DNA from: Okamejei kenojei
Lineage: Eukaryota
Assembly (NCBI GenBank): GCA_035221665.1
Contig: CM069150.1
Span: 37,138,001 to 37,202,000, forward strand
Reading direction: 5' to 3'
Length of the DNA: 64,000 nt
Shown here: positions 1-64,000 of the stretch, in pieces
Layout: each line of letters starts with the position of its first letter
How positions within the stretch are numbered: position 1 is the first letter of the stretch
Program-made: the position numbers and the translations under genes
Notes under the pieces: model-generated
Seen by the model: the letters and a program-made list of their open reading frames with translations, nothing else
What the model was told of the DNA's origin: nothing
Databases searched by the model: none

Positions 1-68
1 TGTATTCTGCAAGATGTCTCCAATTCTAGAAAAGAGAAACATTATCAAACTATCCTAATGATCTTTTG

Positions 69-400
69 CACCTCATATTTCGCTTTCAACCCAACGGTAT
101 GAGTTGATCTCTCCAATTTCAGGTAGCCCCTGCATTCCCTCTCTTCCCCCATCCCCCTCACTCTAGTTGTCCTACCAGTTCATATCCCGGTATCCCACTC
201 GTTACCACCTCTTCCCCAGCCAACAATGTGCCATTATGGGCTCCACCATTCCTTGGTCATCTATTGCCGCCCCTAATTTGTCCTGGCCTTTTTTCTACTT
301 TCAGTCTAAAGAAGGATTCTGGCCCGAAACGTCACCCATCCTTTTTCTCCAGAGGTGCTGCCTGATTTGCTGAGTCACTCCAGCACTTAGTGACTATCTT
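69..400 (+). mobile_element. Penelope-like element 3' remnant with degenerate hammerhead motif (~303-335)
   Basis: CACCTCATATTTCGC (the 'HLIFR' end of the GIY-YIG ORF), then TCTAAAGAAGGATTCTGGCCCGAAACGTCACC and the shared CCAGAG..GCTGCCTGA..GCTGAGT.ACTCCAGCA tail. Confidence 0.75.
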
Positions 401-539
401 ATGCTAATGATGTATTCGGTCAGGTCAAGGGTGGCAGTGGTTGAAAATTATTGTCCAATATGGTAACACTGGTATCAAATCAGTTTTGCACAAGAACCAA
501 AAATACAATCTGCCATACACACAAATACTTTTTTCGATG

Positions 540-1190
540 CGGTCTCCTTTACATCACTGAGAACAAGCGTTGACTTGACGACTGTTTTGCCGAACACTTG
601 CGCTCGGTCTGCCAAGGTCTGCTGGATCTTCCGGTTGCTAACCAATATAACTCCTCTTCTCTTTCCCATACTGCCCTTTCTGTCCTAAGCCTCCTCCATT
701 GCGAGAGTGAGGCCACAAGCAAACTGGAGGAACAGCACCTCATATTCCGCTTGGGGAGCTTACAATCTCATGGCATTAACATTAAACTTTCAAATGTTAG
801 GTAACTAACCTATAAACAACCTCCCAAATCCCCTTCCCCCCTTTTATCCTCCCCTCTCTTCCGTTTGCCACACCTGGACTCACACCCATTTCTCCCCTTT
901 CCCTTCCATCTATATTCCTCCGGCTTCACAATTCACACCTCCTCCACCCTTATCTCACATTTTTTGTCTTTTCATCTCTGGCCTTTGTCCAACTATCTGC
1001 CTTTCAAAAAACTCCCCTCGACTGTATCCACCTATCTCTTGGCAGCCTTTGTCCTGCCCCTCCTCTCTTCCAGCTTTCATCGCCTCCACCCCACATCACA
1101 ATCAGCCTGACCCAAAACATCACTTATCCATGTTCTCAAGAGATACTGCTTGACCCACTGGGTCAATCCAGCAATTTGTGTCTTTTTTTG
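540..1190 (+). mobile_element. Penelope-like element 3' fragment (GIY-YIG C-terminus plus pyrimidine-rich tail)
   Basis: ORF 598-804 ends KLEEQHLIFRLGSLQSHGINIKLSN, homologous to the endonuclease end in ORF 42257-42802. Confidence 0.85.
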
Positions 1191-1868
1191 TAAACCTCTG
1201 CCTTCCACACCAGCAACCTTCTCATAAGGGCTGAAAGCACAGCAAACACAGCAAATATTCTCACATTCATGGCACAGTAAATTGGAAATCAATCAGCACA
1301 TTTACACAACATTTGCTACGAAGCCTAATTTCACAGCCAGCATATCTGAATGTAACAAGATGACGAGCATAAAGCAAATACGAGTTATTAATCCATAGTG
1401 ATTCTTAGTCGAGCAAAAGGCAGACCAGTTACAAGGACCTCTTTTTGGCCTACATCTTCTCACTAAGTTCCTTCCTCCAATAAGTCCTTTCATTTTAAGT
1501 ATTTTATTCTTATGCGAGCTATTTCTAATAAAAATATTTAAGGGCAACAATCTAGTAATTGTTACTGTTCAACCTATCTCAATCAGATAGATACCAAATC
1601 TACCTTTATTCATCTATCTCTATCTTGCAGAGACAGCTCTCGGATAACTACGCCCAGCTTTGCTTTGCTTTTCTCTGTTTACCTCATTCATCATCTACAT
1701 CATCTCTACCCTCTACCTCCCAACTCCATCCCTTCTGCTCCCTACCTTACTCCACATATCTGTTATCCTTCACCCCTCACCAGTCCTACTGCGTATAACA
1801 TCTCACTTCTCTCACTACTCTCTCTCTCCTCTTTACATATTGGCTATCTGCCCTTTCCACTCTTCGTC

Positions 1869-1896
1869 CTGATGAGGGCTTTGACCCGAAAAGCCG
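1869..1896 (+). ncRNA. Hammerhead-like motif with canonical CUGAUGA core; helix III degenerate
   Basis: CTGATGA-GGG-CTTTGA-CCC-GAAA followed by the Penelope-type tail TCCTCTCCATCCACAGATGCTGCTCGACCCGCTGAG. Confidence 0.5.
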
Positions 1897-2261
1897 ACAG
1901 TTCCTCTCCATCCACAGATGCTGCTCGACCCGCTGAGTGGACCCAGCAGATTGGTTGTTGTTCAAGATTCTGTCTCTTGGGTCCAATATATTGAAACTAT
2001 TTTTTAGATAACTTCTTGCATTCTAAGCAAAGTTCGGATCATTATTAAAATGCGATGTGAATCACGTCTTTCCATATTGCATTGAGGTGCTTGGAGATTA
2101 TCTGCAAAAGAGTGACTAATCATGAAAATCGACAACAAATATTTTCAACCTTACGATATCATTTGGACATATTCTATGTTTTGCCAAATATGAGATATCA
2201 AATTGTGAAACAACAAAAAATGACATGAAAATGTATTTATTTATTTATGCAGGAATGATTT

Positions 2262-2553
2262 TACTTTGGAGATACAGAGCGGTAACAGGCTCTTCGCCAC
2301 ACCGAATCCGTGCCAACCAGTGATAACCCTGTACACTAATGCTGTTCCACACACTAGGGACAATTTTACTAATGCCAATTAACCTACAAACCTGTTGTCT
2401 ATAGAGAGTTGGAGGAAACAAGAACACCCAGAAAAAACATACGCTGTCACAGGGAGAACGTACAAACGCCGTTCAGACAGCACCTGTAGTCAGGATCGAA
2501 CCAGCGTCTCTGGTGCAGTAAGGCAGTAACTCTACAGCTGTACAGCCGTGCCA
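2262..2553 (-). mobile_element. HE1-type (V-SINE) tRNA-derived SINE
   Basis: Reverse complement of the tRNA-like head, V-domain (GTACGTTCTCCCTGTGAC) and CR1-like tail; parallels the copy at 5726. Confidence 0.8.
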
Positions 2554-4633
2554 CTCATTATGGTTTAAAAATCATTTATTTTATGTGAAATAAGTTGAGT
2601 ATGGCTAAATAGAATCATTGCTTCTGGGACATTTAAGCCCAAAAGAAAGAACTAATTTGACAAGATTTTGAATAAATGAAAATCTTAACCCTGTTGTCTA
2701 ACTTTCATCTTTTACCAATTATTTTTAGGCTCATTTTGTAGTAGAGAATTGGCAAATGTTTGTTGCAGGGAATAGAGACAACATTGTCACAACTTGTTAC
2801 TGTGAAGTGATCGTGATTTATGAAAGGTTTATTTGGCAACACACAAGGTGCATTCCTGCCACACCTTCACTCCTCTCCTGGTAAAAAAAAACGTGTTCAG
2901 TTGAGATGCTTACTCTTGTGACATTTAATTCAGTGTGTCATTCATATGGCCAAGTTGCCGTTTTAATTCTAAAAAAAGCAGAACCATGTTAGATACTCTC
3001 AGTGCTCTATTGGAACACAGTTTCCAACACTAAATGAAGACTGAATTTTAAGTTCAGTTGTAACATCTAATTATAGCTACTTTGAAGTCACATGACCTGA
3101 TTTTATTTTTATATTTCTTATTGTGACTGACTGCCGCAGAAAGAAATAGATTAAAAAATAAAGGAATGCTACAGTTGTCTATGGAAAAGTCTTAAAAATT
3201 GACATCTTCCCTTGACTTAATTTACTCAAGTAGCAATTTCACACCTATCTCTACAGGAAACAAGAATCAACGTGTTACGTACAATAGTGAAGCCAAAGCA
3301 AACACTTTAAGAAACCATTAGGAAAGGAGCAACATGATTGTACCAACAGTTGTAGCAGTCTGAGACTTGGATACAAATGGTGAATGTTAGCAAACCAGCA
3401 GCAGGCAACATTATGCAATTTCACTTCCAATTTATTCAAGCTGAACAGATAGTTCTTCCAAAAGTGGTTCTTGCACATGGTTAGTAACACCACACATAGC
3501 TCTAGAAGTTGTTAACGAATATTTTCACATTAAATAATTCTGTACCATGCACATGGTTTCATAGAATAGGAAAAGATACAAAGGATATTGTAAATTTGTT
3601 TATGAGAATGTCAATTTATCATTACATCTAATTACAGTATAACTTTCCACAGGAGAAAACAATGTTCCTCAGGATATATTTCTCAATTTATTTCAAAGCC
3701 AATAAGATCCCAATGAATTTGGTCTATTATATCACATTCATTCCAATGGAACCAATCATTGTTATGTTAAAAAAATGGATTAGTCCTTCTGATTCTCAAA
3801 AAAAAAGATAGCCAAAGATTTTATCAGCTACGCAAGTTAGAACTTCCTTCACATTCAGTACAATAGAAACCTAAAAGTCGCAAGAAACCTAAAAATAGAT
3901 TGAAAAAAAATCAACACTGAATGTTGGCCAGTTGGGAATCAGCAGAACAAATCTGTTCTACTATTCAAATACATCTCATCTGATCCATGCAGAATGTGTC
4001 TGCCTTGGCTTCATATTCCTTTGCATCCTTAATATCTTTGCATCCTTCATATCTCTACTCTCAGAGGTGTATTAAAAAATCACCTAATATTCATTCTTTG
4101 AGTGAGAGAGTTCCACATATTCACTTATCAATCTGTAGAAGTGTCCTGACCCAAATCGTCCTCTGTCCATTCCCTCCACTAATGCTGCCTGACCCACTGA
4201 GTTCCTCCAGCAATTTGTATTTTGCCACATATTTATGTGTGGTTGTATGAAGCAGTGTTTCCATTCAACTGTTGTCAAAATCCTACAGACTTCAATCATG
4301 TCGCCCTTCAGCCATCCATATTACAAGGAACATAACCTGGATGATGACAAATAATAAAATAGCTTTGCACCAAAAATACGGATTCAGATTAGTTTTCTGT
4401 CATGTACACTATCAGGATGCAATGGAATTCTTCGTTCACATGAAGATCACTGTATACACTGTACATATAATAAAGATAAATACAACAATGTATGCAAAGC
4501 AGCTGAATGGTGCAAGATTGTATTGAAAAATAAATTAAGGTAAAATAACAGAATAACCCAATTAGGTAAAGTTAACAGTAAGAGTATGTGAAACACCTCA
4601 AGGGAGGGTGTGTGAAAGAGATGATTTAGCATT

Positions 4634-4926
4634 TTAGACTTTAGATATACAACACAGAAACAGGCCCTTCAGCCCTCCAAGTCCACACCGACCAGCGATT
4701 ACCCCGTGCACTAGCACTACCCTACACATTTACAATTACCAAAGCCAATTGACCTACAAACCTGTATGTCTTTGGAGTGTGGGAGGAAACCAGAGCACCC
4801 GGAGAAAACCCACACTGTCACAGGGAGAAAGTACAAACTCCCTACAGACAGCACCCTTAGTCAGGATCGAACCCAGGTGGCGCTGGCGCTGTTAGGCAGA
4901 AACTCTACCGCAATGCCACTGTGCCA
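4634..4926 (-). mobile_element. HE1-type V-SINE
   Basis: GGGAGGAAACCAGAGCACCCGGAGAAAACCCAC..GGGAGAAAGTACAAACTCC is the reverse V-domain; head at GCCACTGTGCCATCC. Confidence 0.85.
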
Positions 4927-5175
4927 TCCATGAGTGTTCAGGAGTCTCATAGCAGTGGGGAAGAAGCTGTTCTTAAGTCTGGAAGTATGAGGCTTCAAGC
5001 TTCTGTATTTTCTCCCTGAAGGTAGAAGACAGAAAATGGAATAAGCACAATGACAAGCATCCTTGACGATACTACCAGCAGCGATACCACACTGTGCATC
5101 AGGAAGGATGCACAATGAAGATGGACTGGATGGAAGGAAGTGACGAGCCTGTTATGTTCTGAGCTGTGTTCACAG
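4927..5175 (-). mobile_element. Rex1/Babar LINE 3' fragment
   Basis: ORF 4861-5115 contains LLPSGRKYRSLKPHTSRLKNSFFPTAMRLLN, the Rex1-type C-terminus. Confidence 0.75.
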
Positions 5176-5725
5176 GAAAACAGTGCTGAATGTTCAGTAG
5201 TTTTTCTTGATATTTACAGACACTGAAAAGCACCATTGTCATAACTAGTTTCTGAAAATGTAAGAAGATTACTGGTGTATGTATTGCTTGCCTTTTGTGT
5301 GATTTTATTTTTTGTTGTTGAGCAGCGCAGCTTACGGAGATTGGGTTGAATCTGAGTAGATAGTTTGTTTTGTTGTATTAATTCTATTATGGTTTTGTAC
5401 CAGTCAAACTGACAACAACTGTTACTTCAGGTTCTTTCAATACTTCAGCTAAATAATGAATGGAGTATGTGAAAAAGATTAAACACATTTTTACCACTGT
5501 AAAGTACAGGCAGAGAAAAATTGAATACGACTAGTTTAGTTTATTGTCACGTGTACCTAGATACAGTGAAAAGCTTTTGTTGCATGCTAACCAGTCAGGT
5601 AAAGACCATACACGATTCCAGTCGAGTCATCCACAGTGTACCAGGTGCATGATAAAGGGAATAATGCAACTTTGTTGGCTGCAAGCAAGCCAGAGATTTG
5701 CAGAGTCAGTTTAGCTTACTGAACA

Positions 5726-6040
5726 GGGTGGCACGGTGGCACAGCGGTAGAGTTGCTGCTTTATAGCACCAGAGACCCGGGCTCGATCCTGGCTACGGGC
5801 GTACAGAGTTTGTACGTTCTCTCCAATGACCTGCGTGGGGTTTTATTTCAAGATCTCCAACACTCCAAAGACGTACAGGTTTGTAGGTTATAATATAAAA
5901 ATTGTTCCTATTGTGTGCAGGGTAGTGTAAATGTGCAGGGACCGCTGGTCGGTGCGGACTCGGTGGGCTGAAGGGCCTGTTTCATACTGTATCTCTAAAC
6001 TAAACTAAACTAAACTAAACTAAACTAAACTAAACTAAAC
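5726..6040 (+). mobile_element. HE1-type V-SINE with (TAAAC)n tail
   Basis: Head GGGTGGCACGGTGGCACAGCGGTAGAG..GGGCTCGATCC (A/B boxes), V-domain, tail GGGCTGAAGGGCCTGTTTC and about 9 TAAAC units. Confidence 0.9.
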
Positions 6041-6459
6041 AGCATCGACATCCCATGTCCAGTACTACATTAAATAGTAAAAGGGTAGCTGCCACAATTA
6101 ATATTGAAACCATTACAAACTCTGTGGTAGATTTGAAAAGGCTAGTTGTACCAGGTGAAAAAGACTGTAACCTTGATGGGTCCTGCATGCTACGTTAGAA
6201 CTGTAGTGATGTTTTCTCTGTCAGTAGACAGTGAAGGAAAGGGAATGTCATTGAACAACGATTCAGTATCAGATGTGTGAACAGGAAGCTGAGCTAGATG
6301 ATACAATGCAGCTTAAAGATACACCTCTTTCCTACATAGCTACATTTGGGGAGGGATCGGTGTGCCCGGGGTTTATGAGGTTAGAATGAGATCAGGTAAA
6401 AGAGAACCAAAGCTCCCACTTCTCATTGTTTCAAAGCAAGGATCCAATTTGAAAATCTT

Positions 6460-7020
6460 AGTGTTGGAGGAACAGCAGCAGGTCAGGCAGCATCTTTGGA
6501 AGACATGGGTAGGTGACGTTCTGGGTTGGGACCCTTATTCAGACTGATTGCAGTGAGGGGAGGTGACAAAGCTGGAAGAGAGGTGGGGGCAGGACAAAGC
6601 CAGGTAAGTGATAAGAGGGTACATGCGGAGGGGTTGACTGGAAGATGGATGGACAGAGGCCAAGATGAAAAGGAGACAAAAGGCTGTGAGTTAAGGACAG
6701 AGGAAGCATGAATTGTGAGCCCAGAGGAAAGGATATCGGTGGAAGAGGGTGGGGGGAAGGGGAAGAGGGGAAATGGTGCACATCCAGATGAGGCACAAAG
6801 AAGAGAAGGGGGGTGGAAGGAAAATAGGGGAGGGGGAGTTTCAGTTTGTTACCAAAAATTGCAGAATTCGATGTACATACTGTTTAGTTGTAAGCTACAC
6901 AAGCAGAATACAAGGTGCTGTTCCTCCAGTTTGGGTGTGGCCTCACTCTGGCAATGGAGAAGGTCCAGGCCATAGAGGTCAGCATGGGAATGGGAAGAGG
7001 AGTTAAAATGGTTCACAACC
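6460..7020 (-). mobile_element. Penelope-like 3' fragment
   Basis: ORF 6849-7124 contains HFNSSSHSHADL..KLEEQHLVFCLCSLQ; degenerate hammerhead motif near 6512-6545. Confidence 0.8.
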
Positions 7021-7711
7021 ATTCTGAAGATCTGTCCCCGTACTAGCTGAATCAACAAGTCAATCAGAAGTAAGAAGAGTTTATTAGATAATGAACAGAT
7101 CAAGAATATGAAGAAGGTAGACACAAATTGCTGGAGTAACTCAGCTGACAGGCAGCATCTCTGGAGAGAAGGAATGGGTGACGTTTTGGGTCAAGACCAT
7201 CCTTCAGACTAAAGAAAGGTCTCGACCCATAACATGCAATTATGAAATTTCACAAAAAAAACATGTTCCTCCATGATGCTTTAAAGACATATTGAATATA
7301 CTGAATGGAGTAAGCAGCACATTTCACATAAATGCTTATGCCTGCAAACAACTACATATTAGAATGTGAAGGTCAATACAAAACTGTAACCAAGGCGTTT
7401 GATGGCACTGGGCCTTTACTTGCTGGAGTTTAGAAGGATAAGGGTGGACCTCATTGAAACTTACCGAATAGTGAAAGGCCTGCATAGAATGAGTGTGGAG
7501 AGGATGTTTCCACTAGTGGGAGAGTCTAGGACAAGAGGCCATAGCCTCCAAATAAAAGGTACCTTTAGGAAGGAGATGAGGAGGAATTTCTTTAGTCAGT
7601 GGGTGGTGAATTTGCGGAATTAATTGTCACAGACAGCTGTGGAGGCCAAATCAAGGGATATTGTTAAGGCGGATATTGACAGATTCTTGATTAACATTGG
7701 TGTCAGAGATT

Positions 7712-9512
7712 AATAATAATAATAATAATAATAATATCTTTTATTGTCATTGCACATAAGTGCAATGAGATTTGGTTTGAAACTTCCATCCGATGTCATA
7801 ACTTAATCGACAAATAAAATTTAGGTTTAAATACCCTGAAAACAAGGTTTGCAAAAACGAACATTAGACCAGTAGAATCAAGACAGACTAAAGTGCGAGG
7901 CCGGGGGAGACAGTCCATGGGGGTGGGGGAGTACTCAGCAGGGCCGGTTCAGAGCCGCTATAACTCTGGTGGTGCGGGCGTAGAAGGCTTTGTAACGTCT
8001 GCCGGAAGGGAGTAGTTCGAACAGTCCATTACATGCATGCTGACAGCCTTCCTGAGGCACCGTGTGTGGTAGATGCCCTCCAAGGCTGGTAGTGGTCCCA
8101 ATAATCTGTTGCGCTCTGTGGACAACGCGCTGAAGAGCTCTCCTCTCCGCCTCCGTGCAGCTGAGATACCACATTGTGTTGCCATACGTTTGTATGCTCT
8201 CTGTGGTGCAGCGGTAGAAGGTCGTCAGCAGCTGTTGGGGCAGACCAGTCCGTTTCAATGTTCTTAGGAAGAACAGTCGTTGCTGTGTCTTTTTTACCAG
8301 CGCAGAAGTGTTGGTGGACCATGTGAGGTCCTCTGAGATGTGAGTGCCCAGAAACTTGAAGCTAGACACTCTCTCCACACTGTCTCCGTAGATGGAGATT
8401 GGGGCGAATTCCCCATTCTGCGACCTCCTGAAGTTGATAATCAGCTCCTTGGTCTTGGAGGTGTTTAGCGGCAAGTTGTTCCGTGCGCACCAGTCCGCCA
8501 GGTTCTGCACCTCCGCTCTATAGTTTGTTTCATCACCGTTGGTGATCAGCCCAATCACCGTTGTGTCGTCTGCAAACTTGACAATGGTGTTGTTGTCAAA
8601 TGCAGGGACACAGTCGTGGGTGAAGAGGGAGTAGAGTATGGGGCTCAGTACACAGCCCTGAGATGTGCCGGTGCTCAGGGTGATAGTGGAGGACAGGTGC
8701 AGCCCCAGTCTCACTGCCTGCGGTCGCTCCATCAGAAGGTTCAGGGTCCAATCGCATATCAGTGAGCTGAGGCCCAGCTGGTGGAGTTTGGTGGTGAGCT
8801 TGGTGGGGATGACCGTATTGAAGGCAGAGCTATAGTCAATGAAGAGCATCCTCACGTAGGTGCCCTGTCTTTCCAGGTGGGTCAGGACAGTGTGAAGAGC
8901 CACAGAGATGGCATTTTCTGTGGATCTATTTGCCCTGTATGTAAATTGATGATAGTCCAATGATGCAGGGATGCTGGATTTGATGTGGGAGAGGACCAGC
9001 CTTTCAAAGCACTTCATTGGTATTGGAGTTAGGGCAACCGGGCGGTAGTCATTCAGGTTGGTGACTTTAGACTTTTTCGGCACCGGCACTATGGTAGCTA
9101 TCTTCAGGCACTTGGGGACCGTTGCCAGAGATAGAGACAGGTTGAAGATCTTCGTAAATACCTCCGCCAGCTGTACAGCAAAGTCCTTTAGTACCCTACC
9201 CTGGACTACATCCGGGCCTGCAGCCTTGCGTGGATTGATCCTATGCAGAGTGCACTGTACCTCCTGGGTGCTCAGTGTTAAGGCCTGTCCCTCCGCCCTA
9301 GCCGGGGTTGTTCCTCTCCTGGTGGTGTTGCCAGTTTCGAAGCGGGCAAAGAAGGTGTTTAATTCATTGGCCGGTGTGATATCACTGTGGGGGCAGACGG
9401 GGCTGCTCTTGTAGTCAGTGATGTCCCTGACACCCTGCCACATGCTTCTGGTGTTTGCGGTGTTGAAGTGGTCTTCCACCTTTTGCCTGTGAAGTGGTCT
9501 TCCACCCTTTGC
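7712..9512 (-). mobile_element. Rex1/Babar non-LTR retrotransposon, 5'-truncated, (TTA)n tail
   Basis: RT ORF on minus strand; (TAA)n run at 7711-7736 on plus; host CR1 rejoins across it. Confidence 0.9.
7935..9479 (-). CDS. Rex1/Babar reverse transcriptase, partial ORF (514 aa)
   Basis: KAAGPD, NDYRPVALT, MLFIDYSSAFNT, QGCVLSP.LYSLFTHDC, KFADDTT, FKFLG motifs; no native start. Confidence 0.85.
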   Translation of the reverse strand: MEDHFNTANTRSMWQGVRDITDYKSSPVCPHSDITPANELNTFFARFETGNTTRRGTTPARAEGQALTLSTQEVQCTLHRINPRKAAGPDVVQGRVLKDFAVQLAEVFTKIFNLSLSLATVPKCLKIATIVPVPKKSKVTNLNDYRPVALTPIPMKCFERLVLSHIKSSIPASLDYHQFTYRANRSTENAISVALHTVLTHLERQGTYVRMLFIDYSSAFNTVIPTKLTTKLHQLGLSSLICDWTLNLLMERPQAVRLGLHLSSTITLSTGTSQGCVLSPILYSLFTHDCVPAFDNNTIVKFADDTTVIGLITNGDETNYRAEVQNLADWCARNNLPLNTSKTKELIINFRRSQNGEFAPISIYGDSVERVSSFKFLGTHISEDLTWSTNTSALVKKTQQRLFFLRTLKRTGLPQQLLTTFYRCTTESIQTYGNTMWYLSCTEAERRALQRVVHRAQQIIGTTTSLGGHLPHTVPQEGCQHACNGLFELLPSGRRYKAFYARTTRVIAALNRPC

Positions 9513-10340
9513 TTATGGGGCGAAGAGAGGAGAATGGGGTTGATGGATGAAACAGAAAGATAGATCAGTCATGATTGAATGGCGGAGTAGAATTGATGGG
9601 CCGAATGGCCTAATTCTGCTCCTAGAACTTATGAACATATGAAGATGCACAGCATACCTCAAAGGAAAGAACCACTACTGTGGAACAGTGAGTGCTCATT
9701 TTAGACATGCATGGGCCGCATATTGAACCTGCAGCTTTTAAATACTTGTCCTATTTTTAGTTCTGAACCTTCACCATTGACATTCAATTTTCTTTTCAGT
9801 ATTTGAATTTAATTTTCTTATGTAGCAGTTTAAACATAAAAAAACACGCAACAGCACATTTTTCCAGAGGCTAATCAGATTACCATTTTGCAGCTTCATG
9901 TGTCCTTTAGTAAGCTTCAATACACTGTGAATGCCATCCGAGAAACTGCAGAAAATAATCATGTTAAAATGAATTTTATTTTCTCAAATGGCGGATCAAA
10001 GGTAAAGTTACCAGTGTGGAAGGGGGAGGACTTGACTTGATACAACGTTCTCCCACAAACCCATTATATCTCAATTTAAACTACGCAGTAAATTATCAAG
10101 TATAGCCTCAGCAAAGCGAAGGAGGCCTTGATGATCAGTAATGTAGTGACAGCATAATTTGTTTCAAGTATTATGGTCGTTGACTGTCCTGAGATTCACA
10201 TTATTATTGCTCATTTTTATTGAGCTACAGTTTTGGCCTCGGAAATTATGTTCATACAAATTAGATTGGTGGAACAATGAAAAATGAGCAATGATACAAT
10301 AATTGGAGAATGAAATAAACCTATTTCACAGCTTATTTAG

Positions 10341-10573
10341 AAGAAGGTAGACTCAAAATGCTGGAGTATCTCAGCGGGTCAGGCAGCATCTCTGGAGACA
10401 AGGAATAGGTGACATTTCGGATCGGGACACTTCTACAGCCCCTTGCTCTAAAGAAGGGTCTGCACCCAAAACGTTACCTATTCCTTTTCTCCACAGATGC
10501 TGCCTGACCCGCTGAATTACTCATGTTTTTGTGTGTCTATCTTCTGTGTATTCCAGCATCTGCAGTTCCTTCC
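10341..10573. mobile_element. Penelope-derived fold-back mini-element with inverted degenerate hammerhead motifs
   Basis: GAAGGTAGACTCAAAATGCTGGAG..CAGCGGGTCAGGCAGCATCT pairs with AGATGCTGCCTGACCCGCTG..TCTATCTTC; unpaired 3' tail CCAGCATCTGCAGTTCCTTC. Confidence 0.8.
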
Positions 10574-11343
10574 AAAGATCGCTGGGGTCCCCAATAGCTG
10601 GGGACCCCAGCTATTTACAATATATATTAATGATCTGGATGAGGGAATTGAATGCAACATCTCCAAGTTTGCGGATGACACGAAGCTGGGGGGCAGTGTT
10701 AGCTGTGAGGAGGATGCTAGGAGGCTGCAAGGTGACTTGGATAGGTTGGGTGAGTGGGCAAATGCATGGCAGATCCAGTATAATGTGGATAAATGTGAGG
10801 TTATCCACTTTGGCGGCAAAAACAGGAGGGTAGACTATTATCTGAATGGTGGCCGATTAGGAAAAGGGGAGATGCAACGAGACCTGGGTGTCATGGTACA
10901 CCAGTCATTGAAAGTAGGCATGCAGGTGCAGCAGGCTGTGAAGAAAGCGAATGGTATGTTGGCATTCATAGCAAAAGGATTTGAGTACAAGAGCAGGGAG
11001 GTTCTACTGCAGTTGTACAGGGTCTTGGTGAGGCCACACCTGGTGTATTGCGTACAGTTTTGGTCTCCTAATCTGAGGAAAGACATTCTTGCCATAGAGG
11101 GAGTACAGAGAAGGTTCACCAGACTGATTCCTGGGATGGCACGGCTTCCATATGAAGAAAGACTGGATAGACTCGGCTTGTACTCGCTGGAATTTAGGAG
11201 ATTGAGGGGGGATCTCAACACCAGCAAAATCAAAGAACTGATTGTGGACTTTGGAAGGAGTAGGATGGGGACCCACAGTCCTGTTTATATCAACGGGTTG
11301 ATGGTTGAAAGGGTCAAGAGCTTCAAATTCCTGGGCGTGCACA

Positions 11344-14300
11344 AAATCGCTGCACTGAAATATAAATTAAATTAAATATACTCAGATCAAGTTGTAAAAC
11401 TCTATCAATACACTAAACAATTACAATTAGAATTTGGAGATAAATCTCAAAAATTATTGGCTCGTCAATTACGGAAAATGGAGGGAGAAAAAATAATCCA
11501 TAGGATTAAATCATACAATGGCGAACCACTAGTACAACCCAAAGATATTAACGAGAGATTTTTGCAATATTATAAAAATTTATATTCAGCTAAAACGACA
11601 GAAAACAGGATAGGAATAGAAGCATTTTTAAAAAAAATGTAATCTAAATGGGTTGGATTCACAAAATAGAGAATCACTAAATGCTGAAATATCAGTAAAA
11701 GAAATCGAAGAATCTATCAGATCATTAAAAAATGGAAAAACATCGGGACCAGATGGTATTGGTTCGGAATTTTATAAACCATTTTATGATCTGATTGCAC
11801 CACGTTTGAAGATACTCTATGAATACATCTATACCCACCAGAAACTACCAGAAACTTTAAATGAATCTATTATAACACTTATACCTAAAATAGACAAAGA
11901 TCTGGATGACCCAGGATCATATTTAGCTATATTTAAGAGTGAGTTGGATGTGGCCCTTGTGGCTAAGGGGATCAGAGGGTATGGAGAGAAGGCAGGTACG
12001 GGATACTGAGTTGGATGATCAGCCATGATCATATTGAATGGCGGTGCAGGCTCGAAGGGCTGAATGGCCTACTCCTGCACCTAATTTCTATGTTTCTATG
12101 TTTCTATATAGAGCTATAGCTCTTTTAAATACTGATCAAAAGATACTAACCAAAATATTAGCACAAAGACTAAGCACAGTTATTAATAAATTAATTCACC
12201 CGGATCAAACAGGATTTATACCAAAACGATATTCCTCATATAAGCTGAGACAATTATTCAATATTATGTATTTGAAAAGAGGTATTAATAAAGACCTAGT
12301 AATTATATTGTTAGATGCGGAGAAAGCTTTTGACCAGGTGGAATGGTCTTACTTGTTTTCGGTTATGGAAAATTTTAAGTTGGGAGAGAAGTTTATTACT
12401 TGGGTTAAATTATTATACACTAATCCAACAGCCAGAATAGTAACAAATCAAATGCTATCAACTAAATTTAATTTATTCCGAGGCTGCAGACAAGGTTGTC
12501 CTTTATCCCCGCTATAGTTTGCACTTGCAATAGAACCATTAGCTCAACTTGTGAGATTACATCCTGAAATATATGGGTATGACACCAGAGATACTGAAAA
12601 TAAAATCTCCTTATATGCGGATGATGTATTACTTTATATTACAAAGCCGGAAATTAGTATTCCAAATTTAATAAAATTAATAACTGAATTTGGATTATTT
12701 TCAGGATATAGTATTAATTGGAATAAAAGTGAACTTATGTCAATAATGGTAAATAACTTACATATATTACAACAATTTCCTTTTAAGATAGCAAACGAAA
12801 AAATCAAATATCTTGGAATTTATGTAACAAAAAGATTCGATTCTTTATTTAAATCCAATTTTCCACTTTTATTCCACTTAAATAAGAATATTTTATATTG
12901 GAAAGCATTACCTATTTCAATGCTAGGTAGAATTAATGCAATAAAAATGATTTTTCTCCCGCAATTACTATATCTCTTCCAATTGATTCCGATATATCAT
13001 CCTAAAAATTTCTTTAAGAACGTTGATTCTATAGTCACCAACTTTATCTGGGATTATAAGAGCCATAGAATAAATAAAAAACATTTATGTAAATCAAAAA
13101 TAAATGGAGGTCTAGCACTGCCAAACTTTATGTTTTATTACTGGGCAGTTAATATTAAAAATATGAATTTTTGGTTAGTAGAGACAGATAAACAACCAAT
13201 CTGGTTAAAAATGGAAAAAGAAGATTGTTCGCCTTTTGAAATTAGCTCGATTTTATTCGCTAATATTAAACTCGGTAAGAAAATCTATAGTGAAAATCCT
13301 ATAATAGAAAGTGGGATATGTATCTGGAAACAAATAAAGAAAACATTAAAATTGAAATGTATACCACTAGCCCTTACCATTGTAAATAACGTTACATTTA
13401 AACCTTCAATGATGGACAAAGGTTTTTTACAATGGAAAAACGATGAAATTAATAAGATGGGCGATCTCTATAGGGAAAACTCCTTCATGTCATTTCACGA
13501 ATTACAACAAATTTATGGATTACATTCAAAAGATTACTTTAAATATTTACAAATTTAGAGACTATGTAAAAGCAAACACACAAGAAATCAGAAATAGAAA
13601 GACAGAAATTTTAGATGAATGTCTAAATAAACACCCGAACACAGAAAAATTGATATCATATATTTATAACATTTTATTGGAAAACGATGTCCCAATGACA
13701 GAAATATATAGGCAATCATGGGAAAACTAATTAGGCCAATTAATCAGAGTAGAAGTATGGGATGAAAGTTTACAACATATACACCATTGTTCATTAAATG
13801 CTAGACACTCTCTTATACAATTTAAAATATTACATAGATTACATTATTCAAAATCCAAATTACAGAGTATTTTTTCAAATGTATCTGCCATATGTGATAA
13901 TCGTCAGCACTTAGAAGCTAACTTAACGCACTCATTTACAAATTGTATAAAAATTACTAAATTTTGGACAGAAATATTTAAGATAATTTTGAATGTTGTT
14001 AATATGAATCTGATCCCCTACTCAAAATTAATAATATTGGGAATATTAGAAACAGATCAATTAATAACAACGAATCAAAGAATTTTTATTGATTACAGTT
14101 TAATAATTGGGAAAAAATTAATATTGAAATTCTGGAAAGGTCCTACATCCCCCACAACCAAAATGTGGATTACAGGAATGTCGGAGACACATCATCTGGA
14201 AAGATTAAGGCTTGTCCTACTGGACAAGTTGGATCCTTTCAGAGGGATATGGTCTCCATTTATTGAATATTTAAAGGGTCAAAATGGCTCGGTGCGAGGG

Positions 14301-14575
14301 CCTGACTGAAGCCTGAATAAAGGAATGGATGAAGAATCATACATAACAAATCATGGATATATCTCCAATGAAGGATAACCTGTTTAACACTCCACTCATT
14401 TTTTTTTGATTTTCTATTTTTACTTTATTTTTCTCTATTTTTTCCTATCTGCAATAAAAACAAAAAAAATGTATAGAAATACAAATAAGACATAACTGTT
14501 AATATTAATAATATTACGAATGTATGTGACAAGTATATTCTTTTAATATGTACTTACGTCTAATAAAAATATTTA
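11344..14575 (+). mobile_element. L1-clade LINE, 5'-truncated, disrupted ORF2
   Basis: 21-bp TSD TCAAATTCCTGGGCGTGCACA (11323-11343 and 14576-14596); DAEKAFD, RGCRQGCPLSP, LYADD motifs; 3' AATAAA. Confidence 0.93.
11923..12105 (+). mobile_element. CR1 3' tail inserted in L1 ORF2
   Basis: ELDVALVAKGIRGYGEKAGTGY plus GAATGGCCTACTCCTGCACC and (TTTCTATG)n; nearly the same as 15441-15625; L1 text resumes ATATAGAGCTATAGC. Confidence 0.9.
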
Positions 14576-15981
14576 TCAAATTCCTGGGCGTGCACATCTG
14601 TGAAGATCTTTCCTGGTCCGAGAATACAGATGCAATTATTAAGAAAGCTCATCAGTGCCTCTACTTCCTGAGAAGATTACGGAGCGTCGGTCTGTCAAGG
14701 AGGACTCTCTCTAACTTCTACAGGTGCACAGTAGAGAGCTTGCTGACCGGTTGCATCGTGGCTTGGTTCGGCAACTTGAGTGCCCTGGAGAGGAAAAGAC
14801 TACAAAAAGTAGTAAACACTGCCCAGTTCATCATCGGCTCTGACCTTCCTTCCATCGAGGGGATCTACCACAGTCGCTGCCTCAAAAAGGCTGGCAGCAT
14901 CATCAAGGACCCACACCACCCTGGCCACACACTCATTTCCCTGCTACCTTCGGGTAGAAGGTACAGGAACCTGAGAATTGCAACGACCCGGTTCAGGAAT
15001 AGCTACTCCCCCACAGCCATCAGGCTATTAAACTTGGCTCGGACAAAACTCTGAACATTAATACCCCTCCATCTGTTATTTGCACTTTATTAATTTATTA
15101 ATTAATGTTTGTATTTACGTATATAATTGTAGTCAATGCCTACTATGTTCTGTTGAGCTATGCAAAGAAAGAATTTCATTGTCCTCACACACACGTGACA
15201 ATAAACTCTTTTGACCTGACTTTGACTTTGATCTTATAGAGACTTACAAAATTCTTAAGGGGTTGGACAGGCTAGATGCAGGAAGATTGTTCCCGATGTT
15301 GGGGAACTCCAGAACAAGGGGTCACAGTTTAAGGATAAGGGGGAAGTCTTTTAGGACCGAGATGAGAAGATCATTTTTCACACAGAGAGTGGTGAGTCTG
15401 TGGAATTCTCTGCCACAGAAGGTAGTTGAGGCCAGTTCATTGGCTATAATTAAGAGGGAGTTAGATGTGGCCCTTGTGGCTAAAGGGATCAGGGGGTATG
15501 GAGAGAAGGCAGGTACAGGATACTGAGTTGGATGATCAGCCATGATCATATTGAATGGCGGTGCAGGCTCGAAGGGCCGAATGGCCTACTCCTGCATCTA
15601 TTTTCTATGATTCTATGATTCTATGATCATAGAGCTTTGGTTCCTTCCTTTGCAGCTTATTTACCTTTGTTTTGTATGCACTTTATAATATGAAGTTACA
15701 GTAGTATGCTACATTTGCTTTACATGTATGACAAATGTTATACTATGATAGGTGAATCCATCGTAATCAGAAATTAGTTTATATCAAAGACTTTGCCAAT
15801 GCATAAGCTCTGAAATTAACTCACTCATGACAGGCAGAAGAAAATCAGGTTCCTACCTTAAGCTTGGCATTCAGATCAACTGCTGATTTCCGTTGGCTTT
15901 GAGGAGGACACTTAAAGATTATGCTGTTGAGCTAAAATCTCTTGCCCTGGCATGGTAAGCGTTTGCTACCTGCCTTGGCCC

Positions 15982-16639
15982 GAAGAGCGGAAGTCGCTGT
16001 CAAAATATGGAGGGGACCGGGGGACAGGGAAGACACAATTTTTTGGCGGCCGCGCGCGCATGCGCACACTCACACACACGTGCACGAGGCTTCGGAGGCT
16101 CAATCCAGCGCTAAATGCAGCTCAACTCTGCCTGTCTCGCCGGGTTAACCTACAGCCCTGACTGGACACCAGCGCTGCTTCTCCGCGCTGCCCATATTTC
16201 CTGCAAGCACAGGCATGTTAACCAGGCAGAGTTGAGCTGGGTTTAGCGCTGCTTCCCTGCGCTGGCTGTGGGCCTGGGGTTACATCTCGCGTCTGACTGC
16301 CGACCTCTCTGGCCACCTGTGGGGGGGCACTCGGGTGGGGATGGGACAGCGCCGGAGACCCGGCCGGCATCAACCCTGGCTGTGGATGAGGCGCAGGTCT
16401 GTGCCACTTCTCCCTCCTCCAAACACCATGCTGAATCATCATGTCCCGCCTCCATTGCCTGCTGACCAACGTCTCTCTCGTCCAATCGGCGACCCTCGAT
16501 CAGCAGTCCCACCTCCACTGTCTCGCGGAAAGCGGAGATTTTAAAATCCGGATTACAAATACTTGGGGGGGATGTCCCCCACCTCTCAAAACATGGGGGG
16601 GACGTGTCCCCTCTGGCCCCCTCAGGTTTTCCGCCCCTG
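15982..16639. mobile_element. Probable non-autonomous hAT DNA transposon, CpG-rich
   Basis: 8-bp TSD CTTGGCCC (15974-15981 and 16640-16647); right end reads CAGGGGCGGAAA on minus; left end GAAGAGCGGAAG is a degenerate match. Confidence 0.65.
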
Positions 16640-17354
16640 CTTGGCCCCAATGTCTACCCTGAATTAGAATTGGCAATAGTTCGTTCATTAAAAACTGAAC
16701 AAAGAATTCATGGATTTAGAGAACTGACAGGGTCATGGACTCCCTCCACAATCCACAAATTAATTACATGTTGTGCTTTCCATAATAGACATTCAGAAAC
16801 TGAAGTAAATGAAGAATATGTAGTTATAAGAGTGTAAGGCAGTAACTCGGCATTATAGTATATTTGGTTCCTCTTCTATGCTTCCATTTGTAGACTCATT
16901 AGGCAGCAGACTCTTATGTTGTGTTGAAGTACACTCTGAAGTGCACCCTTGAAAATTGGAAAGTCGCACTGTGCATAAATAGTGAAAGTCCGCTTTCAGA
17001 GAAAAAAATACATCCTGTTTATTATCTTTATCTATCAATGATTTATGAAGTTGTGAATTTTATTCATGCCATTGACATTACACTTAAATATTTATAAATC
17101 AGAAATATTCCAATAACGAACAAATTAAAGATAAACAAATTTTGAAAAATGTATTGACAGTTCATTTAGGGTGTGGTCAGTTGTATTGTCATGGTGGAAT
17201 GTTTCCAAAGTAGCTCCCAATATACTCCATTAGACCATATTTCTGATAAACAATTGAAGTTGATGGAAAGGATTGCTGTCCTGAACAGTGATGTGGATCT
17301 GGCAGGAAGAAAACTAGTTCAATGTTTCAACACACCACATGCAACAAGTTTGAC

Positions 17355-17740
17355 AGAAGCAAATTGGAGGAATAGCACCTCATGTTTCGCTTGGGCAGTT
17401 TGCAACCCTGCGGTATGAAATTGATTTATCTAATTTCAAGTAACTCTTGCATTCCCTCACTCTCTGTCCCTCCCCCACGCTAGTTGTCTTGCAAGTTTCA
17501 CTGTTTATATCCCTTCATTATCACTTCTTTCACAGCCAAGAATGGACCATTGTGGCCTTGACCTTTCTTGAGTCATCGATGCCTGCTGTGATTTGTTCTG
17601 AATCTTTTCACACCTCTAGTTTCCCTCTCCCCTGACTCTCAGTCTGAAGAAAGATCTCGACCCAAAACATCATCAATCCCTTTTCTCCAGAGATGCTGCC
17701 TGACCCACTGAGTTACTCCAGCATTTTGTGTCAATCTTCA
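17355..17740 (+). mobile_element. Penelope-like 3' fragment
   Basis: AAATTGGAGGAATAGCACCTCATGTTTCGCTTGGG, then CTGAAGAAAGATCTCGACCCAAAACATC and the shared tail. Confidence 0.8.
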
Positions 17741-18491
17741 GTTCAATGGTACTTTATTGTCATGTGTATCTAAGTATTCTGAAAGTCTTTTTTTGCATAT
17801 AGTTAAATGACAGTCCTGCTATACATTAGGAACAATCATACTAAGAATAAAGGTGTAAGATTGTAGACTATACTGAGTCAGTAAGCAAGAGTTGCCACAT
17901 TTTAGGAACCATCCTGTCCCCGTCATTGTGGATACTGCCTCTTGATGCTGAGACTGTAATGCTCTGATCAGTGTACATGATTGTTACAGGTTAAAAAATA
18001 GCCTGGAACATAATGAAGTTTCCTATCAACAAACCTGTTATTTAGAGCATTGTAAATACGTTAAAATTGGCATTGATTTGCAGGATTAGATTCAGCAATT
18101 TGCTTTATACAATATAACCTGGGGTTAAATAGAACACTGCCAGAAAATATAAGCATCTTTCATCCATACTTGGGTTTACAAAGTATTTTCTCTGAATTTG
18201 TTTGTGCTTCCTACCAGAGTAATTTCGAATGGGAGTTTAACATTGAGGTTTTACACCCTCTCTAAACCTATTTGCTCATACATATGCAAAACAGTACTGC
18301 AGTCTTTAAACAAGCAAACTTAAATAAGCAAAGAGGAAGACAGGGAGAGTCAGCAAGAAGCATTCTTTATGCATTTATTTCAGTCTCCTCTTGTTACTTA
18401 GGCAGTGAAAAAGCATTTTGTATTCAATCGTTTGTCATGAATTCCTTGACACCATATTTGCAAGAATAGTGAACAGAAAAGAACTGCAGAT

Positions 18492-19618
18492 TGTTAAAGA
18501 AGGAACTGTAGATGCTGGAGAATCGAGGGTACACAAAAGGCTGGAGAAACTCAGCGGGTGCAGCAGCATCTAAGGAGCGAAGGAGATAGGCGACGTTTTG
18601 GGTCGAGACCCTTCTTCGAACTGGTCAGGGATCAGGGAAACGAGAGATATAGCCGGTGATGTGGAGAGATAAAGAACAATGAATGAAAGATATGCAAAAA
18701 AGTATCGATGATAAAGGGAACAAGCCATTGTAAGCGATTTGTGGTGTGAAAATGAGAAGCTGGTGCGACTAGGGTGGGGGAGGGAGATAGAGAGAGAGGG
18801 AATGCCAGGGCCCGAGGGCTGAGGGAGAGGTGGGAAGGGGAGGAGACAGCAAGGGTTAACAGAATTGAGAAAATTCAATGTTCAAGCCCAAAGGATGCAG
18901 ACTCCCCAAGCGGAATATGAGGTGCTGTTCCTCCAACTTGTGGTGTTGCTCACTATGGCCGTGGAGGAGGCCCAGGACCGAGAGGTCGGATACGGAATGG
19001 GAGGGGGAGTTGAAGTGCTGAGCCACTGGGAGGTCAGGTTGGTTAATGCGGACGAGCGAGACCAAGCGGAGGCTTGGCGATCGTTTCGCCGAACTCCTCC
19101 GCTCGGTCCGCATTAACCAACCCGACCTCCCGGTCAGCACTCAGCACATTCCGTATCCGACCTCTCGGTCCTGGGCCTCCTCCACGGCCAGAGTGAGCAA
19201 CACCACAAGTTGGAGGAACAGCACCTCATATTCCGCTTGGGAGTCTGCATCCTTTGGGCTTGAACATTGAATTTTCTCAATTCTGTTAACCCTTGCTGTC
19301 TCCTCCCCTTCCCACCTCTCCCTCAGCCCTCGGGCCCTGGCATTCCCTCTCTCTCTATCTCCCTCCCCCACCCTAGTCGCACCAGCTTCTCATTTTCACA
19401 ACACAAACAGCTTACAATGGCTTGTTCCCTTTATCATCGATACTTTTTTGCATATCTTTCATTCATTGTTCTTTATCTCTCCACATCACCGTCTATATCT
19501 CTCGTTTCCCTGATCCCTGACCAGTCCAAAGAAGGGTCTCGACCCGAAACGTCGCCTATCTCCTTCGCTCCTTAGATGCTGCTGCACCCGCTGAGTTTCT
19601 CCAGCCTTTTGTGTACCC
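18492..19618. mobile_element. Young Penelope insertion forming a ~1.1-kb inverted repeat
   Basis: Arms ~18527-19050 and ~19052-19618 are reverse complements (mirror ORFs 18570-18878 and 19267-19575); 14-bp TSD AAAGAACTGCAGAT (18478-18491 and 19619-19632). Confidence 0.92.
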
Positions 19619-19959
19619 AAAGAACTGCAGATGTTGGTTTATACTGAAGATAGACACAAACTGCTGGAGTAACAGCATCTCCTGGGATAAAAGGATGGGT
19701 GACGTTTTGGGTCGGGATCCTTCTTCAGACAGAGCAACAACAGCGTACTGATTGAATTGAACCGCAGTGGATTGATTTTCTTTATTTTAGAGATATTAAT
19801 TGTAAAATCTGCAAATGCATATGTATGCAACTATTTTTAGTGCAAACCATGTCATCCCATTTACATGTCAGCATGACATCAATTTGTCTTCAAATATATT
19901 TCTTGAGTAAATAGTTCAAATGCTTTTTTATTCAGTTCCAGCCACTCAGTGTGCAATGG

Positions 19960-20093
19960 GAGGTGGAAGATTGCAACCTTCACGTGGTCCGCCCTGTTTT
20001 GACTAATGCAATCTACTCGACCTGTACAAATGGAAGATCAAATAGAACAAGTTGTCCTACAACTTTAGGCTGTGCACGCCACACGAAAGAAGA
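19960..20093 (+). mobile_element. 134-bp retroposed insert with a GAA-repeat end (possibly Vingi/RTE-type)
   Basis: 12-bp TSD AGTGTGCAATGG (19948-19959 and 20094-20105); ends CGCCACACGAAAGAAGA. Confidence 0.7.
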
Positions 20094-22189
20094 AGTGTGC
20101 AATGGTATTTCTCATTGAGCCTTTTCAGTCAGCATATCCCTCGACATACGTAACTGGATCTTAGAGTTTCCTGGTCTGCAGTTATTAATCGTGGACAGCT
20201 CCTTGCTCTGGAAGACCAGTAGGTTTTGGGCAGACCTTCAGGCAAATCTCTTTGACTGTCCTGATCACTTTCCAGCAGTTGTTTATGCATGCTATCTTTT
20301 AATCCATTTTAGTGTAATTTAACCAATCTAAACTCATATCTCAAACAGTATAGGAAGGAACTGCAGATGCTGGTTTATACCGAAGATAGACACAAAGTGC
20401 TGGAGCAACTCAACAGGTCAGGCAGCATCTCTGGAGAAAAGGAATAGGTAATGTTTAGGGTCTGGACCCTTCTTCAGAATGGTTAGGTGGTAGATACATA
20501 AACATATTTTACTTCGGAGTCACGTGAGTGACTACGTGAAGAAGAGCCCGCCTCACGCTGGTAACGGCATGACGTCGACGCTGACGGCGGAAGGAGGAGC
20601 TGCAGTAAGGAGCAGCTCCTCGCAGCGGTCGGAACGGCCCGCAGGTAAGAACAGTAAAGTTGGGATTTCTTAGCGGGCGCTGGGTAGGTCCAGCAGTATA
20701 GGAAATAATTAAATCAGGTCAGAGTCATATTAGTGCTGGATAAGCACAGATGATGAAGTAAACATATATTCGCGGGTTAAATGCTTCCTGGGGTGAAAAA
20801 TAAATATACGGGAAAGCTAGTGCGGAGCCGGTTCCGATACCGGTGGCCATAGATATACCGTTAGCGAATTAGTTTACAAAATGATAACCACGGAGAGAAA
20901 TGCTCCCGAATATGAAAAATGGAAAATAAAATAAAATAAAAAATCTGAGAGGCCCGTGGTTCTGATGACTCTGACATTGAAAAGTCCTCCAGATAAGTAA
21001 ACTATGTGGAACTGATTATGGAGCATATGGAGAAAGTTCTCCAAATAATTATGAGACTAGGGTCAAAGTACCCTGAAGGTTCCTAAGAATAGCCCTGAGG
21101 GGTTTAATTATTCTGAATATGGCCATGGGCCTAATTGGAAGTTGGAACTCCGGACCCAGGATTTGGGCCGGAAGAAGTCTCATGGGATGAAATCCCAATT
21201 GATTTAGGGCTGCAGAAGGCAGACCCTGTTGATGGTGATTTGCATTTTGAAAGCACACCACAAAATAAAAATAAAAATAAAATGAAAAAATATTAAAAGA
21301 GGCCAAAGATGCCTGGAATAGCAAAAGGTTTTGCTATATATGAAGGAAGTGGTGAGGCTATGGAAGAAAACCTAGCTGCCAACATATATATATGGTATCT
21401 CACCAACTTCATGATTCTGTGATGGTTGAAATATTAAAATTGCACAGCACAGGAAATTGTGCCTCATTGGAAGAGCCTACGGTTTATCCGTTAATATGGG
21501 CATCCATGACTCCAAATATGAGAGCGTCAAATAGTGAGGTTTAAAAATCCTCACAAATTAGTCTGCTGCTATTATGGCTTTTGGGCAGATGAAAGGAAAA
21601 CATAAAATAAAGACGCTATTGTGCAATTCTTTCTATGAAATTTTGTATAAATAAATGGCTATTTGGCCCATTTTTCACCCAAGGTTGCATACCTGTGTCG
21701 AGCAAGTGGTGTTTAAGCTCTTGGTTATCTGTTTGGAGTAATCTGCCTAACTTATTGAAATTGGATGAAAAGCTAAATATTTTAGCTGCATGAAACCTTC
21801 GTCTTTGGACGAAAAGGTATTTTCGCCCAGAAGGGGATTTGATATTGGAAATAGAGGCAGAAATATGTCAAGGAAGTTTTATTGTATTGCACAACCAAAT
21901 ACTTACCCGAATTCAGGGGATAAGGAGACCACCACGCTCATATGCAGAGGAATTAAAGACTTGTTCTCTGCTTAAAGAAAACTGCGGATTAATCTCCAGT
22001 TAGAGGGAGATTACAAAAAGTTTATTAAGACTGGCTTACTATTATTTTTGATCAGTATATTACGAGCAGTTTCATTAACTACTATTACTTTTAAAAAAAG
22101 AGGTTAATCCTCCTGTACAGAATAAACCTGCTTATGTTTTCGTGTTTTCTGCAATTGAAAAAGCAGAGATTTATGTCCACATTGCCTAA

Positions 22190-23010
22190 TTATCTGGAAA
22201 AGGGGTAATGGAAAAGATTTTGAACACGAGCATAAATTTGTCTTTAATGTTAGAAGGCATTACAGATGATGGTTGCAGAAGTATTCTGGACCTTACAGGT
22301 CTAAATAAGTTTGTAGAATACAAACATGTTCAAATGGAGACATTGAATACTGCAAAATATTTAATTCAGCAGGTTGTTATATGGCTAAGATTGATGAAAA
22401 GACGCCTATTATTCTGTACCTATGCATCAGGTTTCGGTGGTACTTAAATTTTAATTGGTTGTGACAATTATGGCAGTTAAGCTTTGCCAAATGGACTGAG
22501 TTCAGCTTTTTACTCTTTACGAAACTGTTGAAACCAGTTTAGCCCAATTAGAGCACAAAATGCACATCATTATGGCTTATCTCAATGACATTCTGGTCAT
22601 TAGTGATTATCAGGAGTCAGCTGAGGACTCAGTTTCAGTTACTAAAGCTTTGTGGTAAGCTAAGGTTCTTAATTCATCTAATTAAGCCCCAGCTGCAGCC
22701 AGCACAAAAAACAATTTACTTTTGGGGTTTGTAATTAACTCAGTGACTATGTTAATACCTTTACCAACAGATAAAGTCGATGATATTTTGGTAACTTGTC
22801 ATTATCTCATTCAAAACCTTATCCTTCCATCCGAGAAATGGTGACAACCATTGGTGAACTGCTAGCAGCATTTCCTGCAGTAGAATTTGGTCCATTACAT
22901 TTATCGATATCTTCGAAGGTACAAGATACAAGCTCTCAAAGAGAAGGCAGGCCATTTGACAGGCCTATGTAATTAACAAAAGAAGCTGTATTGGAATTAC
23001 AATGGTGGGT
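22190..23010 (+). pseudogene. DIRS reverse transcriptase remnant with multiple stops and frameshifts
   Basis: DDGCRSILDLTGLNKFVEYKHVQMETL; later fragments ALPNGLSSA and IMAYLNDILV (YLDD-like). Confidence 0.8.
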
Positions 23011-23022
23011 TAAAAAAGGAAA

Positions 23023-23868
23023 ATGTCCCACAAGCTGCTAATAAATATTATGATTAAACAGCCTGAAATGGTTTTACATACAGATGCTAGTGCTCTCGGA
23101 TGGGGGGCCACAGATTTATCCTCCAGTTGTGGAGGTAGATGGAAAACTGAAGAACAAGTGTTTCTCCAAGAGTATGGTATTAACTATTTGGAGTTATTGG
23201 GGGCCTTTTATGGGCTTAAAGCATATTGTTGTGCTAAACAAGGTCTGCATGTGTTAATACAATTAGACAATAAAACAGCTGTGGTTTACATTAATCACAT
23301 GGGGAGAGTTGGATCAGTATCATGTGATTGTCTGGTCAATGAGATATGGCAATGGTGTATTGGTCGGCAGATATGGATTTCAGTAAGCTATACTCCAGGT
23401 AAAGACAATGTGGTAGCAGATGAAAGGTCCAGGATTTTTAAAGATAATACGGAATGGATGTTTAAGCCAGCAATATTTAAGAATATTGTTAGACGATTTG
23501 GGTTGCCAGAAATTGATTTGTTTGCATCCAGGCTTAATCATCAATTGCCTCATTATGTGTCTTGGGAACACGATCCGGACGCAGTTGCAGTAGATGCATT
23601 TTCATTACACTGGGGAAAAATGTTCTTTTATGCTTTTCCACTATTTGCTCTGATCCAGAGATGCTTGAAGAAAATAGAGCAAGATTCAGCTTCCGGATTG
23701 TTGGTAGTGCCAAATTGGCCAACTCAACCTTGGTTCCCAGTTATGCTGAATATGATTAAAGAACCGTATATGCAGATTCCTAACTGTAGTGATATCTTGA
23801 CTAATCCAGTAACAAATGAAGATTACCCATTATATGCATATATGAATTTGTTAATCTGCAGGTTTTGA
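23023..23868 (+). CDS. DIRS RNase H plus Dam-like adenine methyltransferase-type domain (281-aa open segment)
   Basis: LHTDASALGWGA, INYLELLGA, LDNKTAVVYIN, PGKDNVVADERSR (RNase H); DLFASRLNHQLP.YVSW..DP.A.AVDAF..W..FYAFP..WPTQPWF (DIRS MT domain). Confidence 0.85.
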   Translation: MSHKLLINIMIKQPEMVLHTDASALGWGATDLSSSCGGRWKTEEQVFLQEYGINYLELLGAFYGLKAYCCAKQGLHVLIQLDNKTAVVYINHMGRVGSVSCDCLVNEIWQWCIGRQIWISVSYTPGKDNVVADERSRIFKDNTEWMFKPAIFKNIVRRFGLPEIDLFASRLNHQLPHYVSWEHDPDAVAVDAFSLHWGKMFFYAFPLFALIQRCLKKIEQDSASGLLVVPNWPTQPWFPVMLNMIKEPYMQIPNCSDILTNPVTNEDYPLYAYMNLLICRF

Positions 23869-23869
23869 C

Positions 23870-24837
23870 CAGACCACTACAGGAACTGGGATTGTCGGAC
23901 CAAACTTGACAGTTATTGGCGCATCATGGCGAGATAGCACACAGAAACAATATATGACATATATTAAGAAATGGGAAGAATTTTGCACACAGTCAAAATA
24001 TTTCTGATGATTCTGTGAATGTTACTCATGTTTTGGAATTCCTTGCCAATTTGCGCTTTGGCCAACATTTAAGTTACAGTGCCATTAACACTGCACGCAG
24101 TGCCTTGTCGTCCTATTTAGGACTTATGACTGGTGAGAAATCAATTGGGTCGCATCCATTAATATCACGATTCATGAAAGGAATTTTTCACATGAATCCG
24201 CCAAAACCTAGATATACAGAGATTTGGGATGTGAGCATAGTACTTGCTCTACTTAGAGAATGGACGCCAATTGAAGGGTTGTCATTGGATAGGTTAACAT
24301 TGAAATTGGTCATGTTAATGTCACTGGTCTCAGCCCAAAGAGTGCAAACTTTACAAATGTTGCGTTTAGACTGTATGCATGTGACTACAGATAACGTTGT
24401 ATTCTATGTTTACGATCTGATCAAACAAAGTAGACCAGGGAGATCTGGAACAAAGGTAACCTTTCAAGCTTTTCATATTGAGCTTGCTTTGTGTGTGGTT
24501 AGACATTTGAACCAATGTATTAAAGTGACGGACACTTTTCGAGGAAACGAAAAGACATTGCTGCTTACGCACAAAAAGCCACACACAAAAGCTTCAGTTC
24601 AAACTATCTCAAAATGGTTGAAACAGGTGTTGGTTTTAGCGGGAGTAGACACTGATGTCTTCAAATCTCACTCCACCAGGGCGGCAGCTACGTCCGCGGC
24701 GAAGGGGCGGGACGTACCTCTCGAGCATATTTTTAAAAATCGCAGGGTGGAGTAAAGAAGAAACTTTTTCAAAGTTCTACAACAAACCTGTTCACACTAT
24801 GACAAGCTTTGGACACGCGGTGTTGGGAGCACTATAA
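23870..24837 (+). pseudogene. DIRS tyrosine recombinase with a frameshift near 24735
   Basis: LSYSAINTARSALS, AQRVQTL, HSTRAAATS; AGWSKEETFSKFY continues in another frame. Confidence 0.88.
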
Positions 24838-25075
24838 TCACCTGCTTTGTTTGCTATTAATTGCTATAATCAGTTGTGTAGTCACTGATATCTTTTGTCA
24901 CTTGTAATCATTTTTCCCTCAAATATAAGGAGGGTATTATATGGTCTTTCAGCCATTAAAAAACTTAATTGTGAAAAGATCTAACATTTGTCTGCTTTCT
25001 CATGTATGTGTTTACTTAGCCGGACTGTCGTACGGATTAATTCTACGACATAAAAAACACAGAAAGCTTTAAAAC

Positions 25076-25188
25076 TCTTCACGTAGTCACTCACGTGACT
25101 CCGAAGTAAAATAGTAAGATTAAACGAGAACTCACCTGTTCGAAGTTTGATCGTTATTTTACGAGGAGTTACGATGAGGGATTACGTG
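25076..25188. repeat. DIRS internal complementary region (ICR)
   Basis: 25076-25113 is the exact reverse complement of 20505-20542; 25106-25188 is the exact reverse complement of 25337-25419. Confidence 0.95.
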
Positions 25189-26084
25189 CCCTCCACTCCC
25201 ACCCTCGTAAAATAAATGATCAAATGGTGGTTCTAAGTCTTTTTATGAGCCTTACTATGTTACTCCGGCTTTGGTGTTCTGTGTTTTTCATGCCGTTGCT
25301 TTGAAGTATGCCGTTACCAGCGTGAGGCGGGCTCTTCACGTAATCCCTCATCGTAACTCCTCGTAAAATAACGATCAAACTTCGAACAGGTGAGTTCTCG
25401 TTTAATCTTACTATTTTACCTGATTATCAGATGGTGGCGCTAAGTGTCCGTGCTATAAATTTGGCTTTGGTTGGGGTCATTTGCCCTGGGCTGAACTGGC
25501 AGTGTGCCTGCCTGAATTCTTCCTGGTTTCACCTCCCTGCGCACCAGCTGTTTTGAGTCCTGGACTGTTGCCCCACCAACCCAGTAATGGTTAATGTTGA
25601 AGAAGCCATGTTATTCAGATCTTTCATTGCTTGTAGAATTTTGTTGAAATGGCGAGCGTACTGTTATTCAGTATGTGCACGTGTTGTAATAATTTCATCT
25701 GGATAATTGGCGTGTGTTTAATGCACCTCCTAAAGTAATCAAATTTAAATTCTTGTGCATGCTGATGCTTGAGTTAAAACATTGACATTTAGCATACATG
25801 CACAACTTAAAAGAAAAGCTCAGTACTGTTATAATAGAAAAAGACAGATTTGGCAGGAAACTGTAAACATATCCACTATTGGTTACATAGCACATATTTT
25901 CATTTGGAGTCTTTGGCAAAGATTTTAGAAAAATGTTGACTTGATTTGAATTTGATTTTATTCAAATGTTGATAAAAAATACTTCAATATAAATAAAAGT
26001 TGGAGCCATTTTTAAACAGAGGATTATGTTCCCATAATAATTACTAACTAAAATATAGTGAATTTTGTGATACTTTAATGTTAG

Positions 26085-26392
26085 CTTAGAGTTTAGTTTA
26101 GAGGTGTAGCACGGAAACAGGCCCTTTGGCCCACCACGTTTGCGCCGACCAGTGATCCCCATACACTACCACTATCCTACACACTAGGGAGAATTTATAA
26201 CCTTTACCAAAGCTAATTAATCTAGAAACCTGTACGTCTTTGGAGTGTGGGAGGAAGCTGGAACACCCAGGGAAAGCCCACGTGGTCACGGTAGTATGTA
26301 CAAACTCCATACAGATAGCACCCGTAATCAGGATTGAACCTGGGTTTCTGGTGTTATAAGGCAGCAACTCTACCACTGCACCACTGTGCAGC
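26085..26392 (-). mobile_element. HE1-type V-SINE
   Basis: (GTTTA)n tail, reverse V-domain, head CTCTACCACTGCACCACTGTGCAGCC. Confidence 0.85.
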
Positions 26393-26414
26393 CCTATTGA
26401 TTTCATACCATAAC

Positions 26415-29236
26415 TGTAGACTGGTTACTCCACAGATAGACAAATGAGCTCCAGCGGATGGTGTCCCTGGGTGTCATTGCTACAATCACTGACCCATCTG
26501 AGTGGGTTTCCACCATGGTAGTAGCAACAAAGAAAAACAAGGATGAAATCCGAATCTGCATCAACCCCAGGGACCTAAACACAGCGATCAGACGCCCCCA
26601 CTACCTGATGCATACAGTAGAGAACGTTGCTGCTCAGATAGGCAATGCATTTGTGTTCTCTGTTCTGGATGCTAAAAGTTCATTTTGGCAGATCCCGCTG
26701 GACCCTTACTCGTCCAATCTCACCACGTTCGGCACCCCCTCTGGCCACTATAAATTTTGTGTCACAGAAGTCAACTATGCTGGTCATGTCTTCACCAGCG
26801 ATGGCCTCAGACCGACCCCTCCAAGACCACTGCCATCAACGAGATGCCAGCTCCCACTGATGGTATGAGTTTACTGAGATTTCTGAGAATGGTCAACTAC
26901 TTGGGGAAGTTCATTCCCAACCTCAGCGATATATCTGCCCCGCTGCGGGAACTGACTCACAAGGACACTACCTGATCCTGGTACCCACAACACCAGAGAG
27001 CTTTTGAAATCCTTAAGTTGCAACTGGCCAGTACTCAACTATCACCTACTTTGCTTTGAAGTTGCCGGTGACGCTCACATGTGATGCATCGCAATACGGA
27101 CTTGGCGCTGCTTGCCTACAGACCTCCACCGAAGGTGACTGCAGACCTGCTGCTTACGCTTCCCGCACCCTGTCTGAGACTGAACAATGTTGTGCCCAGA
27201 TCGAAAAGGAATTGCTTGCTGTGGTTTTTGCCTGCACGAAATTCAAAGGCTTTATTTTCGGCAAGTCCGTGATTGTTGAAACAGATCACCAGCCGCTGGT
27301 CACCATTCTGAACAAACACATTCACGCTGCTCCGGCTCGCCTGCAACGTACGATGATGCGGCTACAGTGTTTCAATTTTACTCTAGTCTACAAAAAGGGA
27401 AAGGACATGCACCTAGTTGACACGCTATCAAGAGCCCCACGCAAAACCTGAGAACAACAGCCCTCAGAACAAGACCAGTTCACGGAAATGATGGTGTCTA
27501 CTGAATGCCTAAGCAGCCTGGCAGAGCACATGGCTGCAGATGAAACTCTACAATTACTGTCCTCAGTCATCCGGTGTGGCTGGCCGGATAAACAACATTG
27601 TGCCCCACTTGTGATTCGCCCATACTACCTGGTTCGCGACAAACTGGCGCAACATGACGGGGTCATAATCAAAGGTCACAAAGCAGTCATCCCAGCTGTT
27701 ATTCAGGACAACTACTTTGATGATGTCCACATGGGCCACCCCGGTGTGGAAGCAACCTTACAATGAACAAAGAGCATGTTTTACTGGCCCGGGATGAGCG
27801 AGTATATACGCGAATAAGTTGAAGCCTGCGCTGTCTGCTACAGCTTAACGCCACTTCAGCAGAAACAACCGTTGCTCGAGCACCCGATTCCTCCTCTGCC
27901 ATGGTCCACGGTCACTACCGACATATTTGAGTGGCATGGAAAACACTATCTGGTTCTCGTTGACTCGTATTCGGGCTGGTTCGAAATTGACCCATTCCAA
28001 AACATCACATCCGACACAGTCATCCAAAAGCCGTCACGCCACTTCTCCGTGCATGGCGCCCCTGCACGTCTCCTATCTGACAACAGCAGTCAGTTCACTA
28101 GTCAGTGTTTCAAAATCTTTGCTCAATGGTGGGATTTTCGCCGTGTCACCAGCAGTCCCGAATTTCCACAGTCCAACGCAGAACGGGCGGTTTGTAGCGC
28201 CAAGCAATTAACGGAGCGCTCACACCTTGCGAAATCTGATGTATTCTCGGACTTGCTTAACTTAAGGAATGTCGCCCGTGACCTGATACTGGGGTCTCCA
28301 GCCCAACGCCTGATGTCTTGGCAGGCCCGTGTTGCCCTGCCCGTGCCCCAGCAGCTGCTGCAGCCACTGGTCCGTTCACCTCGTGTTGTCCAAAAACAAC
28401 TCCAACTGAAACGCGATGTACAGAAGTGATCTTTCATCGTCCAGCAAACCACTCAAACCACTCTCTAGTGGGCAAGTTGTTCGCCTTCACACCGACAAGG
28501 GCTATTGCCGTTTGGGTCACATGCCAAGGTGCCGCGCTCACACCTGGTGAATGCCGATGGAAGCATCTACAGACGCAACCGTCAACATCTCCTTCCTGTG
28601 AAGGAACCACGTCCTGCGGTCTCGTACCTAGAAGCCACGCGTCTTATGTACCCTTCTACCGTCGAACTGTCTCTTCCCTCACGCTAAGCTGCTGCAGATC
28701 AGCCACTGGCCATGCCCCCCACGCCCTCACCACAACGTTCAGCGGCCCGCTCGCCGGCTTGGCCGTGTTCACCCTAAGGGTCTCCGCACTGTCCCCGCAA
28801 GCATCCCCGGTTGCTTCCCCGGCGAAGGGAGGAGACGCGGATCTATACCACATGCGCGCGCGGGAGACGGGCTTGTAGGCCACCCCTAAGGTATGGGGAT
28901 TTTGTTTAAACCATCTATACGTCCCTGTATGCGTCATTAGCGCTTCGGGTACTGTATTACCCAGCCATCACGTATTAATGTGTTTATTCTTATAGGCCAC
29001 CTGCATGTAGATGTGCTTCACTTATTTCTATAATGTAAGATGTAGATTGGTTACTCCACACCAACCAATTGTAGTGCTTTATTATTAGAAGCTCCGCCTA
29101 CAACAGGGTTCATATTATCGTAACCCAGCTTGTGCTCAGTTAGTCTCATTGCCGCTACACATGCTGTAGTGTACTGTAAGTGTTTTTTAATAAAGTCTGT
29201 TGTACCATGTTTGTGAGAATGACTGGGTCATTTACA
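26415..29236 (+). mobile_element. Internally deleted Gypsy LTR retrotransposon
   Basis: RT (IRICINPRDLN, VLDAKSSFWQI), RNase H (CDASQYGLGA, AQIEKELLAV, TDHQPL), integrase (YLVLVDSYSGW, SSPEFPQSN); 3' LTR 29034-29236; 20-bp 5' LTR stub; TSD ATAAC (26410-26414 and 29237-29241). Confidence 0.9.
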
Positions 29237-29552
29237 ATAACCTCACTAAAATGAGGAATGACGAGTGATTTAATAGAGTGAGACAGTGTAACATAGAGAT
29301 TTAACAGGCCAAAATAAATTATGTGACCAATTTATGTCGTAATAATGTTACATCAATGAGTCTTTTATGAAATTTTCCTTTGTTTTGTTTCAATTCATGT
29401 TACCCAACATGCCCTGCAACCAGATCTTGGCATGTCTACATTCAATTTGTAAAACTGTATTACGTGCCACTGACTGATTTCAGCTGTGTTGGTGCCAACT
29501 AGATTGTTACTTTCTTGGGGCCTATGATTACCCATTTTCAATTCGAAGTATT

Positions 29553-29768
29553 CATAGAAACCTAGAAACATAGAAAATAGGTAGGTGCAGGAGTAGGCCA
29601 TTTGACCCTTTGAGCCAGCACCGCCATTCAATATGATCATGGCTGATCATCCAAAATCAGTTCCACGTTCCTGCTTTGTCCCCATATCCCTTGATTCCGT
29701 TAGCTCTAAGAGCTAAATCTAACTCTCTCTTGAAAACATCCAGTGAATTGGTCTCCACAGCCTTCTGA
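29553..29768 (-). mobile_element. CR1 3' tail
   Basis: CATAGAAA repeats, GGAGTAGGCCATT..CCGCCATTCAATATGATCATGGCTGATC. Confidence 0.8.
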
Positions 29769-30635
29769 AGCCAATGTTTAGAACTAACTTCAGCAGAATC
29801 AAGGAAGATTGCATGCTAGAAATCCTTCCATGTAGTTTCAATCTTTTTGTGTACAAATTGTACAGACACAGTAAACACACATAGAGTGTGCCAAGTTGCA
29901 CCCAACATCTATGTTCACATGGAGTAATTGCACACAGGATGTATAACATATGCACTGTAGTTAAATGTTAATCCTGATCTGATGTTCATTTTCATTTCCC
30001 AGCTTAAATATGCTTGCCGTTTTTCTAATTTAGAAACAGTTGGATGGAAAAATCAACATTAATCAATCAATATTACACGTTGCCCTTCAAACAATGCACA
30101 TCGTTGATCACTTTGCCTTCAGATGCGTTAATGTTGCTAAACAGCAAATGTACAAATGATAGGCATTTTGCTAATGTTTCACCGAGTGCACGTGCCGTAT
30201 AAGAAGTTCCATTTTAAAAAAGGTGAAGTAAGTTATTGATTTCTCGCGTTAGAAACTTAAGGAAATATCCTTAACAACATAGTTGAGCCATTAAAGGTAG
30301 ACAAAAATGCTGGAGAAACTCAGCAGGTGTTTCCTGTTTCCCCACTGTATGTCGTAAGTCTAATATCTAGATGTAGGAGTATCAGGATGCAATTGAGGTC
30401 ACGTGAGAGAAAAGAGGTCGCTGGGGAAATGGGCTTGTTCTGGGAGCTGGGCTAAATGGCTTTCTCCTATGTCATAAGCAATATGAAGAAGAGGAGAGGC
30501 AGCATGGGACAGGGCATTGTCAGAGGCCCAGTGGGGGAAGCACAGGTGTGGAACATGCTAAATAAAAACAAAACTTTTGTGCTTTCTAGAACCAATGGCA
30601 CTCCCCCTAAGGCCAGGCACGAAATAACGTTGGAG

Positions 30636-30912
30636 ATAGTCATAGAGTCACACAGTGTGGAAACAGGCGCTTTGGCCAAACTTACCTAGACCAGACAGCA
30701 TGTCCCAGCCACACTAATCCCACCTGCCTGCGTTTGGCCCATATCCCTCTAAACTTGTCCTATCCATGTACCTGTCTAATTGTTTCTTAAACAATGCGAT
30801 AGTCCTTGCCTCAACTACCTCCTCTGGCAGCTCGTTCCATACACCCACCACCCTTTGTGTGAAAAAGTTACCCCACAGATTCCTATTAAATTTTTTCTCC
30901 TTCACCTTAAAC
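30636..30912 (-). mobile_element. CR1/HER1 3' fragment
   Basis: ORF 30714-31076 ends NFFTQRVVGVWNELPEEVVEA..LDRYMDRTSLEGYGPNAGRWD. Confidence 0.8.
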
Positions 30913-31236
30913 CAATGATGGAAGAGACTACAGATGCTGGAAGCTGGAACAAAAAACAAACTGCATAAGCAGGCCTGAGGCAGAAAGGTTGACCATCCCA
31001 ATACCTCCACTGAGATGCTGTCTGACCAGCCAAATTCCACCAGCATTTTGTATTTTTGAATGAAATAACGTTGCAAGTGGTAGCAGCCAGATCACACTAG
31101 TTATATCAATGCCTCCTGACCCAAGTCACCACATAATAGCATGTGGTCTCACCAGAGCCCTGTACAACTGTATAAGTGTGTACAACTAATAAGTGTGATC
31201 TCACCAGGCAGCCCTGTACAACTGTAACAATTTTCA

Positions 31237-31550
31237 GAAACAAGGAACTGCTGATGCTGGTTTACACAAAAATATACAAAGTGCTGGAGTAACTCAGCAG
31301 GTCAAGCAGCATCTCTGGAGAACATGGGTCGGTGTTGTTTTGGGTCGGGACCCTTCTTCAGACTCCTCTTGACTTGACCTCTATTCCCCTCACACTCCAA
31401 TCGCACCCCCAATGAACACGCAGCTTTCATTTAATTAGCAACTATCCCAACAAAGTCTGAAGAAAGGTCCCGACCGGAAACATCACCTATCCATGTTCTC
31501 CAGAGATGCTGCTTGACTCACTGAATCACTCCAGCACTTTGTGTCTTTTT
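31237..31550. mobile_element. Penelope-derived fold-back mini-element with two inverted hammerhead motifs
   Basis: AAAGTGCTGGAGTAACTCAG..CCCTTCTTCAGAC, spacer, GTCTGAAGAAAGGTCCCGACCGGAAACATCACC..CTCCAGCACTTT. Confidence 0.8.
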
Positions 31551-31869
31551 GTTCCAACAGTCTGCACTGGCTGGGAAACGAATGATGACAAAGAAGGGAC
31601 AGGCGATAATGCTGGAAATACAGGAATCTGAAATACAACAAATTCACTCGGAACCATCCAGTTTGAGCTTTGTCATGTGACTCATTTGCCTAGGATTAGA
31701 TCTTTGTTGCTATTTCACATATCCTTCACCTGCATCTTCTAAACACTAGGTACAAATTCTAAATCAAGTTTATTAATCACAGAATGCTGCCTTCCATGGA
31801 AACATCATCAAATTATCTTTGTGCATTCCCTTTGAGCTTTCTGTCCTCCTCATGTTCCCATGCATTGCA

Positions 31870-32160
31870 CAGCACCAAATTCAGGGACAGTTTCTTCCCA
31901 GCAGTTATCAGGCAACTGAATCATCCTACCACTACCTGAGAGCAGTGCTGGACTACTATCTACGTCTTTGGTGGCCCTTGGACTATCCTTGATCGGACTT
32001 TGCTGGCTTTACTTTGCACTAAACTTTATTCCCTTATCATGTATCTATACACTGTAAATGGCTCGATTGTAATCATGTATTGTTTTTCTGCTGACTGGTT
32101 AGCACGCAACAAAAGCTTTTCAATGTAGCTCGGCACACGTGACAATAAACTAAACTAAAT
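31870..32160 (+). mobile_element. LINE 3' tail (Rex1-like); related copies at ~5533-5660 (-), ~35100-35225 and ~48510-48662
   Basis: TTCAGGGACAGTTTCTTCCCAGCAGTTATCAGG (F.DSFFPAVIR), then CTGACTGGTTAGCACGCAACAAAAGCTTTTCA..ACGTGACAATAAACTAAAC. Confidence 0.7.
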
Positions 32161-32477
32161 TCAATTAAAAAATGAGATGCAAAATTAGATTTCGGCAGGG
32201 AGTTCCGAATATGAATGGCCCACTCAAACTTTAGCTTTCCTGCTTTTGCCTCTTCATCCTGTTTATTTGTATCCTCTTTCTCTACTGCCCCTTCTTCAGT
32301 CCCCTTGCCTTCATGTTTTTCTCCACTTCCTTCCATTTTATGCCCTTTGTTATTTAACTCATTTTAGTCACTTTAATTCTCCATCTCACTCCCACTCTGA
32401 CTTCTGGGCCCTTTACCTATTAACTATAACAACTAAACCTAAAGCGAGAGACATAAGGAACTGCCATTGCTAGAATC

Positions 32478-33075
32478 CTGAACATCAGCGCCTCTACTTC
32501 CTGATAAGATTACGGAGAGTCGGTATGTCAAGGAGGACTCTCTCGAACTTCTACAGGTGCACAGTAGAGAGCATTGTGACTGGCTGCATCGTGGCTTGGT
32601 ACGGCAACTTAAATGTCCAGGAGCGGAAAGAAATGCAGAAAGTTGTGACCACTACCCAGTCAATAATCGGCTCTGACCTCCCCACCATCGAAGGGATCTA
32701 TCGCAGTCGCTGCCTCAGAAAGCCAGCCAGCATCATCAAAGACCCACACAATCCTGGCCACACACTCACCTCTCCGTTGCCATCGGGAAGAAGGTACAGG
32801 AGCATGAAATCTGGAACATCCAGGTTCAAGAACAGCTTTTTCCCCGCAGCCATCAGGCTAGTATACACGACATCAAACAAGCTCTGAACAACAACAGTCT
32901 ATTGCACTTTATCTGTTTATTTATTGTGTACATATATGGTCTATGGTATATAGACACACTGAACCTTTATCTCCTGTTCTGTATTATGTTTATATATCCT
33001 GTTGTGCTGCAGCAAGCAAGAATTTTATTGTCCTATCTGGGACACATGACAATAAAACTCTCTTGACTTGACTTG
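32478..33075 (+). mobile_element. Rex1/Babar 3' fragment
   Basis: ORF 32525-32887 NFYRCTVESI..PSGRRYRS..KNSFFPAAIRL; tail AATAAAACTCTCTTGACTTGACTTG. Confidence 0.88.
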
Positions 33076-33784
33076 CAAGCAAAACACAAAGCAACACTTT
33101 GTACCTCAGTAGGTCAGTCAGCATCTCTGAAGAACATGGATGGATGACGATCGGGTTGGAACCCTTCTTTAGACTGATTGTTGTGGGGGGGACACAAAGA
33201 TTGGCAAGTGATAGGTGGATACAGGTGAGGGAGGGTTTATGATTGTCAGATGTTTGGACACAGGTCAGAGATGAAAAGGCAAAAGGTGGCCTCCAGTGAA
33301 TTCCATATTTCTCAGCAGCAATGCATCAGCACAGGTCCGGAAACACACAAACAGTTCTGTACAAAACCACCACCAATATCAGGGATATTCAGCCCATTAT
33401 TTAAAATTTCTGGTTCTTTAACAGAAACAATATGTCCTGGGTTTAACTTTCAGAATATGTAAATGCATGGTAATAAATACTGCAGATTTAAAATGATGTC
33501 CTCCTCTTTAGTTATGCTTCCCTTTATATAACAGTGAACCAATACTGCCCTCTACTGAATTTTGTTTATCGGTTCTTTGAAAGAAATAGTGCAATTTTGG
33601 TGCTATCTACAGTATCATACCACATGATGGCACTCTTTCAATTAGCTTATAAACAAATAACTGGCTAATGCTTGGTACCTATGAACGTATGTTGAAATCC
33701 ATGCTGAAACATGGATGCTGCCAGACCCGCTGAGTTACAACAGTACTTTGTTTTTTTTTGTAAACCGGCTAGATAGGGTTCACC

Positions 33785-33941
33785 AGCTAGATAGGGCTCT
33801 TAAAGATAGCGGAGTCAGGGGATATGGGGAGAAGGCAGGATCGGGGTATTGATTGGGGATGATCAGCCATGATCACATTGAATGGCGGTGCTGGTTCGAA
33901 GGGCCGAATGGCCTACTCCTGCAGCTATTGTCTATTGTCTA
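33785..33941 (+). mobile_element. CR1 3' tail
   Basis: GGGATATGGGGAGAAGGCAGG..GGCCGAATGGCCTACTCCTGC followed by CTATTGT repeats. Confidence 0.8.
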
Positions 33942-35229
33942 TAATGTAAACAAAATCTGGTTCATCTACCAAAAATATTTGATTTGCAATCTTGGGAAAG
34001 TAACATTTATTTGTCCTTTGGTTAAGGAGTAGATATTGGTTAGCTCCCTTGCTCCTTACTTAATATTACCATGGGATATTTTTGGATGGCCTGGCAGGGG
34101 AGTTGTAGCTTTGGTTCAGTTTTTCAACTGAAAGATATCACCGAATGTCCAAATGCTATTAAAAATGGGCCAACAAAACCATCAACACCAAACCTGAAGT
34201 GCAAACATGTGCACTGCTAGAAGCGGTCACTGGATAGAAACCCATCTACAAACCTACCTTGAGTGTGAAGGTCAACTAATGGATTTCTATCCTAATCCTA
34301 TTGGGTCAGTGTTCTAGACATAGGTCAGGGAACAGAATTTCACGGCATACAAGCATGTTAATCTGACACCATGACTGTGCTGGATGCTAACGAGTCAAAT
34401 AATTGATCGTATTTCCTTGCACTTTCCCAATGCCTCCTATTTTCCCCTCTCTTCCCTATGCCCCATCCAGGCGTGCACCCATTCCTCCCACTATCCCACT
34501 CCCCCCTTTTCCCTTGTGCCCGTTCTCTTCCTATCACTTGCCAGGCTTTGTCCCAACCCCATCACTTTTCCAGTTTTCTCCTCTCCTAAAACAAATAATC
34601 TGAAGAATGGTCCTGATCCAACGCATCGCCTATCCATGTCCTGAAACATGGATGTTGCCAGACCCGCTGATTAACTCCAACACTTTGTTTTTTTAAAAAA
34701 AAAAAAAAACAGCATTGTACTTCTTTGTTTGTCTCTTCTTCTATAGGATGTTTCTTCCTTCATTTTTAAAATAACCTGCGTATAAAACAATCTAGCAATG
34801 TTCCTTGGGAACTTATCAACACACAGACTAATGGAAAGTGTTTCCTGTTTCACTTTGTCCACTCAGCAATGTTTTGATTCTATGCATTTTAACTGTCTGC
34901 TTGATGAGTGTTGGGAACTTCTAAGCAGAAGGTTCACCAGTTGAATGGCATGATGACCATCATTAGATAAAACGGATTCATCGCTCCTTCCTCTCACTCA
35001 GCAATGATGGACAACCAATAAAAGACAATTGTAAGTTATGGTGATTCAGGGTAGAATTACCTGCAGCTGCACGTGTAGGTTATTCTCTTTATCATGCATC
35101 TGTACATTGTGGGCGGTGTGATTGTAATCATGCATAGTCTTTCCGCTGACTGGATAGCAGGCAACAGAAAAACCTTTCACTGTACCTCGGTATACGTGAC
35201 AGTAAACTAAACAACAGTTTAGTTTCAAC

Positions 35230-36340
35230 AGCCTACAATTTCCCAGATTATTCCCTTTTGCTTTCTAAAATAAAAAAACAACATCAGCTTCTCTCCAGCA
35301 CTCCGTCCTTGCCTGTGGCTAGTGGAGATGCAAGGTCTTTGTCAATGACCCACAATCTCTTGGGTTGCTTCTCTCAATAATCTGGTAGGGTTCCCATCAC
35401 CCCCTGTGGATCTATGCATCTTAATGCTCCTCAAGAGACCCAACACTACTATCTTGTTGAGGTTGGGACTAATCCACGTTGAAGAAACGGTTGGATAGAT
35501 ACATGGATAGGACAAGTTTGGAAGGGTATGGAGGGGCAGTCAGGTGGGACGAGTGTAGCTGGGACATGTTGGCCAAAGTGCCTGTTTCAACACTGTATCA
35601 CTCTATGACAATCTCTTTCATGATCTGAAACTGCCCCATCATATTGGTGTATCGCACACTAACCTCACTATCCTCTTTGTCCTTCTCCTTGGTGAATAAC
35701 AATGCAAAATACTCATTTAGTAACGAATCTTCATCCTCTGACTCCAAACATAAATTCTCTCCTTTATTCTTGAGTGATCCTACCCTCTCCCTGGTTACCT
35801 CTTTGTTTTTAATGCATGCATAAAAAGCCCTGGAATTCTCTTTAATCCGACTTGCCAAATACATGTCATGAACGCTTTGACCTACCTACTTCCTTGTTTG
35901 AGTTTGTTCCAGCTTTCTGTACACTTGACTTAGAGTCTTGACTCTTGACTGTTATATTCTTCAATGCCCCGACCCATATCGTCTTCCTAAAACTTACATA
36001 TGCTCCTTATTACTTTTTGACCAAATGTTACAACTTCTCGTCATCCAAGTTTCCCTTACTTTGCCATCCTCGTTCCTGCTTCTTACGGACATGCCAGTTC
36101 TGAACTCTGATCAACTGGGCTTTAAACAACTCACACATATCATATGTGGATATATCCAGTAACAGATGCTCCCAATTTATTCTACCTAGCTGCGGCCTAA
36201 AGATGTTGTAATTTGCCCTCCCCCAAGTTAGTACTTTCTCCCCAAGATCCAGACTTGTCCTTATTCATAATGGTCTTAGTGGTCACTATTCCTAAAGTGT
36301 TCTCATACTGAAATGTCAGCCATCTGGCCAGGCCTGGCCT
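35230..36340 (-). mobile_element. Old CR1 internal fragment, with a short CR1/HER1 tail at ~35470-35605
   Basis: ORF 35598-35864 LASRIKENSRAFYACIKNK..LLNEYFALLFTKE is the CR1 ORF2 linker. Confidence 0.7.
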
Positions 36341-36342
36341 GC

Positions 36343-36720
36343 AGGGATCTCATTGAAACTTACAGAATAATGAAAGGCTTCGATAGAGTGGATGTGGAAA
36401 GGATGTTACCACTGGTGGGAGAGTCTAGGACCAGAGGTTACAGCCTCAGACTTAAAGGGCGCTCTTTTAAAAAGGAGGTGAGGAGGAACTTTAGTCAGAT
36501 GGTAGTTAATCTGTGGAACTCTGGCCACAGAGGACTGTGGAGACCTTCAGTGGATATTTTTAAGATAGACAAATTCTCGATTAGTGTGGGTGTCAAGGGT
36601 TATAGGGAGAAGGCAGGAAAATGGGATTAAGAGGTAGAGATCAGCCATGATTGAATGGCGGTGTAGACTCGATGGGCCAAACGGCCTAATTCTACTCCTG
36701 TAACGTGAGTTTGTGAACTT
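36343..36720 (+). mobile_element. CR1 3' fragment
   Basis: DLIETYRIMKGFDRVDVERM..SRTRGYSL. Confidence 0.85.
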
Positions 36721-38463
36721 GTTTCCCAATACAAGGTCCACTATGGGAAGTGCAAAACCACAAAGAGGATTGAGCAAAATAACGACCATTTTAAATTAGG
36801 GAATGAGGAAGCTAAAAGTAGTTCAGCAAGAAGAAGAGATGGGTTAATGGGACGTGCAAAATAGGTTGTGAGTAGCGCAGTGTGTATGAGCTAGAGATCA
36901 TAGTGTAAAAGATTGGAGAGTGACAAGGACTGTTGACTTTTGACACAAAGTGCTGGAGTAACGCAGCGGGTCAGGCAATATCTCTGGAGGAAAATAATGG
37001 GCAATGTTTCATGTCGGGATCCTTCTTCAGACCTACAGAACTGTTGACTATTCAAGATAATGGACCTTGACAAAGGGAATGTGGTTCAGAAGTCAGCTGG
37101 GGATCTTTTGGAAACTGTTTGTGCAGAGTCTGGCTCAATCCTTGTGCAGTAGAAAATGAAATTGACATGTTGGCTCTAAATTGGGTCTCATCCAAGATTA
37201 ATTGGCATAGAATCATTGGGGCAGCACAGACAATGGATGAAGCTGTGGTGCAGAGGTGGGGCTAGGTGTGGATAGCACAAATGTGGAAACTGAGCACACA
37301 GAGGTATCAGGTCAACAAATCCTGATATAGATCAACCTGATTTTACTGACTGTGGCAGGCAATCCCAATATCTTCACCGGCATTGAGCCATTTAAACCAT
37401 AATAAAATTTCCATATTTATGCACATAGATTCTGGGAATTAGATTCCAGGCAGACTCCACCTCGCCCCACTACAGTCTACATTTCACCCACCTAAGGAAT
37501 CTAATGGTAGAGCTAATTTCTTTCAGAAATTCCCACATGCCCTGTTGAGAAACTGCCACTAGCATCCTGCAAAATTCCCACCTAATTTCCATGATGATGC
37601 AAAGCTAGTGGATCATGAAGCAAAAGAAAAGGTAACTTTAAAATGTATTTCATTATTGATCTACTTCATGTTTAATAGTTTACAAATGTCTCTATCAGAG
37701 TCATTTAAATACAGTTAACTTCAATTAATGTCTTGAATAGAAGACAAAACTAAACTGCATACCTTACTTTGCCTTCTTCTAAATCTCATCAGGAACGCTT
37801 TGGGGCAGAGACTGCATTTCTGTGGTCTATTCTGGTCTGGATTAAATTCCAAATGCCATCGTTCTGCCCAGCTTTCCAGCTAATCTAAGTCTCACTGTAT
37901 CCTTAGACAACCTTCTTCACTATGTACAACTGTACATATTTTCAAATTCTCAGCAAATGAATTAATTATCCCGCTTACATTCTCATTCAAATCATTTGTA
38001 TGTAATAATAATATTCAACATTTTTAGAGAATTGCCAAAGGTGGGGTGGATTGAATAATTTATGAAGAAATGTTTTATGAACAAAATGGTACTATAACAA
38101 CATTTAAAAGATATTTGGACAGGTATATGGAGAGGAAAGGTTTCGAGCGATATGGACCAAACATGGGAAGATGGGACAGGTGTAAATGGGGCATCTTGGT
38201 TGGCATTGGCAAGTTGGGCTGAAGGGCCTGTTTCCATGCTGTATGGATCTACGGCTCTTTGACTCCATCACTCTAATTGTATCACAAAGTTTTGGATTAT
38301 AAATCAAAAGTTATGACTTCCAGTGGCGCTATGGAGAGCTAGAGGGTAACGCCAGCCAGCTCCTCGTAAAAAACGGAGAAAAATCGGGGAGAACCGATCT
38401 ACCTGCTGCCTGCTGTCTCTGCACCGATTGCTGTGAGTGACGTCATCAGGCGCACGGCTTACT

Positions 38464-39511
38464 ATGTCTACACAGCGCAGCCCACCCATGGATAAACCGA
38501 AAAGGAGGGCTACCAGGCTGAAACCGGGAGAAGGCTCGACTGAAGCCGCGGGCTCAGGTAGGACGTTATCCCAAGAAGATGTGACGAAAAAAACAACGAA
38601 AAAATCGGAAGGTGAAGAACTTAAAACTTTTATTGCATGTGAAGTTGCTGGTTTAAGGGAAGAAATAAAGCTGATGAATGTTGGTGAAGAAATAAAAAAA
38701 AATCAAGGAGGAAATGAAGGACTTAAAGCTTGAAATTAATACCAACTTTAATACCACGACTAAGAATACATCGGATGATTTGAAGAAAGAAATCGCAGAA
38801 ATAATGATTGGACTGGCAAAGGAGACGAATGATAAAATCAAAAATGTGAAAACTGATTTTGAAGAAAGGCTGAATCCTGTGGAACAGGCACTGAACCAAC
38901 AGACGATTGCCATAAAAGACCTTGAAGAACTAGCCAAAACAAGTGCTCAGACCACAGCAACGCTTATTACAGAAAATCAATGTCTAACTGAATTACTGGG
39001 CAAAATAACCGAGAAATGTACTGAATTGGAAGGTCGCCAGAGAAGACAGAACCTAAGAATTGCGGGTATTCCAGAAGGGAAAGAGAAAGATCAAGATCCC
39101 CGAGAATTCACTGCAAATTTACTGCAAAATGTTTTATCTCTGGATCAAAAGCCTTTACTAGCCGGAGCACATAGAGCGATGAGACGTCAAACAAGACCAA
39201 ACGCTCCCCCAAGACAAATGATAATAAAAGTACAGTACAACCACGTCTTGGAGGAGATAATGCAAAAAACATCAAGAAACAGAAGTCTTGCATTTGAAAG
39301 GCACAGGATCAGTATTTATCGAGACTATCCAGCAGAGATCTCCAGGAAACGAAAAGCGTTTAATGAGACTAAAAGTATCTTGAGGGAAGTGGAGAATTTG
39401 AAATATGGTCTGAGCTATCCAGCTACCCTAAGAGTCACTTACAACAAGAAGGAGCATTATTTCACCAATCCTGTGGAAGCATTGGACTTTGCCCAGAAGA
39501 TTAAGGCTTGA
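38464..39511 (+). pseudogene. L1 ORF1 (coiled coil, RRM, CTD) with a frameshift near the A-run at ~38695
   Basis: LEGRQRRQNLRIAGIPEG, AHRA, ISIYRDYP..ISRKRKAF, YGLSYPATLRV. Confidence 0.88.
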
Positions 39512-41931
39512 GAGGATGCTTGATGCCTCACCATTGAATAAACTGACTTTGCAGGACTGGATGGAATTGAAGTGGTGACTAAGGAAGCTGGAGAAAGATG
39601 TGGATCGGAAACTCTCCCATGGATACTAATAATTAGTATAACTGCACTACTAATAAAAATAACTAATAAATACTAAAATTATACCATGGTATCTTTACTA
39701 ATCAGAATTAATAATTATCACTGATGACTAATGTTTATTTATAATGGAATGATTAGAGTCAAATGTAGAGTTTGTTTTCATTTGTCCTGTTTGGAAACCT
39801 TCTTTCCTTTTTACTAGTAATTTTCATTTTTATTTTCTTTTTCCCTTTCTTTTCGTTTTTTTTTAAAATTAGGTTTTCAAACAAGTTTTAAATATATGTA
39901 TCCTCACATTTCAGACTATTGTAACCCGAATATTTTAAAATTTAATATCCCCAGTAAAATATTGCTATGGAATAAAAATTCCAAGAAACAAAGGAGCTGG
40001 TTAAGTTCATAATATCAACTACGGAAGTCGGTAGATGGTTAGCCATGCTAGTATGGCTAGCACTAACTACACTAATACTAGATGTAGTTTTTTCCTTCTT
40101 TGTGCACAATACTAATTTCTTAACCTATCCTCTTTTCTTCTCTATTATAAACTATCATTATTATTTTCAGTTTGAATGGAGTTACAAATTGGATCAAAGG
40201 AGATATACACGTGAGAGACATTCAAGGGTCTTAACATTCGTCTATTCGGAGTTCAGGTGCAAGGTCGGGTGTGTCGAACTGAACCATTGACTCTATTATA
40301 GACCCCCATAGACAAAAGATGCAAGATTTATAAATGAATACGGGGAATGAAGGAATAACGTTTTGCAGCTGGAACGTTAAAGGTATTAATGAACCAATTA
40401 AGAGAGGTAAAATATTAGCACATTTAAAAGCTGATGTGATTTTCATTCAAGAAACACAGTTAAAAAAAGATGCCGAGCATAGGCTGAAAGCTAAATGGAT
40501 AGATAAAACGTATCATTCTTCTTTTACACACAAATCAAGAGGCGTAGCAATATTATTTCGTAAAGGCACTTTATTCAAACATACATCAACTATAACTGAT
40601 AATGATGGCAGATACATTATTGTAATAGGAGAATTAAATGCACAAAAAATGATTTTTGTCAATGTATATGAACCAAACTTTGATAGTCCACTGTTTTTTA
40701 AGAAAATATTTAACAACATCCGGAAATAGCACAACCTAATTTAATAATTGGAGGAGATTTAAATTGTACATTAGATTCCTATTTAGACAGATCCACAAGA
40801 CAAAGGAAAACCAAATTCCATTCCAGTGACTTATTAAATGCATATATGGATACTAGTAATATTAAAGATGTTTGGAGCGTAGAAAATCCAACTGGACGAG
40901 AATATTCATTTTATTCACCTGTACATGAAACCTATTCAAGAATAGATTATTTTTTGGTTGACGCTAAACTTATCTCACTCACTTATAATTCAAAATACCA
41001 TAATATTACAATCTCAGATCACGCACCTTTAACATTTATGATTAAAATAAATGGTAAAACGGAAAAACGGGGACAATGGAGATTTAATCCACAAATTTTA
41101 AAAAACAAAGCTACTCAGGAATATATTATAGAACAGATCAAGATTTTCTTTGAAATAAATGATAAACCGGAAATATACTCTTCCCTATTATGGGAAACTT
41201 TTAAAGCATATACCCGTGGAATTATGATTTCTTCTCAAGCATGTTATAATAAAATGAATCGGAGGGAACAACAGGAATTGGAAAAGGAGATTAAACAATT
41301 AGACACAGAGAACGCTGCTAATCCATCCATAACAACACATAATAAAATCGCTGCACTGAAATATAAATTAAATAAAATATACTCAGATCACGTTGTAAAA
41401 CTCTATCAATACACTAAACAATTACAATTTGAATTTGGAGATAAACCTCAAAAATTATTAGCTCGTCAATTAAGAAAGATGGAGGGAGAAAAAATAATCC
41501 ATAGGATTAAATCATATAATGGCAAACCATTAGTACAACCTAAAGATATTAATGAGAGATTTTTGCAATATTGTAAACATTTATATTCAGCTAAAACGAC
41601 CGAAAACAGGATAGGAATAGAAGCATTTTTAAAAAAATGTAATCTGAATGGGTTGGATTCACACAATAGAGAATCACTAAATGCTGAAATTTCAGTAAAA
41701 GAAATCGAAGAATCTATCAGATTATTAAAAACTGGTAAAACACCGGAACCAAATGGTATTGGCTCAGAATTTTATAAAATATTTTATGATCTGATTGCAC
41801 CACGTCTGAAGATACTCTAATGAATACATTTATACTCACCAGAAACTAGCAGAAACGTTAAATGAATCTATTATAACACTTATACCTAAAATAGACAAAG
41901 ATCTGGATGACCCAGGATCATATAGAGCTAT

Positions 41932-44170
41932 GGGGGTTACACAAAAGGCTGGAGAAACTCAGCGGGTGCAGCAGCATCTAAGGAGCGAAGGAGATAGGCA
42001 ACGTTTCGGGTCGAGACCCTTCTTCAGACTGGTCAGGGAAACAAGAGATATAGACGGTGATGTGGAGAGATAAAGAACAATGAATGAAAGATATGCAAAA
42101 AAGTATCGATGATAAAGGGAACAAGCCATTGTAAGCTGTTTGTGGTGTGTAAATGAGAAGCTAGTGCGACTAGGGTGGGGGAGGGAGATAGAGGGAGAGG
42201 GAATGCCAGGGCCCGAGGGCTGAGGGAGAGGTGGAAAGGGGAGGAGACAGCAAGGGTTAACAGAATTGAGAAAATTCAATGTTCAAGCCCAAAGGATGCA
42301 GACTCCCCAAGCGGAATATGAGGTGCTGTTCCTCCAACTTGCGGTGTTGCTCACTCTGGCCGTGGAGGAGGCCCAGGACCGAGAGGTCGGATACGGAATG
42401 GGAGGGGGAGTTGAAGTGCTGAGCCACCGGGAGGTCGGGTTGGTTTTTGCAGACCGAGCGGAGGTGTTCGGCGAAACGATCGCCAAGCCTCCGCTTGGTC
42501 TCACCGATATAGATCATCTGGCATCTGGAGCAGCGGATGCAGTAGATAAGGTTGGAGGAGGTGCAGGTGAACCTCTGTTGGACCTGGAAGGACTGCTTGG
42601 GTCCCTGAAAGGAGTGGAGGGGGGAGGTGAAGGGACAAGTGTTGCATTTCTTGCGGTTGCAAGGGAAAGTGCCCGGGGAAGGGGTAGAGCGGGAGGGGAG
42701 GGAAGAATTGACAAGGGAGTTGCGGAGGGAGCGGTCTTTGCGGAAGGCAGACGGGGGGGGGGGGGGGGGGAGATGGGAAGATGTGGCGGCTGGAGGGGTC
42801 ACGTTGGAGGTGGCAAAACTGGCGGAGGACTATGTGTTGTATTTGCCGGCTGGTGGGGTGAAAGGTGAGGACCAGGGGGACTCTGCCCTGTTTGCGAGTG
42901 GGGGAATGGGGAGAGAGGGCAGTGTTGCGGGGTATGGAGGAGACCCTGGTGCGACCTCATCAATAGTGGGGGAGGGGAATCCCCGTTCTCTGAAGAATGA
43001 GGCCATTTGTGATGACCTGGTGTGGAACACCTCATCCTGGGAGCAGATGCGGCGTAGACGAAGGAATTGGGAATAGGGGATGGAGTCCTTATAGGAAGCA
43101 GGGTGGGAGGAAGAGTAGTCCAGGTAGCTGTGGGAGTCAGTTGGTTTGTAGTGGATGTCGGTCAGGAGTGTATCACCTGCAATAGAGATGGTGAGGTCAA
43201 GGAATGGTAGGGAAGTGTCGGAAATGGTCCAAGTGTATTTGAGTGCCGGATGGAAGTTGGTGGTGAAATGAATGAAGTCAGTCAGTTATGTGTGGGTGCA
43301 GGAGGTGACACCAAAGCAGTCGTCGATGTAATGGAGGTAGAGGTCGGGGATGGGGCCCTGGTACGCCGAGAACAAGGATTGTTCAACGTACCCAACAAAG
43401 AGGCAAGCGTAGCTGGGGCCCATGTGTGTGCCCATAGCTACGCCTTGTGTTTGGAGGAAATGGGAGGAATCAAAAGAGAAGTTATTGAGGGTAAGGACAA
43501 ACTCCGCTAGGCGGAGGAGGGTGTCAGTGGACGGGTATGGGTTGCTCCTCTGGTCGAGGAAGAACCGGAGGGCTTTGAGACCGTCCTGGTGGGGGATGGA
43601 GGTGTAGAGTGACTGGACGTCCATGGTAAAGATGAGAGGATGGGGGCCTGGAGAATGGAATGCACGGAGCCGATGGAGAGTGTCTGAGGTGTCTTGAACA
43701 TAGGTGGGGAGGAATTTAACAAAGGGGGATAGGATGGCGTCAAGGTAGTAGAAATGTGTTCAGTGGGGCACGAACAGGCAGAGACAATGGGTCTGCCAGG
43801 GCAGTCGGGTTTGTGGATTTTGGGGAGAAGGTAAAATCGGGCCGTGCGGGGCTGGGAAACGATGAGGTCGGAGGCTCGGGGGGGGTAGGGAGCCGGAGCT
43901 GATGAAGTCGGTTATGGTGCTCGAGATGGTGGCCTGGTGTTCGTCAGTGGGGTCATGGTCCAGGGGTAAGTAGGAGGAGGTGTCCGAGAGTTGGCGCGCG
44001 GCCTCCGCTTTGTAGAGATCGACGCGCCAGACTACCACGGCACCTCCCTTGTCGGCGGGTTTGATAACCCAGTCTGGGTTGTTACGGAGTGAGTCGATGG
44101 CAGTACGTTCGGGGCTGGAGAGATTGGAGTGAGACAGGGGAGTGGAGAAGTCGAGGCGGTTGATGTCCCG
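41932..44170 (-). mobile_element. Penelope (Poseidon-like) retroelement, 5'-truncated: RT, GIY-YIG endonuclease and 3' repeat
   Basis: IKPADKGGAVVV, MDVQSLYTSIP, GVAMGTHMGPSYA, YIDD, NLIYCIRC..YIGETKRRL..RFAEH; 10-bp TSD ATAGAGCTAT (41922-41931 and 44171-44180). Confidence 0.95.
42000..42027 (-). ncRNA. Minimal type-I hammerhead ribozyme motif, best-preserved copy
   Basis: Minus strand reads CUGAAGA-A-GGGU(CUCG)ACCC-GAAAC-GUU: core, helix II, palindromic AACGUU helix III and an NUH site. Confidence 0.7.
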
Positions 44171-47100
44171 ATAGAGCTATAGCTCTTTTAAATACTGATC
44201 AAAAGATACTAACCAAAATATTAGCACAAAGACTAAGTACAGTTATTAATAAATTAATTCACCCCGATCAAACAGGATTTATACCAAAACTATATTCCTC
44301 ACATAACCTGAGACGATTATACAATATTATATATTCGAAAAGAGGTATTAATAAAGACCTAGTAATTATTTTGTTAGATGCGGAGAAAGCCTTTGACCAG
44401 GTGGAATGGTCTTACTTGGTTTTGGTTATGGAAACTTTTAAGTTGGGAGAGAAGTTTATTACTTGGGTTAAATTATTATACACTAATCCAACAGCCAGAA
44501 TAATAACAAATCAAATGCTATCAACTAAATTTAATCTATCTCGAGGCTGCAGACAAGGTTGTCCTTTATCCCCACTACTGTTTGCACTTGCAATAGAACC
44601 ATTAGCTCAACGTGTGAGATTACATCCTGAAATATATGGGTATGACACCAGAGATACCGAAAATAAAATCTCCTTATATGCGAATGATGTATTACTTTAT
44701 ATTACAAAACCGGAAATTAGTATCCTAAATTTACTAAAATTATTAACTGAATTTGGATTATTTTCAGGATATAGTATTAATTGGAATAAAAGTGAACTTA
44801 TGCCAATAATGGTAAATAACTTACATATATTACAACAATTTCCTTTTAAGATAGCAAACAAAAAAATCAAATATCTTGGAATTTATGTAACAAAAAGATT
44901 TGATTCTTTATTTAAATCCAATTTTCCACTCTTATTGAATAAATTAAATAAGAACATTTTATAATGGAAAACACTACCCAGCTCAATGCTAGGTAGAATT
45001 AATGCAATAAAAATGATTTTTCTTCTGCAATTACTATATCTTTTCCAATTGATTCCGATATATCTTCCTAAAAATTTCTTTAAGAAGGTGGATTCTATAG
45101 TCATCAACTTTATCTGGGATTATAAGAGCCATAGAATAAATAAAAAACATTTATGTAAATCAAAAATAAATGGAGGTCTAGCACTGCCAAACTTTATGTT
45201 TTATTACTGGGCAGTTAATATTAAAAATATGAATTTTTGGTTAGTAGAGACAGATAAACAACCAATCTGGTTAAAAATGGAAAAAGAAGATTGTTCGCCT
45301 TTTGAAATTAGTTCGATTTTATTCGCCAATATTTAAACTAGGTAAGAAAATCTATAGTGAAAACCCTATAATAGAAAGTGGAATGCGTATCTGGAAACAA
45401 ATAAAGAAAATATTAAAATCGGAATGTATACCCCTAGCCCTTACCATTGTAAATAACATTACATTTAAACCCTCAATGATGGACAAAGGTTTTTTACAAT
45501 GGAAAAACTATGGAATTAATAAGATGGGCGATCTCTACAGGGAAAATTCTTTCCTTTCATTTCAAGAATTACAACAAATTTATGGATGACATTCAAAAGA
45601 TTACTTTAGATATTTACAAATTAGAGACTACGTAAAAGCAAACACACAGGAAATTAGAAATAGAAAGACAGAAATTTTAGATGAATGTCTAAATAAACAC
45701 CCGAACATAGAAAAATTGATATCATATATTTATAATATTTTATTGGAAAACGATGTCCCAATGACAGAAATATATAGGCAATCATGGGAAAACGAATTAG
45801 GTAAAATCATTAGACCTGAAGTATGGGATGAAAGTTTACAACATATACACCACTGCTCGTTAAATGCTAGACACTCTCTTATACAATTTTAAATATTACA
45901 TAGACTACATTATTCAAAATCCAAACGACATAGTATTTTTTCAAATGTATCTGCCATATGTGATAAATGTCAACACTTAGAAGCTAACTTAACGCACTCA
46001 TTTACAAATTGTGTAAAAATTACTAAATTTTGGACAGAAATATTTAAGATAATTTCGAATGTTGTTAATATGAATCTGATCCCTGACTCAAAGTTAATAA
46101 TACTGGGAATATTAGAAACAGATCAATTAATAACAACGAATCAAAGAATGTTTATTGATTACAGTTTAATAATTAGGAAAAAGTTAATATTGAAATTCTG
46201 GAAAGGTCCTACATCCCCCACAATCAAAATGTGGATTACAGGAATGTCGGAGACACTTCATCAAGGAAAGATTAAGGCTTGTCCTACTCCACAAGTTGGA
46301 TCTTTTCAGAGGAATATGGTCTCCATTTATTGAATATCTAAAGGGTCAAAATGGCTCGGTGTGAGAGCCTGACTAAAGCCGGAATAATGGAATAGATGAA
46401 GAATCACGTATAACAAATCATGGATATATCTCCAATGATGGATAACTTTTTTAATACTCCACTCATTTCTTTATTTTTGATTTCCTACTTTTACTTTATT
46501 TTTCTCTATCTTTTTCTACCTGCAAAAAAAATGTATAGAAATATATAAGACATAATTGTTAATATTAATAATATTACGAATGTATGTGAGAAGTATATTC
46601 TATTAATATGTACTTACGTCTAATAAAAATATTTAACAAAAATAAATCAAAACTTATCCTAGGATTACATGACTTTTGAGTCATCAACGCACAGGTTTTG
46701 TGCATGCCACCAGTAATAATGATTGGTTATTATTGTCCAAACTCATCTAAACCTAATTTGTATTGCCACTGATTGTACAAGGTGAACACTTTGTGAAGCA
46801 CTGGAGTCCTTAGCCCCTGCTATTTGCACTACAAAGATTTATTTTACTTCTTCATGCAGGTTACTTGAGCATTTACAACAGACTAAACTGGTTGTACTCG
46901 TTTTACAAACGGCAAACATATTTTCAGACTACTGCGAGCCAGAAATATGCAAAAGTACCATATTTTTAGAATCCATGAACTGATGTCCAGTCTCATAATT
47001 ATTGTGAGTCAAAAAGCAAGTTTAAAATAAAATTCAAGCCGCAGTCTAAAATGGTTAAATTTGTCAATAAAACAAGAAATGTTAATCCAGATTATTAGAA

Positions 47101-47829
47101 AGTAATTTTAGTTACCACCCTCAAAAACAAGAAACATTATTCATGCTGCTGTAGTTCTTTCCTCTCCTGATGCACCCTTTTTTTGATACTTTGTTAGTGC
47201 ATTAAATCAGGGTCCAATGATTTCAAAAGTAATCTTGTGCCTACAATGTAAAAGTTGCTGCTTCGGTAGTGCTTTGGAGAACGCAAACTAGAAATATCAT
47301 TTATAAGGACTATATTAAGTGTTTTATGAATCACTATATTTCTGCTTTGTTCTGTTTTAGAGCTTTAAAAAAAAAACTCACACTGAGAAAGGATAGCTGG
47401 ATGGAGCTCAACAGCGCCAATGTGGTTGAAGAAAGAGTTGCAGCCGTACCAGAAATAGTTTGTGCAACCGTCTTCACCTACTTTATCATTGGTTCTTACA
47501 TCATCGTTATACATGGTGGTGTTTGCTCATGATTGCACAATGTTCAATTATAATTACTGAAAAATATAGAATTCTGCATGCATGCATGCAACAAAAACCA
47601 GACGCCTTTCATGCACGGGCTGATAAGTGATGAGTAATGTTTATCCCAAACAAGTAACAAGCAATAGTATAGCATTTATTTACCTTCCCATCACATTCAA
47701 CAGTATATCTATTGCTGAACTCCTCAACCAGTAATATCCTAGAGGTCTTAATTGATCAGAAACTTAACTGGACCAACCACATAATTACTGCAGCTATAAG
47801 GTCATGGCCTGTGCTGCAGTTATGGACTT

Positions 47830-48050
47830 ATCTTCCAATACCATTTTGTGTTTCCTTCATCATCATTACTTTTGTGCATATTTTTCATTCATTTGTTCTA
47901 TCTCCCTCTATATCACCATCTATATTTCTTGTTTTCCTTTCCCCTGACTCTCAACCTGAAGAAGGGTCTCGACCCGAAACGGCACCTATTCCTTTTCTCC
48001 AAAGATGCTGTCTGACCTGCTGAGTTACCCCAGCTTTTTGTGTCTATCCA
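47830..48050 (+). mobile_element. Penelope 3' end with hammerhead motif (47956-47983; GUC changed to GGC)
   Basis: CTGAAGAAGGGTCTCGACCCGAAACGGCACC and the shared tail. Confidence 0.8.
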
Positions 48051-48149
48051 AGACCATTTTGCTATGTGAAAGGCACAAGTCAGGGATATGATATATTACT
48101 ATATCGCCTATGTGGATGAGTGACCAGGGAAATTAGAGAATTAATTCTT

Positions 48150-49680
48150 CATTGAGTGTAACTTCAACCTGACAATGATGAAGGCCAAGGACAGAACGAT
48201 TGCTATGGGAATGGGAGGGGGGTGTTAAAGTGGTTAGCAACCAGAAGATGCAGCAGGTCTTGGTGGAAAGAGCGCAAGTATTCAGTGAAACGCTTGCCGA
48301 GTGTGCTCTTGGTCTCACCGATGTCAAGGAGGTCACATCAGGAGCACCGAGCAGCAGTAGACGGGGTTTGAAGAGGTGCATGTGAACATCTGTCTCACCT
48401 CGAGGGGCTGCTGGGATCCCTGGATGGAGGTGAGGGAGGAGGAATCGGGTCCTACGGTTGCAGGGGAATGTACCTGAGGATGGTGCAGTTTTGGTGTGGT
48501 GGGGCTTTGCTGGCTTTACTTTGCGCTAAAAGTTGTTCCAATATCATGTATCTATACATTGTAAAATTATCGATTGTAATCACGCATTGTCTTTCTGCTG
48601 ACTGGTTAGCACGCAATAAATGTTTTTCACTGTACCTTGGTACACGTGTCAATAAACTAAACTGGGCTTATAGTCACTGGAATTTAGGATGAGAGGGGAT
48701 CTTATAGAAACCTATAAAATTCTTAAAGGGCCTGTCCCACTTGGGCGACCTAATCCTCGAGTTCTGGCGAATTTGCCCTCGACTCATACTCGCAGCATGG
48801 TTGACACGAGATTGTAGGAGGTCTTCGTAACTCTACTTCATGCTCGAGAGTGGTCTCCGCGTACTCGAGACCTCAGCTAGGTTGCGGCGTTTTTTTCAAT
48901 ATGTTAAAAAATGCCCGCGAGTAGAAATAGGTCGCCATGGAAAAAATCGATACTTTTTTTACTCGTAGGTTTAGTCGTAGTAGGTAATCGCGGGTAGTCG
49001 TTGATAGTCTTCATCATAGTCGAAGGGAGGTCGAAGGAGATCGAAGGAGGTTGTCTTCACTCTCCACTGTCCAATTTTCCCGAAGTTAGTCGTAGCTGGT
49101 CGTAGCTAGTTGAAGGAGGTCGAAGGAGGTCTTCAACATGTCATTTTTTAAAAACGCTTCTAAACTCGCCAATTTGGTCGCCCAAGTGGGACAGCCCTTT
49201 AAGGGGTTGGACAGGCTAGATGCAGGAAAGAAAATTCAAGATGTTGGGGGAATCCAGAACCAGGGGTCACAGTTTAAGAATAAAGGGTAGGCTATTTAGG
49301 ACTGAGATGAGGAGAAACCTTTTCACCCAGAGTTGTGAATCTGTGCCACAGAAGGCAGTGGAGGCCAATTCACTGGATGTTTTCAAGAGAGAGTTAGATA
49401 TAGCACTTAACGCTAACAGAATCAAGGGATATGGGGAGAAAGCAGGAACCCTGTACTGATTTAGGATTATCAGCCATGTTCATATTGAATGGCGGTGCTG
49501 GCTCGAAGGGCCGAATGGCCTACTCCCGCACCTATTTTCTCTGTTTCTAAACTGAACTGGAGTAAAAAGGGATGAGTGAACCAAGGAGCTGTGGGAGTGA
49601 AGTCTGCGGAATGGGGTGGGAAAAGAAAGATATGGCTGGTGGTGGGATCATGTTGAAAGTGGTAGAAATGTCACAAAAGG
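48150..49680 (-). mobile_element. Old Penelope fragment carrying nested LINE tail, CR1 3' end (48667-49548) and a MITE
   Basis: GIY-YIG-like text at 48150-48480 resumes near 49560; CR1 text AAAATTCTTAA|GGGGTTGGACAGG is split by the MITE. Confidence 0.65.
48727..49199. mobile_element. PIF/Harbinger-type MITE
   Basis: TIR AGGGCCTGTCCCACTTGGGCGACC / GGTCGCCCAAGTGGGACAGCCCTT; TAA TSD supported by the uninterrupted CR1 text at 15250-15270. Confidence 0.88.
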
Positions 49681-49779
49681 TCAACTTAAATGCTACCCCA
49701 TCTTTACATTAAGCATTTACTCCTCTCATCTCTATATTGTGACTGCAGTATGCATCAATTGGAAAACTAATTGGAGTTA

Positions 49780-50148
49780 TGCCCCTGTCCCACTTAGGAG
49801 ACCTAAACAGCAACCTCTGGTAACCTTGCCCGCCACCCAAAAAAAAATCAAGGTCGAGGTGACCTGCAACCTCCTCCCACCTCCCATGCATATGTTGAAA
49901 TCCTTCCTCGACTATGACCTGCGACAAAAAAATTATCGATTTTTAAAACGGCAACCTATTTTTAGTCGAGGCCGGTTTTAATCATGATGAAAAAATAACA
50001 GCAACCTAAATGAAGCCTCGACCACGCGAAAACCACTTTTGACCATTGGGGAGAGTGACCAAAACCTCCGGTGACCTCATGGAAACCTTGGGTGGCGGGC
50101 AAGGTCACCAGAGGTTGCTGTTTAGGTCTCCTAAGTGGGACAGGGGCT
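49780..50148. mobile_element. PIF/Harbinger-type MITE with ~60-bp TIRs
   Basis: GCCCCTGTCCCACTTAGGAGACC..CCACCCAA and its reverse complement; TTA TSD. Confidence 0.88.
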
Positions 50149-50690
50149 TTATGAATCTGGGCTATTCTGACAGCACCTCCCACACTCGTGGCCTCCAACA
50201 TAAGAAATTAATAAAGGATTCACTTGCATGTGGACACAAATCATATACTAACTTGGAAATACATTGTCAGTTTTGCAATATTGCTGGATCTAAATCCTGG
50301 AGCCCTCGCCACAACAGCAACATGTGATTCCCTCTACAGAGAGCAGCTCGCCACTGCCTTGCAAAGGCAATAAATTCTCATCTTAATAGCGACATGAAAA
50401 ATGAATAAAAAGGATAGTAGCAAGTATATGTAGGAGGAACCTGCCTGCAGAGTGGCTAAAATGTGGACTCTTCAGCCACATGGAAAGTAATAACGTGGGT
50501 ACATTTAAGGTGAACATGCAAATTAAACGGAAAGAGTGCTGGGGATATGGAGACTCATGAGGAGCATAGATATCAGTACAGGCTGGTTCGAGAGAATAGC
50601 CTGCTTCTGTGCTTAAATTTTATGCTCATTCAAGAATTTTACCTTTCCTTTCAATCCTATTTTACACTCGGAGCTATTATTGACAGTGGA

Positions 50691-50860
50691 AGGTATACAA
50701 AAATGCTGGAGAAACTCAGCGGGTGAGGCAGCATCTATGGAGCGAAGGAATAGGTGGCGTTTCGGGTCGAGAACCTTCTTCAGTCTTGCCTCACCCGCTG
50801 AGTTTCTCCAGCATTTTTGTCTACCTTCGATTTTCCAGCATCTGCAGTTCTTTCTTAAAC
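50691..50860. mobile_element. Penelope-derived fold-back mini-element, 170 bp
   Basis: 15-bp TSD ATTATTGACAGTGGA (50676-50690 and 50861-50875); inverted arms; hammerhead motif on minus at ~50756-50783. Confidence 0.88.
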
Positions 50861-51111
50861 ATTATTGACAGTGGATATCTGGTTACCACATACTGTTGAC
50901 AGGAACTCTTGTTCCTTTAAGCATCCCTCACCATAGAATACCATTGTCATGGTGCAGGATTCTCAAAGGAAACCCCACAAAGAACTGCATGTGCTGGAAT
51001 CTTGATCTAAAGTGTGTTTTATTGTCAATTCAAGGCTGATACTATACATAAGCTGGCTTTCCTGCTGGCAACTATTGAGACTGCCTTAGGGCAGGCCTGA
51101 GTTTACAATAG

Positions 51112-51500
51112 TAGAAGCAAGGAACCGCAAATGCTGGTTTACATTAAAAAAAACACAAAATGCTGGAGTAACTCAGTGGGTCAGGCAATACCTCTGGAAA
51201 AAAAGAATGGGTGACGTTTTGGGTCAGGGGAGAGGGAGTCTAGAGATATGGAAGGTAAGGTGTGAAAACGACAAATCACAGCAGACGCTGCTCAAGGAAA
51301 TGTAGAATGGTTCGTTCTTGGCTGAGGGGAAGGTGACAACGAGGCGTACAATCAGTTAAATTAATCAGGAGGACAGTGAAACCAGTCAAACAACTAGGGT
51401 GGGGGAGGAACGGAGGGGGAGGGGGAGTGGGAAAGCAAGCGTTGCTTGAAGTTAGAGAAATCAATATTCATACTGCTGGGTTGTAATGTGCGTTTGGTCT
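51112..51500 (-). mobile_element. Penelope 3' fragment directly upstream of DPM1
   Basis: Shared tail AAGGAACCGCAAATGCTGG..GCTGGAGTAACTCAG and reverse ORF end GAGAAATCAATATTCATACTGCTGGGTTGTAA. Confidence 0.75.
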
Positions 51501-51579
51501 CACCCTGACAGGTTGGTGAAATTGTGTGTTGGGAGCCTTCTTGAGTTGACAAGGTTGGGTTTGTAGAAACTCAGACATT

Positions 51580-52120
<541 letters not shown>

Positions 52121-53252
52121 CTCACAACTTCTGCTGGCAGAGGGAGGAGACCATCACCGCTCCCTCTGAAGAAGGGTCTCCACCCGAACCTCCACCCATT
52201 CATTTTTTCTCCAGAGATGCTGAGTTATTCCAGCATTTTGTGTTTATCTTTGGTGTAAACCAGCACCTGCAGTTCCTTCCTACACATCACTGCTCCCTCA
52301 CTGACTGGACACAAGCAACTGCACACCCTGAAATCTTGAGCATAAAGCACAAAGTGCTGGAGAAACTCAGCGGGCCAGTATCTAAGTCTCAAGAAGGGTC
52401 CCGACTCGAGACGTCCCCTATCCATATTCTCCAGATATGCTGCCTGACCGGTAGAGTTATCCCAGCACCTTGTGTTTTTTTGCTCACTCAAAAAAAACTG
52501 TTACCCTTCAAACACCACAACAACTGATGCCAAAATGGGGAGGGGACCGAAAGACTGTTACAATCCTTTGATCAAGACCTTTCCCAGCAGGTCCCACATT
52601 GTTATTCAACAAATTAATAACTTCCCCTTTAAGTTGTTGACTGCCAAACATTGCACTTCTTGTGGGATCTTGCAATTGTCAAGTCAGGGAAGTAAATAGC
52701 CAAGGATGGAAATAATGGTTGCAGGGATGATCAACGCCGGTATCACTGATTTTTAGTAATGACTCGAACTGTTTGATTTTTAGAATCTTACAGGATAAAT
52801 GTCTACTTTATGTAGACAGCGAACATTTATTGTCAATGCCAAATGGGCTGTTTGAGGAGGCGATTAAGAGTCAACCATGTTGAAAAGTCTGAAGTTGCAT
52901 GTTGATAGATCTGATAAAAATCTGTTCCAAATATCAGTCTAAACTTTCCAATCTGGATCGAACAATTTACTTTCTCCTGCAATTGGAACAGAGCTCTTCC
53001 TTTAAGGACATTCCTTAAAACCTGTCACTTTAACCACGATTTTGTGCACAAATCTTAAAATCTACATTCAGCTTTAATGATCTTCCCGTTAAAGGTGCAT
53101 AAAAGTTGTTAATAATCAACTTTCTATTCCACTCCATACCTTAACAACCTGTGTAATATTATCATGAGATAGGTGGATGCCATTTACCCCTCAGACTAGG
53201 AAGCAGTGTTGACCAAGCTATTCTCATGATCAGCATAATGAAGGTTCACTTA

Positions 53253-53832
53253 AGGGCCTGTCCCACTTGGCTATCTTATGCGCGCCATTTACACGACCTA
53301 GTGTGTGGACGCATGTAGTGGTGTGGAAGAGTGTGGAGCGGCGTGGAGGAGTATGGACTTCGTCCTGCATGAAATCTTCACGCGCCACTGGCCTGTCGCA
53401 TAACTGACGGCCAAAGTGAGACAGGCCCAAGACCCTGGCGGGGCGCGACGTCTCATCTCCAACAGCAGCAGAAGCAGGCAAACGATCGCTGAGCTCGGCC
53501 TGGGGCTCACGGCCATTGCGGATCTGGATCCGCCCCCACTTCTACTCCCAGAGCGGGGCCAGACGTTTGGAGATGGACACAAAATGCTGGAGTAACTCAG
53601 CGGGACCGGCAGCATCTCTGGAGAGAAGCAGTGGGTGACCTGAAACATCACCCATTCCTACTCTTCAGAGATGCTGCCGGTCCCGCTGAGTTAGTCCAGC
53701 ATTTTGTGTCCATCATCAAATGACGTCACGCGCTCCAGACGGCTGTGCGGACGCATGATGACTCGCCATGACCGTCGTGCGCCAGTTACTACCGGCCTGT
53801 CGCGTAAATGACGGCCAAGTGGGACAGGCCCT
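53253..53832. mobile_element. PIF/Harbinger-type MITE containing a Penelope-derived hairpin (~53570-53712)
   Basis: TIR AGGGCCTGTCCCACTTGGC / GCCAAGTGGGACAGGCCCT with TTA and TAA flanks; extra internal copy of the right end at ~53390-53428. Confidence 0.82.
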
Positions 53833-54819
53833 TAAGTCACTCCCAGACCACAGATTGGAACCTTGAGCAAATAAACACCAAGTGCTGGAGTAACACAATG
53901 AACACTGAACATAGAACAGTACAGCACAAGAGCAGGCCCTTTGTCCTACAATGTAAGTACCGAACATTATCTCCTGTCTTTCTGCATATAATCTATATAC
54001 CTCCATTTCCTGCATATCCATATATCTATCGATCCAAAAGCCTTTTAAATGCCAATATCATACCTGCCTCAACCATCAGCTGTGACAGTGTGTTCCAGGC
54101 ACTCATCACCCTCTGTTTAAAAAAAACATAACCCCTGCACATCTCCTTTAAACTTTGCCCATTTCACCTTAAACTATGTCCTCTAGTATTTGATTTTTCC
54201 ATCATTGTCCTAGGCATCAACTTGCTTCTACTCCATGTCCTTGCTTCTACTCCAGTTTTTTGGGTTATGAGATGGTAAATGGGACCAATGAGCTAAGTAC
54301 AGACATTTTCAAGGACAGGGCAAGAGGTGGATAATGAGCAGGGCAGGTGGGTTGTCCTTTGACTATGAGGTAGTGTGTTTTTTACCAAAGCATATATAAA
54401 ACTTTGTGTTCCGAATGCATGGCCTCAACATTCTCAATACCACCCCGAATGCTCCTTTTTTTATTTTAAGTGATCATGGACCTGGGGTTCCAAGGAGTCC
54501 GTGGGAATGGTGAACTTCGTCAAGCACGCTTGGTGCACATCCACAAATATTTCTCTTTGTCCATGAGTAATCTAGTACGACAGAGTTGAGAATAACCTGG
54601 GTCTATTTTAGGAGTCTGCACAACGTAGTATATTGTATTTTCCAGCTTCCGTTGTATCAGTTTTTTAGATAGATCCCCAAAATTCTTTAACAGGAATATT
54701 AATGAAAATTTGAGAATTTTAAACATCATTGAAACTATATGTGCACATGACATAGAAACATAGAAAATAGGTGTAGGAGGAGGCCATTTGGCCCTTCGAG
54801 CCAGCACCGCATGTGTTGT

Positions 54820-55730
54820 GATTTCAAAATATATTCTCCCTGTTCTTTGATCCTTGCCTTTCACCCCTACAGCCTCTGCATCAAACCCATCATTATTTGA
54901 ATTTTCTGCCATCTTCAATGTGATCCGACCACGTCACAGCTTCCCATCTCCACCCCTTTCTGATTTCCACATAGACCACCCCCTCTGCAACTCCCTGCTC
55001 TATTCATCCCTTTCCACCCAAACTGCCTCTCTCCTCCTCAGGTACATTCCCATGCAATTGCAGGAGATGTAACACCTGTCATCTTTGTCCCCCTGATGTA
55101 ACCTCCATCAATCGGTGAGATGAAGTGTAGACTAGGCGCCTGTTTCGCCTCATGCTCTGTCTACAAAGGCCAGTTGCTAACCATTTTAACTCCATTTCCC
55201 CTTCCCATACCGACCTTTTTGTTCTGGGCCTCCTCCATTGTCAGAATGGCAGCACACTCAAACTGAAGAAACAGCCCTTCATATTCTGCTTGGGCGATTT
55301 ACAACCCAATTGTGTTGCATTCTCCAATTTTATGTAAACCCACTCTTCTCCTCTCTCTTTCTTATGTACCCCCCGTCCCCACCCTCACACCCCATTTCTC
55401 CCACTAGCTTGCCCCTCTTCCTCTCACCCATGTCCCATCCCGCCCACCTCTATCCCTCCGTCTGGCTTTACATTTCACTTCTCTTCTCTCCTTAACTGTC
55501 ACCCTTTTGTCTTATTTCTAGCTATTGTCCACCTATCTTCCGATCACACCTCTCTCTCAAGTGTCCACCTATCTCTTGCTTGGCTTTATCCTACCCCCAC
55601 CTCTTTTCCAGGTTTCCTCTCTCTATTTTAATCAGTCTGCAGAACCAAAATGTCACCCATGCATTTCCTCCATAGATGTTGCTGACTTGCTGAGTTACTC
55701 CAGCAATTTATGTTTTGTTCAAGATTCCAC
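54820..55730 (+). mobile_element. Decayed Penelope fragment
   Basis: FPSPPLSDFHIDHPLCNSLL and VANHFNS..LGLLHCQ..FIFCLGDLQP, followed by the tail. Confidence 0.75.
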
Positions 55731-56029
55731 GTGTCCATGTTCCTTGTGTTTCCCTTTTTTCTTTATATCTTTATATAATGGTTTTTCCAAATATGTTTTG
55801 ACTAAATGCAGTATTTTAAGCTGGGAATAAAATATATTTCTTATCCCCATTAATTTGTAGCAACAGAGCATAGGGAAATTTTCTTCAGTATTAGAAATAT
55901 TCCAAAGATTCCGTTTTAATTAGTTAATTATTACCTTGCCTCTGAAATAGAAAGTTATGAGCTTCTGTCCTAGTTTATGAGTTGAGAATTTCATGTAGAC
56001 GGTATGGTATTGATGAAGGTATACATTGT

Positions 56030-56385
56030 TTAAGAGAAGCTTTCTAAATGAAATATTAAACCGAGGCTTAATCTACTGATGTAGAAACAAAGAACTGCTG
56101 ATGCAGGTAATATACAAAATGACACAAAGTGCTGGAGTAATGCAGCCGGTCAGGCAGCATCTCTGGAGAATGTGGATAGGTGACGTAAGGGTCGAACACT
56201 CTTCTTCAGACTACTACTTATCTACTTATTCTATTGGTTCATGAGGAATGTTAAAGATCTGATGGCACTATTTCAAAAGCATCATGGAATTCATTCATTG
56301 CCCTGAGCAATACATTTCCCTCTTGAATATCACCAAGAACAGATTAACTGATTCAATTTCTTATTGCTATTTGTGGGATTTTAAT
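56030..56385 (+). mobile_element. Ancient Deu-domain SINE remnant (SacSINE1/AmnSINE1-like), split by a Penelope tail at ~56080-56212
   Basis: ATGAAATATTAAACCGAGG, AAAGATCTGATGGCACTATTTC and AACAGATTA..ATTGCTATTTGTGGGA resemble the Deu domain as I recall it. Confidence 0.5.
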
Positions 56386-57439
56386 GTACAACAGTAATTC
56401 CATAAGTCAGAATATAAGTGTCCTCCTGGAATTATTGACACATTTCGAGGTACCCTTGCTGTAATGTGTGAAAGATATTAACATGGAAGACAATTATAAT
56501 AATTTCAGTACGATTTGTTCATAAAGTACAACTCATAGTTATGAATATAGAAAAAAAAAGACATTTTACTGCACTAAGTATGAGATGTGCTTAATTCAAG
56601 AACTGCCCAGTCTCTGTGATAGAGAAATAAAATGATTTTGGAGATAGCTTAAGATTCCCAGATCCTTGTTTCCATATTTCCCCACACTAATAAACATATT
56701 TCTCAAAGGAATTCAATATATCATGTATTTGATACCATCAAAAACATCATTAAGGAAATTGTATTTTAAATTATTTTTAAGGATTCAGTAGACACTGCAT
56801 TGGAGCTGTAACTTTGTATGATTGTGTAAAACCTCTTCTTTAATATAAGATATTCAAATTATTTTTCCAAAAGTGTTAACAGTGAGATTGCTTACATCTG
56901 GATTTTATTTCCCCCCTGCCTCCCCTTATTAAAAAATTGTCACTTTCTCAGGTGTCGAATGTCAATAATGTGTTGTGAACATGCAAATCCCATTTCAGAG
57001 ATGCAACTGGGTTTGATTTAATTTTTTATAAATTCCAATGGTTCATCTTTATGATTGAAATTGCATTTGCACTGAGTTACATCAGTCACTTCTTCCCAGA
57101 ATGTAGAATGAAAACAAATCTATGAAATAAGTTATTAAATATTACTTGTATTATTTGGTTTCCTATGGAATTGTTTGTCGTAAATTGGAGAATACACTAT
57201 TTTACATCATCATTACTTATAATGTGTTTTGTATTATTTTAACTGTGTGGAAATGATCTAATCCCTTTAAAACCACATAAACTGACAGGAATACATAGAC
57301 ACAATCTGAGATTAATTACATGCCAATTGTTGTTGGTTTGGCTTTTGGTTCAGTGGAACTTGCAATGAGTGTGTTTCTAAAGATCCTAAGTAGATTTATT
57401 TTTACAACATTACTTAATTCAATGTTTTTCCACAGCTTA

Positions 57440-57740
57440 ATATAGAGATACAGCGTGACAACAGGCCCTTCCATTGCTGAGTCCATGCCGACCAACAATC
57501 ACTCTGTACACATTTATACTACTACCCCGTATGTACTATTCAACACACTAGGAACAATTTACAGAAGCCAATTAACTTACAACCCACACGGCTTTGGGAT
57601 GTGGGCGGAACCCTGAGCAGCTGGAAAAAACCCATGCGGTCACAGGGAGAACGTGCCAAACTCTGTATGGACAGCACCCGTTGTCATGATCGAATCTGGT
57701 CACTGGCGCTGCAAGACAACAACTCTGCCACTGTGCCGCC
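57440..57740 (-). mobile_element. HE1-type V-SINE
   Basis: Reverse V-domain and head CTCTGCCACTGTGCCGCC. Confidence 0.8.
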
Positions 57741-58089
57741 TCATCCTTCCCCCAGCACACAAACCCATGCTGCTGATTTATTAATCCTGACACCTATTAC
57801 TTAAGAAGTATACAAAATTCATTTCCATGACTGCGAACGTGATCCAGACATTTTTACTTTTGCTTTCTTCAGTCAAAGATAGACTACTTTGCTTTGCAAC
57901 AACAGCTTGCAAAAAAACAATAGCTATGCTAAATACTGCAGCTATGAAACCCACATATATGTATAATTAAATGAACAGATGATGCTGATCATAACATTAC
58001 AATTTCATCATTCTGTACAATAAAGGGACTGTTAAAATCATGTGCTTGGAGGTGTTAGTGCTGTGGAATAGCAGTAGAGTTACTGAGTA

Positions 58090-58660
58090 TTAGTCAGAGT
58101 TGTACAATATAATGTCTCGATGCCAAACCTCTTGCCAATTTACATAAATCCCACTCACCTGCATTATGATTGTTTCAGATATTAACCCCTCTTTGTGTAA
58201 AAATAAATGTATCTGTCGAATCCCCTTTAAAATTCCCATTTCTCTCCTTAAGCCATCCCGTTTCAAACTCCTATCTGTATCCTTAGGCTCATGTCCTCTT
58301 CTTTTTTATACCATTCCATAACTATTACCCTATTAATGTCCTCATTATCTTGTATACCTCCATGAAGTCAACCCTCAACTAACTTTGCTTCTGGGAAATC
58401 AACCGCATCTAATCCATCTCACGTCAAAACCAAGTCTTGTAATGAAAGCAACATCCTGGTAAATCTCCTCTGCTATCTCTACAGTACAATCACATCCTTC
58501 CCATAGTGTGGCAACCAGAACTTCGCACAGTACTCCAAGTGCAGCATAATCAGGATTTAGTAACATTGAAATATAACATGATAAATTTTACATTCTATGA
58601 CTCGACCTCTGAAGGCAACATGTCATATGCTGCCTTCATCATCCTTATAAATCCGTACTT
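58090..58660 (-). mobile_element. Old CR1 3' fragment
   Basis: CCAGAACTTCGCACAGTACTCCAAGTG is the reverse of HLEYCAKFW; CAACATCCTGGTAAATCTCCTCTG. Confidence 0.65.
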
Positions 58661-61600
58661 TTGAATCATCTGTTGTCCTCGTATGTAGCCCACAACCCCT
58701 CATGTGGTTTAAAACAACTTGTGTAATGTGTGTAGATTGCTAGAAAGGTTTTAAGCATGGAACAGTTTCATTTCTGTAAACACTGTGATACTATGCATAT
58801 AAAATAGAACAAAGTGTTACGCAAAGCTAGTGGAACTGTTGCCTTATAGCTTCGCCGAGCTGAGTTCAATCATGACCACCGGTGCTGTCTGCCTGGAGTT
58901 TGCACGTTCTCCCTGTGAACATGTGGATTTCATCTGGATTCTCTGGATTCCTCCCATTTCCCAAAAAACTTAGTTTGCTTGAGGGAATATGAGGAGAATA
59001 AAATGGTTACTTGGGGGAAAAAAAACACTTGGCGGCATCTGCATTAAAATCAAAATTGGTACAGTCTATCACCAACTAGTTTAAGTCAACTAGTCCATTC
59101 TCTACTTTGTTTTTTCGTTTCTTCATTTTCCGGCACATATACTTTCTGCTCAGTTCTGCCTGACTTTTACTTTACTGGCCTTTTTGACCACTATCACACC
59201 AGTGAAATGCACACCCGATAAACAAATTAGATTAGTTATTTTGAAAGCCACATGTGGCATTCTTAAAACAGAATGAATGAGAATGTAAATTACACATGGT
59301 TGACATTTATTGCTGGCATGGAGTTTTATTAATGGTGCGGGAGGGGGGTGGGTGGGTAATTTCAAAAAAAGGTAATCATCGAGATAGATCTTTGAGAGTG
59401 TCGATCCAATTTTTATCAATTTAAACATTTGTGTGTTCTGCATTTGAAATAGGACTTTAATAATTGACTTTCCATTTTTGGACGGTGGAAAATTTTCCAT
59501 AGCTACAAACTGGCTTTGTTTTGATGACAACTTCCTAGTAATTAGGTTGATTAATGCCCTTGACTAATGTAGCCAAAGAAGTAGTTTAGACATCATGTTT
59601 CTCTGGGAACATTGTTGCAGATAGATAAGGTGTTGACAAAAATATTTTGATTTATCATATTTTGCTGGGGGTATGACGAGAAATCTAAAATACCGTTGTG
59701 ACAATTTTCATACCGATTTGCTATCTTTAACTAAGGCAAAGCATTTCCTGCATAGATGGAACACAACTATGCTGGTGGACAACAGCCAACAATATATTGC
59801 TGTATAATAAAAGTGCCAGGCATTGGTTGTTGTGTTGCTATGGCCCCAACATAGCAACCACTTACAGTATACACATCTCCAGATGTGGTAAAGCCGAATA
59901 AAATTAGCTCTAAATCTGTTTAAACAAAAATAAAAGCTCAAATGGCATACATACAGGGTAAAACCATGAATCAATTTCATCAGATATAAGATTCAGTTTT
60001 TCTTCTAAAAATAAATTCCCCTCTTTGGTTGTGAACTGTATTCAAATCTGGATAGAATTTATTAAACTTTTTTAAATCACATCTAATAATCCTTCGAAGT
60101 TGGATTTTAAAACAAAAGTAAGTGCTTCTAAAAATAGTAGTTAAAATATTATTGAAGCCAACTTAATGAAATTGATTGATTTAAAGTTCTGCATAATGGA
60201 ATGATATTCCTTTATGGGCATCTATTACCTGGAACCAGTGTTCTCTCCTCTGATAGAACAGAACTTGTACAGAGAGCAAAACTCCCACATAATCTTACAC
60301 CTTCAGGAGACCATTCAACTTTTTAAAAACTCATTGAGGGTGTGAGGTGATTGCTTGTGGGATGTTTATTGACTATTCCTGTACGGTATTTGAAACCAGT
60401 GAGAACCTCCGAATGAGGTCTATTGCAGACTGTGCAGATGGTTAAATGTGAAACACTAGGAGGTCAAAGCTTTTAGTTAATTCACAGTTTCTGTCCACAC
60501 TGGCCCACCACACCTTAGCACACGTGCCATTTGTCAAATAATATGATATATATATACCAAATGGTATGATATTATAATACACGCAACCTGTTTTTTTAAA
60601 AAAAACATAAACTGATCCAACATAAAATTAACCAAATTGGATTTTTTATATATCTGTGATATGAACAGCGGTATTGATTCTATTTATTTTGAATTTACAG
60701 ATTTAACAAATATTGCAGACTATGACCAGTTGTGGATTTAGTAAAGTTGGCGCATCTATACATTTATTAGAAATTTACATGTTGGCTCTTCTTGAACAAT
60801 TACAGGATCCACGTTAGGAACATCATTGATCTCATGCATAGTTTACATTTATCATCTTTGCTATTCTGCTGGGCATCGTGCTTTAGAATCAAGGAGTCCA
60901 TATGAACTGTTCTGAATCTCTCTCTGCGATTTTTATGAGATTATTCTTAGAACCATTTACCTCCACTATTTCCCCAATAAGCCATCTTCTCATCTCTAGC
61001 CCAATGGAAAGTATCGGCACCAGAACTCTTTTGTGCAAACTGAACAGCTACTCCTTGCAGTTATCCATTGATGCTTATTCTGTTTCAACTTTCTTATTCC
61101 AGTTGGGCTGAATGAGATTTGACCGGGCTCCGAGTTCATGCATCAGTTTTTCCAGTGCAGTGAATGCTGTTATGGATTGTGTTGTTGATCTCTAGCTTAG
61201 AAAAAATTCCTTCCATGACCTGTTTCTGCAATGTCTCATTTTAACATGTAAACTGACCATTTTGCTTCCTCACTGAACATGGATGGTAAGAAGAATTGAA
61301 GCAATGTTTTATTCCTCGCTGTTCATATGATGCAAGTTCTGACAAAGATAGCTCTGACCTTCTCTATCATTCATTCTGTGATGAGTCATTATTCCACAAT
61401 GTTAATTTCCCTTGCATTGAATAACTGGTGATTAATACAAAAAGCCACCCAACTATTTTCAGGTTTTTGTGTAGGTTAGAATGATCTAGGAGCCAATTTA
61501 TACAGCTGGACTTGTGCTTTATGAAATTATGTTGTTCAATAACAATGACCAGGTCCTAAATCTTTTGCCACTACATATTTATATGTATTTTAATATGCCA

Positions 61601-61761
61601 AATCTGCATGGAATTCTTCCATAACCTTTATTTTTGGTTGCTTTAATATTATTACCCTTTGTCTCCATTTTGTTCCCATGGTGGGTGGACAGTTCACAGT
61701 CTTCATCTTCATTCCAACATGTTATAGAGCCGTACAACATGGAAATAGATCCTATGCTCCT

Positions 61762-61966
61762 CGAATAACTCAGCGGGTCAGGCAGCATCTCTGGAGAGAA
61801 GGAATGGGTGGTGTTTCGGGTCGAGAGCCTTCTCCAGACTGAAGGGTCTCGACCCGAAACGTCACCCATTCCTTCTCTCCAGAGATGCTGCCTGACCCGC
61901 TGAGTTACTCCAGCATTTTGTGTCTACCTTCGATTTAAACCAGCAACTGCAGTGCTTTCCTACACA
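61762..61966. mobile_element. Penelope-derived near-perfect hairpin element inside an old V-SINE
   Basis: ~75-bp arms TAACTCAGCGGGTCAGGCAGCATCTCTGGAGAGAAGGAATGGGTG and reverse complement; TSD CTATG(C/T)TCCT (61752-61761 and 61967-61976). Confidence 0.88.
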
Positions 61967-62579
61967 CTATGTTCCTAGAGTATGTGCCCACTATCAAACA
62001 TCCAGTTCCACTAATGTTCTATAATACTCACATTCCCTTCAATGCCCACCAGATTCTACCTCCGTCATCATATTCACCAACATACTACGGGCGATTTACA
62101 ATGACCAATTAACCCACCAATCCATAAATCTTTGAAATGTGGGTGGAAACAAAGCACCTGGAGGAAACCCACATGATCACGAGGAAAACATGTAAACTCC
62201 AGACAGACAGCACTGGAGGTCAGGATTGAACTCAAGTTGTTGGAGTGATGAGTGAACAGTTCTATGTTGTGGCACTAGACCACCTTTATGTGTGAAAATG
62301 TTATCCATGTAATATATGTGCTCATATATACTTGGTTTAAATTAGGTTGATTTTGCTAAGTAATTTATTTCCATTGCTATGACATTCTATCAACGAAAGT
62401 GTAAATTTATGCATTAGATTGTCTTGGCAAACTGTCTTGCCAAACTGTTTTATTTGGATGTTCTGTGTTCAAGGTCAAAGTCGTATATTGAAACAGGAGG
62501 ATGGAATGTACATTCATTGTGGGAATAGCAGTATTCAGTCCCAGAATGATCAACAAATGTTAATAGTCTGTAAGTAGTA

Positions 62580-62690
62580 CAGTGCCCTCCATAATGTTTG
62601 GGATAAAGACCTATCATTTATTTTCTTGTGGAGTACAGAGGCAAGTAAATAAATGATTGGTCTTTGTATCAAACATTATGGAAGGCATTG
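62580..62690. mobile_element. Tc1/mariner-type MITE, 111 bp
   Basis: TA|CAGTGCCCTCCATAATGTTTG ... CAAACATTATGGAAGGCATTG|TA. Confidence 0.8.
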
Positions 62691-63944
62691 TATGTATGCT
62701 CTTCATAATAAGAAATTGTCCAGTCTTGTAACTCAGAATATAATTACCGACATCTTTTGTGAGTCTAGATTTTTCCATTTTTGGTCAGCATTGTGATGTG
62801 TTAACAATCGGTTTCTCATGAACGCTGTCAATTAACCTCCACAGCTGGAATCACTGCAAGCAAGTTTTAGTGCAGAGTTAATGTTGTAATCTCCCAAAAA
62901 AGGATTCACTGCTAAGGCTTTTCTTTTCCCTGAGCTTTCATTCATGAGGTACTGGCCTGGATGGATTTGGCATTTGGCTTAACACTCGTGGAGCTCAGTG
63001 CCCTTTAATACCTGTGTATTCATTAAGCAGATCTTCACGTGTTCTAGAAACTACTTTAAGCATTGTTATGAAGCATTCACACTAAATATGTTTTGCCATT
63101 CCATCCTCAATTCTCTCAGCCAATCTTTTAGCATGGTTGGTCTGTTTACATGATCGGCCACTATGATTGGGATTGTATACTCCCAACAGCTCTTGAATTT
63201 CAGTGCAGATATGATCTTTTTTTTACACTTTCCTCTGACCCCATCTCTTTGGCCAGTTCTACCTCCTTGTTCAGCTTTCACTGTCCTCACAAATCTTCCC
63301 CTCCCTGACCCCGAGTGACTGTTCCTCAGCAAGAGGCCTCTGGTTTGTCTTCCTCCACGCCCATCTAAGTGAATTCTGAGTATGACACGACATTGAACTT
63401 TTCTTTGACTGTCCCCACCTTTGTGCGCATTCTTTTGGTCAGGAGTCTTCACTTCAAATTGTAAATCTTTCCCTTGCCAGGATTTCCGTTGCCTCTGGCC
63501 TCTTGTCTTATCTCGAAACAGTCATTGCAGACCTCTGATGCAATAATGACCATCCTTATTTTTTCTATACCCTTTACTTGCTCTAACATTTTGTCTTCTG
63601 AACGCAACAGTCTATTTATGAAGACTAAATCAATATCATCATCAAACTCATAGAGAAGGGTAGCGCTTGTTGTGGTGTGGTGAGCTGACTCCTATGTTGC
63701 AGACACCAAATGTCAACCCACCCAAACTTACTTTCTCACACCTCCTTCTGCACTATGACCCTATTACTAATGGTCTGGCTATTGTCTACCAGCTGGTTTC
63801 ATGTTTAATTTCCTCAAGAGATCTTCCATCCAAAGCTTTCAGTGTTGCAATCTCCCAGTGCTGCACAGCTGCTCATATCTCCTGCCCTAAATTCAGAAGC
63901 AGAACTGTTACAGCATTGTTTCAGGCTGCACCAACCACACATAG

Positions 63945-64000
63945 TAATAACAGGATCGGTCCGAGACAGCATGGATTTATGAAGGGGAAATCATGCTTGA
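63945..64000 (+). mobile_element. Start of a CR1 RT fragment running off the window
   Basis: CAGCATGGATTTATGAAGGGGAAATCATGCTTGA encodes QHGFMKGKSCL. Confidence 0.75.

What the first reader, a model, noticed from the sequence alone, without database searches (positions are those of the whole stretch)
41985..42040. Minimal hammerhead ribozyme in the 3' repeat of a young Penelope; ~20 relatives across the window
Seen: the minus strand reads CAGU-CUGAAGA-A-GGGU(CUCG)ACCC-GAAAC-GUU-GCC. Related motifs occur near 303, 6512, 7180, 10410, 10450, 17643, 18592, 19525, 19700, 20450, 31335, 31457, 33148, 37003, 47956, 50756, 52166, 52388, 56182, 61810 and 61839, and helix II varies (TCTCGA, TCCCGA) while mostly keeping pairing. 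Established: Penelope-like elements carry minimal type-I hammerheads whose short palindromic helix III forms in dimers, and an extra A after A9 is tolerated in some natural hammerheads. Inference: this genome holds roughly one such motif per 3 kb here, most of them mutated. Helix I is very short, so activity is uncertain.
Basis: partly seen in the sequence, partly recalled or inferred. Interest (0 to 1): 0.7.

Follow-up and report, generated by a model that had tools for sequence, protein, structure and literature searches.

The report
Penelope hammerhead, copied uncut
This is the small self-cutting RNA motif already known from Penelope-like jumping genes, present in roughly a million mostly decayed copies in this genome; young copies begin just before the motif rather than at its cut site, so they were likely copied from uncut RNA that likely starts there.

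Summary
The motif is real. A minimal type-I hammerhead sits at 42029-41998 (minus) in the end repeat of a broken, 5'-truncated Penelope-like element (41935-44170, Neptune/Nematis-type linker). All 21 relatives named are there; a profile finds 35 in the window and 670 in 1.54 Mb sampled genome-wide (about 1.2 million by extrapolation, roughly 11% intact). This is a known kind (PMC4209133). Corrections: variation lies in loop II, the stem shows no covariation, helix I is 2 bp, the focal GUU is likely CpG decay of the family's GUC, and most relatives are 95-130-base insertions, not element ends. The added point: of 76 young copies chosen only on sequence 3' of the cut site, none starts at the cut site; 51 start between -7 and +18 of the core, peaking at -5 to -2. 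They look like copies of an uncut RNA that begins at the ribozyme's edge. Cleavage and the RNA start are untested. The scan has noted this pattern before, in this genome and in others.

The parts
41998..42029 (-). Minimal type-I hammerhead: 2-bp helix I (42029-42028 with 41999-41998), core CUGAAGA 42027-42021, extra A 42020, 4-bp helix II with CUCG loop 42019-42008, GAAA 42007-42004, palindromic A-C-G-U 42004-42001, U17 at 42000; predicted cut between 42000 and 41999
42027..42032 (-). Edge where most short copies of the family begin (-5 to 0 of C3); initiator-like CCAGU; inferred RNA start
   Evidence: loose ends at the same place in four public runs
41935..41999 (-). 65-base tail 3' of the cut site, ending at the short 3' end (+92). 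Siblings have a second end about 35 bases further on. Inferred start sites of reverse transcription
   Evidence: analogy to PMC11167929
42031..42256 (-). 3' untranslated region, pyrimidine-rich, differs between subfamilies
41935..44170 (-). 5'-truncated Penelope-like element with frameshifts and stops: RT (RVT_1 E 2e-6 at 43286-43759), CX4CXXC linker, GIY-YIG (E 7e-4 at 42257-42829)
18527..19618 (.). Head-to-head pair of two truncated siblings (93-96% identical to the focal element); both hammerhead cores are broken
303..61923 (.). 35 profile hits of the hammerhead-plus-tail unit across the window, on both strands, several as head-to-head pairs (10351-10533, 31276-31544, 50700-50817, 52348-52475, 53577-53709, 61760-61923)

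Best explanation
The motif is the minimal hammerhead of a Penelope-like retrotransposon's end repeat, and the genome's swarm of relatives are likely DNA copies of the front end of an uncut element RNA that likely begins 2-5 bases before the ribozyme core. Shown: the motif lies at both ends of a full-length copy; copies have two fixed 3' ends (+92 and about +127 from C3); most young copies are short, many with 8-17-base target duplications, and their 5' ends pile up at -5 to -2, not at the cut site (+28). Inferred: transcription starts at that edge; the element's protein starts reverse transcription internally at +92 or +127, as shown in vitro for the anole element; when it does so in the 5' repeat it reaches the RNA's 5' end after 95-130 bases and makes a short insertion, and when it does so in the 3' repeat it makes long, randomly truncated copies such as the focal one. 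Inferred: the ribozyme is kept under selection in active master elements and would cut only with help (the element's protein or a second copy), outside the step that makes new insertions. The focal copy is likely an idle passenger.
For: Full-length L161 carries the motif at both ends of a 4.1-kb unit and L162 is a partial tandem. 0 of 30 copies picked on the 65 bases 3' of the cut site start there; 17 are short, from -5 to +12, and 13 are long. 0 of 46 copies picked by an exact 42-base match 3' of the cut site start there; read by eye, 34 start at -7 to +18, 1 at -31 and 11 are long. Pooled 129 rows: 61 at -7 to 0, 32 at +1 to +18, 0 at -30 to -8, 0 at +19 to +28. In the random sample 4 of 586 profile hits begin at +28, no more than at neighbouring columns. 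Target duplications of 8 bases or more in 14 of 61 random rows that start at -5 or later. Among 7 subfamily majority lines the ribozyme differs only in loop II, N17, position 1.1 (A or G, both pair with U2.1) and one CpG site. In the anole element, cutting needs the protein, cutting mutants insert normally and no RNA reads end at the cut site (PMC11167929).
Against: No RNA start or cleavage was measured: only contigs were available. The cap signature is weak: G precedes 16 of 31 starts at -5 to -2 (8.8 expected, p 0.006), but the control (6 of 17) does not differ from it (Fisher p 0.37). The one full-length copy examined starts at about -22, not -3. A few inverted arms start at +28 to +31 (L215, L100 twice, L315, L293). 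No covariation supports the fold, and helix II has a predicted probability of 0.03 or less in three monomers. A cut 3' product would be uncapped and might be lost, so missing copies do not show that cutting is absent.
Confidence: 0.65

Rival explanations
1. The ribozyme cuts precursor RNA in vivo as a dimer and the cut or circularised RNA is the template for new insertions (model of PMC4209133).
For: Core, G10.1-C11.1 and the A-C-G-U palindrome are kept across 7 subfamilies. Dimers of such motifs cut weakly in vitro. 114 of 670 hits have a same-strand neighbour within 300 bases.
Against: 0 of 76 copies start at the cut site and all read through it. The two copies of a full-length element lie 4 kb apart. 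Helix I is 2 bp in 49 of 79 intact motifs. 247 of 670 hits are head-to-head partners, which cannot pair on one RNA. A circle would also read through the site, but would not give the sharp 5' edge.
Confidence: 0.15
2. The fixed 5' edge is not a transcription start but a splice acceptor, or a stop or processing point of the insertion reaction.
For: A pyrimidine tract and CAG precede the core in every subfamily seen. In Drosophila virilis Penelope the intron ends at the 5' side of helix I. Starts trail off to +18 and many are inverted-pair junctions.
Against: Short copies often keep the CAG or AG that would be intron, and show no shared upstream exon. No sense-strand GT-AG joint among the 30 joints displayed (284 more were not displayed). 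A stall at helix II would leave ends at its 3' side (+19), where there are none.
Confidence: 0.2
3. The block is conserved as a promoter or protein-binding element and no longer works as a ribozyme in this family.
For: No covariation, 2-bp helix I, fold not favoured, no Rfam match; tail blocks are as constant as the core.
Against: The pattern of change matches hammerhead rules position by position (loop II, N17 and a U-A/U-G pair vary; core does not). The anole motif cuts with protein help and shows C3/G8 rescue.
Confidence: 0.12

Closest known systems
Minimal hammerheads (min-HHR) of metazoan Penelope-like elements (Cervera and De la Pena 2014, PMC4209133; read main text parts 1-2 of 4, searched 2 of 3 supplements)
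   Same: Type-I core, extra base between 9 and 10.1, G10.1-C11.1 pair, palindromic 15.2-16.2 without loop III, place in both end repeats, most copies single, some pairs on opposite strands.
   Different: Helix II is 4 bp, not 7-8 as in Schistosoma; helix I is 2 bp, as in D. virilis; one near-invariant motif instead of many covarying families; about 140,000 intact motifs by extrapolation against 4,000-9,000 reported for coelacanth and Xenopus. No shark or skate term in the searched supplements.
PAc, Poseidon element of Anolis carolinensis (Frangieh et al. 2024, PMC11167929; read parts 1-2 of 4 and the text of supplements 1-2)
   Same: Hammerhead followed by two fixed 3' ends about 35 bases apart; uncut RNA as the template; no reads at the cut site.
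   Different: There the ORF starts inside the ribozyme; here the first AUG of the long ORF lies about 164 bases after C3, and the linker is of Neptune/Nematis type. A pile-up of 5' ends before the core is not described in the parts read.
Endonuclease-bearing PLEs of the Neptune/Nematis type; inverted pLTR and tail insertions (PMC8557442, PMC3846280; passages)
   Same: RT with C-terminal GIY-YIG, CX2-5CXXC linker, partial tandems, head-to-head repeats, optional 30-40-base tail, target duplications.
   Different: The great majority of copies here are the 95-130-base unit alone.
Non-LTR retrozymes (bioRxiv 10.64898/2026.07.22.740005; read part 1 of 5 and passages)
   Same: Short, non-coding, hammerhead-bearing, derived from PLE end repeats; reported in one chondrichthyan genome.
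   Different: Retrozymes are tandem arrays with a ribozyme in each unit; these are dispersed single or head-to-head insertions that start at the ribozyme's 5' edge.

Membership tests
min-HHR of metazoan PLEs | Core CUGANGA...GAAA with U16.1 and H17 | tested here: met
min-HHR of metazoan PLEs | One extra base between positions 9 and 10.1, and a G10.1-C11.1 pair | tested here: met
   A at 42020 is 95% constant; G-C in 259 copies, G-U (CpG decay) in 65
min-HHR of metazoan PLEs | Palindromic 15.2-16.2, no stable helix III | tested here: met
   C-G in the focal copy and in 6 of 7 subfamily lines
min-HHR of metazoan PLEs | Lies in both end repeats of an RT plus GIY-YIG element | tested here: met
   L161, L162; domains
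min-HHR of metazoan PLEs | Helix I able to form (4-5 bp in Schistosoma, 2 bp in D. virilis) | tested here: inconclusive
   2 bp in the focal copy and in 49 of 79 intact motifs
min-HHR of metazoan PLEs | Compensatory changes among families (supporting, not defining) | tested here: not met
   30 copies; both-side changes at background level
min-HHR of metazoan PLEs | Self-cleavage after N17 as dimer or with protein | not testable with these tools
   no raw RNA reads
EN+ PLE, Neptune/Nematis type | RT followed by C-terminal GIY-YIG | tested here: met
   both Pfam scores are below the curated cut-offs
EN+ PLE, Neptune/Nematis type | CX2-5CXXC linker between RT and EN | tested here: met
   CNRKKCNTC; criterion
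EN+ PLE, Neptune/Nematis type | Placement in the clade by RT phylogeny | not tested
   no reference sequences fetched
Non-LTR retrozymes | Tandem array with a complete hammerhead in consecutive units | tested here: not met
   single or head-to-head insertions with target duplications; the focal copy has no tandem partner
Rfam hammerhead families | Match to a covariance model | tested here: not met
   no hammerhead family among 17 matches at E up to 10

The most novel reading that the evidence does not exclude
The million short copies are a fossil 5' RACE of the Penelope RNA: a capped transcript starts 2-5 bases before the hammerhead core, which limits helix I to 2 bp and keeps the 5' ribozyme off, and internal priming in the 5' repeat turns an autonomous element into a factory of SINE-like stubs with no separate SINE gene. 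Counting 5' ends over the 35,645 near-identical young copies would then measure, from DNA alone, how often cut RNA is ever inserted.
Probability: 0.5. Interest if true: 0.5.

Novelty: new member of a known kind. Interest (0 to 1): 0.3.

Why it matters
The role of hammerheads in Penelope-like elements is stated as unclear in PMC8557442. Here tens of thousands of young insertions record where the copied RNA began and ended. They argue that cut RNA is not what gets inserted, which matches the in vitro anole result in a distant vertebrate, and they point to an RNA start at the ribozyme's edge that can be checked with one CAGE library. By extrapolation the unit makes up about 4% of this genome (1.2 million copies of about 100 bases). 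The ribozyme itself is a known kind, and the focal copy is unlikely to matter on its own.

Tried and rejected
Rfam scan: no hammerhead match. First fuzzy scan timed out and was replaced. Covariation: none. A descriptor search for other, more distant hammerhead families in 1.538 Mb found 0 hits outside this family, so no wider covariation test was possible. Four searches of the own genome with other subfamily tails returned nothing because common words are skipped; they show nothing. Public runs were contigs only; they show loose ends at -3/-4 but these come from genomic copies inside other transcripts and do not map an RNA start; displayed joints gave no sense-strand intron. Pfam found nothing in the 951-aa frame of L164. 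The clustering test (p 0.027) is circular for the flank, because clusters were built on flank columns; one search is the test without clusters. Cap-derived G: suggestive only. An upstream AUG at +49 was considered as the ORF start and rejected: a one-base length difference at about +89 segregates among young copies. Luense et al. 2017 (dimer cleavage) is not held; only its title was seen, in a reference list; one search fetched an unrelated paper. Supplement file 1 of PMC4209133 could not be searched and the supplements of the bioRxiv preprint are closed, so a prior listing of this family there is not excluded.

Full report
Observation. Positions below are counted from C3 of the core (window 42027, minus strand) unless window coordinates are given. 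The predicted cut lies between 42000 and 41999 (+27/+28). In 154 evenly spaced 10-kb stretches of the own genome (1,538,000 bases) it finds 670 hits, about 1.2 million if extrapolated to 2.76 Gb. Of these 670, 375 cover the core, 149 keep it intact and 75 also keep helix II and the 15.2-16.2 pair. A strict descriptor finds 79, all inside family hits, and 0 in each of 5 shuffles. In the window 3 of 35 keep the 11 core letters and only the focal copy also keeps all four helix II pairs. Rfam gives no hammerhead match.

Host element. The motif lies 230 bases after the stop codon of a 5'-truncated element at 41935-44170 (minus) with frameshifts and stops. Pieces match RVT_1 (E 2e-6) and GIY-YIG (E 7e-4), both below Pfam's cut-offs. 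Between them lies CNRKKCNTC, which fits the CX2-5CXXC linker given for Neptune and Nematis elements (PMC8557442, passages); I did not build a tree. Siblings are 94-98% identical. L161 is a full-length 4.1-kb copy with the motif at both ends, its 5' repeat starting near -22; L162 is a partial tandem. The first AUG of the long reading frame lies near +164, so the ribozyme and the tail are in the 5' leader of the next unit. That the host is a skate or ray comes from earlier scan notes and my recall, not from a call.

Is it a hammerhead? It has the features listed for minimal hammerheads of Penelope-like elements (PMC4209133, main text parts 1-2): the core, a base between 9 and 10.1, G10.1-C11.1 and a palindromic 15.2-16.2. 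In 291 near-complete copies, 0 of 10 non-CpG core columns fall below 85% consensus, against 19 of 54 downstream columns (Mann-Whitney p 0.003, Fisher p 0.026); G12 and 15.2-16.2 were left out as CpG sites. Among 7 subfamily majority lines (264 of 314 copies clustered) the ribozyme differs only in loop II, N17, position 1.1 (A or G) and one CpG site. Against: there is no covariation. In 30 aligned copies no helix II pair changes on both sides and the score equals the shuffles. Helix I is 2 bp (49 of 79 intact motifs). The hammerhead fold is 7-9 kcal/mol above the best monomer fold and helix II has probability 0.03 or less; the region folds no better than shuffles. The focal GUU is likely CpG decay: 26 of 26 printed siblings read GUC (3 of 29 were not printed), although U17 is the majority state of another subfamily.

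Where copies begin and end. Young copies end at +92 or about 35 bases further on, like the two internal start sites of reverse transcription mapped for the anole element PAc (PMC11167929, parts 1-2). The longer form folds a stem between the two ends. For 5' ends I chose copies only on sequence 3' of the cut site. Set 1: the 30 best matches to those 65 bases: none starts at the cut site, 13 are long (2 of them from a sister subfamily) and 17 start at -5 to +12. Set 2: the first 46 of 35,645 exact matches to 42 bases: none starts at +26 to +28; after reading by eye, because the ungapped walk stopped at indels in 8 rows, 11 are long, 1 starts at -31 and 34 at -7 to +18. A gapped pool of these sets, the random stretches and incidental copies gave 129 rows: 32 long, 2 at -33 and -31, 0 at -30 to -8, 61 at -7 to 0, 32 at +1 to +18, 0 at +19 to +28, and 2 at +29 and +31. 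The duplicate filter failed there, so at least one copy is counted twice, and 3 of the 61 are long copies of a sister subfamily. In the random sample a few inverted arms start at +28 to +32, and 4 of 586 profile hits begin at +28, as at neighbouring columns. Many short copies have target duplications of 8-17 bases (14 of 61 rows), so they are insertions in their own right. 247 of 670 hits are head-to-head partners. Contigs of four public runs from three coded organisms have loose ends at the same -4 edge.

Mechanism. Shown: fixed 3' ends, a sharp 5' edge at -5 to -2, read-through of the cut site, target duplications. Inferred: the RNA begins at that edge, which matches the vertebrate initiator consensus (recalled, not tested); priming in the 5' repeat gives 95-130-base copies and priming in the 3' repeat gives long truncated ones. 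An RNA that starts at -3 offers only three bases for helix I, which would keep the 5' ribozyme weak. Untemplated G marks capped templates in LINE-1 (PMC4859970, passages). Here G precedes 16 of 31 non-inverted starts at -5 to -2 (8.8 expected, p 0.006), but other starts give 6 of 17 and the two do not differ (p 0.37), so this is a hint only. L161 shows that some templates begin further upstream. The splice-acceptor rival has a precedent in D. virilis, but short copies often keep the CAG and share no exon. In PAc the ribozyme cuts only with the protein, cutting mutants insert normally and no reads end at the site; the pattern here fits that. It does not show that cutting never happens, since a cut, uncapped product may simply be lost.

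Novelty. Hammerheads in these end repeats, single copies and opposite-strand pairs are in print. I found no paper on this family in cartilaginous fish or on the 5' edge: searches, and a supplement search (one file not searchable). Luense et al. 2017 could not be read. Other papers seen: PMC6765202, PMC2377424, PMC3846280, PMC6155905 (passages) and bioRxiv 10.64898/2026.07.22.740005 (part 1 of 5 and passages). After I had written down my reading, the scan's index showed 168 findings with these words in at least 20 genomes and 60 in this genome; several reach the same reading. They are unchecked notes and are not counted as support; they led me to check the Neptune-type linker. Verdict: a new member of a known kind, with one testable mechanistic lead. 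Interest 0.3.

Noticed in passing
window 41931-44171: The Penelope copy sits antisense inside an L1-like element; 177 bases present in the sister L1 copy (11343-14429) are missing at the site, so this insertion likely came with a target deletion rather than a duplication.
   Followed up: partly
L161:4850-4979 (minus); family tail +47 to +127: Long-tailed copies fold a stem between AGAUGCUG and CAGCAUCU that encloses two inner helices; the two 3' ends flank its 3' arm. Candidate binding site of the element's protein.
   Followed up: partly
window 42019-42008: Helix II is itself nearly palindromic; the best two-strand fold pairs it between molecules, so a dimer could form through helix II as well as helix III.
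   Followed up: partly
L142, L146, L155: A sister subfamily with a UUCG loop, a U-G closing pair in helix II and GUU at the cut site shares the focal subfamily's tail.
   Followed up: partly
window 23958-24755 (+): Piece of a tyrosine recombinase (Phage_integrase E 2e-5), likely from a DIRS-like element.
   Followed up: no
window 27818-28429 (+): Piece of a retroelement integrase core (rve E 1.5e-6).
   Followed up: no
window 7935-9512 (-): 525-aa open frame with RVT_1 and ALKBH8_N matches, a LINE-type reverse transcriptase; further ALKBH8_N pieces at 14530-15054 and 32474-32887.
   Followed up: no
window 62571-62702: A 130-base hairpin with long inverted ends, likely a miniature DNA transposon; it draws weak microRNA matches in Rfam.
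   Followed up: no
L200:- and L232:-: Two random stretches share the same head-to-head unit with the same flanks, so the unit was copied as part of a larger repeat.
   Followed up: no

What the first reader, a model, noticed from the sequence alone, without database searches (positions are those of the whole stretch)
61762..61966. Fold-back mini-element with a hammerhead motif on each strand
Seen: a ~205-bp insert with a 10-bp TSD made of two inverted Penelope ends meeting at the ribozyme motif, so either strand folds into a long rod with one motif. Only one arm carries the extra ~35-nt tail (GATTTAAACCAGCAACTGCAGTGCTTTCCTACAC). Both cores are damaged here. The same layout recurs at 10341, 31237, 50691, ~52310 and 53570. 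Inference: either a non-coding retrozyme-like family moved by Penelope proteins, or repeated products of the known Penelope inverted-end integration. The differing junctions between copies favour the second, but the first would be a new system.
Basis: partly seen in the sequence, partly recalled or inferred. Interest (0 to 1): 0.7.

Follow-up and report, generated by a model that had tools for sequence, protein, structure and literature searches.

The report
Penelope hairpin scar, rebuilt per insertion
This 205-base hairpin is two back-to-back copies of the end repeat of a very common Penelope-type jumping gene, likely built afresh when the element inserted rather than copied as a unit, and its two damaged ribozyme motifs are likely just passengers.

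Summary
The hairpin is real: two head-to-head Penelope (PLE) pLTR ends, a one-sided 35-nt tail, a TSD and two damaged minimal hammerheads. It is most likely an ordinary integration product, not a retrozyme.

Among 104 fold-backs none had two tails and 91 had one. TSDs were found in 54 of 66. Both arms shared the source's variants (25 of 25 and 23 of 23). A-to-G changes were not enriched (39 vs 42 T-to-C), and the rod buries the ribozyme.

Inner ends pile up just before the hammerhead, 30 nt after a TATA-like box; 8 of 25 ORF-bearing copies start there too. That point is likely the RNA's 5' end. My reading is that two primings at the two internal RT start sites give short cDNAs that run off that end and join.

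One hairpin carried by a MITE shows 28 different centres in 32 copies, so centres decay after insertion. Repeated odd junctions were passengers in larger repeats.

The layout is published, and this scan reached the same reading on other DNA and in this genome.

The parts
61752..61767 (+). Left TSD copy (first 10 bp clear; probably 16 bp, overlapping the arm start)
   Evidence: 9/10 and 13/16 identity to the right copy; relatives restore 10/10
61762..61837 (-). Tail-less arm, sense on the minus strand; outer end about 18 nt inside the usual first RT start site
61810..61837 (-). Damaged minimal hammerhead (A6G, helix II mismatch, cleavage triplet changed)
   Evidence: sequence
61835..61841 (.). 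Junction CAG-A-CTG at the inferred RNA 5' end; 3 nt missing just to its right
61839..61863 (+). Damaged minimal hammerhead (3-nt deletion removes A9 and the bulge)
   Evidence: sequence
61839..61931 (+). Tail-bearing arm up to the first RT start site; in full-length family A copies this stretch holds an ATG about 50 nt after +1
61932..61966 (+). 35-nt tail between the two RT start sites; continues into the ORF region in full-length family A copies
   Evidence: PMC11167929
61967..61982 (+). Right TSD copy
41930..44170 (-). 5'-truncated, frameshifted autonomous-type Penelope copy of young family A (RT, GIY-YIG, pLTR with TATA-like box, CAGT and hammerhead at 42003-42027)
18499..19618 (-). Same architecture with about 475-nt arms, one tail and a 14-bp TSD
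10343..10573 (+). Older fold-back: two damaged cores, tail right, no TSD found
31238..31550 (-). Fold-back with an 89-nt spacer, tail left, no TSD found
50691..50861 (+). Asymmetric fold-back: one core, tail right, perfect 15-bp TSD
52348..52475 (+). Asymmetric fold-back, one damaged core, no tail; next to a separate solo tailed arm (52166-52286, 15-bp TSD)
53571..53717 (.). Core-less, tail-less hairpin carried inside a MITE (53248-53837)

Best explanation
The insert is two head-to-head Penelope pLTR ends between a target duplication, likely made in one integration event in which the enzyme primes twice on its own RNA and the two short cDNAs likely run off the RNA's 5' end and join. Steps. (1) Shown: the arms are the pLTR end of an RT plus GIY-YIG Penelope family. 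(2) Shown: outer ends fall at two fixed sites about 33-35 nt apart, never both at the tail site, flush with a TSD of about 15 bp. Inferred, from in vitro work on Anolis PAc: these are the two internal RT start sites, used on opposite target strands. (3) Shown: inner ends pile up within about 5 nt of the A of CAGT just before the hammerhead core. Inferred (about 70%): this is the transcription start, so priming in the 5' pLTR of the mRNA yields only 100- or 135-nt cDNAs. (4) Shown: both arms carry the same source variants. Inferred: one RNA or one source locus serves both, and the cDNA ends join through the CAG-A-CTG palindrome or a few extra bases. (5) Shown in MITE-borne copies: hairpin centres are deleted after insertion. 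Inferred: this copy's 3-nt loss is such decay or slippage. The hammerheads are likely passengers.
For: Tails: 0 of 104 selected fold-backs with two, 91 with one, 13 unscored. In the random sample 22 of 25 had one and 0 had two; P = 0.005-0.02 if arms were independent. TSD 54 of 66 vs control 1 of 66; tail end exact in 33 of 36 family A copies. Short target-RNA overlap at both outer ends: mean 1.1 and 1.8 nt vs 0.4 and 0.6 control, 26 of 36 scored. Arms in the same family in 71 of 73 classified. Two family A markers concordant 25 of 25 and 23 of 23, expected 15.9 and 12.4. CpG-type changes are mostly on one arm only. 5' breakpoints: 73 of 170 solo arms at -3..+5, 8.1/nt vs about 1.2/nt beside it; 16 of 27 in family A. 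9 of 13 family A solos there have a TSD directly upstream. 8 of 25 ORF-bearing copies start at -2..+9 and none at +10..+84. TATATC lies at -29. G precedes +1 in 3,850 of 10,285 non-C copies, 37% vs about 27% expected. The same architecture occurs with 475-nt arms. No A-to-G excess: 39 vs 42 of 392 changes in 66 hairpins, at most 3 per copy. Opening the core costs 32-40 kcal/mol in the rods vs 3.7 in the native 5' RNA.
Against: No RNA data, so the start site and the twin priming are inferred from genomic scars. Arm concordance could partly come from arm-to-arm conversion: an A/T variant occurs in both arms of some MITE copies and in one arm of others (by eye). Snap-back copying predicts the same concordance. 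In the random sample 7 of 25 pairs got different family labels; at least two have an arm too short for my motif classifier, and I did not resolve the rest. The family B marker was uninformative (11 of 13 vs 11.2 expected). The G excess is modest and includes fold-back microhomology. The +1 site also reads as a splice acceptor (pyrimidine tract plus CAG). The pair-finder missed several hairpins in this window, including this one.
Confidence: 0.8

Rival explanations
1. Single priming with snap-back: one cDNA reaches the RNA 5' end, folds on a short palindrome and copies itself, giving the second arm from DNA. This is close to the self-priming proposal in PMC3846280. Still de novo and not a new element.
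For: Perfect arm concordance for two markers; palindromic junctions such as CAG-A-CTG and CAGACGTCTG.
Against: The tail-less arm ends at the same site where solo tail-less copies end, where they are primed. An inverted tail alone joined to a full tail-less arm also occurs (L118, L131-139, one origin). PAc extends both target strands from two sites in vitro (PMC11167929). One single-TSD copy mixes two families (L018).
Confidence: 0.1
2. Solo or hairpin minis that start at +1 keep an internal promoter and act as Penelope-dependent SINE-like sources. Transcription starts at the hairpin centre and runs outward, and new solos and hairpins are rebuilt from those RNAs.
For: D. virilis Penelope has an internal TATA-less promoter (PMC2377424). 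Minis that start at +1 far outnumber long copies. An ACGT core at +27..+30 resembles its downstream element (by eye).
Against: PAc needs RNA about 55 nt beyond its main start site (first 172 nt of ORF; PMC11167929), which minis lack. A TATA-like box at -29 is cut off in minis. Tail ends are flush with TSDs, with no 3' transduction seen in the 54 TSD-bearing hairpins.
Confidence: 0.07
3. The hairpin is a retrozyme-like family, transcribed, cleaved or circularised and reinserted as a unit.
For: High copy number (about 65,000 hairpins, lower-bound extrapolation). Identical junctions at unrelated loci. Junction diversity does not refute it.
Against: One core per strand, so no monomer can be cut out. 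Cores are buried in the rod. This copy's exact junction occurs in families A, B and C (10, 16, 4) with the tail left in 11 and right in 14 of 30. No editing signal. Left ends sit at a priming site, not at a promoter or in transduced flank. All three repeated odd junctions checked were passengers with shared flanks.
Confidence: 0.03

Closest known systems
EN+ Penelope-like element insertion unit with inverted pLTR, one-sided 30-40-bp tail and TSD (Adineta Pen2a, PMC3846280; PMC8557442; passages read)
   Same: Head-to-head inverted ends, tail on one side, TSD, palindrome at the junction, pLTR that includes the ORF start, TATA and Inr-like motifs in the pLTR.
   Different: Here the whole insert is only the two ends (about 200 bp), in tens of thousands of copies, with inner ends at one fixed site.
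Poseidon of Anolis (PAc) in vitro (PMC11167929; main text read, parts 1-2 of 4)
   Same: Two internal RT start sites bounding the tail; both target strands cut and extended; hammerhead at the ORF start and not needed for insertion.
   Different: In the parts read it does not explain inverted products. It reports initiation without homology to the target, whereas I see 1-4 nt overlaps in genomic copies.
Minimal hammerheads of metazoan PLEs (PMC4209133; results and discussion read)
   Same: Type I core, bulged base before helix II, palindromic ACGU helix III. The paper notes dual motifs 100-700 bp apart on opposite strands in Schistosoma.
   Different: The two motifs here abut and are damaged.
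Non-LTR retrozymes (PMC7229834, passages; bioRxiv 10.64898/2026.07.22.740005, abstract, introduction and part of methods)
   Same: Small, non-coding, PLE-related, hammerhead-bearing.
   Different: Retrozymes are head-to-tail tandems with same-strand ribozymes that release circular RNA; this is head-to-head with one buried core per strand.
L1 twin priming (recalled; no paper read here)
   Same: Two target nicks prime opposite cDNAs that join by microhomology, giving an inversion inside one TSD.
   Different: L1 twin priming gives non-overlapping pieces; here the two arms overlap almost fully, which needs strand displacement or a second RNA from the same source.

Membership tests
EN+ Penelope-like element insertion | Ends belong to an element with RT and C-terminal GIY-YIG | tested here: met
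   Window 41930-44170: RVT_1 E=2e-6 and GIY-YIG E=7e-4, both just under the Pfam cut-off in frameshifted pieces. It carries the same arm type, family A; the focal copy is the related family B, whose own ORF was not retrieved.
EN+ Penelope-like element insertion | Inverted 5'-truncated copy, head-to-head | tested here: met
   25 head-to-head vs 5 tail-to-tail pairs in 1.064 Mb
EN+ Penelope-like element insertion | 30-40-bp tail on one end only | tested here: met
   0 of 104 with two tails, 91 with one
EN+ Penelope-like element insertion | Target site duplication | tested here: met
   54 of 66 vs control 1 of 66; focal 13/16
EN+ Penelope-like element insertion | Minimal hammerhead in the pLTR | tested here: met
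   Motif intact in family copies and damaged in the focal copy; no Rfam match
EN+ Penelope-like element insertion | Clade placement (Penelope/Poseidon) by RT tree | not tested
   Only the domain order and resemblance to the PAc layout were seen
Non-LTR retrozyme | Head-to-tail tandem units, each with a same-strand type I hammerhead | tested here: not met
   One core per strand, head-to-head
Non-LTR retrozyme | Ribozyme able to fold and cleave | tested here: not met
   Invariant core bases changed; 32.5 kcal/mol penalty in the rod; computed, not assayed
Non-LTR retrozyme | Expressed linear and circular monomer RNA | not testable with these tools
   No holder on record as RNA; contigs only
Non-LTR retrozyme | Copies descend from unit masters | tested here: not met
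   Same junction across 3 families and both tail sides; no editing signal. Junction diversity itself is uninformative.

The most novel reading that the evidence does not exclude
The 100-135-nt piece from the transcription start to the tail is a self-sufficient, Penelope-dependent SINE. It keeps an internal promoter, each hairpin is a bidirectional promoter firing outward from its centre, and the family spreads by rebuilding hairpins from single-arm RNAs rather than copying them.
Probability: 0.1. Interest if true: 0.65.

Novelty: new member of a known kind. Interest (0 to 1): 0.3.

Why it matters
How PLEs make their inverted ends is still open (PMC8557442, PMC11167929). These scars give a specific prediction for the existing in vitro system: two primings on opposite strands, one per start site, from one RNA source, running off a capped 5' end just before the hammerhead. 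The MITE-borne copies add a caution: hairpin centres decay after insertion, so junction diversity or identity says little about how such elements arise. The element itself is not a new system.

Tried and rejected
Junction clustering as the deciding test: rejected. The symmetric junction is the commonest in the first 100 listed (1,026 strand hits, vs 3,386 for the gapped pattern; the patterns differ slightly). But 32 MITE copies of one hairpin show 28 breakpoint pairs. That query was itself a deleted copy, so '0 of 32 intact' is biased.

Repeated odd junctions as unit amplification: rejected. L107/115/120, L118 with L131-139, and L140-143 share flanks.

Splice acceptor as the inner boundary: no shared upstream exon in 100 listed copies each or in loose ends (agreement 0.34-0.56). 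A very short exon is not excluded.

Hammerhead cleavage site (+31) as a second inner boundary: not seen. 8 of 170 solo ends fall at +28..+34, 1.1/nt, the same as neighbouring bins.

Two RNAs per event: not shown. L183 (families B and A, very different ages, no TSD seen) looks like two insertions; L018 is a single case.

Expression: no RNA holder listed; laid contigs only. Rfam matches (psbJ, miRNA, hairpin ribozyme) are below gathering scores and reflect the hairpin shape.

Literature searches returned no paper on short PLE hairpins ending at the start site, or on these elements in cartilaginous fish. Subscription papers, Repbase and supplements were not seen.

Full report
Observation. The window at 61762-61966 holds a 73-nt inverted repeat that folds as a rod on either strand (z about -17.5). 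A 35-nt tail sits on the right only. Each strand has a minimal hammerhead motif and both are damaged. The TSD is 9/10 as reported and probably about 16 bp (13/16). Contigs from three runs of other organisms cross the left flank into the arm, and contigs over the right end carry C at 61972, which makes the first 10 bp identical. So the insertion is shared and old.

Source. The arm is the pLTR end of a Penelope-like element. The window holds a broken copy at 41930-44170 with RT and GIY-YIG pieces. In full-length family A copies the tail runs on into the ORF region, with an ATG about 50 nt after the arm start. At least three families (A young, B the focal one, C) give such arms. A 1.064-Mb sample (100 stretches at round-number positions plus the window) gave 220 arms and 25 head-to-head pairs against 5 tail-to-tail. 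That is about 570,000 arms and 65,000 hairpins genome-wide. These are lower bounds, because the finder missed several hairpins in this window.

Outer ends. I collected 107 fold-backs from pattern and DNA searches. Ten loci, including the focal one, did not fit the junction pattern, and three passengers were then dropped, leaving 104. None had two tails, 91 had one and 13 were unscored. TSDs were found in 54 of 66 testable copies against 1 of 66 controls, mostly 14-17 bp in family A. The tail end was exact in 33 of 36 family A copies and the tail-less end clustered about 33 nt upstream. Both ends overlap the target by slightly more than chance (26 of 36 scored, and the search favours overlap). 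These match the two internal RT start sites shown in vitro for Anolis PAc, which extends both strands (PMC11167929, main text read). The focal left arm starts about 18 nt inside its usual site, where the target end resembles the RNA; similar short ends occur in L185, L195 and L204.

Inner ends. Breakpoints peak within a few bases of the A of CAGT just before the core: 73 of 170 solo arms and 20 of 50 paired arms. To exclude a reference artefact I checked family A alone (16 of 27 solos) and TSDs directly upstream (9 of 13). Eight of 25 ORF-bearing copies also start at -2..+9 and none at +10..+84. TATATC lies at -29, and a G precedes +1 more often than base composition predicts (37% vs about 27%). 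I read this as a capped transcription start, so priming in the mRNA's 5' pLTR gives short run-off cDNAs. This is inference. The site also looks like a splice acceptor, but no shared exon was seen. There is no peak at the ribozyme cut site.

One source per hairpin. Arms fell in the same family in 71 of 73 classified copies (of 104). Two family A markers were concordant in 25 of 25 and 23 of 23 scored (of 38), in several allele classes. CpG-type changes were mostly one-sided. Against this: 7 of 25 random pairs got mixed labels from a crude classifier, and arm-to-arm conversion is visible in the MITE copies.

Junctions. This copy's exact junction occurs 30 times, in families A, B and C, with the tail left in 11, right in 14 and unscored in 5. 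It is therefore recurrent, not one master. Repeated odd junctions were passengers in larger repeats. The 53570 hairpin rides in a MITE. Of 40 listed copies I examined 32: all share the insertion, yet they show 28 different centre breakpoints, and 18 keep one arm to the centre. Centres are thus deleted after insertion. That long palindromes lose their centres is recalled knowledge; one search gave no paper that I read.

Retrozyme test. Retrozymes are same-strand tandems that release circles (PMC7229834, passages). Here there is one core per strand. Opening it costs 32-40 kcal/mol in the rods against 3.7 in the native 5' RNA. Sixty-six hairpins show no A-to-G excess (39 vs 42). Expression could not be tested.

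Known and new. Inverted pLTRs with a one-sided tail, a TSD and junction palindromes are described (PMC3846280 and PMC8557442, passages), as are opposite-strand minimal hammerheads (PMC4209133, results and discussion). An internal promoter is reported for D. virilis Penelope (PMC2377424, passages), which keeps the SINE-like rival alive. My searches found no paper tying short hairpins to run-off at the start site; supplements and Repbase were not seen and may hold such entries. I wrote my reading down before consulting earlier notes. Those notes reach the same view on other DNA and in this genome; they are not independent support. In the 16 summaries listed I saw no mention of post-insertion centre decay.

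Verdict. A real feature and a new member of a known kind, interest 0.3. The value lies in the testable twin-priming and run-off model and in the warning about junction tests.

Noticed in passing
window 53248-53837: MITE of about 590 bp with GGGCCTGTCCCACTT terminal repeats carrying a Penelope hairpin; at least 40 genomic copies, nearly each with a different centre deletion. A ready system to measure palindrome decay in a vertebrate germline.
   Followed up: yes
window 48711-49215 and 49781-50147: Two more elements with the same terminal repeats but no hairpin match.
   Followed up: no
L116:1352-1688 (G000:C1 near 5435947): Head-to-tail dimer of a 166-bp pLTR piece with a hammerhead motif in each unit. 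This, not the hairpin, is the retrozyme-like layout. Same-strand 'goes back 83-90' joints hint at more such tandems.
   Followed up: partly
L118, L131-L139: Inverted tail alone joined to a full tail-less arm, as expected if both primings used one RNA; one insertion multiplied inside another repeat.
   Followed up: partly
L018: One TSD around pieces of two families (C arm, B arm with tail, extra B fragment); a possible multi-template event.
   Followed up: partly
window 18499-19618: Young fold-back with about 475-nt arms at 98-99% complementarity and a rearranged centre, inserted into the tail of an older copy.
   Followed up: partly
window 23014-24755: Frames that look like DIRS-type RNase H and tyrosine recombinase pieces (label recalled, not searched).
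   Followed up: no
window 38696-41820, 44164-44964, 12038-14309: L1/Tx1-like ORF1 and ORF2 pieces (label recalled); the Penelope copy at 41930-44170 interrupts one of them.
   Followed up: no
window 1869-1895 (+): A different hammerhead-like core (CTGATGAG...GAAA) in a diverged Penelope-like end.
   Followed up: no
window 62578-62692 and 25106-25419: Unrelated inverted-repeat elements (51-nt arms; 83-nt perfect arms), probably MITEs.
   Followed up: no
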